Position numbers and translations under genes: made by a program | The notes under the pieces: generated by a model | What the model was told of the DNA's origin: nothing | Database searches by the model: none | The model's input: the letters and a program-made list of their open reading frames with translations, nothing else | Virus record (IMG/VR): IMGVR_UViG_3300045988_098461 | Coordinates: 20,546 to 84,545 of that record | Source: a virus | Length of the DNA: 64,000 bases | Direction: 5' to 3' (one strand) | In this document: positions 1-64,000 of the stretch, piece after piece | Layout of the letters: each line of letters starts with the position of its first letter | Numbering within the stretch: the first letter of the stretch is position 1

Positions 1-3000
1 CGTCCCACCAAAGGTTTCCATTTGCGAAATAGCCTGTTCCGTCAAAGCGCAAGAGGGACTTGGCAGCAATTTTCTTCTCTTCCTCTGTTGTCGTGGAGGC
101 TTGCTTGTCGATAGCCTTTCCACCTAGCCAAAGGGCGATGCCATTCTCCTTCGTGTCCGCTCCATTGATACCTGCGGTAACATTTCCCTTATCGTTACGT
201 AAGGCTATCAATGTGGAGAGGATAAGACCACCCTTGACTACTGTGTCTCCATCAACAAGAGCAGCCTTGATGTATTCAAGACCAGCCATATTAGTGATGA
301 GCTTAGTATTGAGACCATCAAACAGATTAGACGTGATATAGTTGTTCGCCACACCCAGCTTGTCGTAGAAAGCCTTATAAGCATTCGTGAAGTTGGTATA
401 CTTCTGAGCCGCAGCCGCCTTGATGGTAGCCTTTCCATTTGAATCAGAAGCGTTGTATCTGCTTACGATGTCAGAAAGATAGGTAATGAGTTCATTTTTT
501 GCGCTATCGAGTGTAGCCTTAGCTGAAACCAAATCCGTTTTATAGGTCGTTTCATTACCATCCTTATCCAACAAGAACTTAGAGCCAACAACATTATTAT
601 ACGACTCAACGGCTGCATTATAATCATCCTCCAGTCGCTTGCTATCCTGTGCGATAGCCGCAATCTCCGAGCTATCCAAGTAGCCATCAGAGGTAAAATC
701 ATCGAAAGCCTTCTTGTTGTTAGATACGGTCGTTCCGAGGGTATTCAAGTTGCTCTGTGTCGTCTTAATCTCTTCTTGCGCCTTCTCAGCAGCTTTCTTG
801 GCTTCCTCTGCCTTCGTGTCATCGGTATACTTGCTAGCCAATTTCCAATCGGCAATATCGAACTTTTCTCCTTCTGCCTTGGCGGTGGAACACTTCAAGA
901 TTTCATTCTTGTAGGTACTTCCATCGCTAGGATAGGTGGCATTGACCCACATATCGTTCACGTCGTATGGGGGAACTGGCTGTGAACCGAAAATGCGTCT
1001 CTTGTCTGCGATATACTTATCCAAGGTTTTGCCATCATAGGTGGACTTTATATCCAATTCTCCCTTGATGGTAACTTTCTTCGTCTCGCTATCAAACTTG
1101 ACATAGGATTCACCCTCGTAGTTATTGGCACTAGTAGGTCGGTCTCCGAAGTACATATCTCCGTAGACGTGGAAGAAAGCCTTGTTCGTGGAATGGTTCA
1201 CGCCATAGTTCACATACTCCTTGTTATTAAAGGTGTAGCCGTCAACTCCGTGATAGAGTGTTATGCAAGGGGAATAGGTGTCAACGGCAGAGAATACCAA
1301 GCAACTTTGCCTTGTGATGTTCGTTCTATTACCGCACTGATTCAGAATGTCATCAACCATAGGCTCATCGCTGGCTGCGTCCTTGTCGATGTCCGATAAA
1401 TCCACATAATGATATTTCTTGCCATCTATCTCCACTGCCTCGGAAGACACACCGATGACTAGCCTCCAATAGTAATGGTTGCCTACGTTATGATACTTTC
1501 CTGCCGTAAGATTGAAGCTCTTGCTCCTTGCTTGGTCTCCAACCTTCCATTTATTCTCCACCTTTGAGCCATCTTGCTCACCAAGGAAGTAGCATCTGTA
1601 AGCCTTCTGACTAACACCATCATAGGTAATATTCACCTCCTCAACCTTCAATATTCGGTTACTGCCTACTGGGGTGATGAACAATTCACCACCCAATGTG
1701 TCTGTATGCAATATTTCCAAGGTCTCGAAGATTGCTTTCATTCTGACTTGTAGATAATCTGTGGTTAGATGGGTGTTATCTAGTTCGTCAAGAGTCCAAT
1801 CCCCGTTCGCCCCGACCTTCATTCCCTTCAAGAACTTCTGGAGCTTTTCCCAAGTGATAGTGCCTTTTGCAATGTCATCGAACTGCTTAGATATAAAATT
1901 ATCACTTCCGTACTTCGCAATGAGTTTTCTTAGCTGGGAAACGGAATATCCACCTCCGTTACCGCTACTTCCTCCGCTCGCAATAATTGTCTGTACGTCT
2001 TCTTTGAGCTGCGTGATAGTGCCCTTAATTACTTGATTGCCTATTGTAATCGACTGAATAAAGTCGTAATCAATATTAGTCGATAGCTTCAACACTCTTG
2101 TCGCAAGCTCATATCCGTGTCCGTCCTTATACGTTATACTCTGACCGATTTGTAGTTGAGGGTTATCTTCCAAGAATACATCAGAATATGATTTAACCTC
2201 ATAGTTATTCAAATCAGAGAGTAATCGCACAATCTCCTCCTTTGCTTTCTCTAACAATCTATTTTGAGCATCCTCGTAATAGATAGTATCAGCCATTGCA
2301 ATATTATAGAGTACCGTGATATTACACTTCAAAGAAGGTTTGCTTTCTCCACGAGGAATGAGCATTTCTGCTTCATTTGTAGGTATAATGACCTCATTAT
2401 CCTCTTGATAGATAATTTCGTAATCACCAGCCAATACAGAGAAATTACTATCACTAACATCATCTGACGTATGCGAGGATGATGCCTCTTTATGATAGAT
2501 AAGTTCAAAGCCTACATATTCGCCGTTAGAGCCACGACCAGCAAGTGGAGTAGAAAGCGCACCCGTATTAAAGTTTGGTTCAAATGAGCATCCGATATTC
2601 TTACCATTGATAAGCAAATCATCTGTAACCTCAAAGTCATACCAATAATGAGTAACGCCATCATCAACTGTTGTATTGATAATTGTCTTTCCTTCTACTT
2701 TTTCTGTAGCAGGATAAGCCAATTTCATATACCATACTGTAAAGGTCTTATATTCCTTAACCGAGCCATCAGCATTATAAGAAATAGGTATTTTCTTATT
2801 ATTATCATCAAGCACATACTTAACTCGCCCACGTACATTATATACATAGGTATTGAGCGAAGGATAAATCTGAGAAAAATCAAGCACCTTCGTAAAGAGA
2901 GGTTCTTTCGTTTTATCCGCTCTAAGGTCAAGGGTAGAATACTTATCAATAGAGTAGGAGCGTTCCTTTCCGTCTATTAATATTGTACCATTGCCCTCAT

Positions 3001-3772
3001 CTAATTGCAGACGAATATCGCCAGATGAAACATTCTCACCTTTGCTATTTACTTGTGTAATATTTCTAGTACCGCCGAAGATAGAGAAAGCGTTATAGTA
3101 GCCTTCTTTGCTATTATTGATACTTGGTACACCTACATTCTTTCCAACCTCTAAAACGACAGGAGTTGCACCGATTAAGACCTTACCGATGTAGATAATT
3201 TCATCATCATAGTCAATATGCCATTCGCAGTTATCTCCAATAGCATTTGTAATTGCTGTAAGTGCAGAAATAAAATCGTTATCGCTGAATGATACATTGA
3301 CAGTATTTGCCGTTACATTTGAAAAGATAACTTTCCATCCGCATTCGCCAAACATTAAATCCTTGTTAAGGAAATCTTTTATTTTTTCGCTAAGTGCAGA
3401 TGTAGTACCTACGAAAGACCATACATTTTGCTTTACCTCTACATTCTGTGAATTACGAGTATAGATAAAGAATGGGGTCTTCGATAGAATCATCTTCGGA
3501 TGCTGGAATTGAGGAGTGTACTTCCAAGAGCATTCATCTGATTGAGTAGGCTCATACGATTCCAAGAGAAGAAACTTCCTAGTAACCTCTCTTACTTTAT
3601 CAATCTTATATGTATAATTGATATACGCACCAATGGGCAGAATAACCTTCTCAGCAGCAGAGAAAGACAGAGAAATGTAATCTGACTTAGACATTTCCTG
3701 TTCTCTCTTAGCCGCTGATGTTACTTCTGCTTGCATCAGCAATTTATCGTTAATATCATATATCTTAATCAT
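1..3772 (-). CDS. tail-associated host-specificity / tail fibre protein (Tal-like N-terminus); 5' complete, 3' end beyond the window edge (>=1257 aa)
   Basis: Missing from the ORF track because it has no stop in the window. ATG at 3772-3770 overlaps the TGA of the upstream ORF (ATGA). Hand translation starts MIKIYDINDKLLMQAEVTSAAKREQEMSKSDYISLSF. I checked the frame stop-free at 3542-3772, 1742-1801 and 2-61, where it reads ...KSLLRFDGTGYFANGNLWWD at the edge. Sits directly after the tape measure and Dit-like genes. Confidence 0.7.
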   Translation of the reverse strand, partial: MIKIYDINDKLLMQAEVTSAAKREQEMSKSDYISLSFSAAEKVILPIGAYINYTYKIDKVREVTRKFLLLESYEPTQSDECSWKYTPQFQHPKMILSKTPFFIYTRNSQNVEVKQNVWSFVGTTSALSEKIKDFLNKDLMFGECGWKVIFSNVTANTVNVSFSDNDFISALTAITNAIGDNCEWHIDYDDEIIYIGKVLIGATPVVLEVGKNVGVPSINNSKEGYYNAFSIFGGTRNITQVNSKGENVSSGDIRLQLDEGNGTILIDGKERSYSIDKYSTLDLRADKTKEPLFTKVLDFSQIYPSLNTYVYNVRGRVKYVLDDNNKKIPISYNADGSVKEYKTFTVWYMKLAYPATEKVEGKTIINTTVDDGVTHYWYDFEVTDDLLINGKNIGCSFEPNFNTGALSTPLAGRGSNGEYVGFELIYHKEASSSHTSDDVSDSNFSVLAGDYEIIYQEDNEVIIPTNEAEMLIPRGESKPSLKCNITVLYNIAMADTIYYEDAQNRLLEKAKEEIVRLLSDLNNYEVKSYSDVFLEDNPQLQIGQSITYKDGHGYELATRVLKLSTNIDYDFIQSITIGNQVIKGTITQLKEDVQTIIASGGSSGNGGGYSVSQLRKLIAKYGSDNFISKQFDDIAKGTITWEKLQKFLKGMKVGANGDWTLDELDNTHLTTDYLQVRMKAIFETLEILHTDTLGGELFITPVGSNRILKVEEVNITYDGVSQKAYRCYFLGEQDGSKVENKWKVGDQARSKSFNLTAGKYHNVGNHYYWRLVIGVSSEAVEIDGKKYHYVDLSDIDKDAASDEPMVDDILNQCGNRTNITRQSCLVFSAVDTYSPCITLYHGVDGYTFNNKEYVNYGVNHSTNKAFFHVYGDMYFGDRPTSANNYEGESYVKFDSETKKVTIKGELDIKSTYDGKTLDKYIADKRRIFGSQPVPPYDVNDMWVNATYPSDGSTYKNEILKCSTAKAEGEKFDIADWKLASKYTDDTKAEEAKKAAEKAQEEIKTTQSNLNTLGTTVSNNKKAFDDFTSDGYLDSSEIAAIAQDSKRLEDDYNAAVESYNNVVGSKFLLDKDGNETTYKTDLVSAKATLDSAKNELITYLSDIVSRYNASDSNGKATIKAAAAQKYTNFTNAYKAFYDKLGVANNYITSNLFDGLNTKLITNMAGLEYIKAALVDGDTVVKGGLILSTLIALRNDKGNVTAGINGADTKENGIALWLGGKAIDKQASTTTEEEKKIAAKSLLRFDGTGYFANGNLWWD

Positions 3773-4215
3773 AACTTAATTCTATCATTCGGGTTATACT
3801 CCGTTAATTTGAGTACAAATTTACCTCTTTTTAGACCGTAATCACCAAACTGCGAGCATTGCGTGTAAACAAGTTTAAAAACCCTCTTTAGGCGAGGAAC
3901 TTTCAAGCAAAATTCACCCGAATAAGCTATCTTATCAAGGAAAGCCTCATACTTCTGTAAGTAATCTTCTTCTGAACTACCTTCAAGAAAGAAAGAGATA
4001 CTTACTTCACGCTTATCTTTCTTTACATACTTCGATGTAGCGATAACCGATTGTCCATGTTCCAATCGACTATCGTTAGTTACATAGCTTTTTACTGGGG
4101 CTGGGGTCAGCAGAGCTTCTCGCCAACCCCTTACCAATGTAATACCGAAAGTATCAAGGTCAATGTAAGCAGTATCCGCTTCATCGACCAATTTTATAAA
4201 AGCATCATTCTTCAT
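3769..4215 (-). CDS. distal tail protein-like (position-based)
   Basis: 148-aa ORF immediately downstream of the tape measure. Its stop overlaps the next start (ATGA). Confidence 0.4.
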   Translation of the reverse strand: MKNDAFIKLVDEADTAYIDLDTFGITLVRGWREALLTPAPVKSYVTNDSRLEHGQSVIATSKYVKKDKREVSISFFLEGSSEEDYLQKYEAFLDKIAYSGEFCLKVPRLKRVFKLVYTQCSQFGDYGLKRGKFVLKLTEYNPNDRIKL

Positions 4216-4218
4216 AAC

Positions 4219-7200
4219 TTAATACTTATCCTTCATTAATTTATACATACTTGCGATGTCTTCACGTATCAATATAATAGGGGCAGTATTCTTATTGATT
4301 GCTTCCAACTGCTGTAATCCTTGATACTGAATATCTCGCATTTCAGAGATATTATTATATGTCTGCTCAGCATAGATGCGCAAGAAAGAAACATCAACTG
4401 CGATAGCCTTACGAACCTCATTACCTTGCTCTTGGGCAATTTGCACCGCATAACCGATACCGATAAGGCTGCTTGCTTGGTCTGCGGTGATAGCTTCGAT
4501 AGCCTTGCCCGTTGCCGTCTGCTGAGATTGCGCCTCCTTATACCCTGTTATTGCAGCAATATTATCTCTTATCTTTAAACCTTCATTAACGATGTTATCG
4601 TACTCTTTTTTAAGAGCATTCAAATCATCATCCGAAAGCTGTCCCTGCTTCATCTTATCAGCCCACTTTTCATAAAGGACTTTAAGTCTCTTGTTTGCAA
4701 TATCATCAACGGCAAAGTTAAGCATTGACTTATTGAGCATCGTTGTGAAATCATTTGCGAAATCTTGCGCCGATTTACTCATATCCATAAGATTGCTAAT
4801 AAAGTTGTCCTTTAACGAATCGAAGGTTGTCTGCGTAAGATTCTGATTGATTTTATCAGTCAGCTCTTCAAGCTTCTCGGCAAGGTCGGTATAATTCTCC
4901 CAATATTCAGTTTTATCATATTTACCTTGGTCGGTCATATTCTTCCATACATCTTGGTTGTATGTGCGAATATCCTTCATCTGCTCTGGAGTGAGCTTAT
5001 AAATATCCTCCAAGGAATTTACCTTGCTTATCGTAGAATTAACATAACCGCCTCTTACTGCTGATTGCTGTGCCAACGTGCGATTGATAGCAGCATAATC
5101 CTGTGCCGACAGATTCCAATAATAAGCATTAGAATGATGCGAGCCATGGTAACCCATCTGTGCTTGAAGAATTTCCATACTCTGCTTATTGATTTGCTTC
5201 TGTGCATCATAGGCTTTTTGATAATTGCTGACGGCACTCATTCCCGAAGTCTTATCAATCGAACTCTTCAACTGCTCAATAGAGTATTGCAATCGCTCGT
5301 TTGATTCTGTAAGGCGATTCGTAGTCTCGGCAACCTCCTTCGCATTACTTCCATTGCCGATACCAAAAGCACTACCAAGCGATTTGATAGCCCCTATGCC
5401 GTTAATAGCTGCCCCGATATAGTTGCCCGTAGCAAAGTCTGATGCCGCTTGCGAACCCTTATTGAAGGCATCTGCACCACTTTTAAGCTTCTTTCCAAGG
5501 TCTGAATCACCGAAGCCGAGAACATCAATCAATTCACTTGCTTCTTGTAGCTTCTTAGCAACGTTACCGATGCTTTCTGCCCATTCATTAGCAATCTGCT
5601 TAATTGACTTTCTTGCCTTATCTTGTGATACATTTGCATCTTCTTGTGCCTTCTTTACGTCCTTTGTTGCCTTTCCGACTTTTACCTCAGAAACAGCGAG
5701 CTCATCAAAGAGTTTCTTTAATTTTTCGAGCTGTTCGTTGCTGAGATTCATCTTATTCTCATTAAAGAGTGCGCTCTTATTCTGAGAGGTTATCTTATTG
5801 GTGCTTACAGATACCCCCGTCTCCGCAAAGACTTTTTGTATAGCAATTTTCGTAGAAGACTGCTGTTCTTGTGCATTATATTGCTCTACTGTAGCTTTTC
5901 TTAATCGCTCTTGTGCATCAGCAGCCTCTTGTAAGAGCCGATTATATTCACGCACCTTCTCGTTAGACCAACCCCATTTATCGGTCTGCTCAGAAATAGC
6001 ATCATCAATCTTACCAATCTGTTCAGATACAACCTTCATATCATCAATATCAAGAGTACCCGAACCGAGAAGGTCTTTGAGCTTTTTTCTTAGGTCTTCG
6101 AGATAAGATTTGCTCAATCTTCCCATATCAGAGAAAACAGAATCCCAGTTGATAGAATCCTTGAAATCATTAAAGTTGAGCTTCTTTAGCTGCTCTTCAA
6201 GGTCAGTTTTCAACTTTGCTTCCTCGAAAATATTACCCTTTGCCCTTGCTTCTTTGATTTTCTCGTTATATTCCTCAACGATGGCGAGCTTCTGCTGTTC
6301 GAGATTGCCATACTCCTTCAGGTATTCACGATATGATTTTAATTCATCAGCATAAATCTCATTATTATATAATTCTACAGTCTTCTGTTCAATGATGGTG
6401 TACTGCTCGGTAATCTTCTGAATATTCTTTGAATCAAGATGGTTCTTATCATCCCAAGTCTCAGCCTTGCCACCCTTTGCCTTAATAACAGACTGCTGTG
6501 CGTCAAATTCAGCTTTCTGTCGGTCACGCTCTGCCTTGATAGCTGCATTCTTTCGCTCTTCAATCTGCTCAATTTCTTTGGATAGCTCTCTTTTGCGCTC
6601 GGCAATAACCTTCTCTTCGCCTTCTTTCATCGCCTTAATCTTTGCATCGGTTACCTCCTGTTCCAAAGATTGCCAAGCTTTTGCTCTTTCATAAGCATTC
6701 TTATAGATAACATCATCAAGCTTCCCTTCTGCTGAATTAATCTGCTTCTGTTGAGTAGCATCTTTCTTAGCATCCGATTTTGCTTTATTCGCTAGAGAAC
6801 GTTTTGCTGCTGCCTCTTGTCTGATGAGCATTCTCTGTTCGCTATTCTGCTGAACTTGCGTTCTAAGAACTTGCATTCTAAGTTCACGCTCTGCGGCAAT
6901 ATCCTTCAAAGATTGAGTATGCAATTTAGCTTGCTTTTCATGTAACTCAACGAGCTGTTGCTGCTGCTTTATCTGAAAATCGTATTTCTGCTTAACAAGA
7001 GCCTTTGCCTCCTCAATTGCAGCGATTTTCTCCTTTCCTTGTAAGGTATATATTTTATTTCTTACATCGGCAATTTTTCCATCAAGTTTGAGCTGAGTTT
7101 CCTTATTCTTATTGATAGCGATTTGCGTTTCTTGAATCTTACCTGCAAGGGAAGCCGCTTGCTCTGCCTTTGTAAGTATTCCATTGAATGCCGCTCCTAA

Positions 7201-9363
7201 CTTCTTTGATAAATCTTCATTGGTAAAAGCATCATAGATAGTCTTTGTTGCGCCAATAACACCTGATACTTGTGTTTTGAATACATCAATAACAGTTTCA
7301 CCAGCACCCTTAATTCCATCCCAAGTCTTTTTAAGACCAGCAGTAAAGGTGTCCCAGTCCATATTTAATACACCTTTAATGGTAGTTCCGAGACCTCCAA
7401 TAAGATTTACCGCTGCTTTCACGGCAGTTTTGAACGTCTTTACGAAGTTATTACCGAAGTCACGAAGGGGAGCGTTTGGCTTTGTGAAGCACTTATACAA
7501 GTATTCTCCGAAGATAATCACAATATCTGTGATAGACTTAGCAAGAGAACCAAAGTAAGCCATCAGCTTTGTATAGACCTTCTGACCCTCTGCGGATTTA
7601 GTCATCCATGTATGCACCGCCTTGAAAGCAAGAGCGATTGCAGCAATTACCGCACCCACAGGTGTTGCACACATTCCCCATAGAGCCTTTGTTACAGACT
7701 TGATGGCAGTAAGAGACCCCGTTACGGGAATACCAAGAGCCTTGAAAGCTTCACCGACCTTACCAATCTCACCTTGCAACTTACCATTGGCAGTCATTAC
7801 ATTAATGATTCCGTCTTTAAAATCATTGAGACCAGACTTTGCTTGTGTAAACTCCTCGCTAAAACGCTGACCAATGGAAGAGCCGCTTATCTTGGATTTT
7901 AGCTCATCAATAGGCTGTGTGATTTTATCCTTTATACTCTGCCCAAAATCAGAGATATTTTGCAAGGAATCGGAAATCTGATTACGTAATCTGCCAATAA
8001 AAGTCTCTTCGTTCTTCTCACGAATAGCCTCTTGTAATACAGATATATTATTCTTCGTCTTTTCAATCTCAGATTGCAAATTTCCCAAATCCGCTTTCTG
8101 CTTATCACCAAGAGGCTTTCCGCTGAATTTATCGGTTTCCGCTTCAAGCTCCTGCAATCTTTGCTTACTCTCGTCAAGTTTATTATTAAGCTCAGATAGA
8201 GAAGTATCTTCTATATTGATGCTTACAGTTGAAGATGAAGAATCAGGTTGAACGATAGCTTTTCCACCTTGTATCTGATTTGCAGCTTCAAGCAAGGTCG
8301 TGTACTCACGGAGGTCAGCATTAAGTCTTTGCTGCTCTCCACTCATTGCGTTTATCTTAGATTGTAAAGAATCTATATTATCCTGCGCTACCTGTATAAG
8401 TTGATTATAGTAATTAGCACCTTGCCCAGATTGATTATCCTCAGAAGAGAGATTTGATATAGCTTCCTTATAGCTATTAATTTTCTCTTTCTGAATCTCT
8501 ATTTTCTTTGTTGCCTCTTCAATATTCTTAGCATAATCAGTAGAGCCAAGCTTTTGCTGAATATCATTGATGGCTTGCTCATATAGTTTAATATCAGCTT
8601 TAAGTTCCTTTGTGCTTTCAGATTGCATTCGTTCAATCTCGGCACGACCCGAAGCAACGGAAATATACTGTTGCAAGGCTTCTGTAAGATGTTTGGTTGC
8701 TTCTACGTTCTGATTCTCAGCTTCGGCATTCTGTGTTGCCGCCTCGGCATTTGCTACGTGTGCTGCCGCTTCTGCCGAGGTAGCAGTTGCCGCCGTTGTA
8801 GCCGTTGCTCCTACAGCAATATTCGTTGCAGATTGTACACTATTAGCACTTGTGCTTGCAACCGAGAAAGCACTTAATGCCTGATATGCACCATTTACCT
8901 GAGAGATAGAATTTCTAACACCATCATAAGATTCAACAAGGTCTTTTACATCACCTTTCGCCAATTCCAAAGAGTGCTTTTGAGCATCAATCTGCTTTGT
9001 AAGCGAACCGAATGCCTCTGAGCCCTTTTCTGTCTTAGCTAACTGCTCGTTAAGTTTACCGATAGTACCTTCAATGGTTTCTACTCGTCTATTGGCAGTA
9101 TCAATCATTTCTGGTACTACCTGTATCCCCTTTGTGGCTTCATCCATAGCAGATTTAAGAACCTGCATAGCCTTGGTGGTCTTTGTCGCAAGGTCTTCAT
9201 CGGATTGCGCCACATCGTTAAGTGCCTTATTCATTCTCTGAGATAAGGCTTCTGTATCAACGCCGACACGATTCAAACCATCACAAAGCTTATCAAGTGA
9301 TGCTTGAATATCGGAAATATCCATCTGTCCGCTGATTCCAAGTATTTCATCTGCTGCTGCCAT
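4219..9363 (-). CDS. tail tape measure protein
   Basis: 1714 aa. Long Q/E/K-rich coiled-coil stretches with a central Gly/Ala-rich hydrophobic segment (...PVGAVIAAIALAFKAVHTW...). Lies after the chaperone pair. Confidence 0.9.
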   Translation of the reverse strand: MAAADEILGISGQMDISDIQASLDKLCDGLNRVGVDTEALSQRMNKALNDVAQSDEDLATKTTKAMQVLKSAMDEATKGIQVVPEMIDTANRRVETIEGTIGKLNEQLAKTEKGSEAFGSLTKQIDAQKHSLELAKGDVKDLVESYDGVRNSISQVNGAYQALSAFSVASTSANSVQSATNIAVGATATTAATATSAEAAAHVANAEAATQNAEAENQNVEATKHLTEALQQYISVASGRAEIERMQSESTKELKADIKLYEQAINDIQQKLGSTDYAKNIEEATKKIEIQKEKINSYKEAISNLSSEDNQSGQGANYYNQLIQVAQDNIDSLQSKINAMSGEQQRLNADLREYTTLLEAANQIQGGKAIVQPDSSSSTVSINIEDTSLSELNNKLDESKQRLQELEAETDKFSGKPLGDKQKADLGNLQSEIEKTKNNISVLQEAIREKNEETFIGRLRNQISDSLQNISDFGQSIKDKITQPIDELKSKISGSSIGQRFSEEFTQAKSGLNDFKDGIINVMTANGKLQGEIGKVGEAFKALGIPVTGSLTAIKSVTKALWGMCATPVGAVIAAIALAFKAVHTWMTKSAEGQKVYTKLMAYFGSLAKSITDIVIIFGEYLYKCFTKPNAPLRDFGNNFVKTFKTAVKAAVNLIGGLGTTIKGVLNMDWDTFTAGLKKTWDGIKGAGETVIDVFKTQVSGVIGATKTIYDAFTNEDLSKKLGAAFNGILTKAEQAASLAGKIQETQIAINKNKETQLKLDGKIADVRNKIYTLQGKEKIAAIEEAKALVKQKYDFQIKQQQQLVELHEKQAKLHTQSLKDIAAERELRMQVLRTQVQQNSEQRMLIRQEAAAKRSLANKAKSDAKKDATQQKQINSAEGKLDDVIYKNAYERAKAWQSLEQEVTDAKIKAMKEGEEKVIAERKRELSKEIEQIEERKNAAIKAERDRQKAEFDAQQSVIKAKGGKAETWDDKNHLDSKNIQKITEQYTIIEQKTVELYNNEIYADELKSYREYLKEYGNLEQQKLAIVEEYNEKIKEARAKGNIFEEAKLKTDLEEQLKKLNFNDFKDSINWDSVFSDMGRLSKSYLEDLRKKLKDLLGSGTLDIDDMKVVSEQIGKIDDAISEQTDKWGWSNEKVREYNRLLQEAADAQERLRKATVEQYNAQEQQSSTKIAIQKVFAETGVSVSTNKITSQNKSALFNENKMNLSNEQLEKLKKLFDELAVSEVKVGKATKDVKKAQEDANVSQDKARKSIKQIANEWAESIGNVAKKLQEASELIDVLGFGDSDLGKKLKSGADAFNKGSQAASDFATGNYIGAAINGIGAIKSLGSAFGIGNGSNAKEVAETTNRLTESNERLQYSIEQLKSSIDKTSGMSAVSNYQKAYDAQKQINKQSMEILQAQMGYHGSHHSNAYYWNLSAQDYAAINRTLAQQSAVRGGYVNSTISKVNSLEDIYKLTPEQMKDIRTYNQDVWKNMTDQGKYDKTEYWENYTDLAEKLEELTDKINQNLTQTTFDSLKDNFISNLMDMSKSAQDFANDFTTMLNKSMLNFAVDDIANKRLKVLYEKWADKMKQGQLSDDDLNALKKEYDNIVNEGLKIRDNIAAITGYKEAQSQQTATGKAIEAITADQASSLIGIGYAVQIAQEQGNEVRKAIAVDVSFLRIYAEQTYNNISEMRDIQYQGLQQLEAINKNTAPIILIREDIASMYKLMKDKY

Positions 9364-9387
9364 ATTGTTTGCTTATTTATGTGATTA

Positions 9388-9597
9388 TTACATCATGCCC
9401 ATAAAGAAATCATTAGCAGAAATTGACTTATCTATCTTATGATACTCTTTTTGTGGCTTCTTTTGCTGTCTGCTGCCTTTTCTCGGTTCATCCTTGGTAT
9501 TTGTATTAAAGGGCGGAATCGAGCGGTTAAGCAGAATAATATTAAGGTATGAGCGATTAAATACGACCTCCTCGTAACTCATACGAAAGTACTTCAT
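9388..9597 (-). CDS. tail assembly chaperone, -1 frame part (gpT-like)
   Basis: Lies in the -1 frame relative to 9597..10043, and that frame stays open upstream past the slippery site. TAATG junction. Immediately upstream of the tape measure. Confidence 0.5.
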   Translation of the reverse strand: MKYFRMSYEEVVFNRSYLNIILLNRSIPPFNTNTKDEPRKGSRQQKKPQKEYHKIDKSISANDFFMGMM

Positions 9598-10043
9598 TAC
9601 TTCTCCGATTGTTGCCCACGGGGAGTCGTTTTCGGCTCCGTCATTATCTTCGTCTGAGTTAGGAAAGTTATAGAGGTTAAGAAAAAATTTGCATTGAAAG
9701 AACCACTTATAAACTTCACAAGCTCATTGAATGCCATAATATCAAGGTGCTTGCGTATATATCGCCCCCATACCTTGCGTGCCCACTTCTTTCGAAAGGC
9801 GCACACGATAAAAATCTCGCTCATTAAACGAGCCGTCTCAGAGTGCTCAAACAAAAGAGGGATGATATTCATCATATCGCCTTCTTTCCATGTTGGTTCT
9901 TTGATAGAGTTACCGAATACACCCATTTCATAAATCTGCATAAAGGTAAGTGGCTTCACTTTAAAGCGAAACATACCAACCTTAATCTTTACAGATGCCT
10001 CGGAAAGCGTTTTTGCTACCTTTTCCTTATCTGATGTTTTCAT
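9597..10043 (-). CDS. tail assembly chaperone (gpG-like)
   Basis: 148 aa, between the major tail gene and the tape measure. Contains the heptamer T_TTT_TTC near its 3' end. Confidence 0.55.
   Translation of the reverse strand: MKTSDKEKVAKTLSEASVKIKVGMFRFKVKPLTFMQIYEMGVFGNSIKEPTWKEGDMMNIIPLLFEHSETARLMSEIFIVCAFRKKWARKVWGRYIRKHLDIMAFNELVKFISGSFNANFFLTSITFLTQTKIMTEPKTTPRGQQSEK
9681..9687 (-). promoter_or_regulatory. putative -1 programmed frameshift slippery heptamer (T TTT TTC)
   Basis: The minus strand reads GCA AAT TTT TTC TTA (..ANFFL..) in the G frame. The -1 frame is open from here to 9388. Confidence 0.45.
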
Positions 10044-10060
10044 ATCAAAATATGTTTTAT

Positions 10061-10111
10061 AACATAAAAAGCGGTGCGGCTTGGGAAAGTTCCCTTACCT
10101 CACCGCCTTTT
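10061..10111 (-). terminator. intrinsic terminator after the major tail gene
   Basis: GCGGTG(10071-76)...CACCGC(10101-06) stem with inner GGGAA/TTCCC pairing, followed on the minus strand by TTTTTATGTT. Confidence 0.55.
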
Positions 10112-10151
10112 GAAGTTTAATTTTAAATCATATAAAAGATAAAAGCTTTAC

Positions 10152-10721
10152 TTACTTCACAATAGCCGCAGCACTAATATCCTTTGTGAGGATATTGCGA
10201 TGACCGCTCTTCTTGTCACCCTTTGCATCGAATACCGCCATCTGACGGAACTCAATGTTAAGATTAGGAAGTCCACTCTTACCGATAGAACCACTGCGAG
10301 TGATTGTAAGTTTCATCTTAGACCACTGGAAGGTACGAGAAGGAATATCATCCAAATATTTTGTTACAATCTGTACAGCCTTGTAAATCTCGGTTTCTTG
10401 CGGAAGCTCATTCAACCAAGCATCCTTACCACCAGTACCAGAATCCTTTGTGTAACCAAGAAGCTTCGTAAAGTTTTCTTCTGAGAAATCGTATGTCTGC
10501 AAGGTAAAGCCCTTTGTTGCTGCTGATGTGGTCAGCACTGCGTAAGGGTCTTCTGAATCCTCAACCTCTACATCCGATGTCTGTGCTGCCTGGTCGTTAA
10601 AACTCAAGCTACCAGAAACGACAGCCTTAATTTTGTCGCTCCATGTTGTTGGGTAGCCGCCATTTTCGACACAATCGGCAAAACGGAAGCTTTCCAAGCC
10701 ATATACACCATTCTTTGCCAT
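10152..10721 (-). CDS. major tail protein (position-based)
   Basis: 189 aa, directly upstream of the chaperone pair and followed by its own terminator. Confidence 0.55.
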   Translation of the reverse strand: MAKNGVYGLESFRFADCVENGGYPTTWSDKIKAVVSGSLSFNDQAAQTSDVEVEDSEDPYAVLTTSAATKGFTLQTYDFSEENFTKLLGYTKDSGTGGKDAWLNELPQETEIYKAVQIVTKYLDDIPSRTFQWSKMKLTITRSGSIGKSGLPNLNIEFRQMAVFDAKGDKKSGHRNILTKDISAAAIVK

Positions 10722-10725
10722 AGTT

Positions 10726-11130
10726 TTATTCTTTTAAATTATTATACGTTACATTAAATTTCATATTGATGTAATAAGTGTTATCACTATCACGAGTAGG
10801 GCGAGAGATAGAATAGAAATCGAAGTAACAGCCACCGAGGTAAGTACCGTCACCAAACAGAGAAAGAATCTTCTCCGAGTAATCAGAGAGCTTCTTTATG
10901 TTAGGTAGATTTGATAAGGTCTTAGGGCAATGAATATTCAAATTCACTACACCCTCATTAATAGCATCACTATACACAAAGGGAAGATGATTGATTGCGA
11001 TATAATCACAAACCGCCAACTTCTCGGGTATCTCATATTTAAAGATACGACCTTTCTTTATGCCTATTCTCTCAACATTATCATTGAGATACTTAAATAA
11101 TGCCGTAACGGCTGTATCACCGAGTATCAT
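10726..11130 (-). CDS. tail completion / tail terminator-like protein (position-based)
   Basis: 134-aa ORF between the gp10-like gene and the major tail gene. Confidence 0.35.
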   Translation of the reverse strand: MILGDTAVTALFKYLNDNVERIGIKKGRIFKYEIPEKLAVCDYIAINHLPFVYSDAINEGVVNLNIHCPKTLSNLPNIKKLSDYSEKILSLFGDGTYLGGCYFDFYSISRPTRDSDNTYYINMKFNVTYNNLKE

Positions 11131-11132
11131 AT

Positions 11133-11612
11133 CTAACTATCGCTTTTAATCATTTCAGCTACTTCTTCAAAAATCTTCTTCATTTCGTCACGAAGGAAAT
11201 ACTTTGTAAGGTGTAAGACATTGTAACCTTTATCCTCTACATGTTTTCCGTAATTCATACCAGCAACAATGACGAGAGAGTACCCTTTGGGTGCTACTAC
11301 CCCTTCTTTCTGTGCATACTCACTGAGTGCAGCACTTACGCCTTCCTGTCCTCCTTCCGCTTCTTCTGCCTTTGGAATCTTACCAACTGCCGAGGTGATG
11401 AGTTGACCATCAAGGTAGAGAGCGAAAGAAATTGAGTTCTTTAAATTTGCAGTTCGGTCTTGATAACCTTTATTTTCTTTGGAAAAGGTGACCGCTTCTT
11501 CGGCAAGTTGCATCAAACGCATATTAAGGTAGCTGATAATCTGCTACCTCTTTTCATTCAACCTTTTCTGTAAGGCTTCACGACCTTTGATTTGTAATTC
11601 AACCTTTGCCAT
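11133..11612 (-). CDS. HK97 gp10-family head-tail joining protein, interrupted by an in-frame TAG at 11544-11546
   Basis: ATG at 11612 is in frame with the track ORF 11133..11522. Hand translation gives MAKVELQIKGREALQKRLNEKR*QIISYLNMRLMQLAEEAVTFSKENKGYQDRTANLKN. This aligns without gaps to the intact paralog at 32463..32939 on both sides of the TAG. Confidence 0.6.
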
Positions 11613-11623
11613 ATTACCGCCTA

Positions 11624-11959
11624 TTAGAGCCAAATTCTAAGATAGCGTTTTTTTAAGGTTACGAAGCCTTTAACCTCCATTTCCTTATCAATCGTGCCAT
11701 CTTTCTTGGTTATCCAAACCTTTTCGCCTTCCTTCGGTATGAGAGGGTATTTTGCTTTTGAGAGAGGAGCATAGATTTCGTGTGAATACACGTACTGCTG
11801 CCCGTCTGCCAGAGTGATAATCTTCGCCTGCGAATTAGGCAAAATAACGCACTTTCCAAAGGTTTGCCATTCTCCTTCGGGCTGTTCGATAGGATTTCCG
11901 TCCTCATCAAAGCCATCTTGTGGAGCACCTTTTACTTTAAGTATATCTTCAAAGTTCAT
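11624..11959 (-). CDS. head-tail adaptor / head closure protein (position-based)
   Basis: 111-aa ORF in the connector module. Confidence 0.4.
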   Translation of the reverse strand: MNFEDILKVKGAPQDGFDEDGNPIEQPEGEWQTFGKCVILPNSQAKIITLADGQQYVYSHEIYAPLSKAKYPLIPKEGEKVWITKKDGTIDKEMEVKGFVTLKKRYLRIWL

Positions 11960-11974
11960 ACGCTATCTATATGA

Positions 11975-12328
11975 TTACCATACCTTCACACTCTGAACCC
12001 AATAATCATCAGAAGTACTATCAATAACAAGGTCAGCATCCAATCCAGCATCCTTCGCAATAGATTTAATCATCTTATCAATAAGATTCTTGTCGTTCTT
12101 GTAACTCTGAGAGATACCGCCAACATTCTCACTTGATAATGGATTCATCTTGTAGAGGATACGCATAGCCGCATAGGCTACGGGTTTCTTTACCGATACA
12201 GAGTATTCATCAGCCACGGATGCCGTGATGCTAAACTTATCAGTAGCATCAATAAACATCTTCTCCAAGGTCTCATCTGAGGTAGAGAAAGGCTGAATCT
12301 CGCTTGCTATGGCTTCTGAAATTGTCAT
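11975..12328 (-). CDS. head-tail connector protein (position-based)
   Basis: 117-aa ORF directly downstream of the major capsid gene. Confidence 0.4.
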   Translation of the reverse strand: MTISEAIASEIQPFSTSDETLEKMFIDATDKFSITASVADEYSVSVKKPVAYAAMRILYKMNPLSSENVGGISQSYKNDKNLIDKMIKSIAKDAGLDADLVIDSTSDDYWVQSVKVW

Positions 12329-12395
12329 GCTAATCTTGTTATTTTATGAAGTTTCACTTATTAAATCAAAATATCCATAACTGAGGGTCAGTGCA

Positions 12396-13490
12396 TTAAG
12401 CACCAACCTTCAAGATAAAGAAGTCTTCGATACCATCGAATACTGGTTGCATCCACATTTCGTTGGTAAGGTGATAACCCTTCTTATCTCTCCAATAACC
12501 GATAAGGTTGTTATCGTATGTAGAGTAAGAAACGCCATCAACTGGGTCAATAGCCTCCAAGCACTCTGCGCACTTAGGTACAGCCACCTTATCGGCACAC
12601 ATCGCAACAACTCGGTTATCTGGGATAAGGTTAAAGACTGTCTTGTCAGGCAGCTCAACAAACTTATCTTCATCAATCTGAATTGTTGGCAAGAGGATAG
12701 AGCGCAGATAGATATTCATCTGGTCAACGCTAATCATCGGTGCAGTAGGATTGATGGTAATCTGACCGAGGTTCAAGCGGAAGGTGTCCTTAATCTCCTT
12801 TGCCTTACACATTGCGAAGAATGTGTTCTCAGACATACGAAGACGCAGAATCTTACGACCCTTTTTGCGAGCCTCGTCCTTCAACTTCTTAATATCCTCA
12901 ATAGGAGTTGCGTTCTCCATTCCCCAATTTGTGGTAGCAGAAAGCTGCTTAACACCCAAATTAAAGGTATAAGATACGTTAGCCTTAGAGTTATTGGTAC
13001 GTGATACAGTCTGAGTACCCTTGAACAATCCCTCGAAGTACAACATATCAATACGCTTATGAGGAGAGATAACCGCCAACTCAAAAGGTTTGAATGAGTA
13101 CTTGATAAGTTCATCGTACTTAGCATTGAGCTGTGACTGTGTATAACCGCCACGTCCCGACATATCATTAAACTTACCCTCCAAGAGGTGCATCTGTTCG
13201 AGGTAATCGTTATCAAGCTCCCACTCATCGGCGATACGACCGATAGAGCCAGTAAGCTGACCCCAATCAGGCATAGTATGCAATGGACGCTCTGCGTTCT
13301 TAGCGACAACAGAACCAACCATAGCAGCAGCATAGGTAGCCATATTTGCCTGATATACCTTTGCAGCACAATACTCAACAGGCTTCAACTCGTTCTTCCA
13401 CTCAGCCTTGTAGGTGGAAGTCTTCATGTATTCGTCAATGTAGGTCTGAAAAGACTTTGGGTCTTGCAGATTCTTCAAAATACTATTCAT
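12396..13490 (-). CDS. major capsid protein
   Basis: 364 aa, sitting between the decoration-like and connector genes. The lambda gpE-like family assignment is tentative. Confidence 0.8.
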   Translation of the reverse strand: MNSILKNLQDPKSFQTYIDEYMKTSTYKAEWKNELKPVEYCAAKVYQANMATYAAAMVGSVVAKNAERPLHTMPDWGQLTGSIGRIADEWELDNDYLEQMHLLEGKFNDMSGRGGYTQSQLNAKYDELIKYSFKPFELAVISPHKRIDMLYFEGLFKGTQTVSRTNNSKANVSYTFNLGVKQLSATTNWGMENATPIEDIKKLKDEARKKGRKILRLRMSENTFFAMCKAKEIKDTFRLNLGQITINPTAPMISVDQMNIYLRSILLPTIQIDEDKFVELPDKTVFNLIPDNRVVAMCADKVAVPKCAECLEAIDPVDGVSYSTYDNNLIGYWRDKKGYHLTNEMWMQPVFDGIEDFFILKVGA

Positions 13491-13515
13491 AATCTATAAT
13501 CTCCACTTTTAAAGG

Positions 13516-14094
13516 TTACTGAATCTTAAACAAAGCGATACCATTTGCTCTGATACCTTCCTTAATCTCATCATTGATAGGATAAGGGAGTGAATCTTCC
13601 TCTACCTCCATTACCTGTAAGGTAGGAGTAGCTGCGATAGAAGACTCTTGGTCTCTTACATCGAGAGTATCATATGAGAAGCCAAGAAGTACGTCCTTGG
13701 TCTTATCGTAATCCGATACAATCGCATTTGCGGCAACTTCGTTAGCGAGTTCTGATACAGTTAATGTATCTACACCATCGGAAGAAGTAATTGCCGAAAT
13801 GGTCGCACCAGCAATCTTATCATTAACCTGGAATAAAGAACCACTAGCAATCTTTAAGGTTGTAGCAGCCTTGGCTGCTTTTTCTGTGACCTTTGCAGTC
13901 TTTACAACCTGTGCCTTACCACCAGTTACAAGTCTGAGAACTGTACCCTTCGCTACAAACTTTAAAGTAGCTGGAAGGTTGGTGCGGTCGAGGTCATAAC
14001 CACCTTGTCGGCGAAGGCACTGCTCTTCAAGCCAAAGTGCTTCCTTGATATCCTCTGGCTTGGTTCTATGCAAAAAATAGCCTCTGTTTGACAT
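13516..14094 (-). CDS. capsid decoration / head accessory protein (position-based)
   Basis: 192 aa, between the scaffold-like and capsid genes. Confidence 0.4.
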   Translation of the reverse strand: MSNRGYFLHRTKPEDIKEALWLEEQCLRRQGGYDLDRTNLPATLKFVAKGTVLRLVTGGKAQVVKTAKVTEKAAKAATTLKIASGSLFQVNDKIAGATISAITSSDGVDTLTVSELANEVAANAIVSDYDKTKDVLLGFSYDTLDVRDQESSIAATPTLQVMEVEEDSLPYPINDEIKEGIRANGIALFKIQ

Positions 14095-14139
14095 AATTTT
14101 CTTCTTTTAAAGAGTTTAACATAATTCATTGATAATGCC

Positions 14140-14826
14140 TTACTCCTTTGGAGCATTACGCTCCGAGAAGCCTTGCATTTTTGTAATGAAATCATTCTGC
14201 TCGTCTTCGGGAGAGGTTGCCTTGGGTGCTTCAACAAAATTGCCGTTTGCTACAAGTGACTGCTTCAATGCTGTCCAATCATCGGCACATTGCTGTGCGA
14301 GAGTTTCAAGATTCTCTTCCTTGTCGAGCTGATAACGTGAACGGAACTGCTGCGGAACGTCCTTCAATTTTTCGCTCTTACCGAAAAGGTCATCAAGACG
14401 TGCTCTTTCTTCCTTTTCCTTGTATGGGGCAATGGCGGCGGCTACAGCTTCGCTAACTGCTTTCTGGGTACTTTTGGTAGCCTCGGCAATCATCTGCTGA
14501 ACCTGCTCTTGCGTAAGCCCTGTTGGAGGTACTGGAGGGGTAGGAGGAACTGGTGGAGTAGGCTTATGGTTAGGGTCGTTAGGGTCAATCCATCCATCGA
14601 ATTTCTTCGTTGTTTCACTGACCGCACGATTGAATGATGATTGCATCATACCAACATAAGGTTCAACTGCCGAGATAGCACTCGTTACATCCTCGTCCTT
14701 TGACTCATCTGTTAGACCACGACTTGCAACAATCAGGTCAACCAGCTTTGAAAGTTCATCCTTCTTCAAACCATACTTTGCAAATGATGTTTTGGCAGAA
14801 GCAAGCACTTTTTCTTTTATTGTCAT
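14140..14826 (-). CDS. scaffolding protein (tentative)
   Basis: 228 aa, helical and acidic, with a PTPPVPPTPPVPP linker. It is the first gene of the head operon. Confidence 0.5.
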   Translation of the reverse strand: MTIKEKVLASAKTSFAKYGLKKDELSKLVDLIVASRGLTDESKDEDVTSAISAVEPYVGMMQSSFNRAVSETTKKFDGWIDPNDPNHKPTPPVPPTPPVPPTGLTQEQVQQMIAEATKSTQKAVSEAVAAAIAPYKEKEERARLDDLFGKSEKLKDVPQQFRSRYQLDKEENLETLAQQCADDWTALKQSLVANGNFVEAPKATSPEDEQNDFITKMQGFSERNAPKE

Positions 14827-14870
14827 AGTAATTCTGTTTTAAACGTTAATAAATAAATAATTTCTGATTG

Positions 14871-14878
14871 CAAAATTA
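14871..14878 (-). promoter_or_regulatory. -7 box TAATTTTG (Bacteroidota-type) for the head/tail operon
   Basis: Plus strand reads caaaatta, 45 nt upstream of the ATG at 14826. No clear -33 box. Confidence 0.4.
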
Positions 14879-14994
14879 CTATTTCTATTAGTAAAATAAT
14901 AATAAATAATAAAAGCTGTGTAAACAAATGCTATTTTTGACGATTTTCTTGCGGTCTAAGCGGCTTTCTTTTAGTTTATGTATAGTTATTAAGA

Positions 14995-15042
14995 AACAAA
15001 AATAAAAGGCAAGATAGCCAATATTCTTGGTTACTTTGCCTT
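14995..15042 (-). terminator. intrinsic terminator of the leader-protein/DUF559 cassette
   Basis: AAGGCAA(15006-12)/TTGCCTT(15036-42) stem, followed on the minus strand by TTATTTTTGTTT. Confidence 0.5.
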
Positions 15043-15387
15043 GCGTTGTATCAAATCTATCTTTGCCTTAACCTTCTTCGGATTCCTAGCATCGTGATTA
15101 CTCAATCTTACCACATGATACCCAAGCCGCCATATACCCGAAGAGCGGTTACCATCCTTGCGCTTTTGGTCTTTAGTAAAATGATAACCACCATCGAGCT
15201 CAATAATCGTTTTTATCTCGGGCAGATATATATCAGCGAAGTATAGCTTTCTGCCCGTGACTATCGGCTGCTGTGGTATCACCTTATATCCTAACAGAGT
15301 GCAGATTTTCGCCGCAGCCTTCTCCGCATCGGTTGTATGTGAAAGTAGGTCGCAGCGAATCTGATATATGAGTTTCTTGGATAGCAT
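15031..15387 (-). CDS. DUF559 / Vsr-like restriction-endonuclease-fold protein
   Basis: The stretch ...YFADIYLPEIKTIIELDGGYHF...VVRLSN... matches the DUF559 pattern. Confidence 0.65.
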   Translation of the reverse strand: MLSKKLIYQIRCDLLSHTTDAEKAAAKICTLLGYKVIPQQPIVTGRKLYFADIYLPEIKTIIELDGGYHFTKDQKRKDGNRSSGIWRLGYHVVRLSNHDARNPKKVKAKIDLIQRKAK

Positions 15388-15857
15388 TATTTATAATACT
15401 TTTTGAAATTTTCTTCGTTTGCGAAGTATTTTCCTGTAGTAGATGTTACTTCTTGCTTGAATTTTTTAACGCCATTAGCTAGTTTATTAAACTTATCTTT
15501 TGGCATAGCACTCTTAATAATAGATACGAATGCTTCGTGCGCTTTATCTGTTACATTCGGCTTTAATATGGCATTAAAAATGCTTCTATCATCGCTGAAA
15601 TTTATATTTCCAGAGATATTTTCTCCATGATTTATCGCACTCATAATTTTCGTTACATCGTACGTTGCATTTTTGAGGAGTTGATACAAATCTTGTTTAT
15701 CATATTCACTCAAATTGCTTATAGCACTATTTGGCGAGTTTGTCTTCAAGACTATATTTTCATTTGTCCCTCCCCCGATTGCGCTCTGCGCAAAGGTTCT
15801 GCTTGCGGCAGCATTTGCGCTGCTCACGGTTCTTGTACCGCCACTTGCCTTACTCAT
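15387..15857 (-). CDS. protein with conserved N-terminal MSKASGGTR leader (family member 2)
   Basis: N-terminus MSKASGGTRTVSSANAAASRT is nearly identical to that of 40752..41144. Confidence 0.55.
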   Translation of the reverse strand: MSKASGGTRTVSSANAAASRTFAQSAIGGGTNENIVLKTNSPNSAISNLSEYDKQDLYQLLKNATYDVTKIMSAINHGENISGNINFSDDRSIFNAILKPNVTDKAHEAFVSIIKSAMPKDKFNKLANGVKKFKQEVTSTTGKYFANEENFKKYYK

Positions 15858-15897
15858 AATCTTTATATTTTTAAATGTTAAACTTATTTTTTCGATG

Positions 15898-15905
15898 CAA
15901 AGATA
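15898..15905 (-). promoter_or_regulatory. -7 box TATCTTTG
   Basis: Plus strand reads caaagata, about 41 nt upstream of the ATG at 15857. Confidence 0.4.
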
Positions 15906-16107
15906 CTATTTATATACCAGATATTGAGTACCTTTGAAACTTCCCGTCTAAACTATTTACCCATCTTCTCCGCTCTTTTTCTTTCCAATCTTTAAAGATG
16001 CTTGATATGTCGCTTCTTCTTTTGCTCTCGCTGCGCAGGTGTTAGCATAAAGTAAGCCTGCGTCTTAGTCATTACCTTAATGATAACGTCTTGCACCTTC
16101 GAGTATT

Positions 16108-16629
16108 TCATTTGCTCTTCTTTATCATATCTATCTCATCCTGTAGATAGAAGATTGCTTTGCTCAAATCCTGCACTCTCTGTTCTCGCTCTGAAAGGTT
16201 CATTTCCTTCTTTCCCTTGCATAAAAGATACTTTACTGCCGAGCCGCAGTTAAAATCAAGGTGTCGGCAAATATCAATCGGCTCTATGCCGCAGAGTTCC
16301 TTTAGCCAAGCGTAATGGTTAGGGTGATTAACCATTTCTTCCTTTTCCTCTGTGACAATAGTACCATTTTTTGCAATCTCTTCAAACTGAATTGGAATAT
16401 TCTTTCTATATACAAGATTGTATTCGTCTGGTATAATATTGCATCCTACAATACATCTACCTACCTTGATAACTTTCAATCTGAGAGGGCAAATATTGGC
16501 TAGCGAAAATCTTTCTTCTCCGATGTTATAAACGTAAACTTCTAGTCTATCATTTACATGGACTACCATACTAGGCTCTATTGGTAAGGTAAATACCAAC
16601 CCTTCACGTATCTTCATTGATTCTATCAT
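16108..16629 (-). CDS. DUF3310-domain protein
   Basis: C-terminal HPNHYAWLK...IEPIDICRHLDFNCGSAVKYLLCKGKK pattern. Confidence 0.55.
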   Translation of the reverse strand: MIESMKIREGLVFTLPIEPSMVVHVNDRLEVYVYNIGEERFSLANICPLRLKVIKVGRCIVGCNIIPDEYNLVYRKNIPIQFEEIAKNGTIVTEEKEEMVNHPNHYAWLKELCGIEPIDICRHLDFNCGSAVKYLLCKGKKEMNLSEREQRVQDLSKAIFYLQDEIDMIKKSK

Positions 16630-16673
16630 AATTCTTACTTTTTAAAAAGTTTATCAACTGCTAATTCCTGTAA

Positions 16674-16895
16674 TTACGGATGCATACATCTTACAACCCT
16701 TGCTTCTGTATTATTTTTCTTCTGATACCTACAAAGATTGCATTCAATAGCACCGACTTTATTTAGAGCGTGCGTATATCGACCACATTCACCGAAAGGG
16801 CAATCTGTTGCATATTCAATACCGCCGTGAATAAACTCACGTACCTCATACTTAATTGCCGTATTCGGCTTCTTTTCTTTCTTTTGGTATAACAT
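16674..16895 (-). CDS. small Cys-rich (zinc-finger-like) protein
   Basis: 73 aa with several Cys pairs. Tightly packed and co-oriented with its neighbours. Confidence 0.45.
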   Translation of the reverse strand: MLYQKKEKKPNTAIKYEVREFIHGGIEYATDCPFGECGRYTHALNKVGAIECNLCRYQKKNNTEARVVRCMHP

Positions 16896-16896
16896 A

Positions 16897-17127
16897 TTAT
16901 CTTATCTCAATTTTGATTTTATAAATCGACTTCTGCTTCAAGTTTTCCGTGCCATCAAGCAAAAGATGAGCAATGATGTCATCTACGGATTCGCTGATAG
17001 CTCTCTTCGTATATTCGTGATAACTGCCGTCTTCTTTTTCTTGATAGACGTTTACAGAGCCAGAGCTATTATCTGTGACAATAACCCCATTATCGGCGAA
17101 CTCTAGCTTAAAATTAAGTTTTTCCAT
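16897..17127 (-). CDS. hypothetical protein
   Basis: 76-aa ORF, tightly packed. Confidence 0.45.
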   Translation of the reverse strand: MEKLNFKLEFADNGVIVTDNSSGSVNVYQEKEDGSYHEYTKRAISESVDDIIAHLLLDGTENLKQKSIYKIKIEIR

Positions 17128-17131
17128 ATAA

Positions 17132-17431
17132 TTATTTTTTTTGTTCCATGAAATGTTTTTGTTGTATTAACATCATTCTTGTAATCAGATTCTGCATCTT
17201 TTCAATAATGAACTTCGGGGTTTCCGAAGTTCTGATAAAGAAAGGATGCTTTCCTCTCTTATGCTTATTGAAGAACAATGTATCATCTTTACCCTCTATC
17301 TTTACAGCAATCATGTACTGACCGATGAAGAGGTGAGCACTTCCCTCTTTTCTCTTTCGAGGTGTAGTGTACTTAATGCCGTTCTCATCTAAGAAAGACA
17401 TCAGCTTCTTTAATTTCGTTTCATTTTTCAT
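17132..17431 (-). CDS. hypothetical protein
   Basis: 99-aa ORF with TATAGGAGATAT upstream of the ATG. Confidence 0.45.
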   Translation of the reverse strand: MKNETKLKKLMSFLDENGIKYTTPRKRKEGSAHLFIGQYMIAVKIEGKDDTLFFNKHKRGKHPFFIRTSETPKFIIEKMQNLITRMMLIQQKHFMEQKK

Positions 17432-17450
17432 CTTGCATATCTCCTATAGT

Positions 17451-17894
17451 TTAGTTATCGCTTAACATTTTCTCAACCTCATCATCGTATTTATTTCTTT
17501 TACACCAAGTAGTGAGGTCAAAGATTACTTCCGCATCCTTTCTAAAGCTTTTGTATAAGCTCAGATAGTTTTTCTTTGTTTGTGCGTTAGCCTTTCTCGC
17601 CTCGTGAAAAAAGGCAAAGTAATTCTTAAAATATTCAGAATGTATTGTGATAATATCGGCATCTTCGCATTTTTGCATCATAAACAGCGTTGCTTCTACG
17701 ATAACGACCGCCTTTGAAGCGCAATAGATGTGATTCATTTCATTTGCTACAACTTCTCCGTTCCTTATAATGATAACTGAAAATTTTCCTGTTGCGAACT
17801 TATCTTCATAATCACAACTTACGTAGCACTCATATCCAACAAGTTCTTTTGCTGGCGTGAGGTAAGTATCGAGCCAATTTTTCTTTTTCTCCAT
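17451..17894 (-). CDS. hypothetical protein
   Basis: 147-aa ORF with AGGAGATACAAA directly before the ATG. Confidence 0.5.
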   Translation of the reverse strand: MEKKKNWLDTYLTPAKELVGYECYVSCDYEDKFATGKFSVIIIRNGEVVANEMNHIYCASKAVVIVEATLFMMQKCEDADIITIHSEYFKNYFAFFHEARKANAQTKKNYLSLYKSFRKDAEVIFDLTTWCKRNKYDDEVEKMLSDN

Positions 17895-18040
17895 TTTGTA
17901 TCTCCTGTGTTATTATATAATCGGGTGGGGGCATATGTGCGCCCGTTAGTTAATTCTTTCTTGGGGCTGTCGCCCCTATAAGGGAATAAATTTTATTAAA
18001 GCCCTCATCCCTTATTTTATTATTTTTGATTTTACATAAA

Positions 18041-18862
18041 CTACATTTTTGCCTCCTTTCTTTTCATACCATGACGAGATATTGATATAGCATCGTCCAT
18101 CTGCATACGATAAATATTCGATTCAATGGAAAATGCACTTCTATTTTTTGCGCTTATCACTATTATAGAACCTTCAAAATCCGTAATAGCCATATTATTG
18201 GTACATACCTTTGCATCGCACCTTACTTCCTTGATTCTTGTGCGCTTATTGATGATACCCTTGTTTACAAGCTGATTTGTAACTTTGAACGCTTGGTACA
18301 TCGTACCATAGATAACATCCTTGATTCTGTCATAAGATAAACCTTTGTTATCACTGAACTTCTTCCTCAACATACGACTTTCACGTTTGAGAGCCTTGCA
18401 AATAGTCTTCGCATTTCTCCCATTCGTCCCCTTATTGTGCGTATTGATTACGTCTTCTTGCATTCTAACTTGGTTCTCCATGACAATTCTTCTCAAAAGG
18501 TTTTTGAGGGCTGGAAATGTCATCTTCGTTAAATCATCCTTGCGAAGCTTATAACTATATCCATTATTTGAATGTATGCTACGTGCAATGAATCTCTTCT
18601 TTCCATTTTTCTCTTCAAAACGGAAATACCCTATCTTGCAACCATATTCAAGTAGTCTCTTTAATTTATTATTGTCAATATGCAAAAGCTTGGCGCAATG
18701 ATTGTATGACACAAGATTAAGGTCTGATGAGCGGAATAAGAGCTTTATTTTAAGAAGTAAACAGAAGGCATCCAAGCGATTCTTATCGCTCAGAGCAAAC
18801 TTAGCTTCCTGTATTCCTATTCTTATTCTTTTCATCATTATATATATTAATGTAAAAACCAA
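18041..18862 (-). CDS. putative winged-helix DNA-binding protein (regulator or replication initiator), architecture-level paralog of 51937..52722
   Basis: 273 aa. It is the first gene leftward of the divergent promoter region, with a layout similar to the 261-aa protein behind promoter 51747-51778. Confidence 0.45.
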   Translation of the reverse strand: MVFTLIYIMMKRIRIGIQEAKFALSDKNRLDAFCLLLKIKLLFRSSDLNLVSYNHCAKLLHIDNNKLKRLLEYGCKIGYFRFEEKNGKKRFIARSIHSNNGYSYKLRKDDLTKMTFPALKNLLRRIVMENQVRMQEDVINTHNKGTNGRNAKTICKALKRESRMLRKKFSDNKGLSYDRIKDVIYGTMYQAFKVTNQLVNKGIINKRTRIKEVRCDAKVCTNNMAITDFEGSIIVISAKNRSAFSIESNIYRMQMDDAISISRHGMKRKEAKM

Positions 18863-18984
18863 ACAGATGAAAGGTGCTATCTATCATTCTGCTTGGTTTG
18901 TATATCGAACCCTTTCACTTGTGTTGATTGGGCATATATGATTCTTTTCTTTGCTTGGAAAATAGCACTTTCCTTTTTATGCCG

Positions 18985-18992
18985 CAAAATTA
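18985..18992 (-). promoter_or_regulatory. -7 box TAATTTTG (leftward arm of the divergent region)
   Basis: Plus strand reads gccgcaaaatta, i.e. TAATTTTGCGGC on the minus strand, the same core as the rightward cassettes. Confidence 0.45.
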
Positions 18993-19022
18993 TAAAGAAA
19001 ATCTGAGATATTCGCTTAAAAT

Positions 19023-19040
19023 CTATTAAAAAACTAATAG
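19023..19040. promoter_or_regulatory. perfect palindrome CTATTA-N6-TAATAG (operator candidate)
   Basis: Lies between the divergent promoters. CTATTAA/TAATAG half-sites recur next to most promoters in the window. Confidence 0.4.
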
Positions 19041-19075
19041 TTAGTATTAATAAACTAAAAATAGCTATTAGAAAA

Positions 19076-19107
19076 TTTGGTAGTCTAAGATAAAGTTATT
19101 AATTTTG
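19076..19107 (+). promoter_or_regulatory. Bacteroidota-type promoter TTTG-N20-TAATTTTG
   Basis: TTTG at 19076-79 and TAATTTTG at 19100-07. Confidence 0.6.
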
Positions 19108-19191
19108 CGGTATCAAAGTTAATAAAATAGCTTTTGATACATATAATTAATGTGGAAATTATTAATAAATTAAAAATAGGAGATACGAAAA

Positions 19192-19323
19192 ATGAAAAAA
19201 GAAAAAGACATGATGAATCCATGTAATTGGAGAACCGAAGATGTAAAAGATGCGGTACAAGCAGCAATGCTCGCCGCTAGTGGAATTATCTTAGCGTATG
19301 CTGTTATCTGGCTCGCTTACTAA
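19192..19323 (+). CDS. small membrane protein (43 aa, below the track cutoff)
   Basis: TAGGAGATAC at 19177-86, 5 nt before the ATG. Sequence MKKEKDMMNPCNWRTEDVKDAVQAAMLAASGIILAYAVIWLAY. Confidence 0.5.
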   Translation: MKKEKDMMNPCNWRTEDVKDAVQAAMLAASGIILAYAVIWLAY

Positions 19324-19336
19324 AAAAGGAGGTAAT

Positions 19337-19618
19337 ATGGAGATAGTAACAACATTAGTTAAGTTCCGTTGTCGCAAGGATGAAATGATGGAGCAATCAA
19401 AGAATGCTCAGATTTTTCTCTTTGAAGGCAAAGAAGGTAAGACTAAGGTATTCGTGCCTAAGTCTAAACTAATTATCAAGGATGATGCTTTAGATAGCAA
19501 CTATAATCTTTGCATCATACCTAAATGGGTATTTCTTAGCACAAAGAACCTTTCGCAGAATGTTGAGTTGGTAGGAGAAACGCAACACATGGAGGTTCTC
19601 AATGATATTGAAGATTAA
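19337..19618 (+). CDS. hypothetical protein
   Basis: Start moved to MEIVTTL, which is preceded by AGGAGGT. Confidence 0.55.
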   Translation: MEIVTTLVKFRCRKDEMMEQSKNAQIFLFEGKEGKTKVFVPKSKLIIKDDALDSNYNLCIIPKWVFLSTKNLSQNVELVGETQHMEVLNDIED

Positions 19619-19674
19619 TAGTATATATAGTAATAATTATTTTGTTTAATGTATTAAAAATAGGAGATACAACA

Positions 19675-20649
19675 ATGAACACAATGGCAATGAATTTGAT
19701 GGCACAGCCAAGAGTAAATGAAGTAGCGGTTGCAAAGCAGCCAGAGTTGAAGAGTGATAACATGAATCAGTTCTTGGATTTCGAAACATCTAAGGTACAG
19801 ATTCTGACAATCGACCAGCTTGAACGCACCGAGAAAGAGAATGATGTGTACGGAAAGCCTTTGAAGGGTATATATCATTTTGACCTCATTCATCAGGTTG
19901 AAGACTTGTGCGAGAAGCACGGCTATAAGGCTGAGATTTACGACCTCTTTGCGGCGAATAACAAAGACCGCAATACTCCAGGTGTTACCCGTTTGCCTCA
20001 AAAGGAAGCTTTGATGGGTGATAGAGCTGTAGAGGCTCATATCCTTCGCCGAGTATTCTGTAATATTCGCTTGCGTGACTTTGATAAAGGAGAGGGCAAT
20101 GATGAGATTACAACCAATATGGCGGTATCATTCCATCAGAAGGGTATTCAGTTAGGTATCGGTAGAAACGTAGTTATCTGTCACAATCAATGTATGCTTA
20201 GTGCTGAACATTACGCTGCTACCTACTCAGATATCAATAGCGGAAGAGGAGCTTTTAAGCTCGATGAGCTTCTTCAACGTGCTGATGCTTGGCTCGCTAA
20301 TCTAAGAGGTATCATTGATACTAATGATGAAATGATTGAGCGTATGAAGAATCGCGAGATTAAAGCACAGGAAATGTTTACCATCATCGGTATGCTGACC
20401 TCGCTTCGTGTTGCTGCTGAAACGAAATATAAAGGCATCCGCAACCCTCAGGTCATTCCTCTCAATCAGGCACAGATTGGTCGCTTGACCGAGAAAATGA
20501 TGATTGCCTACTACGAGCGCAATATTGTTACCGCTTGGGATTTGTACAATGCGGCTACAGATATGTATAAGTCAACTCAGCTCGACCAGCCAATGATTCT
20601 TTCACAGAACTTGGCAATGAGTAGCTTCATTCAGAATAAGTTGATTTAA
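19675..20649 (+). CDS. DUF932-like protein
   Basis: Start at MNTMAMN after TAGGAGATAC (19661-70). The ...GIGRNVVICHNQCML... stretch resembles the DUF932 core. Confidence 0.5.
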   Translation: MNTMAMNLMAQPRVNEVAVAKQPELKSDNMNQFLDFETSKVQILTIDQLERTEKENDVYGKPLKGIYHFDLIHQVEDLCEKHGYKAEIYDLFAANNKDRNTPGVTRLPQKEALMGDRAVEAHILRRVFCNIRLRDFDKGEGNDEITTNMAVSFHQKGIQLGIGRNVVICHNQCMLSAEHYAATYSDINSGRGAFKLDELLQRADAWLANLRGIIDTNDEMIERMKNREIKAQEMFTIIGMLTSLRVAAETKYKGIRNPQVIPLNQAQIGRLTEKMMIAYYERNIVTAWDLYNAATDMYKSTQLDQPMILSQNLAMSSFIQNKLI

Positions 20650-20950
20650 GATATAACTACATAAGATTGAATATTGAAGTCATAAGAAAGTCGATTTTGA
20701 AGAGCCATAAAGCCGCCGTGAGGTGTCGGCTCTTTCTCTTAGAAGAATTATTTTATTCAGATAAATCTTGCCGTGAGGTAAGTTTTAAGACGTTATTTTT
20801 GAAAATTTTATCTTTTTGCCCTACGGCGGTATGGCATTTATATCCCGAGAAAAACCAATCGCACGGGGTGCGTGAGCTGTAGAATAGTGGTTCCGACTTC
20901 TTTTAGTTAGAATAGATGTATGTATTATTTTCCATGCTTTTAAAGTATAT

Positions 20951-21021
20951 GCGAAGATACTCCGTAATAAGCAGCTCTTAATAAGCGGAGGTTGGCGAGG
21001 GTTCGATTCCCTCTCTTGGGG
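20951..21021 (+). other. tRNA-like element (perfect T-arm plus acceptor-like 3' strand, no anticodon or D arm)
   Basis: GAGGG-TTCGATT-CCCTC at 20997-21013, then TCTTGGG-G. This can pair with CCCGAGA at 20844-50. A long irregular hairpin at 20960-90 precedes it and a T-run at 21026-32 follows. Confidence 0.3.
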
Positions 21022-21045
21022 CTATGTTTTTTTAATATATATAAT

Positions 21046-21432
21046 ATGACAGATTTTAACGGAAAATTAAATTTGCTGAAGCTCAAAAGAGCTGGCGTAA
21101 TGCAAATCCAAGGTCGAACCGAGGTGCTTCGGTGTGTGGTTATTCCTATCGAAGATAATAGTATCTTCGTTACAACAGATGATAATAATCAACCAAAGGC
21201 TGCTTATCTCGACCTTACTGCTTGGGAATTAAAGAACCCTAAGTATGACGAGACTCACATGATTAAACAGTCGTTGCCTAAAGAGGTTCGTGAGAAAATG
21301 ACAGATGAGGAGAAAAAGGCGATGCCTATCCTTGGTGGTTTAAAGCCTGTAATTTTTGAAAGTCAGAATGCGGCTTCTTCTTGTGCTGCACCTTTTGCTC
21401 AAACACAGGATTTGAATGACTTACCTTTCTGA
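21046..21432 (+). CDS. SSB-like single-stranded DNA-binding protein (tentative)
   Basis: Start moved to MTDFNG. The C-terminal acidic tail ...QDLNDLPF resembles the SSB tip (D-D-D-I-P-F type). Sits in a recombination/replication context. Confidence 0.5.
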   Translation: MTDFNGKLNLLKLKRAGVMQIQGRTEVLRCVVIPIEDNSIFVTTDDNNQPKAAYLDLTAWELKNPKYDETHMIKQSLPKEVREKMTDEEKKAMPILGGLKPVIFESQNAASSCAAPFAQTQDLNDLPF

Positions 21433-21484
21433 GCACAGACTCTCTTAAATAATGGTTTTAGATTAGTTTTAGATTATTAGAAAT

Positions 21485-21976
21485 ATGAGAATTAGAACGA
21501 GTAATTGGTTTGAGGTAGGAATCCGCTACCAAAAGACCCAAGAAGATGGTTCAGAGAAATCTGTGACCGAAAAGTATGCGATTGATGCCTTATCCTTCAC
21601 GGAAGGTGAGAGCGCAATCACAGAAGAAATGGCTGCTTATATTAGCGGTGAGTTCAAGGTTAAGTCGATGCAAGAGGCTTCGTACAGAGAGGTGTTCTTT
21701 TCTGATAAGGATGATGATGATTGCTGGTACAAGGCAAAATTGCAATTCATTTCCTATGATGATAAGACCAACAAAGAGAAGCGTAGCAACGTGACATACC
21801 TCGTGCAAGCAAAGTCTATGCACCGAGCAATCAGTAACATTGATGAGGTAATGGGGAAGACCATGATAGACTATGAAATCATCGGTCTCAGCAAAACCAA
21901 CGTATACGATGTCTTCGAGCATAAGACAAAAGAGGAGAAGGAACAGAAGTCTAACGAAGAAAAGAAGGAGGAGTAA
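21485..21976 (+). CDS. DUF4494-like protein
   Basis: The stretch WFEVGIRYQKTQEDGSEKSVTEKYAIDALSFTEGESAITEEMAAYISGEF matches the pattern of this Bacteroidota family. Confidence 0.5.
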   Translation: MRIRTSNWFEVGIRYQKTQEDGSEKSVTEKYAIDALSFTEGESAITEEMAAYISGEFKVKSMQEASYREVFFSDKDDDDCWYKAKLQFISYDDKTNKEKRSNVTYLVQAKSMHRAISNIDEVMGKTMIDYEIIGLSKTNVYDVFEHKTKEEKEQKSNEEKKEE

Positions 21977-21979
21977 AAT

Positions 21980-22516
21980 ATGGCAAGACCTAAGAAAAAT
22001 GGCGTAGAACAGCCTTTAAATTTAGATGGCAATAATATGCCTATGGAGAACGAGAACGCTCAGCAGAGCCACGAAAATGCGGCTCAGCAGCAAAGTGAGG
22101 AGCAAGTTGAGGAGTTTGAGGAAGAGGATGAGCTCCCTTTTGAAGTAGAGGATGGAGTTCCTTCCCCTATTGATAATGATAGTAATTCATTTGTTATCTA
22201 TGCTCCAAATGATATTGAAACTCGTAAGGGGCGAATGGAGGTGGTAACGGGCATTACTCTTAAAGAGGGTTATCGTGGATTGATTGTTCCAATTACATTT
22301 AACGCTCTTCATGGTTTGCCTACGGAGTCAGATTATCGCCTACAGCACTCCGATGTGATTTCTACGCATGTAGGGGAGAAGGAGATGGTAAGACTTGTAC
22401 TCTCCATCAATGATGAAACAATGATACAAGAGCAGACGAACTTCGGTTCACGCTCTCGCTACCTTATCATTCCGAAGGGCTCTCCGCTTGCCGTTCTTTT
22501 GATTTTTAAGCTGTGA
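21980..22516 (+). CDS. hypothetical protein with an acidic N-terminus
   Basis: 178-aa ORF preceded by GAAGGAGGAG. Confidence 0.55.
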   Translation: MARPKKNGVEQPLNLDGNNMPMENENAQQSHENAAQQQSEEQVEEFEEEDELPFEVEDGVPSPIDNDSNSFVIYAPNDIETRKGRMEVVTGITLKEGYRGLIVPITFNALHGLPTESDYRLQHSDVISTHVGEKEMVRLVLSINDETMIQEQTNFGSRSRYLIIPKGSPLAVLLIFKL

Positions 22517-22578
22517 AATATATAATTGCGGATGGAGGTCTATTCTATAGTATCTCCTTCCGCTCTATTAAGTAAACT

Positions 22579-22731
22579 ATGACAGAAGTTGAACGTAAAA
22601 TGCGCAGAAGTAAATACGGCAAGACCTACTATCAAAAGCATCGTGAAGCTTGCATCGAAAGAGCCAAAGCTTGGTACAATGCTCATAAGGAGTATCGTAG
22701 GCTGTATATGCTTGCGTATAATGGTAAATAG
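22579..22731 (+). CDS. small basic protein (50 aa, hand-found)
   Basis: MTEVERKMRRSKYGKTYYQKHREACIERAKAWYNAHKEYRRLYMLAYNGK. I prefer this to the out-of-frame track ORF 22589..22771. Confidence 0.3.
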   Translation: MTEVERKMRRSKYGKTYYQKHREACIERAKAWYNAHKEYRRLYMLAYNGK

Positions 22732-22740
22732 TATTTTTAT

Positions 22741-22935
22741 ATGGATGAGTTGGATAAAATTAAAGAGTTGAATACTCAATATAAATTGCTGCGAAATAAC
22801 GGAATGGTGGTAAAAGTAGACCTCGTAACCAATGTGGGAACTTATGTAGTAAAGAACCCTAACATTATTAGCAAGGTGCTTGACTTACTTATCCGTGAAT
22901 CGCAGAAGCAGATAGAAAGTGAGGTGAATACATGA
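22741..22935 (+). CDS. hypothetical protein
   Basis: 64-aa ORF whose stop overlaps the next start. Confidence 0.45.
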   Translation: MDELDKIKELNTQYKLLRNNGMVVKVDLVTNVGTYVVKNPNIISKVLDLLIRESQKQIESEVNT

Positions 22936-23174
22936 TAGGATTGAATGATAGACCAACAAGAGCAAAAAGGGTTGTTGTGGTTCAGTTAAAAGACAAAAAG
23001 CCTGAACCTTTCCTTACTTGCCCAGAGATTTATTTAAAGTACGATAAAGAGAAGATTGGCATCTGTCTTAATGCTCTATGGAATGCTCTTGCTAAAGATG
23101 GTTGCTACGAGAATAAGAAATGCAAAATCTCTTATCAGAGTATCGAACAATTAAAAACATTGGCATGGGAGTAG
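22932..23174 (+). CDS. hypothetical protein
   Basis: 80-aa ORF with GTGAGGTGA upstream. Confidence 0.45.
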   Translation: MIGLNDRPTRAKRVVVVQLKDKKPEPFLTCPEIYLKYDKEKIGICLNALWNALAKDGCYENKKCKISYQSIEQLKTLAWE

Positions 23175-23707
23175 GTAATAAAGGGTGTTGTGTGCTAAAA
23201 TATCCTCATTCTATAGATGATGGATTATTAGCTCTGTACGCACAGGGGCTTACCATACCCGAAATTAGTAAAAAGGTAGGTATACCTTATGAAACAGTAC
23301 GGCGGCGACTAAAAGGAAATGGAGTTAAACCTGCATCACCACGATTTATCGCTAAGTATGGTGAAATCCGTTATTTAGGGCGTTTCCGCTACTGGAGCGA
23401 GGAGGAGGAACAGAGATTTATTAGATTATTTCCCTTTCGTACAAATAAAGAAATTGCTAAAATCTTCTGTTGTAATATCAGAACAGTTAAGAATAAGGCT
23501 ATGTCTCTTGGGTTAAGAAAAGATGCCGTATGGTTGCATGAGTATAGATTATCTTCCATGAAGATTGCTGCCATTATATCCAAATCAAGCTCTAAGAAGT
23601 TTAGGTTTAAGGAAGGGAATAAATTCGGACATAAGTTTAAGAAAGGGTTTAAGTACGATAAAGAATTTTGGGAGAAATATAGAAGAGGTGAGGTTTCTTT
23701 GCCTTGA
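23165..23707 (+). CDS. HTH / Myb-like DNA-binding protein
   Basis: LTIPEISKKVGIPYETVRRRLK (HTH) plus WSEEEEQRFIRLF...NKEIAKIF (SANT/Myb-like). Start is uncertain. Confidence 0.45.
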   Translation: MGVGNKGCCVLKYPHSIDDGLLALYAQGLTIPEISKKVGIPYETVRRRLKGNGVKPASPRFIAKYGEIRYLGRFRYWSEEEEQRFIRLFPFRTNKEIAKIFCCNIRTVKNKAMSLGLRKDAVWLHEYRLSSMKIAAIISKSSSKKFRFKEGNKFGHKFKKGFKYDKEFWEKYRRGEVSLP

Positions 23708-23740
23708 TTACATTTTCTCGGAATATAAAATGAATAAACT

Positions 23741-24376
23741 ATGAAATTTAATAAAGAACTATCGAAGGATTTGCAAGTAAAGACAATTATGCAAAACTTC
23801 GACAAAAAGCAAGCCGAATGCGATGCTCTTAAAAAAGAAAACGAAGAATTGAAAAAGAAGTTAGAGCAGAAGGATATTCTGTATCGTAATATGCTCAATC
23901 GCTTTAGTAATATGAGTAGTCAAACAAATATTGACTATAAGGAAAGATACGAACAGCTCAAAGCTGAAAAGGCTGAGAGCGGTATGAGATATAGCCGAAT
24001 CCTTAACGATTTAAATAAGGCTTATGGAATGCTTGAATCCGTCAATGGTATTATGAATAGCGCAAACGAAAAGATAGAAGCATTCTGCTCTGATAATATG
24101 GTTAAAAACGATATTCGTTCCAAAGTTATTGAGCCTGCAACAGATAGCACTCCATCTTCTGTAAGCGTTAAAGAACAGAAGTTCGTTAGTTATGTCCGTG
24201 AACTTATTGCTAACTTTAAGGAAACAGGCTCTCTTCGAGGAATAGCTATGATAGCAAAAGACTATGGGGTTAGTTCTTTATCTAAGGAGCAATTCTTTCG
24301 CTACGGATTGAACAATGAGGTTATAACTGATGAATATATCATTAGTATTTACGAAAAGGCTAAAAAACATTTGTAA
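23741..24376 (+). CDS. coiled-coil protein
   Basis: 211-aa ORF. Confidence 0.5.
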   Translation: MKFNKELSKDLQVKTIMQNFDKKQAECDALKKENEELKKKLEQKDILYRNMLNRFSNMSSQTNIDYKERYEQLKAEKAESGMRYSRILNDLNKAYGMLESVNGIMNSANEKIEAFCSDNMVKNDIRSKVIEPATDSTPSSVSVKEQKFVSYVRELIANFKETGSLRGIAMIAKDYGVSSLSKEQFFRYGLNNEVITDEYIISIYEKAKKHL

Positions 24377-24377
24377 T

Positions 24378-24668
24378 ATGGAAGAAACTAAGTATAATAA
24401 TGATGTACCTTACGAAAGAGTAGTGCTTAGAGTGTTAGAAAACTACTTGAAGATGCAAATCAAGCTAACTCGTTACCAGAAGAAGGTCAAAGAGCAAGGT
24501 GAGTTGCTTAATAAATTAAACAACAAACACAATGATTACGAGAAGGTCGTAGCTGAGCGTGATGAGCTTCTCCAAAAGAATAAAGAACTTTCTCGGCAAT
24601 TGAAGATTTACGAAGGTGTGCGCAAATACTTCAATAGTCAAGTCTCAAAAATAGAAACTGATAAATAA
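24378..24668 (+). CDS. coiled-coil protein
   Basis: Start moved to MEETKYNN, directly after the upstream TAA. Confidence 0.45.
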   Translation: MEETKYNNDVPYERVVLRVLENYLKMQIKLTRYQKKVKEQGELLNKLNNKHNDYEKVVAERDELLQKNKELSRQLKIYEGVRKYFNSQVSKIETDK

Positions 24669-24677
24669 TATATCAAT

Positions 24678-25100
24678 ATGAAGAAGATTTTATCTTGGTG
24701 CGGTTCTCATACAGATATGCTGTGTGCATTCTTTCTGATGGGATTCTGTTTCAATGCGGTGAAGGATGGTTGGTCTGAGGCGATATTATTCTTGCCGTTT
24801 ATCGTTACGTGGATATATGTCTATTACTTACAGAAATTTATTTGTCGTCTTATCAAAAAGAACGAAGAGTTGAAAGAAATCAATAAGCAGCTTGAAAAGG
24901 CTTACGAAGAAAAGACCTTGGCGTTTATCAGAACTGATGATTTGAAGATGCTCTACATCTATAAGTATTTGTTGGCTCAAAATAATGTGGATTTATGTAA
25001 GCGAAAGATTAACTGTACGAAGTATCTTGAAAGAAGAGAATATTATGAACGTATGATTGAATTTTTCGTTAAGGATATTAAGGCTAAAGAAATGCAATAA
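24678..25100 (+). CDS. membrane protein with a coiled-coil tail
   Basis: Two hydrophobic helices in the N-terminal 60 aa. Confidence 0.5.
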   Translation: MKKILSWCGSHTDMLCAFFLMGFCFNAVKDGWSEAILFLPFIVTWIYVYYLQKFICRLIKKNEELKEINKQLEKAYEEKTLAFIRTDDLKMLYIYKYLLAQNNVDLCKRKINCTKYLERREYYERMIEFFVKDIKAKEMQ

Positions 25101-25501
25101 TGAAGTACGATGAGCTTTTAAAGAAGGAGAGCCAGAAGAAAGGCAGAAGCAAACCACGGCATATTGAATCGCAGATTCAGATTCAGATGGTGAAGTGGTT
25201 TCGCTTGCAATACCCTCGCTATATCATTGCCGCCATCCCTAACGGAGGACAACGAAATGCGCTTGAAGCGAAGATTATGAAAGGCGAGGGCGTTTTGGCT
25301 GGCTTCTCCGACCTTATTATTATAGCAAGAGAAAATGTCCTATTTATTGAAGTTAAAACTAAGGACGGGTATCAATCTGATTTGCAAGCCAAATTTCAGT
25401 CTGACGTTGAGCGATTAGGCTTTCAGTACAGCATTTGCCGCTCATTGGATGAGTTTATCTTAACCATCCAAAAATGGTTAAAAGATAAGTTTTCTGTGTA
25501 A
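25100..25501 (+). CDS. VRR-NUC domain nuclease
   Basis: ESQIQIQMVKWFRLQYP...GFSDLIII...LFIEVKT... is a PD-(D/E)xK pattern of the VRR-NUC type. Confidence 0.7.
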   Translation: MKYDELLKKESQKKGRSKPRHIESQIQIQMVKWFRLQYPRYIIAAIPNGGQRNALEAKIMKGEGVLAGFSDLIIIARENVLFIEVKTKDGYQSDLQAKFQSDVERLGFQYSICRSLDEFILTIQKWLKDKFSV

Positions 25502-25566
25502 AAATATCCGATTTTCTTAGTTTTGTATTAATATCTATTAAAATACTAATAAAAACACTGAAAAGA

Positions 25567-25598
25567 TTTGTTAGTTTCAAAAGAAATTATTAATTTTG
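25567..25598 (+). promoter_or_regulatory. Bacteroidota-type promoter TTTG-N20-TAATTTTG (cassette copy A)
   Basis: TTTG at 25567-70 and TAATTTTG at 25591-98. About 105 bp is nearly identical to 34452-34560. Confidence 0.65.
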
Positions 25599-25645
25599 CG
25601 GTGTAAATAATTAATAAATAGGTTTAACAATTAAAAGATACAACA

Positions 25646-25864
25646 ATGGAAACAAAGAAAATTGCTCGATTCAGATTTACAGCACTTGCCCATACTTTCG
25701 ATAGTTGGGATGAGGTTATAAGTTATTACGAAAGACTTGTAGAGTGTGGTGAATGTATGGTACTTCCTACTCTTTCATTTTGGGATGGTAAGGTAAGAAC
25801 CAATAAGTGGCACGCACATGTTAAAAAGAATGGTAAAATTGAGTTTACAGAAATTGAAAAATAG
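25646..25864 (+). CDS. hypothetical protein
   Basis: First ORF after cassette A. Confidence 0.55.
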   Translation: METKKIARFRFTALAHTFDSWDEVISYYERLVECGECMVLPTLSFWDGKVRTNKWHAHVKKNGKIEFTEIEK

Positions 25865-25875
25865 GAGATACGACA

Positions 25876-26241
25876 ATGGAGACAATAAACGTAAATGAGC
25901 TTTTAAATAAGCTCTCAGATAAGCAGAAGCAACTTCTAAAAGATACTATTATTAATGGCTGTTGGGGTACATGTGATAGTGAATTTGTAAACGAAAAAGG
26001 TATTATTATTGTGTCTAATTGTTATGGATATGTTGTTAATTTAGCAAAGGAAGCAGGGCATTTCAATGGTCGCCAAATATCAGCAATGTTCCGTTCTATA
26101 TATAGCAAACTCTGCCCGAATAATGGTACAGGTAATTTTCTTTCTCATATCTCTAATTATTGGGGTAATGGTTCGGGTGATGCTTTATTCATAAAGAGAG
26201 ATTATGTTATAGCTTTCGAGCGTTGGGCAAGAGAGCAATAA
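25876..26241 (+). CDS. hypothetical protein
   Basis: TAGGAGATAC at 25862-71, 4 nt before the ATG. Confidence 0.55.
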   Translation: METINVNELLNKLSDKQKQLLKDTIINGCWGTCDSEFVNEKGIIIVSNCYGYVVNLAKEAGHFNGRQISAMFRSIYSKLCPNNGTGNFLSHISNYWGNGSGDALFIKRDYVIAFERWAREQ

Positions 26242-26262
26242 CTCAATGAAGGAGATACGACA

Positions 26263-26493
26263 ATGATTACAATTATTAATAAATACACTGGCGAGGTTAT
26301 CACCAAGTACTCAGGTGCTTTGGTTGGTGAATCTACAGAGGATTCTTTTATTGCCAACGCAAAGGGTTCGGGTACGTTCAGAGGACGTTGGAATGCTATC
26401 GTAGAGTATTTTATTCCTCTGAAAGGGTTGAATGCAACACAATGCCTTCTTAAAAGCCAATACGCTGTGAAGGAATGTATGAAGAAGAAATAA
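26263..26493 (+). CDS. hypothetical protein
   Basis: AAGGAGATAC at 26249-58 before the ATG. Confidence 0.55.
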   Translation: MITIINKYTGEVITKYSGALVGESTEDSFIANAKGSGTFRGRWNAIVEYFIPLKGLNATQCLLKSQYAVKECMKKK

Positions 26494-26521
26494 TTAACGT
26501 TTAAAAATAGGAGATACAATT

Positions 26522-26908
26522 ATGGAAATCAAGGTAAATATACCACAAAACGATTATGTTCAACCAACCGAAGTTAGAGAGGAAGTCGTACAGGCAATCT
26601 GTAATGCCTTCTTATCTAATAGTTGTTGGGATATTTTTCATCCTTTCTCAGGTGCAAATAATGGTAGCCGACCTGCTACAAGACGTATTAGTTTGAGCAA
26701 TCCATGTTTTAGTGGACATGCCAACGATAAGGATATGGTTAGAATACATGGATGTGAAATGAAAGCTGCCTTTAAGGTGTTGATGAAGGCTGGTTATCAC
26801 ATGTATAAAGTGTATGACTATGGCTCTTGGATGGGTTACGCTTGCGATAAGAAACCTTTCCGTGAGGGTGCATCTGAGGTTCTTACGTTTAACGACTTTA
26901 TTGATTAA
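26522..26908 (+). CDS. hypothetical protein
   Basis: TAGGAGATAC at 26508-17 before the ATG. Confidence 0.55.
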   Translation: MEIKVNIPQNDYVQPTEVREEVVQAICNAFLSNSCWDIFHPFSGANNGSRPATRRISLSNPCFSGHANDKDMVRIHGCEMKAAFKVLMKAGYHMYKVYDYGSWMGYACDKKPFREGASEVLTFNDFID

Positions 26909-26912
26909 GCTT

Positions 26913-27512
26913 ATGTTTATAGAATTTAAGGATTTAAACGTAGTATTTAGGAAAAAGTTTCCTTTGGCTATCGTGTATCTTGATAAGTATGATAGTGAAC
27001 AATTCTTGAAGAAGCAAGGAATGGCAAAATCTGGCTCATATTGCAATTTTAGCCCACTTATTGCTATCGTTGATTTTGTTCCGCAGAAAATCGGGTGTGA
27101 GATAATTTTTACTAATTATCGCATTCTTAATAAAAAGGAAGAGGAAGATGCTTTAGCTATCTTTAAAAGAAGCAATCTTACTATCAATGATAAAGGGTTT
27201 GTTTCCTTCCTTGATTATAAGCAGATTTGCTTTGAGGTAGATGGAAATATTCTTCCTTATGATGATTTCTGTAAGTATCAGCTACCTAAGAATAAGGTAT
27301 TCAAACTAGTCTTTGATAATGGCTTCTCCTATCATGGCTCAGAACCTTTTAAGGGTGATGCAAAGAAGTATGCTGATACCGCAATAAGGATTGCTGAGAA
27401 GATTGGTTATCTTTGGTTTAGTTGGAGAATGGGTTTCACACTTAACAATCTTCTTAACGTAAGAGTTGTTTACGGAAAAAATGAAAGTTATTCAGAAATA
27501 TCTAATACATAA
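26913..27512 (+). CDS. hypothetical protein
   Basis: Start moved to MFIEFKDL, 4 nt after the upstream TAA. Confidence 0.5.
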   Translation: MFIEFKDLNVVFRKKFPLAIVYLDKYDSEQFLKKQGMAKSGSYCNFSPLIAIVDFVPQKIGCEIIFTNYRILNKKEEEDALAIFKRSNLTINDKGFVSFLDYKQICFEVDGNILPYDDFCKYQLPKNKVFKLVFDNGFSYHGSEPFKGDAKKYADTAIRIAEKIGYLWFSWRMGFTLNNLLNVRVVYGKNESYSEISNT

Positions 27513-27871
27513 TGATTATGGAAGAGATTAAAGAAAAGAAGTTTATCATAGAAGCAAAGGGCGAAGTGCCCTTTGCACAACGCACGGGTGATGGCTACGA
27601 GCTATTCAATAACGAACGAACAATGAAGTTCTGTGCGAGAAGGCAACAGATACTGGATAATGAAACGGGTGAACAGAAATCTTGTTTTGCTGTTTTCTGC
27701 TTCGTTAAAGAGGATGATGGATGGGTACAAGGTGATAACTATCATCAGACGGAAACCATCACCTCTTTTGTTAAGGATTTGAATATCTCTCCTTATTTTA
27801 CCAATGCTGTAAAGGAATATCGTGAGCAGATGGAAATCACAGAAATATGGGAGGTGAAAAAATGGGAATAG
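27512..27871 (+). CDS. hypothetical protein
   Basis: 119-aa ORF with a TAATG junction. Confidence 0.5.
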   Translation: MIMEEIKEKKFIIEAKGEVPFAQRTGDGYELFNNERTMKFCARRQQILDNETGEQKSCFAVFCFVKEDDGWVQGDNYHQTETITSFVKDLNISPYFTNAVKEYREQMEITEIWEVKKWE

Positions 27872-28062
27872 GAGCGATTTTAATCATCATAGGCGCATCC
27901 GTCATCGCATTGAGCAGCGTTGTTGCTGTTGGCGCAATGAATGGAAAATTAGAAGGTGTGGTAACCATACAAGAAAAAATCTTGATTACTATATTCTTAT
28001 TCATCTTACTCATAACGGGTTGGGTGCTATTGTATAACGGAATATCAATAATTAATCTGTAA
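27862..28062 (+). CDS. small two-helix membrane protein
   Basis: Start at MGIGAIL after GGAGGTGA. Confidence 0.5.
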   Translation: MGIGAILIIIGASVIALSSVVAVGAMNGKLEGVVTIQEKILITIFLFILLITGWVLLYNGISIINL

Positions 28063-28066
28063 TAAA

Positions 28067-28627
28067 ATGGGAAAGAGATTAAGCTTAGAAGATAAAGCTA
28101 AAATAGCTAACGGCAATGAACGTCATTGTAGGCAATGCAATCATCGTGTTTGCCCAGATGGTTTGCTTGAAGTATGTTCGGAGGCTTTTATTCGAGGGTA
28201 CAAGAAAGGCTATAAACAAAGTCAGAAAGAACAGAAAGAACGTATTGATAAGATACTCCACCCTGTTACTGAGCCTTGTGGTAGTAATGCTATCTTTGTC
28301 TTTTTTAGAGACGTAAGAAGTGGTGAATTACAACCTTATATTGAGGATATGAGAATGCCTGATGCTAAACGTTACCAAGATATAGGTTCAATAAAGTTTT
28401 CGCCAGAAAAAGACGAGCCGCAGAAACTACAGATTGCATGGTGTTATCCGAAGGATTTGATTAAGCTTCTTGGATATGACAAGAAGTATGCCGATTTTGA
28501 GCGTATAGCTCTTTCTGAAGGCGCATTCTCTTATCCTCGTGAGGAATATGAGGAAAATCTTCAGAAGTACTCTTCCGTGCGCTATGAACACAAAAAATAT
28601 TATCATTATCGGAAATTAAAAAAATAG
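28067..28627 (+). CDS. hypothetical protein (N-terminal Cys cluster)
   Basis: 186-aa ORF. Confidence 0.5.
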   Translation: MGKRLSLEDKAKIANGNERHCRQCNHRVCPDGLLEVCSEAFIRGYKKGYKQSQKEQKERIDKILHPVTEPCGSNAIFVFFRDVRSGELQPYIEDMRMPDAKRYQDIGSIKFSPEKDEPQKLQIAWCYPKDLIKLLGYDKKYADFERIALSEGAFSYPREEYEENLQKYSSVRYEHKKYYHYRKLKK

Positions 28628-28634
28628 CTTTGCT

Positions 28635-28829
28635 ATGGATAAAAATGATATTAGTCTAACAGTTATACTTGAAATCGGTGGTAACCTTTGCGGTATGACC
28701 ATAAAGGATAAGGATGATAAAGTTGTGCTATTCGAGCATTTGTCATTTAATGAGCAAATTAAGATTCTCAATAGCCTTAGTCAGAATTATAACTGCCTTG
28801 TGCGGTTCTTAAAAGAAAAGGAGGGATAA
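28635..28829 (+). CDS. hypothetical protein
   Basis: 64-aa ORF. Confidence 0.45.
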   Translation: MDKNDISLTVILEIGGNLCGMTIKDKDDKVVLFEHLSFNEQIKILNSLSQNYNCLVRFLKEKEG

Positions 28830-28925
28830 GGTATGAATTTGGTTCTATTTGTATTGATTATCATATCTGTTGGGGTTACTTTCGGATGTCTTGTGCAAGG
28901 TAATAATAATAAGGAGAAGTAAAGT

Positions 28926-29774
28926 ATGGAAGCAACTATTTTATTAGGCAATCATAATGATTGTAAGATTGATACGGGAAGATATGTAGAAACGGACGTT
29001 ATGGGTTGGAAAGCCACTATCTATGTACCGAGTGGTATTGATAATGAGCAGATTCAGAAAGCCCTTGATTACGCTTATTCTACTCTCTGTCAGAGTTGCT
29101 ATATGGAGTTTATCTTGGCAGACAACTTCCTTCTTATCTCTAAGGAGGTCTTTGATAAGAAGAAGGTGTTTAAGTTCAATCTTAAAAAGCACTTTACTGA
29201 ATGCCAAACATCTATTCGTGATACGATGAAGTTGTATGAGCGAAATATGGATGAAGACTACTATAATGAGTATTCTACCTATCTTTGGGATTTGATTAAG
29301 GATAAGGTTGAGAAGTTACGAAAGATGATTGAGGATAAGCTTCGCAATCTGAAATGTAAGTATAACCCTTATCTCTGCTCGTATGTCATTATGATTCAGA
29401 ACCTCGTACAGCAGATTAATGATACCCATATACACGTTATGGAGATTACCGAAAGGGAGTATGGAGTTGATATTGCTCCAAGCTACGAAAATTATCGGGC
29501 TAAAATGGCATTCACGCAAGCGGATAATTGTCTGTACGACATCATGCACGATGAAGCAGAGAAATTCCGTGACAATATCGTTAAAGATAAGAAGGTTATC
29601 GCCGTATGGTCTGATATAACAAGAACTCTCTATGACCCTATCAATGCAAAGAAGGCTCGTTTCTCGGCTTTCTATAGTATGCCTAAGGAAACACAAGCTC
29701 TCTATAATTTGAGAGAGGAGGATGGCTTCTGCGAGCCTAAAGAAGGTACTAAGAAATTCAAGAAAGGAGCGTAG
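28926..29774 (+). CDS. hypothetical protein
   Basis: 282-aa ORF with AAGGAGAAG upstream. It ends in TAG, 3 nt before and in frame with the methyltransferase ATG. Confidence 0.55.
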   Translation: MEATILLGNHNDCKIDTGRYVETDVMGWKATIYVPSGIDNEQIQKALDYAYSTLCQSCYMEFILADNFLLISKEVFDKKKVFKFNLKKHFTECQTSIRDTMKLYERNMDEDYYNEYSTYLWDLIKDKVEKLRKMIEDKLRNLKCKYNPYLCSYVIMIQNLVQQINDTHIHVMEITEREYGVDIAPSYENYRAKMAFTQADNCLYDIMHDEAEKFRDNIVKDKKVIAVWSDITRTLYDPINAKKARFSAFYSMPKETQALYNLREEDGFCEPKEGTKKFKKGA

Positions 29775-29777
29775 GGT

Positions 29778-30521
29778 ATGGAGTTAGATAATATTTACTT
29801 CGGAGATTGCATTAACCTTATGCGTGATATTCCTGATAAAAGCATAGATTTATGTGTTACGGATGCACCATATCTCCATAATAAATCGCCACTTAGTCCT
29901 ACGTATGATGGGAGTGAATGGAATCAGAAAAGTTCCTTTGGAAAATCGGAGCTTTATAAATATGGTGGTGATATGATGGGAGGGATGAGTTGTTTTGGCG
30001 AAGAAGAAATAGATAAGTTCCTTGATGCATTAAAGCCGAAAATGAAGATAATGAATGCTTATATGTTCTGTTCGGAAGAACAGGTACCGTATTATTGTAA
30101 CTGGGCTAATAAGAATGGCTTGATGTTTACAATACTCGTTTGGGAAAAGCCGTTATCTATCATTAACAAAAATCGTTTTTCGCAGAACCTGGAGTACATA
30201 GTACGAGTATATGATTACGGTACTGCTCTTAATCGGTTAAATAATAACTTGTATTATAATCGGGTAAAGAAAGAAAAACCGATTAACGGGAAAAGTAAGA
30301 ATCATCCAACAGAAAAACCTGTCTCAATTATGCAAGAGTTCGTTGAACTGAGCAGTAATGAGGGTGATGTGGTCTTGGATGCGTTCTGTGGCTCTGGTAC
30401 GCTTGCGATAGCGTGCATTAATACTAACAGACATTTCATTTGCTTTGAGAAGAATAAAAAATTCTTTGATATTGCTAAGAAACGGGTTAAAGAACGGAAG
30501 CAACAACAAACAATTTGGTAA
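29778..30521 (+). CDS. DNA methyltransferase (N6-adenine/N4-cytosine, beta class)
   Basis: Motif IV is TDAPY. It is followed later by HPTEKP and AdoMet motif I DAFCGSGT. Confidence 0.8.
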   Translation: MELDNIYFGDCINLMRDIPDKSIDLCVTDAPYLHNKSPLSPTYDGSEWNQKSSFGKSELYKYGGDMMGGMSCFGEEEIDKFLDALKPKMKIMNAYMFCSEEQVPYYCNWANKNGLMFTILVWEKPLSIINKNRFSQNLEYIVRVYDYGTALNRLNNNLYYNRVKKEKPINGKSKNHPTEKPVSIMQEFVELSSNEGDVVLDAFCGSGTLAIACINTNRHFICFEKNKKFFDIAKKRVKERKQQQTIW

Positions 30522-30533
30522 TTAGTTATAGGT

Positions 30534-30692
30534 ATGAATAGAGAAGATATGCGTAGGCTGATACATTATGCACGTATTCGTGCTAAGCAAAGAGGATTAA
30601 AATTATCCCAAATTACCATTGAAGAATGTATTAAAGATATGCAATTTTGGGAGAAAGGGATTTTTGCGTATGCGCCTTTTAAGGTATCTTAA
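30534..30692 (+). CDS. small hypothetical protein (52 aa, hand-found)
   Basis: MNREDMRRLIHYARIRAKQRGLKLSQITIEECIKDMQFWEKGIFAYAPFKVS. Confidence 0.3.
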   Translation: MNREDMRRLIHYARIRAKQRGLKLSQITIEECIKDMQFWEKGIFAYAPFKVS

Positions 30693-30891
30693 AGAATAGA
30701 CGGATTCTCATTTTATCTTAATATATATGTTGTATCTCTTTGGGGGCGGTGGTCTCGGCTGCTGCTCCCTTCTGTAAGTATAATAAGTTTATCAAGGTAA
30801 AGAAATAAGTCTCTGATTCTTAACACGAAAGCTATTAAGCACTATTAATTCCGATTTATTTCTATTAATATCAAAAATAGTTGGAGAAAAA

Positions 30892-30923
30892 TTTGGTAGT
30901 TCGCAGATTTCTTTTTAATTTTG
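30892..30923 (+). promoter_or_regulatory. Bacteroidota-type promoter TTTG-N20-TAATTTTG
   Basis: TTTG at 30892-95 and TAATTTTG at 30916-23, preceded by three direct CTATTAA copies. Confidence 0.6.
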
Positions 30924-31154
30924 CGGCGTTCAATAAAATATCAGTGGTGAGGTTAGAAGCTCTGCCACAAAAAGGTAGGGCGTTTTTTATGCTCGCTTCT
31001 TAACGGATTACGATATACGTGTATCGCTTCCCTTGGGTGTATTGTAATGGTGCATCCGTGCTTTCACTGATAGGCATTGAACAAAGGGTAAAGCGGTACA
31101 CTCTTTTTGTTGTATCAACCCGACAAGTGTTTAACGTTCAAAAATATCAGTTCA

Positions 31155-32018
31155 ATGGACGAAATTAAAATTTTGCACAAATCTACTTTCCTAGGTAAGG
31201 AAATAGATGTATGGGGAACTTTTGATAACCCATTATTTCGGGCAAGTGATGTAGCAGATTGGCTACATAACACAAATGTCTCTAATATGGTTAAGAAGGT
31301 TGATGAGGACGAAGTGACTAAGTTTAACTTAGGCAGTCGTCAAGGTGAAACTCTTTTTCTTACAGAGAATGGTCTTTATGAGATACTTATGTTATCTCGC
31401 AAGAAGGAAGCCAAGCAGTTTAAGAAGGGAGTAAAAGCTATCCTTCACGAAATCCGCACCAAGGGCGGCTACATTGCTTCTTCGGTCAATGATACTCCCG
31501 AAGCTATCATGGCACGAGCCTTGAAGATTGCGGATGAGACATTGAAGCGGAATGAGCAAAGAGTTCGTGAGCTTGAAGCTTAGACCGAGCAGCAGGCACA
31601 GACCATCGGCATTCAGCAGAAAGAACTGACTGTTGCCGCACCAAAGGTAAAGTACTACGATGATACACTTGCATCAACGGACTGCCTTACCACCACACAA
31701 GTTGCTGATGACCTCGGTATCAGCGCAAGAGCACTCAATCAACAACTTTCCAATGCAGGTATTCAATACTTTCAATCAGGTTCTTGGCATTTGAAGGGCA
31801 AGTTCCGTGAATGGCAGCTCGCAAGCACCCGAACCTACAATTATATCAAGGGTGATGGTTCTACGGGCACAAAAGTAAACCTCGTATGGAATCAACGTGG
31901 CAAGCGTTTTATTCTTGCTCTCTATAACAACGACTTTAATGTGAAAGATGCTATCGCTGAAATCAACGGCGAGAAGAGAGCTGCGCTTGTATCTAAAAAC
32001 AATCAGTCTAACTTTTAA
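31155..32018 (+). CDS. Bro-N / KilAC(ANT)-type antirepressor, interrupted by an in-frame TAG at 31581-31583
   Basis: The N-terminal part (track ORF ending at 31583) looks Bro-N-like. Hand translation after the TAG is stop-free to 32018 and reads TEQQAQTIGIQQKELTVAAPKVKYYDDTLASTDCLTTTQVADDLGISARALNQQL...VWNQRGKRFI, which is ANT/KilAC-like. Track ORF 31791..32018 is the same frame. Confidence 0.6.
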
Positions 32019-32038
32019 TTGAATAGGAGAAATCAAAA

Positions 32039-32281
32039 ATGGATAATCAGAATATGATGATAGAGGTAACAGTTGATAATGATGCTACTCAGCGGTGTGT
32101 CGGTCTGCTTAAAGAACTTATGGCGGTACAGGAGAAGGCTATGAAGTTCTTGGTATCTGAGGGTATTGATGATAGCAATGAGGGTACGATGATTGCCGAG
32201 GGCATCGGTAACGCAGTGAAAGCCTTTGGTGGCGTACTGCCAGAGGGTATCTACAATAATGTAGTCGGTATTGAGGTTTAA
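32039..32281 (+). CDS. hypothetical protein
   Basis: TAGGAGAAATC upstream of the ATG. Confidence 0.5.
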   Translation: MDNQNMMIEVTVDNDATQRCVGLLKELMAVQEKAMKFLVSEGIDDSNEGTMIAEGIGNAVKAFGGVLPEGIYNNVVGIEV

Positions 32282-32431
32282 TGTTATGCGTGAATAGGAG
32301 ATACGCAATACAACAAGGTGTAAATAATTATAGGAGATACAAATGTAAAAGGCAGTACTTTGAAATACGTGCTGCCTTTGTTTTGTTTATATATAATCTC
32401 TGTATTTTCCTGTTATTTACAGAAAAAACTA

Positions 32432-32439
32432 TACCTTTG
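32432..32439 (+). promoter_or_regulatory. -7 box TACCTTTG for the gp10 paralog
   Basis: 24 nt upstream of the ATG at 32463. The -33 box is imperfect. Confidence 0.4.
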
Positions 32440-32462
32440 ACATGGTAAACAAAATATAAGTT

Positions 32463-32939
32463 ATGGCAAAAGTACAATTACGAATTAAGGGTATTGAAGC
32501 CCTCAAAAAGAAACTAATGGAGCAAAGAGAGATAATGATTAATTATCTTACATACGCTATGGCTGAACTAGGTGAGCGTGCTGTCACCTATTCTAAGGAT
32601 AACAAGGGTTATCAAGACCATACAGCAAATTTAAAGAACACCATTGATTATGCTTTATTTCTTGATGGCGAACTTGTGTGCGTTGGCGACCACGAGGAAT
32701 TAAATGGAACTGAAAAAGATAAGGCTCATTTTATCCCTGATGCAGCAGTTAAGTATGCTCAACAGCAAGGTGTTATTGCCCCCGAAGGATATTCTCTTAT
32801 CATTGCATCTGGTGTAGATTACGGTCAACATGTAGAAAATAAGGGCTACAACGTATTGTACCTAACAAAATTCTTTCTTAAAGATGAAATGAAAAAGATA
32901 ATACTTAAAGCTATAGAGAATGCGAAGCAAAATAACTAA
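32463..32939 (+). CDS. HK97 gp10-family protein, intact paralog of 11133..11612
   Basis: 158 aa, collinear with the structural copy (...KDNKGYQDHTANLKNTI...GYSLIIASGVDYGQHVENKGYNVLYLTKFFLKDEMKKI). Has its own -7 box and hairpin. Confidence 0.6.
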   Translation: MAKVQLRIKGIEALKKKLMEQREIMINYLTYAMAELGERAVTYSKDNKGYQDHTANLKNTIDYALFLDGELVCVGDHEELNGTEKDKAHFIPDAAVKYAQQQGVIAPEGYSLIIASGVDYGQHVENKGYNVLYLTKFFLKDEMKKIILKAIENAKQNN

Positions 32940-32964
32940 GAGTGAGCCAACTGACCCACTCTTA
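32937..32964. terminator. hairpin between convergent genes
   Basis: TAAGAGTG/CACTCTTA, an 8-bp stem. Confidence 0.45.
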
Positions 32965-33007
32965 GTTTAGTATAGATGTCCGTAATTCTTATAAGAAAGG
33001 CAGGGCA

Positions 33008-33172
33008 CTATCTGCGCTCTGCCTTTTCTTTTTCTCTTTGCTTTCGTTCAGCCCTTGCGAGCCGAATTTCTTCATTAATCTCGTCCATCGTCATATTGAC
33101 GTTATTCTTCCTAGCTTCTTCTATGAGAGCATTGAAGTTCTCTAAAGCCTTCTTCTTTTCTTCTTCTGTCAT
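33008..33172 (-). CDS. small charged helical protein (54 aa, hand-found)
   Basis: MTEEEKKKALENFNALIEEARKNNVNMTMDEINEEIRLARAERKQREKEKAERR, with a TAATG junction to the upstream gene. Confidence 0.4.
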   Translation of the reverse strand: MTEEEKKKALENFNALIEEARKNNVNMTMDEINEEIRLARAERKQREKEKAERR

Positions 33173-33759
33173 TATTTTATATTAATCAGTTCGTTTCTAT
33201 CTATCTTAGGAGCTTCCTTTTTATCTGAATCAAAGTCGAGTATATATTTTTGAGGATAACTAATACAATGTAGAAAAATATACTTCCTCTCATCAATATT
33301 TATAGCCCTTACGACAAAGGTATCATTTCTATAAAAATATGAGTTATTATCATTGAGAGTGAAATCAGCTCTTATCTTCTCTTTGATGATATTATTATCA
33401 ACGGGCGTTTGCTCATATCCGTTCTCGGTAAGTAGATAAAGAAGCTTTTCGTTACTTTGCAGTTTTAAGTCTTTATATTGGTAATCCTGTCCAACAACAA
33501 TAAAGCTACCTGTTAGCTCACCAAGATGTTTATCTACATAACTATATCCTATAAGGCTATATATGTTAGACAATACAACCGTATCTTTATTCATTTCATC
33601 AATAGGATGAGTAGAGATATATTGCTTGATAGTTTGTTTGGTTGCATCTGGTATAGGCGATAAGCTTGTTATCTTCTGTTGAGCGTTGGCTGTTATACAA
33701 AAGAGAAGTTCACTAAATATACATATCTTCTTTATCTGTTTCATATTATTTATCTTCAA
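33172..33759 (-). CDS. secreted protein (signal peptide)
   Basis: N-terminus ...MKQIKKICIFSELLFCITANAQQ. Confidence 0.5.
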   Translation of the reverse strand: MKINNMKQIKKICIFSELLFCITANAQQKITSLSPIPDATKQTIKQYISTHPIDEMNKDTVVLSNIYSLIGYSYVDKHLGELTGSFIVVGQDYQYKDLKLQSNEKLLYLLTENGYEQTPVDNNIIKEKIRADFTLNDNNSYFYRNDTFVVRAINIDERKYIFLHCISYPQKYILDFDSDKKEAPKIDRNELINIK

Positions 33760-34096
33760 GTGTTATAAAAGTCAGATTATCTTTATCACAAGAAAACATA
33801 GCTTGCCCCACATTATAACCTCCGAAGCCATTTTTTGCTCTATATGTAACAACAAACAACTTCTCTCCCTGTTTTGACGTTTCTTGCTCTTGCATATCAA
33901 CGAACTCATAACTATCTGGGTCACGTAATCGTTGTTTGATTAAATCGCCAGCCATCGTCTCAACATACTCCTTGTTTTCGTACAGAGGGGTATTCATAAG
34001 TTTTTCTGTCTCTTTTTTGTTTTCATTCTGTCCGATAGCTATCATTAAAAAGAACAAAATAACAAGGATTCCAAGACATCCACATCCCTTCTTCAT
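33746..34096 (-). CDS. membrane-anchored / exported protein
   Basis: MKKGCGCLGILVILFFLMIAIGQ..., with TATAGGAGATAT upstream. Confidence 0.5.
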   Translation of the reverse strand: MKKGCGCLGILVILFFLMIAIGQNENKKETEKLMNTPLYENKEYVETMAGDLIKQRLRDPDSYEFVDMQEQETSKQGEKLFVVTYRAKNGFGGYNVGQAMFSCDKDNLTFITLEDK

Positions 34097-34112
34097 AACT
34101 ATATCTCCTATA

Positions 34113-34340
34113 TTAATATTTATAAATTGTACAATACCTACTTAAAACACGCTCTGCGGCGTTATCTTTTCCTTGCTTGGTATATACTAAGGCAAGGCGA
34201 AGATAACCCGTTCTGCGCAAGCAACCGAGGTACATCAGCCGCTCGTAGCAATATGTGGCTCTGCTTAGTATTCCATCACGGAGGTAGCGTTGAGCCATTG
34301 CCGCCAACTCCTTTGGTGATGCGTTATAAATCTGTGTCAT
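34113..34340 (-). CDS. small helical-repeat-like protein
   Basis: 75-aa ORF, first gene of the leftward cassette. Confidence 0.4.
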   Translation of the reverse strand: MTQIYNASPKELAAMAQRYLRDGILSRATYCYERLMYLGCLRRTGYLRLALVYTKQGKDNAAERVLSRYCTIYKY

Positions 34341-34365
34341 AACTCGTCTGATTTGGTTATGTATG

Positions 34366-34373
34366 CAAAGGTA
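34366..34373 (-). promoter_or_regulatory. -7 box TACCTTTG
   Basis: Plus strand reads caaaggta, 26 nt upstream of the ATG at 34340. Confidence 0.4.
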
Positions 34374-34485
34374 GCGAAAAAATGAATACTATATATTTAT
34401 ATTGCATTTTTTATATTAATATAACCTTAATTTACATATCAATATATTAAAAGCTATTAAAATACTAATAAAAATACCGAAAAGA

Positions 34486-34517
34486 TTTGGTGGTTTTAAA
34501 AGAAATTATTAATTTTG
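34486..34517 (+). promoter_or_regulatory. Bacteroidota-type promoter TTTG-N20-TAATTTTG (cassette copy B)
   Basis: TTTG at 34486-89 and TAATTTTG at 34510-17. Nearly identical to cassette A. Confidence 0.65.
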
Positions 34518-34571
34518 CGGTGTAAATAATTAATAAATAGGTTTAATATTTAAATTATAGGAGATACAACA

Positions 34572-34754
34572 ATGAAAGTTAAATTGATTAATGGAACAGA
34601 AGTAGAAGCTAACGTTTTTGATTACGTTGCTCAGATTTACGAAGGTGGCAAATGGCAGGCAGTTGCCGTTAGCTCTGATTACAATGAAGCTGAAAAGAAA
34701 CGTAAAGAGTATGCCGTAAAGGGCTGCTATACAAGAATAGAACAGCTTTACTAA
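34572..34754 (+). CDS. hypothetical protein
   Basis: TAGGAGATAC at 34558-67 before the ATG. Confidence 0.55.
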   Translation: MKVKLINGTEVEANVFDYVAQIYEGGKWQAVAVSSDYNEAEKKRKEYAVKGCYTRIEQLY

Positions 34755-34779
34755 TTAATGATATATAGGAGATACGACA

Positions 34780-35205
34780 ATGAATAAGTACGCAGAATTA
34801 AAGAAGAAGCATCAGAAAGAGCTTAATAAATTGCCAATGAAAGCTGCTTTTGGTAAAGAGCAGTTTAAGAAAATGATGGAAGAGTGGGGGCTTACCACCA
34901 ACGCCGAAGATATTAGTAAGATTGATATGCTCGTTTGTGGTTGCTATTGCTTAAAGGAAGATACCCATCTTTTCGAGGAGTACTTTCAGAGAACACAGAA
35001 AGAGCTTAAAGAGTTCTTAAAGGATGATGATAATCTTAAATCAGCATTCAAATATGAGTTCGCTAACCATGAATGCGGATATACATATACACCGCAAGAT
35101 GCGCTTCCTCCGCTTAATCTTACCTATGAAGAGGTTGAGAAGAATGAGCGTTTAAATAGGGTCTTTAACGAGGCTTGGTGTGAATATTTAGATAAATGTG
35201 AATAA
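34780..35205 (+). CDS. hypothetical protein
   Basis: TAGGAGATAC at 34766-75 before the ATG. Confidence 0.55.
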   Translation: MNKYAELKKKHQKELNKLPMKAAFGKEQFKKMMEEWGLTTNAEDISKIDMLVCGCYCLKEDTHLFEEYFQRTQKELKEFLKDDDNLKSAFKYEFANHECGYTYTPQDALPPLNLTYEEVEKNERLNRVFNEAWCEYLDKCE

Positions 35206-35208
35206 GAT

Positions 35209-35520
35209 ATGTATAAAGAAGGCGATGTTTTAGTACTTTATAATAATTGGCGTGCTGAGTATTGCATATTCATTCTACACAGAATATACAATGATGATTG
35301 GATAGAAGCTCATGCAAAGTATTCTCTCCCATTCAAAAAGCTTGGAGTAGGAGCAAATAATGCTTCTACAAACGTAAAATACTCTACGGGGTGTTTGAGA
35401 AAAGCGTATGAGGATGAAAGAGAATTTTTGTTAGAAAAAATGAAGGAAAAAGGTTATTCATACGATTTTAAGAAGAATAAACTGCTACATTCATTCAATT
35501 ATGAAAAAGGAAGAAATTAA
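35209..35520 (+). CDS. hypothetical protein
   Basis: 103-aa ORF with a TAAGATATG junction. Confidence 0.5.
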   Translation: MYKEGDVLVLYNNWRAEYCIFILHRIYNDDWIEAHAKYSLPFKKLGVGANNASTNVKYSTGCLRKAYEDEREFLLEKMKEKGYSYDFKKNKLLHSFNYEKGRN

Positions 35521-35619
35521 GATAAATGAGCATTGTAAGCACTATTTCTTAGGCTTCTGCCACTTCTATTTAGGTGGCTGCTGCTCTGGTATTAAATGCG
35601 GATATAAATAATTAAGATT

Positions 35620-35841
35620 ATGACAAAGTTTATTGAGGTAAAGTATAAAGGGCATTGTACCCTTGTAAATATAGATAATATCGCTTACGTTGAACCTTCA
35701 CGAAATGGCGATATAGTAACATCTATAAAGCTTAATTGCAAGACCACACCAACGGGCGGTCAAGTGATTCTCTGCGAGGATGATTACCACACATTCTTGA
35801 CTAGATTGGAAAACCTTGTTGTCGTTGATAAAGCTGAGTAA
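35620..35841 (+). CDS. hypothetical protein
   Basis: 73-aa ORF. Confidence 0.45.
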   Translation: MTKFIEVKYKGHCTLVNIDNIAYVEPSRNGDIVTSIKLNCKTTPTGGQVILCEDDYHTFLTRLENLVVVDKAE

Positions 35842-35844
35842 GAT

Positions 35845-36078
35845 ATGAGAGCATTTGACGTACTTTTAGCCTTACATCGCTTGGATATGCGACAGGGCAA
35901 GGATTATCTTGAAGCTCCTGAAAAGAATGATTTGGAGCTGAATGTGATAGAAGGTAAGCTGAAACGGAATCATTGGTATTGGTGCGATTTCCATAAGCAG
36001 CCAATGCTCGGCGAGCCTTCGGTTATCCTCACTCTTGGCGGTGGGGATATTCAATACCTTTATGAAGTAGAAAAGTAA
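35845..36078 (+). CDS. hypothetical protein
   Basis: 77-aa ORF with a TAAGATATG junction. Confidence 0.45.
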   Translation: MRAFDVLLALHRLDMRQGKDYLEAPEKNDLELNVIEGKLKRNHWYWCDFHKQPMLGEPSVILTLGGGDIQYLYEVEK

Positions 36079-36091
36079 ATTAATATAAGTT

Positions 36092-36358
36092 ATGTATCAG
36101 ATAAATGTTGTAACATATAGCACAAGAGTGGACGTAAAGAACGCTCGCCGCAAGGTAGCGAATCGACAAAAGAGAATGCTCGGAGGATGGTTTGAAAGCG
36201 TGAAATTAGCAAGAAAAGCCTTGAAAGAATTCTTTGAGAAGGAAGGCTATCAGATAGGTAACGAGGTCGAGGAAAAGGGCAGCGAGACCTATGTTAAGAC
36301 GTTATTCTTCGGTAACATTATGCTCGAAATGGAGTATAAGATAATCAAGTATAATTAA
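36092..36358 (+). CDS. hypothetical protein
   Basis: 88-aa ORF. Confidence 0.45.
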   Translation: MYQINVVTYSTRVDVKNARRKVANRQKRMLGGWFESVKLARKALKEFFEKEGYQIGNEVEEKGSETYVKTLFFGNIMLEMEYKIIKYN

Positions 36359-36361
36359 TCT

Positions 36362-36601
36362 ATGGCTCGTTTCGCTCTCAGAAATCAGGAGAAGATAAAG
36401 CAAGCATTCGGGGAAGAAAGGTTGGATGAGCTTTTGAAAGCATTGAAGCTGTATTCTGCCAAGTACCCGAAATTATCGTTGAACACAATCATCGAAGAGG
36501 GTAAGCCTTATCCTTCTTTCGTAGTTGATAAGATTGCCGTATTATATGTAACTCGCCTGATGTATGACGTTTATCACGTTGCTTTAAAGGAGTTCTTATA
36601 A
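36362..36601 (+). CDS. hypothetical protein
   Basis: 79-aa ORF. Confidence 0.45.
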   Translation: MARFALRNQEKIKQAFGEERLDELLKALKLYSAKYPKLSLNTIIEEGKPYPSFVVDKIAVLYVTRLMYDVYHVALKEFL

Positions 36602-36731
36602 ACAAAAAGCACCGCCCTCGGAGATACGAATGAGGACGATGCTAGATGTAAATAATTATTATGTTTAACGTTGTGAGTACATAGGAGATACGCACTCGAT
36701 ATAACAATTAATGCAAAAGTAATAAAAAATA

Positions 36732-36763
36732 TTTGGTTATCTGAATATTTCTTCGTAAATTTG
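36732..36763 (+). promoter_or_regulatory. Bacteroidota-type promoter TTTG-N20-TAAATTTG
   Basis: TTTG at 36732-35 and TAAATTTG at 36756-63. Confidence 0.6.
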
Positions 36764-36796
36764 CGAATAATTAACATTAAAATAGGAGATACAGCT

Positions 36797-37585
36797 ATGA
36801 TAGGAGCAATTATAGGTGATATTGTAGGCTCTAAATATGAGTTTAATAACACATTTGATTATAACTTTAAACTATTTGACGAAGGTTGTAATTTTACAGA
36901 TGATACTATCTGTACAATAGCCGTAGCAGATGCTATTCTTAAAGAAGGTGGTGATAAAAAGCCGAATGTCGGAGATTATTGTATCTCGCTTCAATACTGG
37001 TGTCAGAAGTATCTAAACCCAATGGGTGGGTATGGCGCAAGCTTCGCAAAATGGGTTCGTAGCTCTAATCCACAGCCTTATGATAGTTTTGGAAATGGAG
37101 CAGCTATGAGAGTTAGTCCTGTGGGTTGGGCATTCAAAGAAAATTCTGATATCATTCATCAGGCAATGATGAGCGCAAAGGTTTCGCATAGCCATGTTGA
37201 AGGATTGATTGGTGCTATTGCGGTAGCAGATTGTGTACATGCTTTAAAAGCATATAAACAAAAAGATTTGATTAGGGTAATAGCAAAACAATATTATGGC
37301 TCTGATTGGAATAAGAATCTTGTACCAAGAGGTAGATGGGCAGAAACTTGCCAAGAGTGCGTTCCTCTTGCCTTTAGAATAGTCCTTGATAGTGATAGCT
37401 TCGAGGACGCAATCAGAAATGCTGTATCCTACGGCGGTGATAGCGATACGATGGGAGCAATCGTTGGTTCAATCGCTCAGCCACTCTTTGGTATTCCACA
37501 AGAAATGAAGGAAAAAGCATTGAACTATCTCCCTTTGGATATGAAGAATGTAGTAACTAAATTTATTGATAGATATGGTGAATAA
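36797..37585 (+). CDS. ADP-ribosylglycohydrolase (DraG/Tri1-like ARH)
   Basis: Start at MIGAIIGDIVGSKYEF after TAGGAGATAC (36783-92). Also carries ...GAAMRVSPVGW... and ...SYGGDSDTMGAIVGSIA..., typical of the ARH family. Confidence 0.8.
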   Translation: MIGAIIGDIVGSKYEFNNTFDYNFKLFDEGCNFTDDTICTIAVADAILKEGGDKKPNVGDYCISLQYWCQKYLNPMGGYGASFAKWVRSSNPQPYDSFGNGAAMRVSPVGWAFKENSDIIHQAMMSAKVSHSHVEGLIGAIAVADCVHALKAYKQKDLIRVIAKQYYGSDWNKNLVPRGRWAETCQECVPLAFRIVLDSDSFEDAIRNAVSYGGDSDTMGAIVGSIAQPLFGIPQEMKEKALNYLPLDMKNVVTKFIDRYGE

Positions 37586-37910
37586 GGAAGATTTAATCAA
37601 GCACTGCCGATACTATAGAGGTGGTGAGAACCCAAATACCAACGAAAATATGGCTTGGTTTTGGGATATGGAAAGAGTGTATGTTAATAGCGAAGGAAAG
37701 TTTAAAGGTGAGGAAGAATATTATAAGAAAATCAATGGTAAGGAATATAAGGGGATTCCACATACATTGCTTATTATAATGTTCACTTCATGGGCTAAAG
37801 CAGCCTTCAATATTAAGGAAGAGATAGGTAGGTTCTATAAGCTGATAGACGAATACCTCTTTATCCCAAACGACCATTTCCCAGAGGATAAAATTCCAAA
37901 CGAACTATAA
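37575..37910 (+). CDS. hypothetical protein translationally coupled to the ARH
   Basis: Start MVNKEDL overlaps the end of the ARH gene. Confidence 0.45.
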   Translation: MVNKEDLIKHCRYYRGGENPNTNENMAWFWDMERVYVNSEGKFKGEEEYYKKINGKEYKGIPHTLLIIMFTSWAKAAFNIKEEIGRFYKLIDEYLFIPNDHFPEDKIPNEL

Positions 37911-37912
37911 CG

Positions 37913-37945
37913 AAAAAAGGTGCGCCGTAATGGTACACCTTTTTT
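37913..37945. terminator. bidirectional intrinsic terminator between convergent ARH and MuF-ART genes
   Basis: AAAAAAGGTG...CACCTTTTTT. Confidence 0.6.
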
Positions 37946-37947
37946 GT

Positions 37948-40752
37948 TTAATATCCGATATTGCTATCCTTTACATAAGATAAATCTCTTATTTCTTGCC
38001 CTATAACCTCGCAGTCTATGTAGGTCTTTCCACCTTCTTCATAAACCTTTGTTATTCGCATTCGTGTTCCTCTCTGAAAGAGTGTTTCGTGCTCGGAACT
38101 ATATGTTGAGAAACGACTTACTCCATCCCAACTTCTTTTATCACCACAACCGAAAGCAGAGAAAGGTTCTACGTAAGCAGCCTTTGTTCCTTTTGGTGCA
38201 TATATGTTCATAATAACACTTCGAGTATTGAAGCCTTTTCCTTTTCGGCTACCAGTTGACATAAAACCACCTTCTTGCATTTCCATTCCAACAAGGTCTT
38301 GAAGGTTTTTTGGCATAGAACCGCCAGCAAACTTAATTCGTGATTCAATAACTTTCATTCCATCATCACCTCTTGTAAACCACATATCGGTAGGAAGTTC
38401 GTTCTTTTCTATATAGCTTGTTATATTATTAACCTTCTCTATGAACCTTTCCTTCGTTTGGTAACTATCATATTTTCTTCCTTGTAATGGTTCATTTACA
38501 TCGCAATAATGATGAGTGTATTCGTATGTGAAATCTTTTTCTTTTTCTGTTGCTGCTATCCATTGTTTGGATGCAACATCTACGAGGGTTTTATCAGCTT
38601 TTGCACCATTACCCTTATCCCATACTGCGGCATCTTTCCTTGATTGAGAGAATCGGTCTGTATCAAATACAACATTCTTCGCATTTCGTTTTGCTTTCGC
38701 ATTAATAAGCGTTTCTTTCTTTTGCTTAGCTTCATAAAGCAACTGCTCAGCAAGGGTCTTATCCTTTGCGAGCATGGCGTGTTCAAGGTCATAGATAAGC
38801 TTATGATATATCTTGCTCTGTGTCTTATAACCTTTTACGTCAGCATAAGCTTTATTGATATTCACCCAATCAATCGCCGTTTTTACCTCATCAAGCTTTT
38901 TGAGATATGCCGCTTGCGATACCTTCCATGTAGCATACTTCTGTTGAACCCCGTGCATATTTCCACCAAGGAAATCAACTGCCTCAAATTGCAATTTGCT
39001 AACTTGCTTTTCAAGCGTCAAGCTTTGCCATTGAGCCAACTTTGCTTCTACGGCATCATATACTCCGTGCAATTCCTGGGACGTGAACTGCTTATGCCAC
39101 TTATTAACATCAGGGATGAGAGCAGAAAGTGATAATTCATCCTTTTTAATAGCAGAAATGGCGTTTGCGAGCGTTTTTGCTTCTTTCCTTGCTAATGTAT
39201 AGTTAGCAGACTTTAATGCGATTAGAACGGCAGAAACATCGGTTTCTCCGTAATTAGCAGCCACCTTCATAACATTTATCGCAACCTTGCGGTCAGTCCA
39301 TGCAAGTTTAGTCTGATAACCTCGCTTGAATCTATCAAACAAAGATGCTATCTCAGAAGCACTCTTTTTGTCCTTGATTGCGTAGCGGATAGCATAGTAA
39401 CGTTCAAAGAGGTCTTGGCTCTTTATATCCGTAACAGATTTGCTACCGAGCAGATTATGAACTAAGCCATTGTAATAGTCACGTCTATGCTTATCCCATC
39501 GGCTCTGTATCTTATCTATCTGCTCTTTAGTTCTAAGGGCGTGACGTTCCTTTGCCTTCGCAAGTATAAGCTCCTTAGAAGAAACCGCCTTTAACCCCAA
39601 TTTCTTGCGGTCTAACGGGCTTAAAAGATGTGCCCAATACTTTGTATTATCTTGTAAGTGCCAAGCCAATTTACCCCTCATTCCTGCCTTCACAATAGCT
39701 TCGGAGTTATCCTTAATGTACTGATTGTACTTCTCGGGCATAGTGAGCACGGCAAAAGGGGATACGTAGTTGCTCATATCCTCGCCAGCCATTAAGCGTT
39801 TATAAAACTCCTTTTTCTCATCGCCTTGTATAGTGATAGGGTCTGAGGTACAGATACATTGAGGATGCCAAGAAATCCATACGTAATCTTTCGGGTAGCG
39901 ACCTTCAAGGTCATTGCATATATCATCAATATTGTGCTGTGGTGATACGTGAATATACTGACCGATAACGAACGGCTCGTTCTGCCATCGCTCGTTTCTT
40001 GCCTTGTGATATGCGGCATTTATCTCCGTTCTTGCTACTCTGAGAGCATTCTTTCTTGCCGAGCGGTAAACACCCATGCCTACTTTCTCTAATGGCTCTT
40101 CAATAAAGCGCACCTTGCCGTCAATGATTCTACGTCTGCGCCAAGTCACCACATCTTTCTTCTTTCCGTTCTTCTGAACCTTGATGGTATGATAACGGCG
40201 ATACATCATATCTGGGTCATTAAGGTATCTGCGAATACTCTTGCCGATTTCCTCTGCTGATGAGCCTTGTTTGATTCCGTCCGCAATGGTGTTGCTCATA
40301 GCCATTTCAAACTCGCTCTTCGTCTGTTGGCAATAGTTCCAAACAATCTGAGCGAGATTCAATCCATTCTTTGTTTTCAAACGATTTGCAATAAACGTGG
40401 CTGCGGCGGTATCTCGTGCGACCCTTATTGCTTTATCAGTAAGCACGGAATAACCGCCTATAACCATTTCATCGTGGTTATACGCCAACGCAACGCCATC
40501 GGTGATGCCGCTCTTATAACAAAGAAGGCTATTCTGATAGTAATCATTAAAGATGTCGTTCAAACGAGCCTTTAACTGCGGAAAGTTATCAAAGTTAAAA
40601 AGCGCATCATCTTCGAGCACATCTTCTCCATAGCCAAGAGAGGTAAGCTTCTTGACATAATCGCTGTATAATCTGCCCAACCGCTTATTATAAACGGCGA
40701 ACAGATTATTCAGTTGTTCTTTCTGTTGTTTTGATGTGAGCTTCTTAGACAT
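37948..40752 (-). CDS. MuF/SPP1 gp7-type minor head protein fused to a C-terminal ADP-ribosyltransferase toxin domain
   Basis: MuF core ...HVSPQHNIDDICNDLEGRYPKDYVWISWHPQCICT.... The C-terminal ~190 aa carry the R-S-E triad: WFTRG, GGFMSTGS and SSEHETLFQRG (ExE). Confidence 0.8.
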   Translation of the reverse strand: MSKKLTSKQQKEQLNNLFAVYNKRLGRLYSDYVKKLTSLGYGEDVLEDDALFNFDNFPQLKARLNDIFNDYYQNSLLCYKSGITDGVALAYNHDEMVIGGYSVLTDKAIRVARDTAAATFIANRLKTKNGLNLAQIVWNYCQQTKSEFEMAMSNTIADGIKQGSSAEEIGKSIRRYLNDPDMMYRRYHTIKVQKNGKKKDVVTWRRRRIIDGKVRFIEEPLEKVGMGVYRSARKNALRVARTEINAAYHKARNERWQNEPFVIGQYIHVSPQHNIDDICNDLEGRYPKDYVWISWHPQCICTSDPITIQGDEKKEFYKRLMAGEDMSNYVSPFAVLTMPEKYNQYIKDNSEAIVKAGMRGKLAWHLQDNTKYWAHLLSPLDRKKLGLKAVSSKELILAKAKERHALRTKEQIDKIQSRWDKHRRDYYNGLVHNLLGSKSVTDIKSQDLFERYYAIRYAIKDKKSASEIASLFDRFKRGYQTKLAWTDRKVAINVMKVAANYGETDVSAVLIALKSANYTLARKEAKTLANAISAIKKDELSLSALIPDVNKWHKQFTSQELHGVYDAVEAKLAQWQSLTLEKQVSKLQFEAVDFLGGNMHGVQQKYATWKVSQAAYLKKLDEVKTAIDWVNINKAYADVKGYKTQSKIYHKLIYDLEHAMLAKDKTLAEQLLYEAKQKKETLINAKAKRNAKNVVFDTDRFSQSRKDAAVWDKGNGAKADKTLVDVASKQWIAATEKEKDFTYEYTHHYCDVNEPLQGRKYDSYQTKERFIEKVNNITSYIEKNELPTDMWFTRGDDGMKVIESRIKFAGGSMPKNLQDLVGMEMQEGGFMSTGSRKGKGFNTRSVIMNIYAPKGTKAAYVEPFSAFGCGDKRSWDGVSRFSTYSSEHETLFQRGTRMRITKVYEEGGKTYIDCEVIGQEIRDLSYVKDSNIGY

Positions 40753-41144
40753 TATTTACCCTTATAGTTCCTCTTGTAGAAAATAGCGATATTCACAGCA
40801 CCGTTATCTTCGTAATAATATCCTTTCTTCGTAAGGTACGACTTTACGGTTGCTGCCTCGTTGTTTTTTAGCTGATTAAAATCAATATTGATGTAACCAC
40901 CTAATTTCTTAGAAGTACCGTTTATAGCCTTGCTAATATCTACATTCGTCATATCCTTTATGTGTCGTGGCAAGGTTTTTGTGAATAAGGAAAACTTTGA
41001 ACGGTCTATTTCTGTGATATTCTGATAATTCATCTGCTTACTTTCTGCCTTTGATTTAATCTGAATATCTTTATTCGCATTTGTTCTGCTACTTGCAGCG
41101 TTTACACTGCTTATAGTACGTGTATTTCCACTTCCTTTTGCCAT
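40752..41144 (-). CDS. protein with conserved N-terminal MAKGSGNTR leader (family member 1)
   Basis: MAKGSGNTRTISSVNAASSRT..., located between the portal and MuF genes. Confidence 0.55.
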   Translation of the reverse strand: MAKGSGNTRTISSVNAASSRTNANKDIQIKSKAESKQMNYQNITEIDRSKFSLFTKTLPRHIKDMTNVDISKAINGTSKKLGGYINIDFNQLKNNEAATVKSYLTKKGYYYEDNGAVNIAIFYKRNYKGK

Positions 41145-41146
41145 AG

Positions 41147-42658
41147 TTATTCCTCCTCTTCTTCTTCATTGGAAACTGACTGTCTTCCACTTGCGGCACT
41201 ACCAAGTCCCGAAAGAGCTGCCTGCTGCGCCAACGCTTCTTCCTGTTCACTCTTCATTTCTTCCTCAACCTTATCAGGGTCATCATTGAGAGGGTTAAGC
41301 TCGATGGCACGGCGATTAGAGGTAGATTTCGCACCACCATTGGATGAAGTGATAAGTTGCAACATTTCAACATCATTCTTTGGTAGATATGGCTTGAAGA
41401 CTGGTTCAAAGTCAATCTGCTCAGCAACACTCTGGTCGATACCCTTTACGTAAACTCCCGTATTACAGATGCCGTTAGCTACGATATTCGAGCGGCGAGT
41501 AAACATTTCACCGAACATTTCTGTCTTCAAATCTGCTTTCATATAAGGAGCAGTGAACATCAAACGGATAGCCGCACCCGAGGTGTTGCTGCCCAAGGTT
41601 TTCATATTCTCAAAGCTGATATCGGCTGTTGAGGTGAATGAATAGATGATATTGAAGAGGTAAGCAATTTCACCCTTCACACTCTCAGGTGATTTATCCC
41701 ATGAAAGGACGTTCATACTTGCATCACTGCCACCTTGGAAGACTGTGCCTTGCTCGCCCTTCTCAGCGAAGCCCTCCAAACGACCTTTAATAAAGTACTT
41801 AGGCGTGCCGAAGTAGTCATTCGTATCACCCCAATTTGAGATACAAGTTTCCACTCTGTCAATAGCCCATTGAACATCTTCCCACTCAGCTTGGTCTTGT
41901 CTATAGTAAACGACAGGCACTTTGGTGAAGCCATGAGGTAGGGCAGAAATAAGCTTCCAACCTGCGCCATCAATATTAGTGTACTGATAGCACAATCTAT
42001 CTGTATATACATCAAAATGTAGCTCAGATTTTCCAAGCTCATCATATACATAGTACTCACGGGCGAAGCCGTCCATGATATGGAAATCGTTGAAATGAGG
42101 GTAGAGCTTATCGCCGTTTGAAGGTGAAAGCAACTGAACTCGGATTTCGCCTCGAAGCTTTCCCTCTGCGTCTGTTGGCATATACCATAACTCGGCGCAC
42201 TCACATTCCTTGAAGAGGGTACGGGCAAGTCGCTTATCGAAGTACTTCATCTTGTTGTCGTGATAGCAGTGCATGATGCCGTCATATAGCTTCTGCTGCT
42301 TATCGTCCATCTTCTTTATATCAACACCATGTGCCGTAGCTTTATAGGTAACGGCATTCATAAACAAGAAACCAACAGTAAGATTTGTGATTGACTTCTG
42401 AGCAGGGATAGCGATTCTTACTGGCTCAACTTTCTTATCCTTATAAATCGGTTTCTGTGTGATAGGGTCATACTGACCCGTAGGTACTTTGATTCGTTTC
42501 TTAGGACGGAAATCCTCATCAAAGATTTTATGCTTTGATGGATTCCATTGTTCTTCAAGCACACTCAGTGATGTCTTAAAGCCTTTCTTTCTTGCGGTCA
42601 ATACCGAGCGGACTGTGTTCGCATCTTGTATTGATACTATCTGTTCTATTGCTCTCAT
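41147..42658 (-). CDS. portal protein
   Basis: 503 aa between TerL and MuF, with an acidic C-terminal tail (NEEEEEE). Confidence 0.8.
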   Translation of the reverse strand: MRAIEQIVSIQDANTVRSVLTARKKGFKTSLSVLEEQWNPSKHKIFDEDFRPKKRIKVPTGQYDPITQKPIYKDKKVEPVRIAIPAQKSITNLTVGFLFMNAVTYKATAHGVDIKKMDDKQQKLYDGIMHCYHDNKMKYFDKRLARTLFKECECAELWYMPTDAEGKLRGEIRVQLLSPSNGDKLYPHFNDFHIMDGFAREYYVYDELGKSELHFDVYTDRLCYQYTNIDGAGWKLISALPHGFTKVPVVYYRQDQAEWEDVQWAIDRVETCISNWGDTNDYFGTPKYFIKGRLEGFAEKGEQGTVFQGGSDASMNVLSWDKSPESVKGEIAYLFNIIYSFTSTADISFENMKTLGSNTSGAAIRLMFTAPYMKADLKTEMFGEMFTRRSNIVANGICNTGVYVKGIDQSVAEQIDFEPVFKPYLPKNDVEMLQLITSSNGGAKSTSNRRAIELNPLNDDPDKVEEEMKSEQEEALAQQAALSGLGSAASGRQSVSNEEEEEE

Positions 42659-42686
42659 ATATGAATATTTTTTGTTATAACAAGGG

Positions 42687-42694
42687 CAAAGTTA
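42687..42694 (-). promoter_or_regulatory. -7 box TAACTTTG
   Basis: Plus strand reads caaagtta, 29 nt upstream of the portal ATG. Confidence 0.35.
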
Positions 42695-42754
42695 GTAATA
42701 ATATAACTTATATAGGCATGAAGAAGAAACCCTGTGTAAACAAAAGAAAAACGC

Positions 42755-42958
42755 CTATTTCGGCAGTCTTCCAATGTGCCAATGATTGCACTCACTACAA
42801 AGATATGCGGAGTAACCGAGTAGCCGCTTTTTCTTTATGTATCTTGCGGCTACCTTCTCATTATCAAAGGATAATTTGGCTACTCCTCTGCTATTATAGT
42901 GGGAGCGTTTACGATGATGCTCCCTTGGCTGTTTATCATATATTCGTTTCATAAGCAT
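42755..42958 (-). CDS. small basic Cys/His protein
   Basis: 67-aa ORF with ...YLCSECNHWHIG.... Confidence 0.4.
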   Translation of the reverse strand: MLMKRIYDKQPREHHRKRSHYNSRGVAKLSFDNEKVAARYIKKKRLLGYSAYLCSECNHWHIGRLPK

Positions 42959-42965
42959 TTCGATT

Positions 42966-44156
42966 TTAACCCATCAGACCGAGAATGTCGGCGGCTTGCA
43001 TTCCGCTGCCATAATCGCCCAATAACTTCTCCATAACAACATATCGGCATGCATCTATAGCGTGATTATACATATCTATAGGCTCATTAAGCCACTTTCC
43101 TTCCTTATCTTGGCGATAGGTATAATTATTAAATTCCCTTCTTACATTTGTAGAGCGTTTTGTTATATGAATTGTGTATTCTTGCATCTTCATAATACTA
43201 GCTTGAATAGAACCTTTGAACTTCTTTACAGGTTTTATATCAATACCAGCATTATAGATTTCATCTATCAGACGAGGGTCGGCACTCTCTGATATTACCT
43301 CAATATTTTTTTTATCCTCTTTCAATACTCTGATAATATCAGAAGAAAGCATTTCTGTCTGATAGCATATTTCATCTATATAGATAATCTTTCCGTAGAT
43401 ATATACATCAATAATCGCTGTAGGGTCATTGGAGTAACCAAAGTCAATGGCTCTGTATCGGTGTCTGTTCGCTTGAATAGGAATATAATCATCAATAACT
43501 ACATTCTTAAAAATCAAGCCCTCAACCATAGAACGCAATCCCAAACCATAAATACGCCAAAGGCTCGGATTCTTCCATTTAAGGCTCTCAATCTCAGCGA
43601 TAACCTTTGGCTCGAGGAAAGGATTATCCTTATAGGTGGATATAAACCAATAAGTGCTTTTTTCCTCGTTTACCTGATTTATCCAATGGTCTTCTGAGAA
43701 GGAAGGGTTATAATCAAGGATAGAGAACTCCGTGGTACGCATCTGTAGCTGCTGCCATTCGATGAAAGAAAGCTCATTCGCCTCATTTACGAAAAGTATC
43801 TTACGCTTAGAACCACGCACCTTCTGCTCGTTATCGGTGGAGAAGAACTCAATCCAAGAGCCGTTAGGGAAAGTATAAACGAACTCCGATTTATTCATGC
43901 ACTTATCATCCCACCAACCAAAGTTGAGCATTATATCCTTGAAATCACGATAGACAGTTCGTTTAATGGAAGGCATACCAGCACGAATGATGGAAACGGT
44001 CGTTCCAGCATAATTGAAGCAAAGCATACAGAGGAACTGCACAACAGAATAGGTCTTCGCAGAGCGTGAGCTTCCTTGAAGAGAGCAAGTTGTGAACCCT
44101 GCTTCTTTCGCTGCCTTTACCCTCATGTAGTTCTTTGCTAAATATACGTGCGGCAT
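42966..44156 (-). CDS. terL: terminase large subunit
   Basis: 396 aa with a Walker-A-like GSSRSAKT and a C-terminal nuclease-like half. Sits directly upstream of the portal. Confidence 0.9.
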   Translation of the reverse strand: MPHVYLAKNYMRVKAAKEAGFTTCSLQGSSRSAKTYSVVQFLCMLCFNYAGTTVSIIRAGMPSIKRTVYRDFKDIMLNFGWWDDKCMNKSEFVYTFPNGSWIEFFSTDNEQKVRGSKRKILFVNEANELSFIEWQQLQMRTTEFSILDYNPSFSEDHWINQVNEEKSTYWFISTYKDNPFLEPKVIAEIESLKWKNPSLWRIYGLGLRSMVEGLIFKNVVIDDYIPIQANRHRYRAIDFGYSNDPTAIIDVYIYGKIIYIDEICYQTEMLSSDIIRVLKEDKKNIEVISESADPRLIDEIYNAGIDIKPVKKFKGSIQASIMKMQEYTIHITKRSTNVRREFNNYTYRQDKEGKWLNEPIDMYNHAIDACRYVVMEKLLGDYGSGMQAADILGLMG

Positions 44157-44179
44157 ATCTCTATTATCCTTTATTGCTC

Positions 44180-44689
44180 TTATTTCTTTATTTCATCAAC
44201 TGTAACTAAGGTGTCGTTGTGCGAGCCGCCATGTGCTACGATAAGAATCTCTTTACATACCGCTCCGTTACATTTTCCTATTCCTTGTGTATTCCAACCA
44301 CAAGAAATACAGATACCTTCATTCTTTAATATTCTTGCAATCTCCTTCTTACATAAAGACCAATATTTGGCATTAGAGACATTTATCTCCAATTTCTCTT
44401 TGCCAAAATCCTTATATAGCAAAGATGCTTGTGTTACACTATAAGGTGGGTCGTATAATACCATATCAGCAGAATTAGATTTCTGCCCTTGAAGGAACTT
44501 TAATGCGTCAAGGTGATACTGAGTATCGCAGTTCGGATTTAAGTCATTGCGAATTGTTCCGAGCTTGCAATCCTTTGCGAATGGGTCAATAATAACACCA
44601 CCTTTATTATATTTATCAAAAAGTTCTTTGATTGGCTTTATACCGAAAGTATCACCACTTGGCATAGCCCATTTCTTCTGTATTTCCAT
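44180..44689 (-). CDS. small DNA methyltransferase (DPPY motif)
   Basis: VIIDPFA (motif I-like) and VLYDPPYS (motif IV). Confidence 0.65.
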   Translation of the reverse strand: MEIQKKWAMPSGDTFGIKPIKELFDKYNKGGVIIDPFAKDCKLGTIRNDLNPNCDTQYHLDALKFLQGQKSNSADMVLYDPPYSVTQASLLYKDFGKEKLEINVSNAKYWSLCKKEIARILKNEGICISCGWNTQGIGKCNGAVCKEILIVAHGGSHNDTLVTVDEIKK

Positions 44690-44693
44690 ATAT

Positions 44694-45197
44694 TTATTCT
44701 CCTATATTTTTATCTGGCTCAGCATCCTTCTTTTCTTTCTCTTTCTGAATCTCAGCGAGAATCTTCTGATACTCTTCATTGTTGGTAACAACGTGTACTT
44801 GCAATGGGTCTTGCTTAATCTGCTCGCCCTTGCTCGTAAGGTCGATGCGTTGAATCTTTCCGTAGGCTCTATCAATAACTCTTTCGAGCACATCAAGCCC
44901 TTTCTTGTCAAGTATTCCCTTGGCAATAATGCGTTGCATCATCGGGCGTGACTTATCTGTCAACACCGCCTCCAATTCGGCTTGGGGCAGGGTCGCGATA
45001 TACAGAAAAGACTCCGCGATAATCTGAGAGGAAGGCACTTCGTAACCCTTCTCCTTCATTTCTTCGATGAACAATGACATCGTCTTAGGCTTTGGCGGTC
45101 TACCCTTCGGGTTGCCAACTCCACCTTTTTTAAACTTACCTTTTTCAAGGTTTGCAAGCTGTCTTTTACGCTTGCTTTCATCTCTTGATAATGGCAT
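44694..45197 (-). CDS. terS: terminase small subunit (tentative)
   Basis: 167 aa with a basic N-terminus (KRKRQLANLEKGKFKKGGVGNPKGRPPK), upstream of TerL. Confidence 0.55.
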   Translation of the reverse strand: MPLSRDESKRKRQLANLEKGKFKKGGVGNPKGRPPKPKTMSLFIEEMKEKGYEVPSSQIIAESFLYIATLPQAELEAVLTDKSRPMMQRIIAKGILDKKGLDVLERVIDRAYGKIQRIDLTSKGEQIKQDPLQVHVVTNNEEYQKILAEIQKEKEKKDAEPDKNIGE

Positions 45198-45238
45198 ATT
45201 AATAACTTTTATTCCTAATTTATTCCCAACAATAGCTT

Positions 45239-45538
45239 TTATTTAAGAAAAGCATCTTTATTCTCTTTTTCCTCTGCTGCCATTTCTCGGCACATTTTTA
45301 GTACATTAAAGTACTCTCCAAGATTGTTGTTATAGAGCAGCTTTGCTATCTGCTGTACAAAAGATGACTTACGTCCATCTTGTTGTAAGGTCACTATCTG
45401 GCTCGCTGGCATCATCAAGAACTGCTCCATGATTTCAACCTTTTCCTTAGAGGAAAGAAGCTTCTTGGTAGGAAGCAGAAAACCCACTTCCTCCAAGATT
45501 TTTGTTTTGACTGATTTAACCTTCATACTTATCACCAT
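45239..45538 (-). CDS. hypothetical protein
   Basis: 99-aa ORF. Start is uncertain because it overlaps the end of folE. Confidence 0.4.
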   Translation of the reverse strand: MVISMKVKSVKTKILEEVGFLLPTKKLLSSKEKVEIMEQFLMMPASQIVTLQQDGRKSSFVQQIAKLLYNNNLGEYFNVLKMCREMAAEEKENKDAFLK

Positions 45539-46118
45539 TTACGAGGTTCATAAACTCAGCTCTCACTTGTGGGTTATCTTTGAAAGCACCTTCAAGGTAA
45601 GAAGAGGTCATAATACCCTTCTTCTTTGCGCCTCTGAACTCTTTGCAAGAATGATGACCCTTCATCACGAGAGCAATACCAAGTGGTGGGTATTCGCTAC
45701 CGAGAGCATTTTTCAGCATATCTACGATGTCGTGTACCAATCGCTCCTGTATCTGTAAGCGAGCGGAGCAGTAATCAACTACACGACCAATCTTAGAGAT
45801 ACCGAGAATCTTTCCCTTTGGGTTCGGAATATATGCGAACCAATACTTACCCCAAAACCAAACACAATGATGCTCGCAGTTTGAATGGAAATCTCCTTGG
45901 TCGATAACCATGTTATCATAGACGATACCGTCATCATTGTTATCAAAGGTGGTAATCTTCGGCTTCTGTGAAGGGTCATAACCTCTGAATATTTCTTTCC
46001 ACATTCTAATAATGCGGTCGGGCGTTCCCTCTAAGCCCTTGCGGTTAGGGTCTTCACCGATATACTCCAAGAGCTCTTTGATATGCTTTTCTGCTTTTTC
46101 TTTTGTAATCTTAGCCAT
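45516..46118 (-). CDS. folE: GTP cyclohydrolase I
   Basis: Start moved to MAKITKE. Carries ...HSNCEHHCVWFWGKYWFAYIPN..ILGISKIGRVVDYCSARLQIQERL.... Confidence 0.85.
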   Translation of the reverse strand: MAKITKEKAEKHIKELLEYIGEDPNRKGLEGTPDRIIRMWKEIFRGYDPSQKPKITTFDNNDDGIVYDNMVIDQGDFHSNCEHHCVWFWGKYWFAYIPNPKGKILGISKIGRVVDYCSARLQIQERLVHDIVDMLKNALGSEYPPLGIALVMKGHHSCKEFRGAKKKGIMTSSYLEGAFKDNPQVRAEFMNLVNGDKYEG

Positions 46119-46122
46119 ATTA

Positions 46123-46335
46123 TTAACCTTTCCAATATTCTTTATAATCTTGTTTCTCCTCCTCATTAGGCTCATATACCTCATAAGAAGTACCGCATTG
46201 CATACAATGATAGTAATCCACTACGGAATCATCATCCTCGCTGCGGTCACCTGATGAATCCCAACAAAGTTTCCCACCGCAATAAAAGCAGATAGGACGA
46301 TACTTTGTCGGGGTTTTCTTTTTATTCTTGCTCAT
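46123..46335 (-). CDS. small zinc-ribbon protein
   Basis: CFYCGG...CMQCG. Confidence 0.5.
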   Translation of the reverse strand: MSKNKKKTPTKYRPICFYCGGKLCWDSSGDRSEDDDSVVDYYHCMQCGTSYEVYEPNEEEKQDYKEYWKG

Positions 46336-46347
46336 AGGCGAAATGAT

Positions 46348-46938
46348 TTATTTCACGTTGAGAATCTTCTGCTGCTGTAAAGAAAGTCGCCACTTAGGGT
46401 TAGCCTCTACGAAAGCAACAGTCTGTTTCAGAATCTCGGCATTCTTCTTTGCATCGCCCGTATCACAAGGTTGAACGTAGTAGTAATCTGCATCAATACC
46501 ACAATCGGTAATCTCGTGCTCACCATCAAAGACAACCTTCACCTCAGTAGCTATCTTTATGATAGGTTCTGCGCCCTTAACGAATAAGCACTTAGGAGAG
46601 CAAGTAACCCAGTTGATACCACCATGAATCTTGTGCGTTCCGTTGGTCTCCATAGCAATATAATAGCCCCAATTTTGGAGAAGGGTAGTAAGCTCCTCAT
46701 CCACCTGTAATGTAGGCTCACCGCCCGTAAAGACAACAAATTTACAATCAGGTGAGAGCAACTGAATCTTATTCAGAATATCAATAGCCCCCATTTCCTC
46801 ATACTTCTTAAAGTCAGTATCACAGAAAGGGCACTTCAAGTTACAACCCGAGAAGCGGACGAAGATAGCCGCTCTGCCTGCATGTCTTCCCTCACCTTGG
46901 ATAGAGTAGAAGATTTCGTTTACTTTATACTTAGCCAT
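46348..46938 (-). CDS. queE: 7-carboxy-7-deazaguanine synthase (radical SAM)
   Basis: YSIQGEGRHAGRAAIFVRFSGCNLKCPFCDTDF. Confidence 0.85.
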   Translation of the reverse strand: MAKYKVNEIFYSIQGEGRHAGRAAIFVRFSGCNLKCPFCDTDFKKYEEMGAIDILNKIQLLSPDCKFVVFTGGEPTLQVDEELTTLLQNWGYYIAMETNGTHKIHGGINWVTCSPKCLFVKGAEPIIKIATEVKVVFDGEHEITDCGIDADYYYVQPCDTGDAKKNAEILKQTVAFVEANPKWRLSLQQQKILNVK

Positions 46939-47297
46939 TAGAGAGCCTCCTTTCCGTCAATTTTATCATCGTCACAATAAACAGCGATATTGCCTTCACT
47001 CTCCTGTACCTGTGCCTTGTAGCACTCTATGAACTGAGCAACAATCCATTTGGCGATATTCTCAGCAGTAGGATTGAAAAACAAAAGCTCGTTGAGGTTG
47101 CCGTGGTCGAGGTAGCCGTGAATCTTCTGCTTAATATGCTTGAAGTCCATCACCATACCATCCTTGTTCAGCTTTTCAGCCTTGCAGTAGACAGTAATAA
47201 TCCAATTATGCCCATGAAGGTTGGCGCACTTGCTTTCATAAGAGAGATTCAGCTTATGACAAGCGGCAATCTCCATTCTTTTTGAAACGTAATACAT
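46938..47297 (-). CDS. queD: 6-carboxy-5,6,7,8-tetrahydropterin synthase
   Basis: ...ACHKL......LHGHNW.... Confidence 0.85.
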   Translation of the reverse strand: MYYVSKRMEIAACHKLNLSYESKCANLHGHNWIITVYCKAEKLNKDGMVMDFKHIKQKIHGYLDHGNLNELLFFNPTAENIAKWIVAQFIECYKAQVQESEGNIAVYCDDDKIDGKEAL

Positions 47298-47315
47298 AAT
47301 TTTCCTTTCTTTTAT

Positions 47316-47346
47316 TTTGTTATTTCAATTTTTATTCTTAATTTTG
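47316..47346 (+). promoter_or_regulatory. orphan Bacteroidota-type promoter TTTG-N19-TAATTTTG, antisense to the que operon
   Basis: TTTG at 47316-19 and TAATTTTG at 47339-46. Confidence 0.55.
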
Positions 47347-47352
47347 CGACCG

Positions 47353-47446
47353 AGAAGAATAAATCGGGTGGGTCAGTACACTGGCTGCTCGATTTCATGC
47401 TTATTCTTCAAAGGCAAAGAGGTGTACCTGCTTTGCTGTTTTTTAT
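47353..47446 (+). ncRNA. candidate ~95-nt structured sRNA with an intrinsic terminator
   Basis: A 9-bp stem GAAGAATAA(47354-62)/TTATTCTTC(47401-09) encloses inner helices. The terminator is GCAAAG-AGGT..ACCT-CTTTGC(47414-36) plus TGTTTTTTAT. No ORF. Confidence 0.45.
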
Positions 47447-47985
47447 CAAAGTTTATGGCGATGAACATTGCCTGATAAGCCAACAACAATAACTTCTTTT
47501 AAGTTACCTCTTTCATTTCCTTTTGCATGAGTGAGATACATAGAAATTTGGTCTTTGACATATTCCTTTGTCATAGCCTTGTTATTCTGTATGAGGATAG
47601 CAACCTCTGCCCCTTGCTTTGCAGCACTCTTCAATGCATTCTCTACCTTATAGGCACTCGCCGAGTTGATGGTTTTCATATCCATCACGGCGTGCTCTTT
47701 GAAGCCATCAGTCTTCTTCGCTCCCGTTATATACGACATTTCGCTCATCAAATATACACGATAACCCTTTTTGGCAAGAACTTCTGCGGCATACATTTCC
47801 TTATTGGTATTCGGGTCAGCAATCTTATTATGGTTGTTATGTACCACATAATAACCGCCGCTTTTATCGAAGTAGCTATCTTTATAGTTGCCCGTAGAGA
47901 CGATGGCTTGAAATTCTGATTCTCTCTTAGCCATCGTCTTAGGGTTACCCGAATAGTTTCGTGTACCTCCGCTTGCCTTACTCAT
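47446..47985 (-). CDS. protein with N-terminal MSKASGGTR leader (family member 3) and a possible PD-(D/E)xK-like C-terminal domain
   Basis: Start moved to the internal MSKASGGTRNY (47985), because the longer track ORF overlaps queC. ...KKTDGFKEHAVMDMKTI...QGAEVAILIQ... resembles restriction-endonuclease-fold toxin domains, but this is tentative. Confidence 0.5.
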   Translation of the reverse strand: MSKASGGTRNYSGNPKTMAKRESEFQAIVSTGNYKDSYFDKSGGYYVVHNNHNKIADPNTNKEMYAAEVLAKKGYRVYLMSEMSYITGAKKTDGFKEHAVMDMKTINSASAYKVENALKSAAKQGAEVAILIQNNKAMTKEYVKDQISMYLTHAKGNERGNLKEVIVVGLSGNVHRHKL

Positions 47986-48634
47986 CCTCGTATTCGGTTG
48001 GGTCTGAAATGCCTGCATCACGGAGAGCTTCCTTGCGTTCCATACAAGTACCACACTTACCGCAATGCTTCTCACCGCCCTTGTAGCAGCTCCAAGTTTC
48101 AGCGTAGTTAATGCCAAGCTCCTTGCCGTGGCGAGCAACATCAGTCTTCGTAATACTGGTATAAGGAGCATCAATGCTGATACCCTCGTAAGTACCATTC
48201 TTCATTGCCTCTGACATGGCATCAATGAAGCCCTTGCGGCAGTCTGGATAGATTGCGTGGTCGCCGAAATGGTTAGCAATAAGCACCTTCTTCAATCCAT
48301 TACTCTCTGCGATACCGCAAGCGATAGAGAGCATAATGCCGTTACGGAAAGGAACTACGGTTGATTTCATGTTTGCATCATCGTAATTACCTTCTGGGAT
48401 AGCTTCTGCTCCTTCGAGGAGAGAGGATTTGAAATAATCGTGAATAAAATTGAGTGGAATAACAATATGCTTGATACCAAGTCGCTCACAATGCAACTTA
48501 GCAAAAGGAATCTCCTTCTGATTGTGGTTAGAGCCATAATCAAAAGAAATAGCGAGAGCAATGTTCTCTTTCTTCTCATGCAGGAGAGTTACCGAGTCCA
48601 TACCTCCTGATACAATAATCAATGAATCTTTCAT
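47978..48634 (-). CDS. queC: 7-cyano-7-deazaguanine (preQ0) synthase
   Basis: IIVSGGMDS PP-loop and a C-terminal Cys cluster CYKGGEKHCGKCGTC. Confidence 0.9.
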   Translation of the reverse strand: MKDSLIIVSGGMDSVTLLHEKKENIALAISFDYGSNHNQKEIPFAKLHCERLGIKHIVIPLNFIHDYFKSSLLEGAEAIPEGNYDDANMKSTVVPFRNGIMLSIACGIAESNGLKKVLIANHFGDHAIYPDCRKGFIDAMSEAMKNGTYEGISIDAPYTSITKTDVARHGKELGINYAETWSCYKGGEKHCGKCGTCMERKEALRDAGISDPTEYEDE

Positions 48635-48662
48635 AACTAATTAAAATTTAAATATTTATCTT

Positions 48663-49523
48663 TTATAATCTTGCACGAGCGTACTTCATAAAGCGTACCC
48701 ACTCGCCGAAATTATGTGCAGCAACCAACTTTGAGCGAAGTTTCTTGCCCTCAGGTGCTTTGGTTTTATCCATAGTTCCGTTCTTGGCATTGAACTTATA
48801 TATAGAACCGCTCATATTGCCATAAAGCCAAGCTGTTGAATCCACAGAATCAAAGTGATAAGTATGCAATCCTCTGATATTTGTATATCCAAGAGCATGT
48901 ATCTTGCAGCCATATTTATGTGCTGTCTTTATGAACCAAGGAAATAACTTCTCATATTTATTGATAGGTATCTCTTTAGTCACGATGCCACCAATAGCCA
49001 CATAAGGGTAATTCTTGCACATTTCAACGAAATACTCTTTCCCTCGTGACTTATGCCAAACGGGGATAGGCTTACGTCCACTTAATCTTTCGAGCTTTTC
49101 ACGAAGTCTTTCAACCTCCTTGATACCAACAACTGAATCAATATCAAGCTCAAAGAAATTCTTTACGTTCCATTTCTTAATGAATGCAGCATATCCTTCT
49201 ACGTATTTATCGAAGTTAACTACACCTGCTCCCGACATAAATGTGAAAGCACCACTATCTAATAGGAAATTCTGAAAATTGCCTATCAATCGAGGAAACT
49301 CTTTATTATTCTGTAGATAATAGTAAGTTTCCAATATATTTAATCCTTCCCAATCGGCATCCTTGCCGTTCTTTACTGGGTGTTCACCTGCTAAAAAAAC
49401 TTCCATAGCCTTTTTATAAACATAGGGACGACTTAAAGTCCCTGCTATATATAATTCCATACTAACACTTTTCCAAAACTTACTAAGATTTCCAGTAAGC
49501 CCCCCCGCAAGATAGACTTCCAT
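48663..49523 (-). CDS. dpdA: DpdA-like DNA (tRNA-guanine-transglycosylase-fold) transglycosylase
   Basis: ...FLLDSGAFTFMSG... core and its position beside queC. Start is ambiguous because of three ME[VL][YF][LI]AG repeats. Confidence 0.6.
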   Translation of the reverse strand: MEVYLAGGLTGNLSKFWKSVSMELYIAGTLSRPYVYKKAMEVFLAGEHPVKNGKDADWEGLNILETYYYLQNNKEFPRLIGNFQNFLLDSGAFTFMSGAGVVNFDKYVEGYAAFIKKWNVKNFFELDIDSVVGIKEVERLREKLERLSGRKPIPVWHKSRGKEYFVEMCKNYPYVAIGGIVTKEIPINKYEKLFPWFIKTAHKYGCKIHALGYTNIRGLHTYHFDSVDSTAWLYGNMSGSIYKFNAKNGTMDKTKAPEGKKLRSKLVAAHNFGEWVRFMKYARARL

Positions 49524-49530
49524 ATCTCTA

Positions 49531-50202
49531 TTATTTTATTTCCACACCATCGTATTCGGAAACGGCAGACTTGATAATCTCCTTAATCTCATCTACCTTA
49601 TCTTCCAACTCTTGTGGAATATGGACGGAGAGCTTAATATCTTTAACTTTGCTCTCGGTATTTTGGGCATCCTCGAATAGCTCATCAATATCGGTATCAT
49701 CCTCATCGGTATTGAGAAAAGAGCAATCAACACCCCAATTCTGCAAATCATCGGTTTCCCATTCACCATTGGCAAGCTCATCCCAATCCCAATTACCTGC
49801 TTGCACGTTATCCTTGATAGCATACTCCTTGATTTTCTGAATTGGGGTATCGGTCTTCAAGACGAAACAAGGCAGCTTATCGAAGTTCGTATTTCCACCG
49901 ATGCGTAACTCGTTAGCCACTCTGAGGCGCATATTACCGCAGATGGTGACGTATGTACCATCCTCCAAGCCATAAACCATCAAAGGCTTGTACTCTAAGA
50001 GCTCTGGGCTATCGGCGAGTGATTTGACGAGCTTGTCGTGCTCGCTCTCCTTTAAGTAGCGAGGGTTCTTTGGAACGCCATCAATCTGCCCCTCATTATA
50101 GAGGAGCTTTGTAATGTCAATCATTTCACGAAACCCAAGCTTTACAAGAAGCTCATCCTTTGCGATGGATGGGTTCTGTGAGATTCTCTTTTCTCTTGCC
50201 AT
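49531..50202 (-). CDS. ParB N-terminal-domain (ParB-like nuclease/NTPase) protein, DpdB-like by context
   Basis: ...GVPKNPRYLKESEHDKLVKSL... and ...ICGNMRLRVANEL.... Confidence 0.65.
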   Translation of the reverse strand: MAREKRISQNPSIAKDELLVKLGFREMIDITKLLYNEGQIDGVPKNPRYLKESEHDKLVKSLADSPELLEYKPLMVYGLEDGTYVTICGNMRLRVANELRIGGNTNFDKLPCFVLKTDTPIQKIKEYAIKDNVQAGNWDWDELANGEWETDDLQNWGVDCSFLNTDEDDTDIDELFEDAQNTESKVKDIKLSVHIPQELEDKVDEIKEIIKSAVSEYDGVEIK

Positions 50203-50230
50203 AATTTTATTATTTAATAATTATTATTTG

Positions 50231-50238
50231 CAAAGTTA
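50231..50238 (-). promoter_or_regulatory. -7 box TAACTTTG for the ParB-dpdA-que operon
   Basis: Plus strand reads caaagtta, 29 nt upstream of the ATG at 50202. A CTATTAAAA motif lies just upstream. Confidence 0.4.
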
Positions 50239-50288
50239 CGGAGATTATTCGGGTTTTAATAGAAAATAATAGGTTGCGTGTAAACAAA

Positions 50289-50486
50289 TAAAAAAGCTAC
50301 CCATATAATGAGTAGCCTTTGAAGTTATCATAAAATATTATACCTATTATATATAAGAAAAGCAGCTACCTATCACAGGCGGCTGCTTATAGACTAATAA
50401 CTAACTATTATTTTCATTTAACCAAATCTTAACTAATACATATTGTTATGACACTTCAGAACCTATATTCCACAATTTCCGTTTTG
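50289..50486 (-). ncRNA. candidate 135-200-nt sRNA with two terminator hairpins
   Basis: Lies downstream of promoter 50493-50524. Hairpin AAGCAGC/GCTGCTT (50360-88) is followed by TTCTTATATAT, and hairpin GCTAC/GTAGC (50296-50316) by TTTTTTATTTG. Only trivial ORFs are present. Confidence 0.4.
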
Positions 50487-50492
50487 CTGATG

Positions 50493-50524
50493 CAAAGATA
50501 CAAAAGAAAGCGAGATACAGCAAA
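50493..50524 (-). promoter_or_regulatory. orphan Bacteroidota-type promoter TTTG-N20-TATCTTTG
   Basis: Plus strand reads caaagata at 50493-500 and caaa at 50521-24, with exactly 20 nt between the boxes. Confidence 0.55.
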
Positions 50525-50551
50525 TAAATGCCATATCTCGCATAAACAATC

Positions 50552-51322
50552 TTACTTTTCCTCAATCTGTTTAGAGACATTATCTGTTCGGAAATCCTCA
50601 ATCTGCTTGGAGAAAGGGGTGAGCTTATCAAGCTGCGCCTTAACAGAGAACTCTTCTCCGATAAAGGCAACACCTTCGTGAATCTTCTGCAAGGCGGCAA
50701 GCTGCTTCTTTGTAGTAACAACGGGGTTGATGTAGATGCAACCTCTATGGGTCTGGGCGAACCGCAGACACTCAGCACCGCCGCCGTAGATAACAAATAG
50801 CGGCTCTTTGCCCTCTGCCCAATCGCTTGCAATGGAATACTCAAAGGCGAGGTTATTCAGTCTATCCGAATATCCACGGGTAGCGAAGGCACGCCATCCA
50901 CGAGGTACGCCAATCATATTGAGGCGATAGAACTTCTGCGCAACGTTGAGGTCAACGAAGATACCGATACCCTTACCTTGCATACAACGGGCAATCCAGC
51001 GTTTCTTGTAGATAGCCTGCAAGCCGAAAGATACGGGCATTTCATTATATAGGGAGAAGTTCGGCTCAACGATAACGGCAGGGTGATGCTGCAATATCTT
51101 CTCAGGGTGCTCGTAGATAGCTGAGAAGCGGTAATCATCGGTATAGAAGTGCAAAGAGCCTTCACCATTGAGGTTGAAGGTTCTCTTCTGTTCGCCGAAG
51201 CAAAGGAAGGGTGACTGACACTCCTTTGCTTGCATATCAATATCGAGTGTCGGAATCTCTAGGTCATTGTCCGTTGGGAAGAGCTGGTCGGGCAGGGTAA
51301 GCTCATAATCTGTTCTTTTCAT
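50552..51322 (-). CDS. DUF4417-family protein
   Basis: ...SLHFYTDDYRFSAIYEHPEKIL....IVEPNFSLYNEMP...IYKKRWIARCMQ.KGI... matches the DUF4417 pattern. Confidence 0.6.
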   Translation of the reverse strand: MKRTDYELTLPDQLFPTDNDLEIPTLDIDMQAKECQSPFLCFGEQKRTFNLNGEGSLHFYTDDYRFSAIYEHPEKILQHHPAVIVEPNFSLYNEMPVSFGLQAIYKKRWIARCMQGKGIGIFVDLNVAQKFYRLNMIGVPRGWRAFATRGYSDRLNNLAFEYSIASDWAEGKEPLFVIYGGGAECLRFAQTHRGCIYINPVVTTKKQLAALQKIHEGVAFIGEEFSVKAQLDKLTPFSKQIEDFRTDNVSKQIEEK

Positions 51323-51636
51323 GCTTTGTTACTTTTTAAGAGTTCTACGATTTGGTTATATATAGATAAGGTGTACTTATCCTTTGACTGAACGTATTGC
51401 ATATACTTTCGTGCTTGGTTGATTACGTTTGCTCTGGTACGGCAGAGTAGGCGAGCCGAGCGGTCGGGGTGAATGCAATAATCACGGCTTATGAGGCAAT
51501 ATAATCCTCTAAGGGTGTTGAGCTTGACGGTCTTCACCGCAGAGCAAAGTTCCATGAACGTAACCTTGCCTACCTCACATACCGCTTGCATGATGCGGTC
51601 GGAGAGTTCGTACTGCTGATATTGATTGTATATCAT
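51319..51636 (-). CDS. small HTH protein (DnaA domain IV-like, tentative)
   Basis: 105 aa with ...LYCLISRDYCIHPDRSARLLCRTRANVINQARKY.... Confidence 0.4.
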   Translation of the reverse strand: MIYNQYQQYELSDRIMQAVCEVGKVTFMELCSAVKTVKLNTLRGLYCLISRDYCIHPDRSARLLCRTRANVINQARKYMQYVQSKDKYTLSIYNQIVELLKSNKA

Positions 51637-51678
51637 ACGCTATTACTTATTATTTGGTTATTAATAGAAAATATAATG

Positions 51679-51686
51679 CAAAGTTA
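51679..51686 (-). promoter_or_regulatory. -7 box TAACTTTG
   Basis: Plus strand reads caaagtta, 43 nt upstream of the ATG at 51636. Confidence 0.4.
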
Positions 51687-51714
51687 TAAAAATCTATTAA
51701 AAAGCGAATAGAAA

Positions 51715-51742
51715 CTATTAATTATTTTAAATTTATTAATAG
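51715..51742. promoter_or_regulatory. palindrome CTATTAAT-N12-ATTAATAG (operator candidate)
   Basis: Lies between the divergent promoters at 51.7 kb. Confidence 0.35.
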
Positions 51743-51746
51743 AAAA

Positions 51747-51778
51747 GTTGGTTATTTGACAGATTTTTATTAATTTTG
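51747..51778 (+). promoter_or_regulatory. Bacteroidota-type promoter GTTG-N20-TAATTTTG
   Basis: TAATTTTGCGGTG core at 51771-83, identical to cassettes A and B. Confidence 0.55.
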
Positions 51779-51879
51779 CGGTGTGTTTAAGATAGAACAC
51801 TATCACTTAGCGAGTTTATGGGGAACTTTCTAAAGTGTAAGATTTTGGATTTACGTGAGCCGCAAGGCTACTAAATACG

Positions 51880-51925
51880 GAGCAGCAGAGAATCCCCATT
51901 TCTTTGCTGCTCTTGACTTTTTAAA
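51880..51925 (+). terminator. terminator/attenuator hairpin in the leader, 12-15 nt before the ATG at 51937
   Basis: GAGCAGCA(51880-87)/TGCTGCTC(51905-12) followed by TTGACTTTTT. Confidence 0.5.
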
Positions 51926-51936
51926 GCATCTGTAAA

Positions 51937-52722
51937 ATGGAGATACGCAGAAAGATATTGAACGATATGTATTGCAATCCCGAACTAAGGAAGGCAATTG
52001 CATTTTCCCTTTTCATTAAGACAAGGGTCAAGTCTTCTGCCGTGCAAAGATGGAGCATCAATAAGCTTCACGAAATCACGGGAGTAAGTGCCTGTGCTGT
52101 CCGCAAGCGTATTGATACATTGAAGGCTCTGGGCTTGGTTGAGTTCACGGGCAAGAATAATCGTTGCCTCGTCTTCAAGTCTCTAAAAAGTCATACCTCT
52201 CACAGGAACGTCCTCGTTCCTAATATCGAGTTTATTTCAAGGAATGATTCTAAAAAGAATGCCTATGCACAGAATGTAAAGTTCATAGAAGATACCTTAT
52301 CTGCTATGCTTATCATTGATGTACAGAATCGAAAGAATTACGCTAAGCAAATGATTCAGCAGTCTAAGCACCCTAAAGGCTTAAAAGAGTTGAAGGCGGC
52401 TAAGAAGGTTTGTAATCGTTTTGGCTACGGCGATAAGTTTAGAGAGAATGGTATATCATATAAGTATATAGCTGAGAAGTTAAGCGTAAGCGTACAAAAA
52501 GCTTTTGATTTGGTAAAATTCGCGGTCAAAAACGAGATTTTATGCAAATACAGAAACATAGAAAAACGTTTTTTATCCTCTATTGACTATATAAAGGATA
52601 TGATACTCAATAACTATACTTATATCAAGGGAGGGGTAGTCTGTAGGGTGTATGCTAATACCTATGAGGTAATGGAAGGCTCGCCTTCGGCTCGCTTCGC
52701 TTCTATCGTGGTATATAATTAG
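51937..52722 (+). CDS. putative winged-helix DNA-binding protein (regulator or replication initiator)
   Basis: 261 aa with ...INKLHEITGVSACAVRKRIDTLKALGLVEF... and a second HTH-like segment ISYKYIAEKLSVSVQKAFDLVK. Confidence 0.5.
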   Translation: MEIRRKILNDMYCNPELRKAIAFSLFIKTRVKSSAVQRWSINKLHEITGVSACAVRKRIDTLKALGLVEFTGKNNRCLVFKSLKSHTSHRNVLVPNIEFISRNDSKKNAYAQNVKFIEDTLSAMLIIDVQNRKNYAKQMIQQSKHPKGLKELKAAKKVCNRFGYGDKFRENGISYKYIAEKLSVSVQKAFDLVKFAVKNEILCKYRNIEKRFLSSIDYIKDMILNNYTYIKGGVVCRVYANTYEVMEGSPSARFASIVVYN

Positions 52723-52799
52723 ATTATAAAAAACTAAGATTTTGTTTAACGTTTAAATATAGGAGATACAAAAATGTTATTTGAGAAAATTAGTCGTAG

Positions 52800-53030
52800 A
52801 TGTCTGCTTACTTTGAGTTTAAGCCATTCGACAGATGTATTTGGAAGATACGGAATTGTGAAGGCTCTATATGGCAAGCAAGTTTCGTTTCTTATGTTGA
52901 TGAGTATGGTGCTACTCCAATGGGTATGTCTATAGATGAAGATTTGGTTAACTTAATTATCCTTCCTTATAACGACCAGACTAAGCTCCTCGTGGGTACT
53001 ACCGATGAATGGGAAGGAGGTGAGCAATGA
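52800..53030 (+). CDS. hypothetical protein
   Basis: 76-aa ORF whose stop overlaps the next start. Confidence 0.5.
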   Translation: MSAYFEFKPFDRCIWKIRNCEGSIWQASFVSYVDEYGATPMGMSIDEDLVNLIILPYNDQTKLLVGTTDEWEGGEQ

Positions 53031-53245
53031 TTAGAAACGATGCAAAGATAATTGTAACACCAACTAGAGTATCACTTAAAGAAGCCTTGATAGAAGAAGT
53101 AGTTAAGGCACTCAATGAAGAAACTTCCATCTATAAGAATTATGAAATCTCAGAAGTAAAACTTGTTGGCAACCCTCCTAGTGGCAAGGAAAGCCGCAGA
53201 ACGAGGAGAATGTTAGAACTTAGAAAAAGAAAGGGTAGATTATGA
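53027..53245 (+). CDS. hypothetical protein
   Basis: GGAGGTGA upstream. Confidence 0.5.
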   Translation: MIRNDAKIIVTPTRVSLKEALIEEVVKALNEETSIYKNYEISEVKLVGNPPSGKESRRTRRMLELRKRKGRL

Positions 53246-53652
53246 ATGATGATAATAAAATAGAAGCTGCAAAGGAAGAAATCTACGAGGATAGATTCTT
53301 GCTTAATGGTGAAGAGATAGTCTTCAACAATGATGAAAAGGAAGAAATGTTCTACAAAGAGGACATCAAAGAAGCCATTGGACTAGGTGCTAAGTGGGGT
53401 ATCAATGAGCTATTGAAGGACATGTTTCACCCTGCTAGCGAAGTTCCACGTAACGACAACGGAAAGGTTCTTGCGTTCTCAAAAGAATTCGGTAATAGAA
53501 AGCTCTACGATATGAACGATGAGCTTGATAAAACCACTTGCGATACATATAAAGAAATGTGGGAAGAGCAAGTCAATATATTCCATTTGTCTGATTGGAT
53601 ATTCGTAGAAGAGTTGTTTGACTTAATTACGAAAGGAGGCAACCATGATTAA
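53242..53652 (+). CDS. hypothetical protein
   Basis: 136-aa ORF with an overlapping junction. Confidence 0.55.
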   Translation: MNDDNKIEAAKEEIYEDRFLLNGEEIVFNNDEKEEMFYKEDIKEAIGLGAKWGINELLKDMFHPASEVPRNDNGKVLAFSKEFGNRKLYDMNDELDKTTCDTYKEMWEEQVNIFHLSDWIFVEELFDLITKGGNHD

Positions 53653-53881
53653 GACAGTTACTATGTACTCTGTCGTTTGTGACAGATGTGGAAAGACCTT
53701 CATTGATGAGTTTAATGGCATCGGGGCTTGGTTGGACGAAGGAACTGCAAAAGAGCAAGCAATGGAAAGCGAATGGGCAGAGATAGGCGATAAGCACTAC
53801 TGCCCAGACTGCTATGAGTTTGACGATGAGTTAGATGAGTACGTTCCTAAAAAGAAAGGAGGAAGCAATGAAAGAGCTTAA
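53645..53881 (+). CDS. zinc-ribbon protein (paralog of 58866..59075)
   Basis: TMYSVVCDRCG...KHYCPDC, with AGGAGG upstream. Confidence 0.55.
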   Translation: MIKTVTMYSVVCDRCGKTFIDEFNGIGAWLDEGTAKEQAMESEWAEIGDKHYCPDCYEFDDELDEYVPKKKGGSNERA

Positions 53882-54203
53882 AGATTTGGTGGTTGGTGAT
53901 GATGTTCTAGTTATAAGTAGGTATTATAGACGTATCGCCAAGGTTGATAAAGTGACAAAAACTCAAATTATTGCTAATAACGCTAGATTTAGGAGAGATT
54001 CTGGCTGGCAATATGGTGGCGATAGCTGGAATAGGAAAATTATATCTGTTCCTACAGAAAAGGAAATATCAGATGTTAAAGAAGAGAATCTTCGTAATAC
54101 TCTCGTCTACGCTATCAGTTCTTTTGATTTCAAACGCTTATCAACAGATGAGTTAAAACAAGTGTACAATATTGTAAAAGGCAAAGAAAATGAAAGAGAA
54201 TAA
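53868..54203 (+). CDS. hypothetical protein
   Basis: Start moved to MKELKDL after AGGAGGAAG. Confidence 0.5.
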   Translation: MKELKDLVVGDDVLVISRYYRRIAKVDKVTKTQIIANNARFRRDSGWQYGGDSWNRKIISVPTEKEISDVKEENLRNTLVYAISSFDFKRLSTDELKQVYNIVKGKENERE

Positions 54204-54351
54204 ACACTCATTAAAGATAAGTCGTGGCTACTTTGGCGAAACTACCCTTGATGGTTATCCTATAGCTACATATTCAAATGATGAATTGAAGATTCTAAAG
54301 AACCTGCTAGAAAAGGTTCTGTGTGAAGTAAATGGATATATTCATCTTTAG
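54190..54351 (+). CDS. small hypothetical protein (53 aa, hand-found)
   Basis: MKENKHSLKISRGYFGETTLDGYPIATYSNDELKILKNLLEKVLCEVNGYIHL. Confidence 0.3.
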   Translation: MKENKHSLKISRGYFGETTLDGYPIATYSNDELKILKNLLEKVLCEVNGYIHL

Positions 54352-54364
54352 AAAAGTAAAGCGT

Positions 54365-54787
54365 ATGGCACATAAAGAATTTAGGAAACCACCTCGTTAT
54401 ATGGTGGGTGATATAGTTTATAGTCACGGATTTATTTGTATTGTCTGTAGCATCTATCCGTTCAATATAGATTATTCTTACGACTTGAAAGTTATTGATG
54501 GGCAAAGCTTGGGCAAAATTTGTCAAAATGATATTATGCACGTTCATATTTGGGAAGAGTTTCTTAAAAAGAATGGATGGACATGTTATCGCTCAGAAGG
54601 AGAATGTTTTGGGCATAGGTGGTATAAACACCAAGAATACCCTTTCACTTTGCGATATAATAATTTCTTGGGAATTATCGGAGTATCTTTCAATGACGGA
54701 AAAGACGATACTGTTATGATAAAATGTGTAGATGAACTCCAACATATTCTTTTTGGCTTGCAATTAGATAGCAATTTAAAAATATAA
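54365..54787 (+). CDS. hypothetical protein (paralog of 54958..55359)
   Basis: Shares the C-terminal motif ..LQHI[LF]F[GS]L.. and the upstream AGTAAAGCGTATGG. Confidence 0.5.
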   Translation: MAHKEFRKPPRYMVGDIVYSHGFICIVCSIYPFNIDYSYDLKVIDGQSLGKICQNDIMHVHIWEEFLKKNGWTCYRSEGECFGHRWYKHQEYPFTLRYNNFLGIIGVSFNDGKDDTVMIKCVDELQHILFGLQLDSNLKI

Positions 54788-54791
54788 GCGT

Positions 54792-54944
54792 ATGTATTTT
54801 GAATATAGAATAGTCAAAATTGAGAAAGGTTTGTTTCTCATCGAGTATAGAACCGCTCCTTATGGAGTTTGGCATGAAGTAAAAAACAAACAGTTCAAGA
54901 CTAAGCCAAAGGCAGAAGCTTGGGCTAGAAAGAACTTAGGTTAA
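54792..54944 (+). CDS. small hypothetical protein (50 aa, hand-found)
   Basis: MYFEYRIVKIEKGLFLIEYRTAPYGVWHEVKNKQFKTKPKAEAWARKNLG. Confidence 0.35.
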   Translation: MYFEYRIVKIEKGLFLIEYRTAPYGVWHEVKNKQFKTKPKAEAWARKNLG

Positions 54945-54957
54945 TGAAGTAAAGCGT

Positions 54958-55359
54958 ATGGATAAGCTAGAATACATTCCAGGAGATTTTATCTCTGTAT
55001 ATGTAGGTGTAAAGAAATATATCGTTGAGGTAATTGGTACGGAAAACGAAAATGAAGTACTCTCATACCAAATCAAGTTCCCAAATGGAGAAATTCAATA
55101 TGCTGATAAGGATAATATTGTTCCGATTCCTCTCACTCCAGAGATTCTAGAGAAGAACGGATGGAAGAACGATGGCTATGATTGGTATAAATTGCCAACA
55201 AAAAGAGCTTATCTGTATATAACAAAAGATATAATAACTTTGGGTGAGTTCTTGGTGTGCGTAGGTCTAGACAGACACAATCTTGCTAGTATTAACTTTG
55301 TTCATCAGTTACAGCACATTTTCTTTAGCTTGAATATTAATCACAAAATGGAGGTGTAG
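54958..55359 (+). CDS. hypothetical protein (paralog of 54365..54787)
   Basis: 133-aa ORF. Confidence 0.5.
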   Translation: MDKLEYIPGDFISVYVGVKKYIVEVIGTENENEVLSYQIKFPNGEIQYADKDNIVPIPLTPEILEKNGWKNDGYDWYKLPTKRAYLYITKDIITLGEFLVCVGLDRHNLASINFVHQLQHIFFSLNINHKMEV

Positions 55360-55361
55360 GT

Positions 55362-55478
55362 ATGGCAAAGTGTCCTTTTAATAAATATAAAGAGTGTCAA
55401 GAATCAGATTCGAGATATTGTTATTGTACTCTTCCATGTGATGTGTATAATAATTATAAGAATAAGTTGTTAACTTAA
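55362..55478 (+). CDS. small Cys-rich peptide (38 aa, hand-found)
   Basis: MAKCPFNKYKECQESDSRYCYCTLPCDVYNNYKNKLLT, with GGAGGTG upstream. Confidence 0.3.
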   Translation: MAKCPFNKYKECQESDSRYCYCTLPCDVYNNYKNKLLT

Positions 55479-55490
55479 AAGTATAGAGAT

Positions 55491-55706
55491 ATGAAATTAG
55501 GAGAACTCAGAAAAATCATAGCAGATATAGACACAGTATATGATAATTGTGATGTAACTTGTTATGAGAGCAATGGTAATTTAGGATATGCAAGTATTGC
55601 AACTACTGCTTATCTTGGGAAGACGTATGTAAATCAAGGCTATCCTATACGTAGAACATTTCAAATTCAATTCAATTACCAGATAAAATTAAAAATAATT
55701 ATTTAA
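55491..55706 (+). CDS. hypothetical protein
   Basis: 71-aa ORF. Confidence 0.45.
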   Translation: MKLGELRKIIADIDTVYDNCDVTCYESNGNLGYASIATTAYLGKTYVNQGYPIRRTFQIQFNYQIKLKIII

Positions 55707-55741
55707 AGTAACTAACCGCCCTCGGGCATAATTTTAAAGAT
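55707..55741 (+). repeat. intercistronic element copy 1 (TAACTAACC - hairpin - ATAAnT..AAG..AT - ATG)
   Basis: AGTAACTAACC GCCC-TC-GGGC ATAATTTTAAAGAT. Confidence 0.5.
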
Positions 55742-56047
55742 ATGACAAAAGAAGAATTAGAAGCAAAGGTATCAATACAGAAAGACATCATTCGTAATGC
55801 CAATTATCAGATTTATTCTGATGTGAATAAATATATCAAAAGTCTTCCTTTCAAGGTTAACGACAAGGTAAGATGCTCAAGATTTGATATTTGTTGGATT
55901 GTTAGTTTAGTTCCATGTAATAGCAATGGTTATTATAATGGAAAGATTCAGGTTAGAGTTAATATTCCCAAGAAAGATGGCACTCGTTCTAACCGAGAAT
56001 ACTTAATTTATAGTTGGGAAGTCGATAGTATAAAGAAGATTGATTAA
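55742..56047 (+). CDS. hypothetical protein (paralog of 56079..56408)
   Basis: Both have an N-terminal coiled coil followed by LPF[KQ].[ND]DKV. Confidence 0.5.
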   Translation: MTKEELEAKVSIQKDIIRNANYQIYSDVNKYIKSLPFKVNDKVRCSRFDICWIVSLVPCNSNGYYNGKIQVRVNIPKKDGTRSNREYLIYSWEVDSIKKID

Positions 56048-56078
56048 CTATCCCTTATGGGATATAAATAGAAGTAAT
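56048..56078 (+). repeat. intercistronic element copy 2
   Basis: (TGATTAA)CT ATCCC-TTAT-GGGAT ATAAATAGAAGTAAT. Confidence 0.5.
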
Positions 56079-56408
56079 ATGACAGAAATAGAATTATACA
56101 ACAAATTACAAAATGTAGAAGGTCGTTTAAAGATGATGGATTCACAAATATTAGAGCTTCGCAAAAAGCAGAATGGTATAATGAACGACTTTCTTAGTTT
56201 GTTACCTTTTCAAGAAGGTGACAAAGTGAAAGATAAAAATGGCAATATCTTTATCATAGAACGTCTAAAAAGAGCCATGTCTCTTGGCAAGAATGAAATC
56301 AAGGTTCATTTTTTTATCCGAAAAATAAAGAAAAACGGAGAACCTTACAAAGACGTAAACCAAGCTTGGGGAATTGATTATTTTTCCCTTGAGAAAGTAG
56401 TAGAGTAA
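56079..56408 (+). CDS. hypothetical protein
   Basis: Start moved to MTEIELY directly after element copy 2. Confidence 0.5.
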   Translation: MTEIELYNKLQNVEGRLKMMDSQILELRKKQNGIMNDFLSLLPFQEGDKVKDKNGNIFIIERLKRAMSLGKNEIKVHFFIRKIKKNGEPYKDVNQAWGIDYFSLEKVVE

Positions 56409-56443
56409 TAACCATCCTGTAATTGATATAAATAAAAAGTAAC
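56409..56443 (+). repeat. intercistronic element copy 3 (weak hairpin)
   Basis: TAACC ATCCTGTAATTGAT ATAAATAAAAAGTAAC. Confidence 0.4.
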
Positions 56444-56659
56444 ATGAATACAGAAAAATTAGAAAGAGCAAACATCTTAGCCAAGAGTTTAATTCCTAAA
56501 GTAAATGAACTCTTAAATTTGTCTCCAAAATCAATGCGTAGTAGTCTTGCTGATGCTATTTGTGGGCTTTCAGAGTGTGATGAAGAGTTTAAAACAAAAT
56601 TCAAGCAGCTTCTGAATGAAACAAAACAGAGATTTCAGAAAGAGTTTGATGAGATTTAG
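56444..56659 (+). CDS. hypothetical protein
   Basis: 71-aa ORF. Confidence 0.5.
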   Translation: MNTEKLERANILAKSLIPKVNELLNLSPKSMRSSLADAICGLSECDEEFKTKFKQLLNETKQRFQKEFDEI

Positions 56660-56696
56660 TAACTAACCGTCCTTATAGGACATAAATATAAGTGAT
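56660..56696 (+). repeat. intercistronic element copy 4
   Basis: TAACTAACC GTCCT-TAT-AGGAC ATAAATATAAGTGAT. Confidence 0.5.
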
Positions 56697-57284
56697 ATGT
56701 TAAAAGCTATGTTAAGTCAGCCAATGGCTAGAAAAACAGACGAAGAAATCGTAAGCTGGCTGAATCAGCACATTTTTTTTGAAAGTGGGTACGATATTAC
56801 TGAAGGACCATTCCCATTACCGGCAACTATTGGTGAGGGGTTTAGGTTTCAATCATTAGATTTTTTCAATAAAAATGTGGTTGACTATGTTACAAAAGCC
56901 AGCCGTAAAAATGGTAAGCGTGTGTTACGTTTTAGAATTTCAACTTTTATCGGGTTATGTGGAGGAGCCTGTCATTATTTCTGTAAGGCATATTCAGCAA
57001 TTCACAACACAGATGTCAATGATGCATCACATTATATCAGTGGATATATTACAGATGTAGATGACAAGGCAATAGATATTCCGAGTGAATCTCGTTCCCT
57101 TGCATTTGATATTGGCGTTCCTTTAACGAAGGAAATGATACAAAGAGATATGGGACATTATGAATACTCAGAAGTTGGCGATTGTGGCACAGCGTTACGT
57201 TCCAAAGATGACTTTTATGAAGTCATTGAAAAGCTAAAAGAAGTGTTTGATATGGAACAATGGAGTTTTGAAATTGATGAATAA
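56697..57284 (+). CDS. hypothetical protein
   Basis: 195-aa ORF. Confidence 0.55.
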   Translation: MLKAMLSQPMARKTDEEIVSWLNQHIFFESGYDITEGPFPLPATIGEGFRFQSLDFFNKNVVDYVTKASRKNGKRVLRFRISTFIGLCGGACHYFCKAYSAIHNTDVNDASHYISGYITDVDDKAIDIPSESRSLAFDIGVPLTKEMIQRDMGHYEYSEVGDCGTALRSKDDFYEVIEKLKEVFDMEQWSFEIDE

Positions 57285-57302
57285 CATTAACTAGGTAAAA
57301 CT

Positions 57303-57407
57303 ATGAACAAAGAAATAAAACATTACACAGAAACAAAAGCAATTAAGGCAATGCCTATGACAATGGGAAGCCTACGAGCGCAAGCTTTTGAAATGGTAAC
57401 AGAGTAA
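57303..57407 (+). CDS. small hypothetical peptide (34 aa, hand-found)
   Basis: MNKEIKHYTETKAIKAMPMTMGSLRAQAFEMVTE. Confidence 0.25.
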   Translation: MNKEIKHYTETKAIKAMPMTMGSLRAQAFEMVTE

Positions 57408-57455
57408 CTAACCACCCTCTCCCTTTTACAGGAGAGGGTAAAAAGAAGAAAAGGG
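57408..57455 (+). repeat. intercistronic element copy 5 (longest hairpin)
   Basis: CTAACC A CCCTCTCC-CTTTTACA-GGAGAGGG TAAAAAGAAGAAAAGGG. Confidence 0.5.
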
Positions 57456-57740
57456 ATGATAAGACAATCAGGAATAAAAACAGAAAGAATCAGAAGCGGA
57501 ATGTACCAATTATATTACAAACACCACTCGCCAATAATATTAAGAGTTGATAATATCGGGTGGCAGGCTATACTTCCTTCTGGTGGATTTGCAAATGCAA
57601 GAACAAAAGCACAATGTGTTATACTTGCATGTTTGGAAATTGATAAAACAGAACCAATAGAGGAAGACCTTGCTACAGGCAAATATGTTAGTTGGTGGCA
57701 AGATGACCCTATGTTTAAGGCAAAGGAGGATAAGCAATGA
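57456..57740 (+). CDS. hypothetical protein
   Basis: 94-aa ORF. Confidence 0.5.
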   Translation: MIRQSGIKTERIRSGMYQLYYKHHSPIILRVDNIGWQAILPSGGFANARTKAQCVILACLEIDKTEPIEEDLATGKYVSWWQDDPMFKAKEDKQ

Positions 57741-57910
57741 GTAAAGAATCCGTAATACAAAGCATGAAGGAAGATTTAGATTATCGTAATGCTTTCGGAA
57801 AATATATAACGTCTTGCGAAGGCTATCTTTTGGCTATGCATGCACTGAGTGCGCCTAGTGTAGCAGAAGAATATGCTAAATGGAAATTAATGGATTTGGG
57901 GCTATTATGA
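57737..57910 (+). CDS. small hypothetical protein (57 aa, hand-found)
   Basis: ATGA overlap with the upstream stop and AGGAGGA upstream. Confidence 0.35.
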   Translation: MSKESVIQSMKEDLDYRNAFGKYITSCEGYLLAMHALSAPSVAEEYAKWKLMDLGLL

Positions 57911-58077
57911 CAAGAGAAGAATTACAAAATAAATTCGGCGATGCTATCTGTGAGTATTGCAACAAGAACATTATTTCAAAATATAACATCGGCATAGGTT
58001 GGCTTTGCGAAGGTTTGTTTTGCGAGGAAGCACAAGATGGCTACGCAGCAGAAAATAACATAGAGTTGGAGGATTGA
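57907..58077 (+). CDS. small Cys-rich protein
   Basis: Start moved to MTREELQ (ATGA overlap). Confidence 0.45.
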   Translation: MTREELQNKFGDAICEYCNKNIISKYNIGIGWLCEGLFCEEAQDGYAAENNIELED

Positions 58078-58078
58078 T

Positions 58079-58315
58079 ATGAAAATCTTGAAGCGATTAG
58101 TATATGTGTTACTTATGATTCCTATATGTACTATAGTATTCGTAATTGAAGGTTCTTTGTTGCCTTTAATCATACCAGCAATATGGGTAATAACAGGAAG
58201 TACTATATTACGAGTGAAAGAAACTAAAGAATGTGAATCATTCTATGTATACACTATTACTCAGATAGTGTATTATAGTATGGATAAGTATTTAACTAAA
58301 TTATTAAAGCTATGA
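58079..58315 (+). CDS. membrane protein
   Basis: Two hydrophobic helices. Confidence 0.5.
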   Translation: MKILKRLVYVLLMIPICTIVFVIEGSLLPLIIPAIWVITGSTILRVKETKECESFYVYTITQIVYYSMDKYLTKLLKL

Positions 58316-58716
58316 ATAGAATTGAAGCTAAAGAATTTTATCCTTTCTTGCAAGCTTTTGCAGAAGGCAAGATAATAGAAACAAGAAGAAAACCGAGTGC
58401 CATAAAAGGTACAAGTGTTCCGAATAATTGGACGGAAATGACAGAGATTGAGTTTTGGAATAATACAGAGTATCGCATCAAGCCAGAGTCTACCTACCGC
58501 CCTTTCAAGGACGCAGAAGAGTGCTGGGCAGAGATGCAAAAGCATCAGCCGTTTGGGTGGGTGAAGGATAAGGACACACAAAAGTTTTTAGTATGCAAGG
58601 CTCTTGGGAAACTTTTTTTCATAGGTATTGAAGATAAACCTTATAACTACAAGGAGGTATTAAGAGACTATACCTTTGCCGATGGCACTCCATTTGGCGT
58701 AGAAGTGGAGGAATAG
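58312..58716 (+). CDS. hypothetical protein
   Basis: 134-aa ORF with an ATGA overlap. Confidence 0.5.
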   Translation: MNRIEAKEFYPFLQAFAEGKIIETRRKPSAIKGTSVPNNWTEMTEIEFWNNTEYRIKPESTYRPFKDAEECWAEMQKHQPFGWVKDKDTQKFLVCKALGKLFFIGIEDKPYNYKEVLRDYTFADGTPFGVEVEE

Positions 58717-58718
58717 TT

Positions 58719-58862
58719 ATGGGAGTATCAAGGAGAGCCTATCAAGAATTGATAGACGGAGATATAGAATGGCTTCTTAGACAGCCTAGAGACCTCGAAA
58801 GAGACCATATAGAGGCAGTGCTAAGAAAGAGTGTTGAACTTTTATACGGAAAGGAGAAATAG
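58719..58862 (+). CDS. small hypothetical protein (47 aa, hand-found)
   Basis: GGAGGAA upstream. MGVSRRAYQELIDGDIEWLLRQPRDLERDHIEAVLRKSVELLYGKEK. Confidence 0.3.
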   Translation: MGVSRRAYQELIDGDIEWLLRQPRDLERDHIEAVLRKSVELLYGKEK

Positions 58863-58865
58863 CTT

Positions 58866-59075
58866 ATGTATAGACCGATTACAATGTATCAGATTGTTTG
58901 CGATAGATGCGGAGAAGTATTTGGCGGTACAGATACTTGCTCTGCACTATTCCACGACAAAAGTACTGATATTGAAGACTTCTCAAACTGGAAGATGATT
59001 GATGGTAAACACTATTGTCCTGTGTGCGATGGGGTGAGGTCATTAATGGAGTGTATACCTTTAAAGAAAAAATAG
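58866..59075 (+). CDS. zinc-ribbon protein (paralog of 53645..53881)
   Basis: TMYQIVCDRCG...KHYCPVC. Confidence 0.5.
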   Translation: MYRPITMYQIVCDRCGEVFGGTDTCSALFHDKSTDIEDFSNWKMIDGKHYCPVCDGVRSLMECIPLKKK

Positions 59076-59077
59076 TT

Positions 59078-59332
59078 ATGGCAACATATAGAATAGTAGA
59101 TATGTATCGTAAAAGCAAGGCTGTTAGAGGCATACATTACGATTCTCAGGATAATCCAATCCTTGCTTATCGTGTAGATAAGAGACATTCATTGTTATTT
59201 GGACTTATCCATTATTGGGATTATGGTGCATATAACCTTTGCCCAGACTATTTGTTTTCTTCGATTGATAAAGCAGAAGAAGCTATATTGAAGGTAGATA
59301 AAAGTAAAAGAATAACAATTTTATATGAATAG
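59078..59332 (+). CDS. hypothetical protein
   Basis: Start moved to MATYRIV. Confidence 0.45.
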   Translation: MATYRIVDMYRKSKAVRGIHYDSQDNPILAYRVDKRHSLLFGLIHYWDYGAYNLCPDYLFSSIDKAEEAILKVDKSKRITILYE

Positions 59333-59335
59333 CTT

Positions 59336-59704
59336 ATGAAAATAAAAAACATAAAATTCAAGGCTAAGCAGCTCAACTCAGGAAAATGGTTTGAGGGCGA
59401 TTTAGTACGTCTTGGGAATAGGGTATGTATAGGAGGAGACCATATAAAAGATGGTATAACTGACGTTGACCCTTCTACAGTCTGTATGTTCACAGGGTTG
59501 AAAGATTGTGAAGGAAATGAGATTTGGGAAGGTGATATTATAAGTAGCCCACACTTTGAAAGGGTAGCCACAGTAAAATGGGATGATTCTTTATGTGGTT
59601 TTAAATGTTCAGATGTTACTGGGAATATTAATTTTTCTTTTACAGCTATTGCTCACTGTTCTGAATGGTCAATTGTTGGTAATAAATTCGATAAAAAGAA
59701 GTAG
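59336..59704 (+). CDS. YopX-family protein
   Basis: ...GKWFEGDLV...CMFTGLKDCEGNEIWEGDII.... Confidence 0.7.
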   Translation: MKIKNIKFKAKQLNSGKWFEGDLVRLGNRVCIGGDHIKDGITDVDPSTVCMFTGLKDCEGNEIWEGDIISSPHFERVATVKWDDSLCGFKCSDVTGNINFSFTAIAHCSEWSIVGNKFDKKK

Positions 59705-59707
59705 CGT

Positions 59708-59968
59708 ATGATTCTTAAAAAGAAAGATAAGCTAACGGCATATTGGGATAAGAAAGAGAACTGCATTGGTGCTTATCATCCTCTAGGGTTTATGACACAA
59801 ACAGATGCTCATTATCTCTTCGATAAGGTCTTCACCAAAGAGTTTGTCAAAGAAATGACTGATAGAGGATATGATGTTACAACTATGAAATTTGAAATCT
59901 CTCCAAAACTGCCGAACTATGAGCGATTCAATGGCTTATCAGAAAAGTATTACGGAAAGGAAAAATAG
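59708..59968 (+). CDS. hypothetical protein
   Basis: 86-aa ORF. Confidence 0.5.
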   Translation: MILKKKDKLTAYWDKKENCIGAYHPLGFMTQTDAHYLFDKVFTKEFVKEMTDRGYDVTTMKFEISPKLPNYERFNGLSEKYYGKEK

Positions 59969-59971
59969 TGT

Positions 59972-61207
59972 ATGGAGAAACGAATAATTTTAGACGAACA
60001 AGATATGAATGAGTTTACAAAGATTTTCGCAAAGACAATAGAAGATGAAGCTATCAAGCAGATAGAAGTTCTATCCAATAGCGATGCTTACTCTGGTTGT
60101 GAAATAAGAATAATGCCAGATTGTCACGCAGGTAAAGGCTGTACTATTGGTACGGTGATAGAGCTGGACAAAAGAGTAGTTCCTAACACCGTAGGAGTAG
60201 ATATAGGTTGCGGAATGAAAGTCGTTAGACTTGGTAAAGTTAATATTAATCTACAGAAATTTGACGAAGCAGTCAATACGTTGATTCCATCTGGTTTCAA
60301 TATCAACGAAGAAGCTTCTGCATACATACATGGATTAGTTGACGGCAATATGTTTGGCAAATTCCGTGCTTGGGATTGTCTTGACAGCATGGAAATAGTA
60401 TATCGTTCTGTTGGAAGTCTTGGCGGTGGCAATCACTTTATTGAGTTAGATGCAAATGAAGAAGGAGAGAAGTTTCTTGTGATACATACAGGAAGTAGAA
60501 ACCTTGGTGTTAGGGTATGCAACTATTACCAAAAACTTGCCTACGAGTATTGTCGTAAGAAAATAGCCGATAAGTCGGAGGTTATTGCCAAGTTGAAAAG
60601 CGAAGGAAGAGAAAAGGAAATACAGAGTGCTATCAAGTTGTTAGGTACTAGAGATATTAGCAAGGAACTTTCTTACTTGGAGGGCGATTTGCTTGATGAT
60701 TACTTAAATGATATGCGTATAGTTCAGAAATATGCCGAGCATAATAGAAGAATTATAGCTAACAGACTCGTCAATGCTCTAGGTGTGGATATTGACCCAA
60801 ATTCAGACAAGCATTCTTTTACAACCATTCACAACTATATAGATACAGACAAGGGCATATTGCGAAAAGGAGCTATCAGTGCAAAAAAGGATGAGGTAGT
60901 CATTATCCCAATGAATATGCGTGATGGTTCTCTTATCTGCAAGGGAAAAGGTAACAAAGATTGGCTATGCTCTGCCCCACATGGAGCAGGTAGATTGATG
61001 TCTCGTACGCAAGCGAAGAAAGAGTTATCTATGGATTCTTACAAGAATGAAATGAATGGCATCTATTCTAGTTCTGTATGCGAAGAGACGATTGACGAAG
61101 CACCTATGGCATATAAATCAACAGAAGAGATTGTTGAGCTAATAAAACCTACGGTTGATGTGATAGATGTTATTAAACCAATTTACAACTTTAAAGCAAA
61201 ATTATAA
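59972..61207 (+). CDS. rtcB: RtcB-family RNA 3'-phosphate ligase
   Basis: MPDCHAGKGCTIG, GVDIGCGM, GGGNHFIE, HTGSRNLG, IHNYI and SAPHGAGR motifs. Confidence 0.9.
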   Translation: MEKRIILDEQDMNEFTKIFAKTIEDEAIKQIEVLSNSDAYSGCEIRIMPDCHAGKGCTIGTVIELDKRVVPNTVGVDIGCGMKVVRLGKVNINLQKFDEAVNTLIPSGFNINEEASAYIHGLVDGNMFGKFRAWDCLDSMEIVYRSVGSLGGGNHFIELDANEEGEKFLVIHTGSRNLGVRVCNYYQKLAYEYCRKKIADKSEVIAKLKSEGREKEIQSAIKLLGTRDISKELSYLEGDLLDDYLNDMRIVQKYAEHNRRIIANRLVNALGVDIDPNSDKHSFTTIHNYIDTDKGILRKGAISAKKDEVVIIPMNMRDGSLICKGKGNKDWLCSAPHGAGRLMSRTQAKKELSMDSYKNEMNGIYSSSVCEETIDEAPMAYKSTEEIVELIKPTVDVIDVIKPIYNFKAKL

Positions 61208-61422
61208 TGAGCAAGGAAACATTTGACTTCTCGGAGGCTCTGAGAAGAATGAAGGAGGGGAAGAAAGTGAGACGTAAGATTTTTGCGGACGGCACATACG
61301 CATACATTGATAAGAACTATCTTGGTTCAGAGGCATTAATGTATAATAGCGTAGGAAGAGCTGCACCAGTTTTATGGTTACTTCCTGAGACTATTCTCGC
61401 AACAGACTGGGAGGAGGTGTAA
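61207..61422 (+). CDS. DUF2829 (Tad2-like) protein
   Basis: FDFSEALRRMKEGKKVRRK...ILATDWEEV matches the DUF2829 pattern. TAATG coupling to rtcB. Confidence 0.6.
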   Translation: MSKETFDFSEALRRMKEGKKVRRKIFADGTYAYIDKNYLGSEALMYNSVGRAAPVLWLLPETILATDWEEV

Positions 61423-61424
61423 GG

Positions 61425-61817
61425 ATGGAAAAGAAAGTATTGACCCTCACCGTCAGCAAGCAATGGTTCGACATGATTGCGGACGGAAGAAAGAATGAAG
61501 AGTATCGGACAATAAAAGGATATTGGGTAAAACGCCTTTTCTTATTATGGAATGAAGATACTTGTACCAACGAGAAGATACCCACTCATTGCGTTAAAAA
61601 CTGGGATAGTATTAGCCCCGAAATGGCTAACTATTGCATCAATAGTCCATATTACAAGGCTATTCCTTACACACACGTCCTCTTCATCAACGGCTACCGC
61701 AAGGATAGTCCACGAATTGAGAAGGAGATAGAGAGCATTAGTATCGGCAAGCCTAAGGAAGGCTTATGCCCCGATAAATGGCTTGATACCGAGTTTTTTA
61801 TCATTAAATTCAAGTGA
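61425..61817 (+). CDS. ASCH-domain protein
   Basis: LTLTVSKQWFDMIADGRKNEEYRTIK...HVLFINGY.... Confidence 0.55.
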   Translation: MEKKVLTLTVSKQWFDMIADGRKNEEYRTIKGYWVKRLFLLWNEDTCTNEKIPTHCVKNWDSISPEMANYCINSPYYKAIPYTHVLFINGYRKDSPRIEKEIESISIGKPKEGLCPDKWLDTEFFIIKFK

Positions 61818-61818
61818 T

Positions 61819-61989
61819 ATGAATTACATACAATGTGATGAATGTAAATATAGATTAGTCTGTAACGGAGAGCCACTTACTAGTGGAAGTACAGGAAGTT
61901 GCGACCATCGTGTTATCAGCAATACTCCTATATCTCCAAAGATTAAGACACCACCAGATGAAAGATACGCTGACATTTGGAATTGGTAA
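61819..61989 (+). CDS. small Cys-rich protein
   Basis: Start moved to MNYIQCDECKY. Confidence 0.4.
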   Translation: MNYIQCDECKYRLVCNGEPLTSGSTGSCDHRVISNTPISPKIKTPPDERYADIWNW

Positions 61990-62015
61990 ATATTCATAAA
62001 TTAAGTTTAAGGGAT

Positions 62016-62387
62016 ATGAAAATAAAGAATTTACCTAAGAAGATTTATCTCAATATCTGTAGCAATGAAGATGAGGTAGATTACAATGAGCTGAACGGGG
62101 TAACGTTCAGTACAGAAAAGATTGGTGTTACTGATTGTAACACAGAAAACGTTCCTTACGTGAATGCTGCATCATTATGGCACGACCTAAAGGAAGAGAA
62201 GCCACCATTAAAAAAGTGGGTAATGTTCCGATATAGTGGAGGTGGCGTAAATCCTACTGCTCTTCACTATGGAGCGATGAGTGATGACGTATGGCTTGTC
62301 ACTAGAGGAGACGGAACACAGCGTATAGAAGTTCTGTACGAGTGTTACGAAAAGATTGAGTGGCTTGACTTTGATGAACTAAAATAG
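62016..62387 (+). CDS. hypothetical protein
   Basis: Start is uncertain (61977 or 62016). Confidence 0.45.
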   Translation: MKIKNLPKKIYLNICSNEDEVDYNELNGVTFSTEKIGVTDCNTENVPYVNAASLWHDLKEEKPPLKKWVMFRYSGGGVNPTALHYGAMSDDVWLVTRGDGTQRIEVLYECYEKIEWLDFDELK

Positions 62388-62396
62388 CGATAGCGT

Positions 62397-62627
62397 ATGA
62401 CAAACGAGGAATTTTTCTATGCTCATCTTGGTGAGCGAGTTCTTTATAAAGGTAAGGATATTGGCGCATACGTAGCAGGGTATATTGAAGATAAGTATAT
62501 CATCTTAGGATTCGATAATTATACAGGCTGCATTCTGTACTTCACATCTAAGGTGTATAAAACGCTTGGTAAAACATATAACTCATACCGATTCGCAAAG
62601 TTAAAGTATTTGGAAGTAATAGAATAA
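62397..62627 (+). CDS. hypothetical protein
   Basis: 76-aa ORF with a TAGCGTATG junction. Confidence 0.5.
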   Translation: MTNEEFFYAHLGERVLYKGKDIGAYVAGYIEDKYIILGFDNYTGCILYFTSKVYKTLGKTYNSYRFAKLKYLEVIE

Positions 62628-62628
62628 T

Positions 62629-62662
62629 AAGAAAGGGTAGGGCGAAAGCTCTACCCCTTCTT
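62629..62662. terminator. hairpin between convergent genes (overlaps the integrase stop)
   Basis: AAGAAAGGGTAG-GGCGAAAGCT-CTACCCCTTCTT. Confidence 0.5.
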
Positions 62663-63826
62663 GTTATATAGAACATAATCAATAACCTTTCGATTGGCTT
62701 CATCAATCCGTTGTTGGTCTTTTCGCACATATATAGAGGTTATTCTATGGCTATTCTTATGCCCAAGGCAGTCTGCAATAATATCCATACTGATACCAAT
62801 CTCATAAGCAATAGTAGCAAAGGTATGTCTTGCCCAATAAGTAGTTACTTCGGGTATTCCTATACTTTTGCAGATTTTGCTAAGACATCTATTATTGGCT
62901 TGGTCAAAGCTTAGATACGATGCTTTTCTATCGAATTGCTTGATAAGATGCTCTTTCCCTCTATATCGTTCAATAATCTCCATAGCCTCAGGTTCTACCT
63001 TTATATTATATAGCGTTCCCGTTTTTGAGCGGCGATAGGAGATTCTGCCGTTTTCTATTTTTTCTAATTTCGATAGGTCTTTAACATTGATACCCATTAG
63101 ATAGAAGATAAGAAAGAACATATCACGATGTTTAGAACGGATAGGTGATAACTTTGCTTCATGCAATTTTCTTAACTGCTCAACAGTTAATGAGCGTTTC
63201 CTTGTTTCTTCTGATTTAATACTATACATATTAAAAACATATTCTTTAAGGACACCTTTTTTGCGAGCATAGTTTAAGATGGTTCGGATAATCCTTAATC
63301 TCATAGCAATGGTGTTTTTGCAATTTTTTATCTTTAGAAAATCAACGAAATCATCCAACCAGTCTATATCTATATCTTCAACCCTTAATGTATCATAATC
63401 ACAGAAATCTTTTATTCTGTTTTCTGCTGCGATATATATGCGTTTAGTTCCCTCACTTTCTTTCTTGGATAGAAATTCTGCCATCTGTGTTTTGAAAAGA
63501 TGATTCTCGTAATCGGTTTTATCTTCTTCGTTAGACAGATAAAGTGATAGCTTCTTATTAGAGAAGTAGCGCAGTTTGCCTTCTTCTTGCAATTGCACTA
63601 TCTTATCATTAAGAAGGGAAATCCTTTTCATAAGCTTCATATTGATAACTCTCTGTTCGGGTATTCCTTTCACCTTCTCATTCTTAGCATCCCATTCATC
63701 TTCTTTCAGCTCATAGCCTGTGGGAATATAAATGGCACTATCTTTCCTTGCCACTTTGAACTTCAAAGGGAATCTGCCGCTATTCAATCGCCTCCTTTTA
63801 TCCAACTTAATTGAAATCTTAATCAT
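62651..63826 (-). CDS. int: tyrosine recombinase / phage integrase
   Basis: 391 aa with ...YWARHTFAT... and ...LGHKNSHRITSIYV.... Has an N-terminal arm-binding-like domain of the Bacteroidota integrase type and AAGGAGATAC upstream. Confidence 0.9.
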   Translation of the reverse strand: MIKISIKLDKRRRLNSGRFPLKFKVARKDSAIYIPTGYELKEDEWDAKNEKVKGIPEQRVINMKLMKRISLLNDKIVQLQEEGKLRYFSNKKLSLYLSNEEDKTDYENHLFKTQMAEFLSKKESEGTKRIYIAAENRIKDFCDYDTLRVEDIDIDWLDDFVDFLKIKNCKNTIAMRLRIIRTILNYARKKGVLKEYVFNMYSIKSEETRKRSLTVEQLRKLHEAKLSPIRSKHRDMFFLIFYLMGINVKDLSKLEKIENGRISYRRSKTGTLYNIKVEPEAMEIIERYRGKEHLIKQFDRKASYLSFDQANNRCLSKICKSIGIPEVTTYWARHTFATIAYEIGISMDIIADCLGHKNSHRITSIYVRKDQQRIDEANRKVIDYVLYNKKG

Positions 63827-63843
63827 AAGTATGTATCTCCTTT

Positions 63844-63863
63844 ATTTGCACGAAATTTGCACG
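63844..63863. repeat. direct repeat ATTTGCACG x2 (11-bp register) next to the integrase start
   Basis: Copies at 63844-52 and 63855-63. Confidence 0.3.
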
Positions 63864-63916
63864 TTTTATTGTAAACAATAGCAAAGTATGCAATATTTTG
63901 ATAATCATTCATAATG

Positions 63917-63924
63917 CAAAGATA
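63917..63924 (-). promoter_or_regulatory. -7 box TATCTTTG upstream of int
   Basis: Plus strand reads caaagata. A CTATTTAATAG palindrome lies nearby. Confidence 0.3.
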
Positions 63925-64000
63925 ACTATTTTTTTGCGAATTAATGCCTATTTAATAGTTTTTTTTGCATATTCACCATAAATATTTCAATATTTTTTTT

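Follow-up and report, generated by a model that had tools for sequence, protein, structure and literature searches.

A probably recent nonsense mutation and recurrent lesions in the tail completion protein gene of a common gut Prevotella prophage

The interrupted gene and its neighborhood

In the stretch of DNA analyzed here (hereafter the window; 64,000 nucleotides), a minus-strand reading frame opened by an ATG at position 11612 reads MAKVELQIKGREALQKRLNEKR-TAG-QIISYLNMRLMQ..., that is, 22 sense codons precede an in-frame TAG at codon 23 and the frame stays open beyond it (Table 1). The first-pass annotation had placed this ATG, the TAG and the shorter open reading frame (ORF) reported by gene callers in a single frame, and all three are indeed present in one translation of the window. 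Intact relatives, which are up to 100% identical to the window gene overall (L014, L140), match all 22 codons that precede the TAG, so that the homology across it is not due to chance. The alignment with an intact paralog encoded elsewhere in the window had been described as gapless across the stop codon, and it contains no gaps over the first 60 residues; PHROG 5377 matches the product of the interrupted gene from residue 12 and the paralog from about the same residue. The terminal stop of the gene is TAG ATA TGA, as already reported, and its TGA is part of the ATGA that starts the following gene (ATG at 11130).

Table 1. Coordinates of the features of the window that are discussed in the text
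Feature	Coordinates	Strand	Remarks
Downstream tail genes: 134 aa, 189 aa, 148 aa + 69 aa, 1714-aa tape measure	4219..11130	-	Assigned by position
Tail completion protein (TCP) gene, HK97 gp10-like	11133..11612	-	159-codon frame, broken at codon 23
Direct repeat GAAGAAGCGG, copy 1	11492..11501	-	Copy 2 at 11357-11366; the copies bound the 135-nt deletion
Met31 ATG, first start past the amber	11520..11522	-	Opens the 129-aa ORF 11133..11522 reported by gene callers
Premature amber, codon 23	11544..11546	-	CAG->TAG, coding-strand C->T (G->A at window 11546)
Codon 7 of the TCP gene	11592..11594	-	CAA in the window; TAA (ochre) in sister contigs L002, L005, L006, L009
Two small genes upstream of the TCP gene (111 aa, 117 aa)	11624..12328	-	Head-closure/adaptor positions, assigned by comparison with HK97
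Bro-N/ANT antirepressor, 287 codons	31155..32018	+	Second CAG->TAG amber, 31581-31583, codon 143
8-bp hairpin with T-run (32351-32388) and TAnnTTTG box (32432-32439)	32351..32439	+	About 24 nt before the paralog ATG
Intact TCP paralog, 158 aa	32463..32939	+	52% identical over full length, E = 2e-59; alone in the accessory region
15-bp hairpin overlapping the paralog stop codon	32934..32967		Terminator-like
Tyrosine integrase	62651..63826	-	Pfam Phage_integrase, Phage_int_SAM_5, Arm-DNA-bind_5

In Pfam searches, the PF04883 (HK97-gp10_like) family was matched by 19 of 98 diverse homologs of the interrupted gene product (best E-value 1.5e-5), with no match at E <= 0.01 for the window protein and the paralog themselves. 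A profile comparison with HK97 gp10 alone gave a weak score (E = 0.18) and yet aligned the same region and the same motif, R-T-G/A-x-L-K/R, which is common to the window family and the HK97 gp10 family. The gene order in the window, namely major capsid protein (364 aa), two small proteins of 117 and 111 aa, the interrupted gene, proteins of 134 aa, 189 aa and 148 plus 69 aa, and the tape measure protein, is identical to that of HK97 (major capsid protein, Ad1, Hc1, gp10 family, terminator, major tail, G/GT, tape measure). By comparison with HK97, the 134-aa protein occupies the position of the tail terminator, the 189-aa protein that of the major tail protein and the 148- and 69-aa proteins that of the chaperone; an ortholog of these downstream tail genes in locus L012 matches PhageMin_Tail. 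About 60-75 loci were free of premature stops in these downstream genes. The two small upstream genes show a weak match to DUF6706 and are intact in all loci. The interrupted gene thus follows the head-closure gene and precedes those of the tail terminator and the major tail protein, the position in the gene order that serves as a criterion for tail completion proteins (PMC11099176).

An AlphaFold2 model of the protein (pLDDT 90.6) contains a helix at residues 9-46, strands at 61-67 and 70-75 that form a beta-hairpin, and a second helix at 134-158. [quoted passage not shown] A single copy of gp51 is found inside the neck, where its N- and C-terminal helices form a bundle with three tape measure N-termini (PMC11661146). 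Foldseek retrieved no significant match for the model among solved structures, and a profile search of PDB sequences found nothing; in the viral library, Foldseek matched a 'putative tail-component' (E = 3.5e-9). On the strength of the PF04883 matches among the homologs, the HK97-like gene order and the layout of the model, we therefore call the gene a distant member of the tail completion protein superfamily (the HK97 gp10 / lambda gpZ / SPP1 gp16.1 family). Of the original label, 'head-tail joining (gp10-like)', the second part thus stands, whereas the first should give way to the precise name, tail completion protein.

Gene content of the element

The window comprises most of one temperate siphophage, with genes for the large terminase, portal and minor-head proteins at 37.9-44.2 kb and, on the minus strand, a structural arm that starts at the major capsid protein and reaches the tape measure. 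The tyrosine integrase indicates that the element is temperate. A 185-kb human-gut metagenome contig (L131; ERZ917644 k127_28869) matches the window over 20.5 kb with 100.000% identity and extends about 100 kb beyond it, which points to an integrated prophage. The only species-representative genome with a relative of the element is a metagenome-assembled genome of Prevotella sp. A tail gene of more than 1250 codons (1-3772, minus strand) runs off the left end of the window, and hence the prophage extends past it.

Several other genes of the element are worth recording. A 934-aa minor-head protein (SPP1 gp7/Mu F-like) encoded in the region 36761-40752 is fused to an ADP-ribosyltransferase domain (Bxa-like), and an ADP-ribosylglycohydrolase gene (36761-37585) adjoins and converges with it; the two could be an injected toxin and its antidote. 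The minus-strand region 45516-49523 encodes a GTP cyclohydrolase, a QueE-like radical SAM enzyme and a queuine tRNA-ribosyltransferase-like protein of the queuosine pathway, suggesting that the phage DNA carries 7-deazaguanine modifications. Genes for two DNA methyltransferases lie at 29778-30521 and 44180-44689, and an early-region gene (59972-61207, plus strand) for an RNA ligase, RtcB, possibly counters tRNA-cleaving host defences. We also observe an intergenic element of about 100-130 nt in four copies (19018-19140, 25520-25655, 34440-34580 and 51685-51790), all with CTATTAA motifs that recur and with the invariant TTATTAATTTTGCGGT, in which TTTG precedes a TAnnTTTG box by about 20 nt. This is probably a single Bacteroidota-type promoter/operator that is reused at the head of four transcription units. 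Many metagenome contigs of the phage break near the copy at 25.5 kb.

Origin and distribution of the amber allele

More than 100 full-length relatives (159 aa, 79-97% identity) carry glutamine (most of them), lysine or glutamate at position 23, and, with few exceptions, the roughly 58 loci from IMG/VR and roughly 33 from JGI have CAG there. At window position 11546, A is found in 7 loci and G in 105, with CAG in 105 of 113 loci; the alignment of orthologs thus places a sense codon rather than TAG at this position in more than 100 close relatives. A single nucleotide, the TAG base itself, separates the window allele from the intact alleles of L014 and L140. Among the loci compared, TAG at codon 23 (TAG23) is confined to the window clone group and L063, which represents a different haplotype in IMG/VR. 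Within the clone group, the same allele is present in six contigs from other runs or assemblies (L001, L003, L004, L007, L008 and L010) that differ from the window at 5-7 other positions, and therefore are independent assemblies of the same lineage. A sequencing or assembly error in the window, a possibility raised in the first-pass annotation, would account for the single-base difference from the intact haplotype but is refuted by the identical base in these six assemblies and on the L063 haplotype, so that its probability is negligible.

The allele-sharing contigs were selected by the exact 129-aa product of the shorter ORF, and among the ten that were fetched, six carry TAG23. The remaining four, the sister contigs listed in Table 1, encode the identical 129-aa product but retain CAG as codon 23, and their stop is a TAA at codon 7 (TAA7); this ochre allele belongs to the same haplotype as the window and is one base away from L014. 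Because it was found by searching with the 129-aa product, the sample is biased toward stops upstream of Met31. Gene calls give the exact 129-aa product on 15-19 contigs, drawn from many runs, and the intact protein of the same haplotype on 181 + 7; the truncated product accounts for about 8% of the window haplotype, and nonsense or lesion alleles for about 4% of unbiased loci. Both the amber and the ochre alleles occur on mosaic backgrounds, with flanks that are 97-100% identical around an identical gene, which suggests that the carriers still recombine and spread, as would not be expected of a dead element.

A nucleotide search of 50,697 GenBank phage records yielded no match. A 127-aa homolog that starts at residue 31 (P0129) proved uninformative, as it comes from a 545-bp contig with 1.7x coverage in which the upstream frame is open. 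A deaminase or methylation hotspot for the C->T changes was considered and discarded, since the three sites share no sequence context (as judged by eye).

Stop codon usage and the genetic code

The first-pass annotation raised the possibility that the amber is read through or suppressed, in which case a suppressor tRNA of the host, or an undetected one of the phage, would insert glutamine at TAG and restore the wild-type protein. Consistent with this, TAG->Gln recoding occurs in gut Bacteroidota phages, and suppressor tRNAs have been detected in only about 40% of TAG-recoded genomes (Borges et al.). Both in-frame TAGs of the window, that in the TCP gene and that in the antirepressor, replace CAG, and TAG is, as previously noted, scarce as a stop of late genes, ending 2 of the 18 genes of the structural block and none of the packaging block. 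However, CAG->TAG is the commonest single-transition route to TAG. A search with ARAGORN identified no tRNA, and hence no tRNA-CUA, in the 64,000-nt window or in 21 related loci, and an Rfam search matched no family. In recoded phage clades, 26-71% of the genes contain in-frame recoded stops (Borges et al.), compared with 2 of about 85 genes in the window. Furthermore, both changes are recent, and both codons are CAG in sister genomes: codon 143 of the antirepressor is CAG in 19 other loci, including a sister contig with the TCP amber, and TAG only in L131. The ochre TAA7 allele on the same haplotype lies beyond the reach of amber suppression.

The use of stop codons in the window argues in the same direction. 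TAG ends the TCP gene itself and about 13 (at least a dozen) other ORFs, and its use varies by module, with about a quarter of the genes in the plus-strand early blocks ending in TAG. Naive ORF coverage of the window rises from 75.8% with code 11 to 82.5% when TAG is taken as sense and to 81.7% when TGA is; the similar gains for TAG and TGA imply that there is no signal specific to code 15. Global recoding, with TAG, TGA or TAA read as sense over the whole window, was rejected for want of a specific signal. Four TAG-NNN-ATG junctions (59330-59338, 59702-59710, 59966-59974 and 29772-29780; cttATG, cgtATG, tgtATG and ggtATG) are also present: three small ORFs and RtcB lie in one frame (59015-61207), as do a gene for a 282-aa protein and a DNA methylase. 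These neighbours are called as separate genes in relatives and would be fused if TAG were read through. As far as the sequence evidence tells, TAG is neither recoded nor read through in this element, which uses the standard genetic code, and suppression of the TCP amber appears highly improbable. The suggestion that the amber acts as a deliberate throttle on a morphogenesis gene fares no better, as the stop is derived, is not conserved and is limited to about 8% of its own haplotype, and the sister stop is a different one at another place in the gene.

Recurrent lesions and selection

The accepted lesions of the TCP gene are TAG23 in the window lineage, TAG23 in L063, TAA7, and deletions of 135, 41 and 8 nt. 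The L063 haplotype is 27 nt away from that of the window and 2 nt away from intact L049, and its TAG23 is most likely an independent change of the same C. The 135-nt in-frame deletion, between the two copies of the direct repeat, removes the conserved core of the protein and is found in L174 (a 78-kb contig with 165x coverage) and in L177. The latter additionally carries the 41-nt frameshifting deletion, which is marked by the repeat pair AAAGGTTGAA, and L178 carries the 8-nt frameshifting deletion. By contrast, across about 60-90 loci, the genes for the tape measure, the major tail and major capsid proteins, the protein in the terminator position and the remaining neck proteins showed neither stops nor frameshifts in mid-gene. 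The four events of the unbiased samples (TAG23 in L063 and the three deletions) all fall within 159 of the 1483 codons surveyed around the TCP gene, for which the probability by chance is about 1e-4 on the assumption of a uniform lesion rate over these codons. Among the neighbouring structural genes of this clade, the repeated lesions thus appear to be confined to the TCP gene.

Frameshift 'alleles' that encode a 118-aa product (P0275 and P0276; a 1-nt deletion, 46 contigs) were left out of this count as probable read errors, given the scattered 1-nt homopolymer deletions in other genes that vary between otherwise identical contigs. In particular, a group of Logan contigs (L179-L193, from ERR1064xxxx, ERR4564xxx, ERR8218xxx and ERR9538xxx) lacks single nucleotides in short homopolymers that are affected again and again, in the genes for the tape measure, the chaperone and the major tail protein and in the gene at the scaffold position. 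These deletions are probably read errors as well, and through such errors protein databases acquire frameshift 'alleles' that are false.

When intact alleles are compared, the TCP gene has a pN/pS of 0.08 as a whole and of 0.04 over its codons 1-30, compared with 0.11-0.16 for neighbouring genes and 0.10 for the paralog; the value for codons 1-30 indicates that the N-terminus is functionally important in most lineages, and that for the paralog that it is a working gene. The window's own branch shows 6 nonsynonymous changes, 1 nonsense change and 1 synonymous change, at sites that are otherwise invariant in 50-115 relatives. A signal of relaxed selection in the nonsense lineages (raw p = 0.006) was lost in the comparison with equally short branches of intact lineages (p = 0.07-0.37) and was rejected. 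The two ambers are in keeping with the load of young and mildly deleterious variants that is normally present. The earlier reading of the TAG as a nonsense mutation in a decaying prophage is accordingly borne out in its first part, with CAG in the relatives and no tRNA-CUA found in the window or the 21 related loci, but only partly in its second: the second amber and the 6:1:1 changes on the branch would suit decay, whereas the ratio is not statistically different from that of other short branches and the other structural genes are intact.

The stand-alone paralog

Orthologs of the paralog, 90-99% identical, are present on 10 IMG/VR contigs, and the gene was found in 8 of 45 sufficiently long IMG/VR contigs (about 18%). 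Upstream, the hairpin with its T-run and the TAnnTTTG box read as a terminator followed by a Bacteroidota-type promoter; in combination with the terminator-like hairpin downstream, these elements make the paralog look like an independent, moron-like transcription unit. Both of the amber lineages that could be scored carry the paralog (chance about 0.03, with n = 2 independent lineages); the contigs with TAA7, the 135-nt deletion and the 8-nt deletion, or the flanks fetched for them, end before the paralog position, which is about 21 kb away. It is plausible that the paralog serves as a backup of TCP function.

Interpretation of the amber allele

Taken together, these observations make it very probable that the TAG is a genuine, recent CAG->TAG nonsense mutation of Gln23 in the TCP gene of a temperate Prevotella siphophage with the standard genetic code. 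Most likely, the integrated prophage carries a young knock-out that is either mildly deleterious or tolerated under certain conditions. Under the standard code, translation from the ATG at 11612 would stop after 22 residues and no full-length TCP would be made. Any product started at Met31 would lack over half of the long N-terminal helix which, by analogy, would be the helix that bundles with the tape measure N-termini in the neck structure of 80alpha. Phages that lack the TCP produce normal-looking, mostly non-infectious particles, and the defect is leaky, with an about 100-fold drop in titre (PMC11099176, PMC11661146). The allele could persist through vertical inheritance as part of an integrated prophage, through the leakiness of TCP loss, as seen in model phages, and perhaps through buffering by the intact, apparently separately transcribed paralog. 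Such a leaky phenotype would make the TCP gene the structural gene that is cheapest to lose and would explain why lesions gather there.

The location of both nonsense sites upstream of Met31 hints that an N-truncated product might keep some function, with the caveat that the TAA7 sample is biased. Ribosomes would then restart at Met31 after TAG23 or TAA7 and make the 129-aa product, and the alleles would be near-neutral hypomorphs. The 129-codon ORF is untouched in both alleles, no more than 21 nt separate the TAG from the ATG, the nearly invariant residues of the family are all at position 50 or beyond, and the same codon was changed independently in L063, all of which are in accord with a restart. 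However, the context of the Met31 ATG is at the 7th percentile of true starts and the 30th percentile of internal ATGs, and it does not include the A-rich upstream sequence that is typical of this phage; an evolved internal start at Met31 was rejected for this poor context. Codons 1-30, moreover, are the most constrained part of the gene, and a restart would remove 22 of the 38 residues of the modelled helix whose counterpart contacts the tape measure in 80alpha. The 135-nt and 8-nt deletions, which destroy the core, are found in wild genomes, so that true nulls are tolerated too, and the ochre allele was found via the 129-aa product itself. We thus regard a functional restart product as unlikely, though deserving of consideration. 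It is likewise rather unlikely that the paralog displaces the virion protein and renders the canonical TCP dispensable, as would fit the repeated knock-outs in wild genomes; a more speculative variant casts the paralog as a decoy that is expressed by the prophage and poisons the tails of superinfecting relatives.

Loss of the TCP might even be selected for, if a grounded prophage benefits the host or if the knock-out escapes a defence that senses the protein. The lesions are recurrent and gene-specific, the same C was changed on two haplotypes, and nonsense alleles occur on several recombinant backgrounds, as would be expected under this scenario. Nevertheless, such alleles remain in the minority, both within the haplotype and among the unbiased loci, the gene overall is under strong purifying selection, and no defence system or other source of selection was identified. 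The weaker cost that follows from a leaky phenotype explains the same pattern without invoking any advantage, and we consider selected loss improbable. A young knock-out with a mild or conditional cost remains the preferred interpretation of the amber allele.

With respect to annotation, these results indicate that a lone in-frame TAG in a phage of Bacteroidota does not amount to recoding, and that a comparison with sister genomes settles the matter quickly. In a very common gut Prevotella prophage, TCP knock-outs are present at a level of a few percent while the neighbouring structural genes are intact. Such natural knock-outs agree with the laboratory results in which the TCP is the most dispensable component of the neck and tail. 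That a moron-like second copy can stand in for the TCP is a testable idea; a paralog that does compensate would make the element a clear example from nature of redundant virion genes.

Comparison with known systems

The window TCP occupies the same slot in the gene order as lambda gpZ, SPP1 gp16.1 and 80alpha gp51 (PF04883), has a similar size (159 aa, compared with 112-255 aa in known TCPs of this type) and, in the model, shows the succession of long N-terminal helix, beta-hairpin and C-terminal helix described for 80alpha gp51. Unlike these model proteins, it falls below the Pfam threshold and has no Foldseek match among solved structures. The stand-alone second TCP copy outside the structural operon is another difference, not having been described for the model phages. 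The phages that use code 15 (crAss-like, Lak and others) resemble the window in having a Bacteroidota host and an in-frame TAG at a glutamine position of a late gene; in contrast to these phages, the window has no suppressor tRNA that could be found, keeps TAG as a normal stop and contains in-frame TAG in a far smaller fraction of its genes, at positions that are not conserved in relatives.

Pseudogenes of degrading prophages are similar to the present case in that derived disabling mutations, with two ambers in one genome, are found in an integrated element whose own branch shows mostly nonsynonymous changes; they differ in that, in the window, the other structural genes are intact, the ratio of changes on the branch is not distinguishable from that of other short branches, and the structural lesions fall in one gene instead of being scattered. 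An experimental parallel is provided by the SPP1 sus (amber) mutants in gene 16.1, in which an amber likewise interrupts the TCP gene prematurely. Judging from these mutants, normal-looking, mostly non-infectious particles with some leakiness would be the expected phenotype. Unlike the laboratory sus mutants, the amber of the window is natural, persists in gut populations without a known suppressor host, and occurs alongside other lesions of that gene, namely an ochre allele and several deletions. What the present analysis adds to these systems is a population picture that combines gene-specific, recurrent loss of the TCP with a conserved second copy outside the structural operon.

Follow-up and report, generated by a model that had tools for sequence, protein, structure and literature searches.

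The antirepressor gene at 31155-32018 on the plus strand of the DNA analysed here (a 64,000-nt stretch, referred to as the window, covering positions 20,546 to 84,545 of the IMG/VR record IMGVR_UViG_3300045988_098461) is interrupted by an in-frame TAG at 31581-31583. This TAG is very probably a very recent CAG>TAG nonsense mutation in the antirepressor of a Segatella copri prophage, which makes it an ordinary loss-of-function allele and not a readthrough signal. An earlier note on this DNA preferred regulated readthrough and gave a nonsense mutation as the alternative. It is this alternative that the comparison supports, as the relatives have Gln at this codon and sister prophages differ from the window by one base within the gene. 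The feature is an ordinary nonsense allele of a well-known gene type.

The antirepressor frame and its relatives

Translation of 31155-32018 on the plus strand confirmed that an in-frame TAG splits the antirepressor frame. The frame begins with the ATG at 31155 and runs through 142 codons ending in ...RVRELEA to the TAG, and it then continues for 144 stop-free codons to the TAA at 32016-32018. The ancestral gene therefore has 287 codons and is interrupted at codon 143. The truncated ORF (31155-31583) encodes 142 aa, consisting of the Bro-N domain and half of the linker, while the orphaned 3' portion (31584-32018) holds the remaining linker and the ANT/KilAC domain. In the upstream half, Bro-N (PF02498) was found by Pfam at residues 22-94 with E=8.8e-15, the domain score being 55.5 bits against a gathering cut-off of 25.6. 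In the downstream half, ANT/KilAC (PF03374) was found at residues 155-258 of the fused protein with E=9.1e-21 and 74.7 bits against a cut-off of 25.3, so the ANT/KilAC similarity that the earlier note had read from the letters is borne out. PHROG 130 (anti-repressor Ant) spans the TAG in one alignment, covering residues 16-259 with E=4.7e-44. Together with the orthologs, which are single genes, these matches agree with the view that Bro-N and KilAC belonged to one ancestral polypeptide. The stop had been placed exactly at the domain junction; it does lie between Bro-N and ANT, but it sits inside a Gln/Glu-rich linker, 49 codons past Bro-N and 12 codons before ANT, and not at a boundary.

Could the KilAC half be a separate gene? 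Past the TAG, the frame has no ATG, GTG or TTG until a TTG at 31791 (codon 213), which is already within the ANT domain. Lacking an in-frame start ahead of that codon, the KilAC half cannot be its own gene. The orthologs, moreover, are single proteins of 286-287 aa, and not the two separately started genes that the earlier note had considered as a possible refutation; a separately initiated KilAC gene was thus ruled out. The gene callers of the source assemblies predict exactly the 142-aa product, and this Bro-N fragment is the predicted main product of the gene in the window. Since both domains are present and the TAG at codon 143 keeps them from forming one polypeptide, the gene is a disrupted member of the Bro-N/KilAC (AriS-like) group.

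What do the relatives have at codon 143? With the fused protein as query, 2,939 matches were obtained at E<=1e-10. The best homologs are uninterrupted two-domain proteins of 286-287 aa in Segatella copri prophages, with 86-99% identity. Among the best 120 of the 2,939 matches, Gln is aligned to the TAG in all 119 that could be scored, one being unscorable, and tblastn gives Gln likewise in each of the 62 related loci whose match covers the site. The same holds at the nucleotide level. The base at window position 31581 is C in 47 of the 47 relatives aligned there; L001-L004 read CAG at this codon, as do all 26 IMG/VR contigs with a match to the flanking pattern and every related locus outside the source sample that was checked as DNA. 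The closest sisters are L125 (ERZ28596170) and L127 (SRR28082571 and other samples). Their identity to the window is 99.94-99.96% across 5.5-6.2 kb, and exactly one base of the antirepressor gene differs between them and the window, the C of CAG143. The GenBank phage collection gave no match to the 2.5-kb region. The comparison of TAG and CAG in related prophages, which the earlier note had proposed as a check, thus returned CAG in the relatives and TAG in none.

The antirepressor gene has also been disrupted in other prophages. In L001-L003, the gene carries near its 3' end an inserted IS with a DDE_5/DDE_Tnp_1 transposase (at 10001-12095 in L001, and likewise in L002 and L003), which leaves a 251-aa product. 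In L075, a CAA>TAA change gives a stop near codon 221 (about position 20407 of L075). These disruptions are independent of the TAG in the window.

Occurrence of the allele and its mutational background

Among the contigs inspected, the TAG allele was found only in assemblies of one sequencing run, ERR1190652, from a gut sample. The contig ERZ917644 (184,885 nt) of this run is 100% identical to window positions 21155-41583. The 142-aa product also occurs on two more long contigs. Another contig with a product of this length is cut by the contig end and has C at the site. No match to the TAG allele was obtained in species-representative genomes (genome_contigs) or in JGI metagenome contigs.

How does this substitution compare with the others that are private to the window? 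The count covers the 27.8 kb of the window with at least five relatives, in which there are 44 window-private substitutions: 23 nonsynonymous, 15 synonymous, 5 intergenic and 1 nonsense, the last being that at position 31581. C>T is the commonest change (12/44). No private indels were found in the 27.8 kb compared outside one mosaic patch. Under the codon usage and substitution spectrum of the window, about 5.2% of coding substitutions are expected to be nonsense, and one was observed among 39 private coding changes; the same model makes CAG>TAG the likeliest of all nonsense paths. In the 435 nt downstream of the TAG there are 0 window-private substitutions, where only about 0.7 are expected. 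One might suspect an error in sequencing or assembly, or that a minority variant was raised to the consensus, as the allele is readable from a single sequencing run only and the change, a single C>T, belongs to the commonest private class. We consider this improbable, for the two independent assemblies of ERR1190652 (an ENA MEGAHIT-style assembly and Logan) agree on T at this position, and the 20 kb around the site is free of other anomalies and of private indels.

Many apparent "stops" from the tblastn scans were dropped after a check of frame and strand when they came from antisense or off-frame shadow ORFs or from N-terminal over-extensions. The family-wide scan of 119 loci then gave about 18 independent interruptions of conserved genes, of which 9 are TAG, 4 TAA and 5 TGA. 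The expected nonsense fractions for TAG, TAA and TGA are 0.42, 0.38 and 0.20, and no significant TAG excess was found among the nonsense events of the 119 loci (p=0.36). The rate is about one event per 110 kb across homologous prophages, which gives a chance of about 0.09 for two or more interruptions in a 52.8-kb stretch. The chance that both of two nonsense events are TAG is about 0.17. The allele is like the nonsense alleles of decaying or polymorphic prophages in being a single-base, lineage-private change, and there is no difference of substance between them; as in decaying prophages, stops of all three types are spread over the homologs together with an IS insertion.

Then why does the stop lie between the two domains? 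Linker residues 135-155 hold 6 of the 8 CAG codons and 7 of the 17 Gln codons of the antirepressor gene. Because six of the eight CAG codons are there, a CAG>TAG change in this gene has a three-in-four chance of landing in the linker. The locus can serve as a calibration case in this respect: in Gln-rich linkers with many CAG codons, CAG>TAG falls between domains by default.

Readthrough, suppression and the second amber

The earlier note had also reported another in-frame TAG in the same prophage and argued that two independent genes with a TAG are less easily put down to chance decay. This second TAG does exist. A homology scan placed it at 11546-11544 on the minus strand, where it forms codon 23 of a head-tail-region gene of 159 codons (11133-11611), which runs from an ATG at 11611 to a stop at 11135-11133. 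An intact 158-aa paralog of this gene (phrog_5377, E=6.6e-24) is found at 32463-32939 on the plus strand, and the two genes are 66% identical in nucleotides by self-blast. The orthologs of the 159-codon gene have Q, E or K at codon 23. The TAG at this codon is also present in L114, L116 and L117, which come from other samples; two of them, L114 and L116, share 99.94-99.97% identity with the window across 20 kb. L115, L118 and L119 have instead a TAA at codon 7, sixteen codons upstream. A 129-aa product starting from Met31 of the gene is recorded on 19 contigs. As judged from these sequences, the TAG at 11546-11544 is an older polymorphism shared between samples. With TAG in some lineages and TAA in others, the 5' end has been interrupted repeatedly and not by ambers alone, which argues for tolerance or decay of this gene and not for suppression. 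Since the other TAG is older and shared, and two TAGs of two have a chance of about 0.17, the argument from two independent TAGs loses its force.

Is the antirepressor TAG a signal for regulated readthrough? In such a scenario, the TAG would be decoded in part, the proportion of Bro-N-only product to full-length antirepressor would depend on this, and the lysis-lysogeny decision would be tuned thereby. The frame is indeed open with both domains intact across the TAG, and the TAG stands for Gln, which is the residue put in by natural amber suppressors and by genetic code 15; the second in-frame TAG of the prophage also falls at a Gln position. A programmed signal, however, should be conserved, and conservation of the stop among the orthologs is absent, the TAG being found in no relative. 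Readthrough is largely refuted by this. No tRNA or tmRNA was found in the window, nor in the 119 related loci (1.96 Mb in total), so the search for tRNA-CUA suggested by the earlier note yielded no suppressor in either set. In an Rfam scan of the whole window no family reaches threshold, and the RNA at and after the TAG does not fold unusually well (z=-0.60; 48 of 200 shuffled sequences fold as well or better). TAG is a normal terminator here, as it ends 19 of the 97 predicted genes of the window (about 20%), and the gene with the second TAG has a nearby TAA in other lineages. Regulated readthrough, the inference that the earlier note had preferred, is hardly credible on this evidence.

Global recoding of TAG was ruled out as well. 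The long genes of the window (1714, 934 and 503 aa) contain no TAG, TAG terminates the above share of genes, and tRNAs are absent; over about 52 kb, a homology scan found no more than 2 interrupted genes.

There is a further scenario in which Gln would be restored in both genes in trans, by an amber suppressor tRNA of the host or by a co-infecting phage that reads TAG as Gln (Lak, Garnet or crAss-like). All three of these phage groups are reported on Prevotella or Bacteroidales. TAG-recoded Prevotella phages and prophages have been documented (bioRxiv 10.1101/2021.08.26.457843), and the closest orthologs have Gln at both TAGs of the window. The window resembles the code-15 phages in having in-frame TAG where relatives have Gln, and the host genus group is the same. 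Recoded Prevotella prophages, however, carry in-frame TAGs in most of their genes, so that gene calls under the standard code are heavily fragmented (bioRxiv 10.1101/2021.08.26.457843), whereas here the TAGs are in 2 of about 97 genes; and, unlike in code-15 phages, TAG is a common true terminator here and neither TAG of the window is conserved in the family. The absence of tRNAs from the window and related loci, the family-wide spectrum without TAG excess, the restriction of the antirepressor TAG to one sample among the contigs inspected and the chance of two TAGs of two given above all weigh against trans suppression, which we regard as very improbable. An extension of it would make both ambers (antirepressor Gln143 and head-tail Gln23) conditional alleles, in which Gln is restored when a recoding phage superinfects the Segatella cell. 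If this were true, superinfection by a Lak, Garnet or crAss-like phage would be coupled to prophage induction; the probability that we give to it is slighter still. Trans suppression is speculative in that it draws on ancestral Gln at both sites, nothing further having been found in its favour.

Several other sites in the window look like in-frame ambers and are tight gene junctions. The gene for a 282-aa protein (28926-29774) and that for an N6/N4 methyltransferase (29778-30521) are separated by a TAG, with the downstream ATG 3 nt past the stop, and in relatives the 282-aa and 247-aa products are called as two genes. A series of TAGs at 59330, 59702 and 59966 on the plus strand, upstream of RtcB, was rejected for the same reason, each next ATG being 3 nt past the stop. 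The spacing 'TAG nnT ATG' is thus found at 29772, 59330, 59702 and 59966 (all plus strand), and the same 3-nt spacing follows TAA in five cases. These sites are same-frame gene junctions that mimic in-frame ambers. The RtcB-like RNA ligase gene itself lies at 59972-61207 on the plus strand (phrog_1075, E=1.2e-131) and is preceded by three small same-frame ORFs.

Consequences of the nonsense allele and genomic setting

If the TAG is a nonsense mutation, what would follow for the prophage? One C>T change would have turned the Gln143 codon CAG into TAG in the strain or population sampled in ERR1190652. Given this single change, the standard code in phage and host, and no distal start, we infer that codon 143 ends translation. 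This would give a Bro-N fragment of 142 aa without the ANT/KilAC domain, and since the downstream 144 codons have no start of their own, the full-length regulator would be lost or strongly reduced. Known systems give some indication of the effect. [quoted passage not shown] In AriS of Listeria and its Bro-N-bearing homologs, the KilAC domain has a separable SOS-inhibitory activity, and in AriS-like proteins the loss of either domain gives the phenotype of a null mutant for virion yield (PMC9043618). The C-terminal domain is needed for the activity of phi11 Gp07 as well (PMC5944126). The window gene is comparable to these regulators, as PF02498 and PF03374 occur in one polypeptide in all of its orthologs, and relatives of the window phage also have AntA+ANT and pRha+ANT proteins, which is the same domain shuffling (PMC9043618). 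Unlike them, it is cut by a stop between the domains, and the likeness is at the domain level only. With the full-length regulator lost and both domains needed in AriS-like proteins, the prophage would probably respond less well to induction. By this analogy, the TAG is most likely a loss-of-function allele that weakens prophage induction; it may be neutral or may have been selected to lock the prophage.

The locus is accordingly to be annotated as a nonsense-disrupted (pseudogenised) Bro-N/KilAC antirepressor and not as a recoding site, and the finding has little import beyond annotation. One possible use, if the strain is cultured, is in studying antirepressor function in a Segatella prophage, for which the naturally occurring sister alleles with CAG and TAG would be an isogenic pair.

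As to the genomic setting, a motif search found TTTG-N20-TAATTTTG at 30892-30923 on the plus strand, about 230 nt upstream of the antirepressor ATG. We take this to be a Bacteroidetes-type promoter-like motif, following the Bacteroides promoter consensus. The motif match suggests that the antirepressor gene may have its own promoter at 30892-30923. Similar promoter-like motifs head other plus-strand blocks as well; with the one upstream of the antirepressor, they are at 19076, 30892 and 36732. The motif is also contained in a direct repeat of about 125 nt (25526-25651 and 34445-34577, plus strand; 87-88% identity), which lies upstream of two plus-strand gene blocks.

The layout of the window is unusual. 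The virion genes form two minus-strand blocks, one from tail to capsid (<1-18862) and the other with toxin, portal and terminase (37948-51636), and a plus-strand block of about 19 kb (19298-37910), which includes the antirepressor, parts the two. At its left end the window opens within a long minus-strand tail gene, which continues beyond that end, and a tyrosine-type integrase gene (62651-63826, minus strand) is located at the right-hand end. An ADP-ribosylglycohydrolase gene (36761-37585, plus strand) adjoins the gene for a 934-aa protein with an ADP-ribosyltransferase exotoxin domain (37948-40752, minus strand), which is beside the portal gene. These two genes may represent a pair of toxin and reversal enzyme in the virion module.

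What the first reader, a model, noticed from the sequence alone, without database searches (positions are those of the whole stretch)
36797..40752. Virion-associated MuF-ADP-ribosyltransferase toxin convergent with a DraG-like ADP-ribosylglycohydrolase
Seen in the sequence: the 934-aa MuF/gp7-type head protein ends in a domain with the R-S-E signature of C3/VIP2-like ARTs (FTRG, FMSTGS, SEHETLFQRG with ExE). The convergent gene 36797..37585 is a clear ARH (GAIIGDIVGSKYEF, GGDSDTMGAIVG). The ARH has its own canonical promoter and strong SD. The two genes share a bidirectional terminator. Established knowledge: MuF-fused polymorphic toxins exist in temperate phages. T4 Alt is an ART packaged in the capsid and injected. 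ART toxin plus ARH immunity is the logic of Tre1/Tri1 and DraT/DraG, and an ExE motif usually implies arginine targets, which DraG-type enzymes reverse. Inference: the phage may inject an Arg-specific ART with its DNA and use the ARH to protect the lysogen or producer cell, or to reset the modification later. The coupled 112-aa gene 37575..37910 may be part of this module.
Basis: partly seen in the sequence, partly recalled or inferred. Interest (0 to 1): 0.78.

Follow-up and report, generated by a model that had tools for sequence, protein, structure and literature searches.

The report
Bxa-type phage toxin with two antidotes

Summary
Gene 37948..40752 (-) encodes a 934-aa MuF head-morphogenesis protein. 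It ends in a C3/VIP2-fold ADP-ribosyltransferase with R794, S832 and E887-x-E889. Gene 36797..37585 (+) is an ADP-ribosylglycohydrolase. It overlaps by 11 nt a 111-aa gene (37575..37910), and a hairpin terminator lies between that gene and the toxin gene.

The system is not new. It has the same architecture as Bxa, BAH and Bsi of phage PhiBxa. In that system the toxin is arginine-specific and kills E. coli. BAH reverses the modification, and Bsi binds the active site (JBC 2024, PMC11699363).

I recovered the true PhiBxa locus using the published residue numbers. The window's hydrolase is 51% identical to BAH, with catalytic E15 kept. The toxin is 30% identical to Bxa (34% in the ART domain), and the catalytic residues align. 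The 111-aa protein belongs to the Bsi family (hhalign 98.3%).

Of 42 related MuF-ART genes surveyed, 32 have both neighbours. A relative 85% identical in the N-terminus carries a glutamine deamidase instead, so this is a polymorphic toxin.

Packaging into virions and injection remain an untested, already published hypothesis.

Verdict: a divergent new member of a known kind, of low to moderate interest.

The parts
36732..36763 (+). Bacteroidota-type promoter (TTTG, 20 nt, TAAATTTG) upstream of the ARH/Bsi-like operon
   Evidence: Sequence read. The pattern TTTG-N19-21-TAnnTTTG occurs 8 times in the window against 1.16 expected, and 0 of 100 shuffles reach 8. A function as a promoter is inferred, not shown.
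36784..36792 (+). SD-like ribosome-binding motif AGGAGATAC, 13 nt before the ARH start codon
   Evidence: The same 9-mer has 17 exact copies in the window, several of them exactly 13 nt before ORF starts.
36797..37585 (+). ADP-ribosylglycohydrolase, 262 aa; homolog of BAH, the enzymatic immunity protein of Bxa
   Evidence: Pfam PF03747 E 6.2e-32. It is 51% identical to PhiBxa BAH (E 2e-92), with catalytic E15 and the TDDT and GGDSDT metal-binding motifs kept. It also matches PDB ARH family members.
37575..37910 (+). 111-aa Bsi-family protein (predicted non-enzymatic immunity protein that binds the toxin); its start overlaps the ARH stop by 11 nt
   Evidence: No Pfam match. BLASTP against Bsi is only marginal. 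However, 26 intermediate ORFs are hit by both queries. A profile built from Bsi-side sequences only finds it at E 2.4e-7, a profile of all Bsi hits at 5.5e-19, and hhalign of two independent alignments gives 98.3% probability, E 2.5e-14. It occupies the same position as Bsi in 37 of 42 related loci.
37913..37945 (.). Bidirectional intrinsic-terminator-like hairpin (A6, 8-bp stem, 5-nt loop, stem, T6) between the two convergent transcription units
   Evidence: Folds at -16.1 and -16.5 kcal/mol on the two strands, z -4.4 and -5.2, and 0 of 200 shuffles fold as well.
37951..38652 (-). C-terminal ADP-ribosyltransferase toxin domain (residues 701-934) with R794, S832, E887 and E889
   Evidence: Pfam PF03496 E 9.7e-25. 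It is 34% identical to the Bxa C-terminal domain, with R719, S757, E818 and E820 aligned. The AlphaFold2 model has pLDDT 92.9 and pTM 0.90. Foldseek top matches are 8za7_B, C3bot, Plx2A, VIP2, Certhrax and CDTa.
38653..39297 (-). Middle domain (residues 486-700), shared with Bxa and other MuF-ART proteins
   Evidence: phrog_16625 matches residues 492-928. Many relatives match from residue ~490 to the end while having other N-termini.
39298..40752 (-). N-terminal MuF / head-morphogenesis region (residues 1-485) of the same 934-aa protein
   Evidence: PHROG head-morphogenesis families at 8.8e-37 and 2.6e-19. Pfam Phage_Mu_F is sub-threshold only. The N-terminus recombines independently: P0122 is 85% identical over residues 1-485 but ends in a Gln_amidase toxin.
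40752..44156 (-). Context, upstream in the same late operon: 130-aa ORF (40752..41144), SPP1-type portal (41147..42658) and large terminase (42966..44156)
   Evidence: Pfam SPP1_portal E 4.9e-43, Terminase_3 and Terminase_3C.

Best explanation
This is a Bxa-family MuF polymorphic toxin module in a temperate phage of gut Bacteroidota.

The late head-morphogenesis operon (TerL, portal, a 130-aa ORF, MuF-ART) makes a 934-aa protein. Its N-terminal MuF part is a minor head component. Its C-terminal 230 residues are an R-S-ExE ADP-ribosyltransferase that probably modifies arginine residues on many proteins and is toxic in the bacterial cytoplasm.

A separate, convergently oriented two-gene operon with its own Bacteroidota-type promoter encodes the antidotes. 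One is a BAH-type ADP-ribosylarginine hydrolase that removes the modification. The other is a translationally coupled Bsi-type small protein that binds the toxin and blocks its active site. Together they protect the cell that makes the toxin, and probably the lysogen.

Shown here: homology of all three genes to Bxa, BAH and Bsi, conserved catalytic residues, the ART fold, conserved synteny, and the cassette-swapping (polymorphic) nature of the family.

Inferred from published experiments on the homolog: toxicity, arginine specificity, and neutralisation by both proteins.

Not shown anywhere: how and where the toxin is delivered. The candidates are the virion, release at lysis toward gut epithelium, or both.
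For: - Domain matches, including PHROG 'Bxa ADP-ribosyl transferase' at E 2.5e-123.
- The true PhiBxa locus was identified by 16 of 16 published Bxa residues and 11 of 11 published Bsi residues.
- PhiBxa has the same layout as the window: portal, small ORFs and MuF-ART on one strand, converging on Bsi, BAH and small ORFs on the other.
- Pairwise comparison: ARH/BAH 51% identical with E15 kept; MuF-ART/Bxa 30% identical over the full length, E 8e-105.
- ART domain alignment maps R794, S832, E887 and E889 onto Bxa R719, S757, E818 and E820.
- The 111-aa ORF is in the Bsi family (hhalign 98.3%).
- Synteny survey: 32 of 42 non-redundant MuF-ART genes have both neighbours. The Bsi start overlaps the ARH stop in 20 of those 32.
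- ART model pLDDT 92.9, with top PDB match to an ART-ARH effector-immunity pair and then C3/VIP2-type toxins.
- All 120 natural variants keep the 934-aa length and the catalytic residues, and the ART domain is the least variable segment.
- A close N-terminal relative carries Gln_amidase instead of the ART.
- The phage is temperate: it has an integrase and is seen in both integrated and circular forms.
- Published experiments on Bxa, BAH and Bsi (PMC11699363).
Against: - Identity to Bxa is low (30% overall, 34% in the ART domain), so target range and potency could differ.
- Of the two Bsi residues shown to be essential, K89 aligns with a lysine (K75) but E92 aligns with F78 in the one BLASTP segment that covers this stretch. 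The hhalign alignment ends at window residue 76. The binding mode is therefore not confirmed.
- The window has no homolog of the third PhiBxa gene, RS09440.
- The Pfam MuF match is below the gathering threshold.
- No experiment exists for this particular protein.
Confidence: 0.85

Rival explanations
1. Virion-delivered weapon or take-over factor. The MuF part carries the ART into the capsid, and a few copies are injected with the DNA. There they either reprogramme the newly infected cell, as T4 Alt does, or poison cells that lack immunity. The prophage-expressed ARH/Bsi operon protects lysogens or resets the modification later. This extends the best explanation with a delivery route rather than excluding it.
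For: - The toxin is fused to a head-morphogenesis domain and encoded directly after the portal gene in the late operon.
- The immunity operon has its own promoter, separate from the late operon.
- An isolated, virion-forming phage (Bacteroides phage Versailles) carries the same trio.
- The idea is already published for MuF-ART fusions (PMC9503650 and PMC5576092).
Against: - No tool result here bears on virion content.
- None of the papers I could read reports virion proteomics or injection for any MuF toxin. A 2025 paper states that little is known about MuF proteins.
- Injecting a promiscuous lethal toxin into the cell in which the phage must replicate would need very fast neutralisation.
Confidence: 0.35
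2. Host-directed (mammalian) fitness factor, as originally reported for Bxa. The protein is released from lysing lysogens and ADP-ribosylates epithelial cytoskeletal proteins, causing release of nucleosides that feed the bacterium. The ARH and the Bsi-like protein serve only to protect the producer before release.
For: - As summarised in PMC11699363, Bxa modifies epithelial cell proteins, stimulates inosine release and promotes gut colonisation by B. stercoris.
- The window's phage is very common in human gut metagenomes.
Against: - The ART domain is only 34% identical to that of Bxa, so the eukaryotic targets need not be shared.
- The original paper (Brown et al. 2021) was not available to me.
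- Nothing in the sequence points to uptake by eukaryotic cells.
Confidence: 0.3
3. The ARH is a general anti-defence or housekeeping enzyme of the phage, for example countering host ART-based defences, and sits next to the MuF-ART by coincidence.
For: - ARH genes occur in 12 fetched loci in which phmmer found no ART domain.
- Phages are known to carry stand-alone ADP-ribose-processing enzymes (PMC9503650).
Against: - A convergent ARH lies within 3.5 kb of 36 of 42 non-redundant MuF-ART genes, usually overlapping a Bsi-family gene.
- BAH, which is 51% identical, directly neutralises Bxa.
- The 12 exceptions were not examined for divergent ART domains.
Confidence: 0.05

Closest known systems
Bxa / BAH / Bsi of prophage PhiBxa, Bacteroides stercoris (Brown et al. 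2021; Alexei et al. JBC 2024, PMC11699363)
   Same: - Same three-gene architecture and orientation, placed after the portal gene.
- A MuF N-terminus, a middle domain and a C-terminal R-S-ExE ART with the catalytic residues aligned.
- The ARH is 51% identical to BAH with catalytic E15 kept.
- A Bsi-family small protein overlaps the ARH stop.
- Temperate gut Bacteroidota phage.
   Different: - 934 aa against 869 aa, and only 30% identity overall (34% in the ART domain).
- A different MuF N-terminal subtype.
- A different ART motif subtype (YTHHYCDVNEPLQGR against YTAGSSYITEPLRA).
- Bsi interface residue E92 is not conserved.
- No RS09440 homolog; the ARH has its own promoter instead.
- The phage backbone is only distantly related: portal 26% identical, TerL about 19% against phage Versailles.
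- The genome is larger (contigs of ~86.5 kb), and the closest reference genome is a MAG labelled Prevotella sp..
Apk2 / Aph1 / Tis1 MuF toxins: (p)ppApp synthetase toxins of temperate phages (PMC10083569; Bartoli et al. 2023; PMC12226406)
   Same: A MuF-fused toxin in the head module. It is neutralised by two adjacent immunity proteins, one an enzyme that reverses the toxin's product and one a binding inhibitor.
   Different: The toxin chemistry is alarmone synthesis, not ADP-ribosylation. The reversing enzyme is a (p)ppApp hydrolase, not an ARH. The hosts are mostly Gram-positive.
Listeria monocytogenes Lmo0066/Lmo0067, an ART-ARH toxin effector-immunity pair (PDB 8za7)
   Same: The best sequence match (E 3.2e-11) and best structural match (Foldseek E 8.9e-16, TM 0.85 on the target) of the ART domain. 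The window's ARH also matches the partner chain 8za7_A.
   Different: Not fused to MuF. The Listeria ART chain is only 180 residues. There is no Bsi-type second immunity protein that I know of. I found no paper on it in the library.
Tre1/Tri1 (Serratia T6SS) and DraT/DraG
   Same: Arginine-directed ADP-ribosylation that is reversed by a PF03747-family hydrolase encoded nearby. This rests on my own knowledge and on citations in PMC11699363.
   Different: Tre1 is delivered by the T6SS, and Tri1 combines hydrolase and binding inhibition in one protein, whereas here the two functions sit in two proteins. DraT/DraG is a regulatory switch for nitrogenase, not a toxin-immunity pair.
Phage T4 Alt
   Same: An ART of the Alt/VIP2 clade that is associated with the phage head. 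It is the precedent for injected ARTs (PMC9503650).
   Different: Alt is not a MuF fusion, has no ARH or Bsi partner, and is known to be packaged and injected. Packaging has not been tested for the window protein.

Membership tests
Bxa-type MuF-ART toxin with BAH/Bsi immunity | N-terminal MuF / head-morphogenesis domain, encoded in the head module after the portal gene | tested here: met
   PHROG head-morphogenesis families at 8.8e-37 and 2.6e-19. Pfam Phage_Mu_F is sub-threshold only (E 0.0034). The gene order is TerL, portal, 130-aa ORF, MuF-ART.
Bxa-type MuF-ART toxin with BAH/Bsi immunity | C-terminal R-S-ExE ADP-ribosyltransferase domain homologous to the Bxa C-terminal domain, with the catalytic glutamate (Bxa E820) | tested here: met
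   Pfam PF03496 E 9.7e-25; phrog_16625 E 2.5e-123; 34% identity to the Bxa C-terminal domain; E889 aligns with E820, E887 with E818, R794 with R719 and S832 with S757. The AF2 model has a C3/VIP2-type fold.
Bxa-type MuF-ART toxin with BAH/Bsi immunity | Adjacent, convergently oriented BAH-type ADP-ribosylhydrolase with the catalytic Glu15 | tested here: met
   51% identity to BAH, E 2e-92, with E15 at the identical position. The orientation is the same as in PhiBxa.
Bxa-type MuF-ART toxin with BAH/Bsi immunity | Bsi-family small protein between the toxin gene and the hydrolase gene | tested here: met
   hhalign 98.3%, E 2.5e-14. The Bsi-only profile gives E 2.4e-7. The position is the same in 37 of 42 loci. 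Essential residue K89 aligns with a lysine, but E92 is not conserved.
Bxa-type MuF-ART toxin with BAH/Bsi immunity | The toxin is lethal in bacteria, arginine-specific, and neutralised by both immunity proteins | not testable with these tools
   Shown only for Bxa, BAH and Bsi themselves (PMC11699363).
MuF polymorphic toxins of temperate phages (Jamet et al. 2017) | A conserved N-terminal MuF region joined to interchangeable C-terminal toxin domains in close relatives | tested here: met
   P0122 is 85% identical over residues 1-485 but carries Gln_amidase (PF15644). P0126 and P0131 do likewise. Conversely, many proteins share residues 490-934 with other N-termini.
MuF polymorphic toxins of temperate phages (Jamet et al. 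2017) | Encoded by a temperate phage or prophage | tested here: met
   Tyrosine integrase at 62651..63826. The same integrase is found next to bacterial genes (L166) and next to phage genes (L167, L168).
Head-packaged, injected phage ARTs (T4 Alt type) | The protein is present in the mature virion and is delivered into the infected cell | not testable with these tools
   Only the MuF fusion and the gene position suggest it. I found no published virion data for any MuF toxin.
DraG / ARH1-type ADP-ribosylarginine hydrolases (PF03747) | PF03747 fold with the metal-binding acidic motifs | tested here: met
   Pfam E 6.2e-32. PDB sequence matches to DraG (4e-9) and ARH1 (1.3e-7). The TDDT and GGDSDT motifs are present. 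Substrate specificity was not tested.

The most novel reading that the evidence does not exclude
This divergent ART subtype sits in a temperate phage that is very widespread in the human gut and may infect Prevotella. It could be packaged through its MuF domain and injected, so that virions act as delivery vehicles for a promiscuous arginine-ADP-ribosylating toxin. Lysogens would be protected by a separately promoted ARH/Bsi operon. That would make it a phage-borne interbacterial or superinfection weapon. Its targets, bacterial or epithelial, might also differ from those of Bxa.
Probability: 0.25. Interest if true: 0.6.

Novelty: new member of a known kind. Interest (0 to 1): 0.25.

Why it matters
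The system itself is already known. Bxa is one of the few phage-encoded proteins with a demonstrated effect on gut colonisation, and its two-antidote logic has been worked out.

What this window adds is a divergent variant (about 30-34% identity in the toxin) carried by a temperate phage of roughly 86 kb. That phage is found in very many human gut metagenomes, probably in a different host genus. The three-gene module is kept even though the phage backbone has diverged deeply.

The window therefore offers a second, abundant model for the question that is still open for all MuF toxins: whether they travel in the virion, and what they do on arrival. It does not open a new question.

Tried and rejected
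- Megablast of 36500-41200 against GenBank phages: no match. The phage itself is not among deposited phage genomes.
- The genome-contig scan with a 24-sequence alignment chose a pattern in the MuF region. It therefore returned MuF relatives but not B. stercoris. I recovered PhiBxa from IMG/VR instead.
- The published Bxa residue fingerprint matched none of the 150 cluster representatives. It matched 7 IMG/VR loci perfectly.
- Direct BLASTP of the 111-aa ORF against Bsi is nearly insignificant (8 of 20 residues, E 0.001). Profile methods were needed.
- The 79-aa ORF upstream of the ARH (36362..36601) is not related to BACSTE_RS09440. No RS09440 homolog exists anywhere in the window.
- The sigma-70 promoter scan found fewer sites than chance and none upstream of the ARH. 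The simple terminator scan missed the intergenic hairpin.
- Brown et al. 2021 (PMC8429246) is not held. Its content is cited only through PMC11699363.
It was re-run without that row.
- I found no literature on PDB 8za7.
- I considered and rejected a decayed or non-functional toxin, because all 120 variants keep the full length and the catalytic residues.

Full report
**1. What is in the sequence**

- Gene 37948..40752 (-) encodes a 934-aa protein. It lies at the end of a late operon of large terminase (42966..44156), SPP1-type portal (41147..42658) and a 130-aa ORF.
- Its C-terminus matches Pfam ADPrib_exo_Tox (E 9.7e-25, residues 723-912).
- Its N-terminus matches PHROG head-morphogenesis families (8.8e-37, 2.6e-19). 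The Pfam Phage_Mu_F match is sub-threshold only.
- Gene 36797..37585 (+) is an ADP-ribosylglycohydrolase (Pfam E 6.2e-32).
- Its stop overlaps by 11 nt the start of a 111-aa ORF, 37575..37910, which has no Pfam match.
- The 37-nt gap between that ORF and the toxin gene holds an A6-stem-loop-T6 hairpin. It folds at about -16 kcal/mol on either strand (z -4.4 and -5.2).

The promoter upstream of the hydrolase is not sigma-70-like. It is a perfect Bacteroidota-type TTTG-N20-TAAATTTG at 36732-36763. This pattern is found 8 times in the window against 1.16 expected. An AGGAGA lies 8 nt before the ATG.

The small gene is 111 aa, not 112. The terminator separates the toxin gene from the small gene, not directly from the hydrolase gene.

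**2. It is a published system**

The PHROG hit was named 'Bxa ADP-ribosyl transferase' (E 2.5e-123). A literature search led to Alexei et al., JBC 2024 (PMC11699363). That paper reports the following.

- Bxa is an 869-aa protein of the B. stercoris prophage PhiBxa, with an N-terminal MuF domain and a C-terminal ART.
- Earlier work linked it to gut colonisation through an action on epithelial cells.
- It kills E. coli through its ART activity (E820A abolishes this), and it modifies arginine.
- The adjacent hydrolase BAH (catalytic E15) reverses the modification and rescues growth.
- The adjacent small protein Bsi binds the toxin and blocks it (K89 and E92 are essential).
- A third small gene, RS09440, has no effect.
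- The paper states that bxa orthologs co-occur with BAH-like and Bsi-like genes in diverse gut Bacteroidales. It also states that the Bxa N-terminus is found fused to other toxins.

**3. Is the window homologous to that system?**

I did not have the Bxa sequences. I used the residue numbers in the paper's supplementary tables as a fingerprint.

- Seven IMG/VR loci carry an 869-aa ORF matching 16 of 16 Bxa residues. One of them (L088) also carries an adjacent 110-aa ORF matching 11 of 11 Bsi residues.
- In L097 the layout is portal, two small ORFs and Bxa on one strand, converging on Bsi, BAH and RS09440 on the other. This is the same as in the window.

Pairwise results:

| Window protein | PhiBxa protein | Result |
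|---|---|---|
| ARH (262 aa) | BAH | 51% identical, E 2e-92, E15 at the identical position |
| MuF-ART (934 aa) | Bxa | 30% identical over the full length, E 8e-105 |
| ART domain | Bxa C-terminal domain | 34% identical; R794, S832, E887, E889 align with R719, S757, E818, E820 |
| 111-aa ORF | Bsi | one weak local match over Bsi's interface helix |

The weak Bsi match becomes firm with profile methods.

- 26 ORFs from other loci are hit by both the window ORF and Bsi.
- A profile built only from Bsi-side sequences that the window ORF does not detect finds the window ORF at E 2.4e-7.
- hhalign of two independent alignments gives 98.3% probability (E 2.5e-14).

All three genes are therefore homologs of Bxa, BAH and Bsi.

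**4. Family-level support**

- Among 42 non-redundant MuF-ART genes with enough downstream sequence, 37 have a convergent Bsi-like ORF, 36 have a convergent ARH, and 32 have both. In 20 of those 32 the Bsi start overlaps the ARH stop.
- An exhaustive search found 3408 relatives. The N-terminal region (residues 1-310, 1-420 or 1-485) and the C-terminal region (490-934) occur with different partners.
- P0122 is 85% identical over residues 1-485 but ends in a glutamine deamidase toxin. This is the hallmark of a polymorphic toxin.
- An AlphaFold2 model of residues 690-934 is confident (pLDDT 92.9, pTM 0.90).
- Its best PDB matches are the Listeria ART-ARH effector-immunity pair 8za7, then C3 exoenzymes, Plx2A, VIP2, Certhrax and CDTa/iota toxins.
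- All 120 natural variants at 98% identity or more keep the 934-aa length and the four catalytic residues. The ART domain is the least variable segment.

**5. The phage**

- The protein is very common in human gut metagenomes. It lies on contigs of about 86.5 kb in independent samples.
- The closest reference genome is a MAG labelled Prevotella sp., at 97% identity. Binning labels should be treated with caution.
- The integrase (62651..63826) is found both next to bacterial genes and next to phage genes. These are the integrated and circular forms of a temperate phage.
- The backbone is only distantly related to PhiBxa and Versailles. The portal is 26% identical to the PhiBxa portal and TerL about 19% identical to that of Versailles. 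The module is therefore conserved across deep phage divergence.
- An isolated phage, Bacteroides phage Versailles, carries the PhiBxa-type trio. The toxin and the small protein are annotated as hypothetical.

**6. How it most likely works**

The late operon produces the MuF-ART during lytic growth. The separately promoted ARH/Bsi-like operon neutralises it in the producing cell by two routes: enzymatic reversal and active-site occlusion.

- Homology, catalytic residues, fold and synteny are shown here.
- Toxicity, arginine specificity and neutralisation are inferred from the published homolog.
- Delivery is open. It could be through the virion and injection, or by release at lysis toward the epithelium. 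Packaging of MuF-ART fusions is a published hypothesis (PMC9503650, PMC5576092). I found no report testing it, and a 2025 paper still says little is known about MuF proteins.

**7. Differences from Bxa**

- Low identity, and a different MuF subtype and ART motif subtype.
- Bsi residue E92 is not conserved.
- There is no RS09440 homolog. A promoter lies directly upstream of the hydrolase instead.
- The phage is larger, and the host genus is probably different.

**8. Verdict**

It is a divergent new member of a characterised toxin-immunity family, not a new system. Interest is low to moderate.

Noticed in passing
window 45516..51322 (- strand): A 7-deazaguanine (preQ0-type) gene set lies just upstream of the terminase genes. 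It comprises GTP cyclohydrolase I (45516..46184), radical-SAM QueE (46348..46938), PTPS/QueD (~46938..47297), QueC (47978..48634) and DUF4417 (50552..51322). The Pfam labels come from contigs whose gene spacing matches the window's ORFs exactly (their MuF-ART differs from the window's by a few residues). This suggests the phage modifies its DNA.
   Followed up: partly
window, 17 exact copies, e.g. 25863, 26509, 34559, 34767, 36784: The 9-mer AGGAGATAC is a recurring extended Shine-Dalgarno-like motif. It often lies exactly 13 nt before a start codon. With up to one mismatch there are 40 matches against 13.7 expected. This is unexpected for a Bacteroidota phage, since to my knowledge Bacteroidota are thought to make little use of SD pairing.
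   Followed up: partly
window 19076, 25567, 30892, 34486 (+ strand): Four nearly identical Bacteroidota-type promoters (TTTGGTAGT...ATTATTAATTTTG) are spaced along the 19-kb + strand block. They probably mark early or middle transcription units under common control.
   Followed up: no
window 1..18900 and 37948..50200 (- strand), against 19600..37910 (+ strand): The structural genes are split. The terminase, portal and MuF block is separated from the capsid and tail block (major capsid 12396..13490, 1714-aa protein 4219..9363) by a 19-kb block of opposite-strand genes that ends with the ARH/Bsi operon. PhiBxa and phage Versailles show the same switch of strand right after the MuF-ART gene.
   Followed up: partly
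window 59972..61207 (+) and 29778..30521 (+): An RtcB RNA ligase (Pfam E 5e-63) and an N6/N4 DNA methyltransferase are encoded by the phage. They may serve in tRNA repair and anti-restriction.
   Followed up: no
L167 and L168, 4047..4784 and 9101..9727 (phage DNA beyond the window's right end): Next to the integrase, the circular form of the phage carries an Apyc1-type anti-Pycsar metallo-beta-lactamase-fold protein and an S24 peptidase (CI/LexA-type) repressor.
   Followed up: no
L022 and L024 (5950..11097; ORFs at 11129..11729); L006 (2555..5368): These are variants of the module. Two loci have a 1715-aa MuF-ART followed by two tandem Bsi-like ORFs and no hydrolase. L006, whose toxin is 73% identical to the window's, has a Bsi-like ORF but no hydrolase within 6 kb. 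The hydrolase is therefore dispensable in some lineages.
   Followed up: no
L025, L026, L039, L129, L134, L135, L137, L142, L147, L148, L155, L164: Twelve MuF loci have an ARH but no ART domain detectable by phmmer with either the window or the Bxa ART domain. They may hold a more divergent ART family, or the hydrolase may have another role.
   Followed up: no
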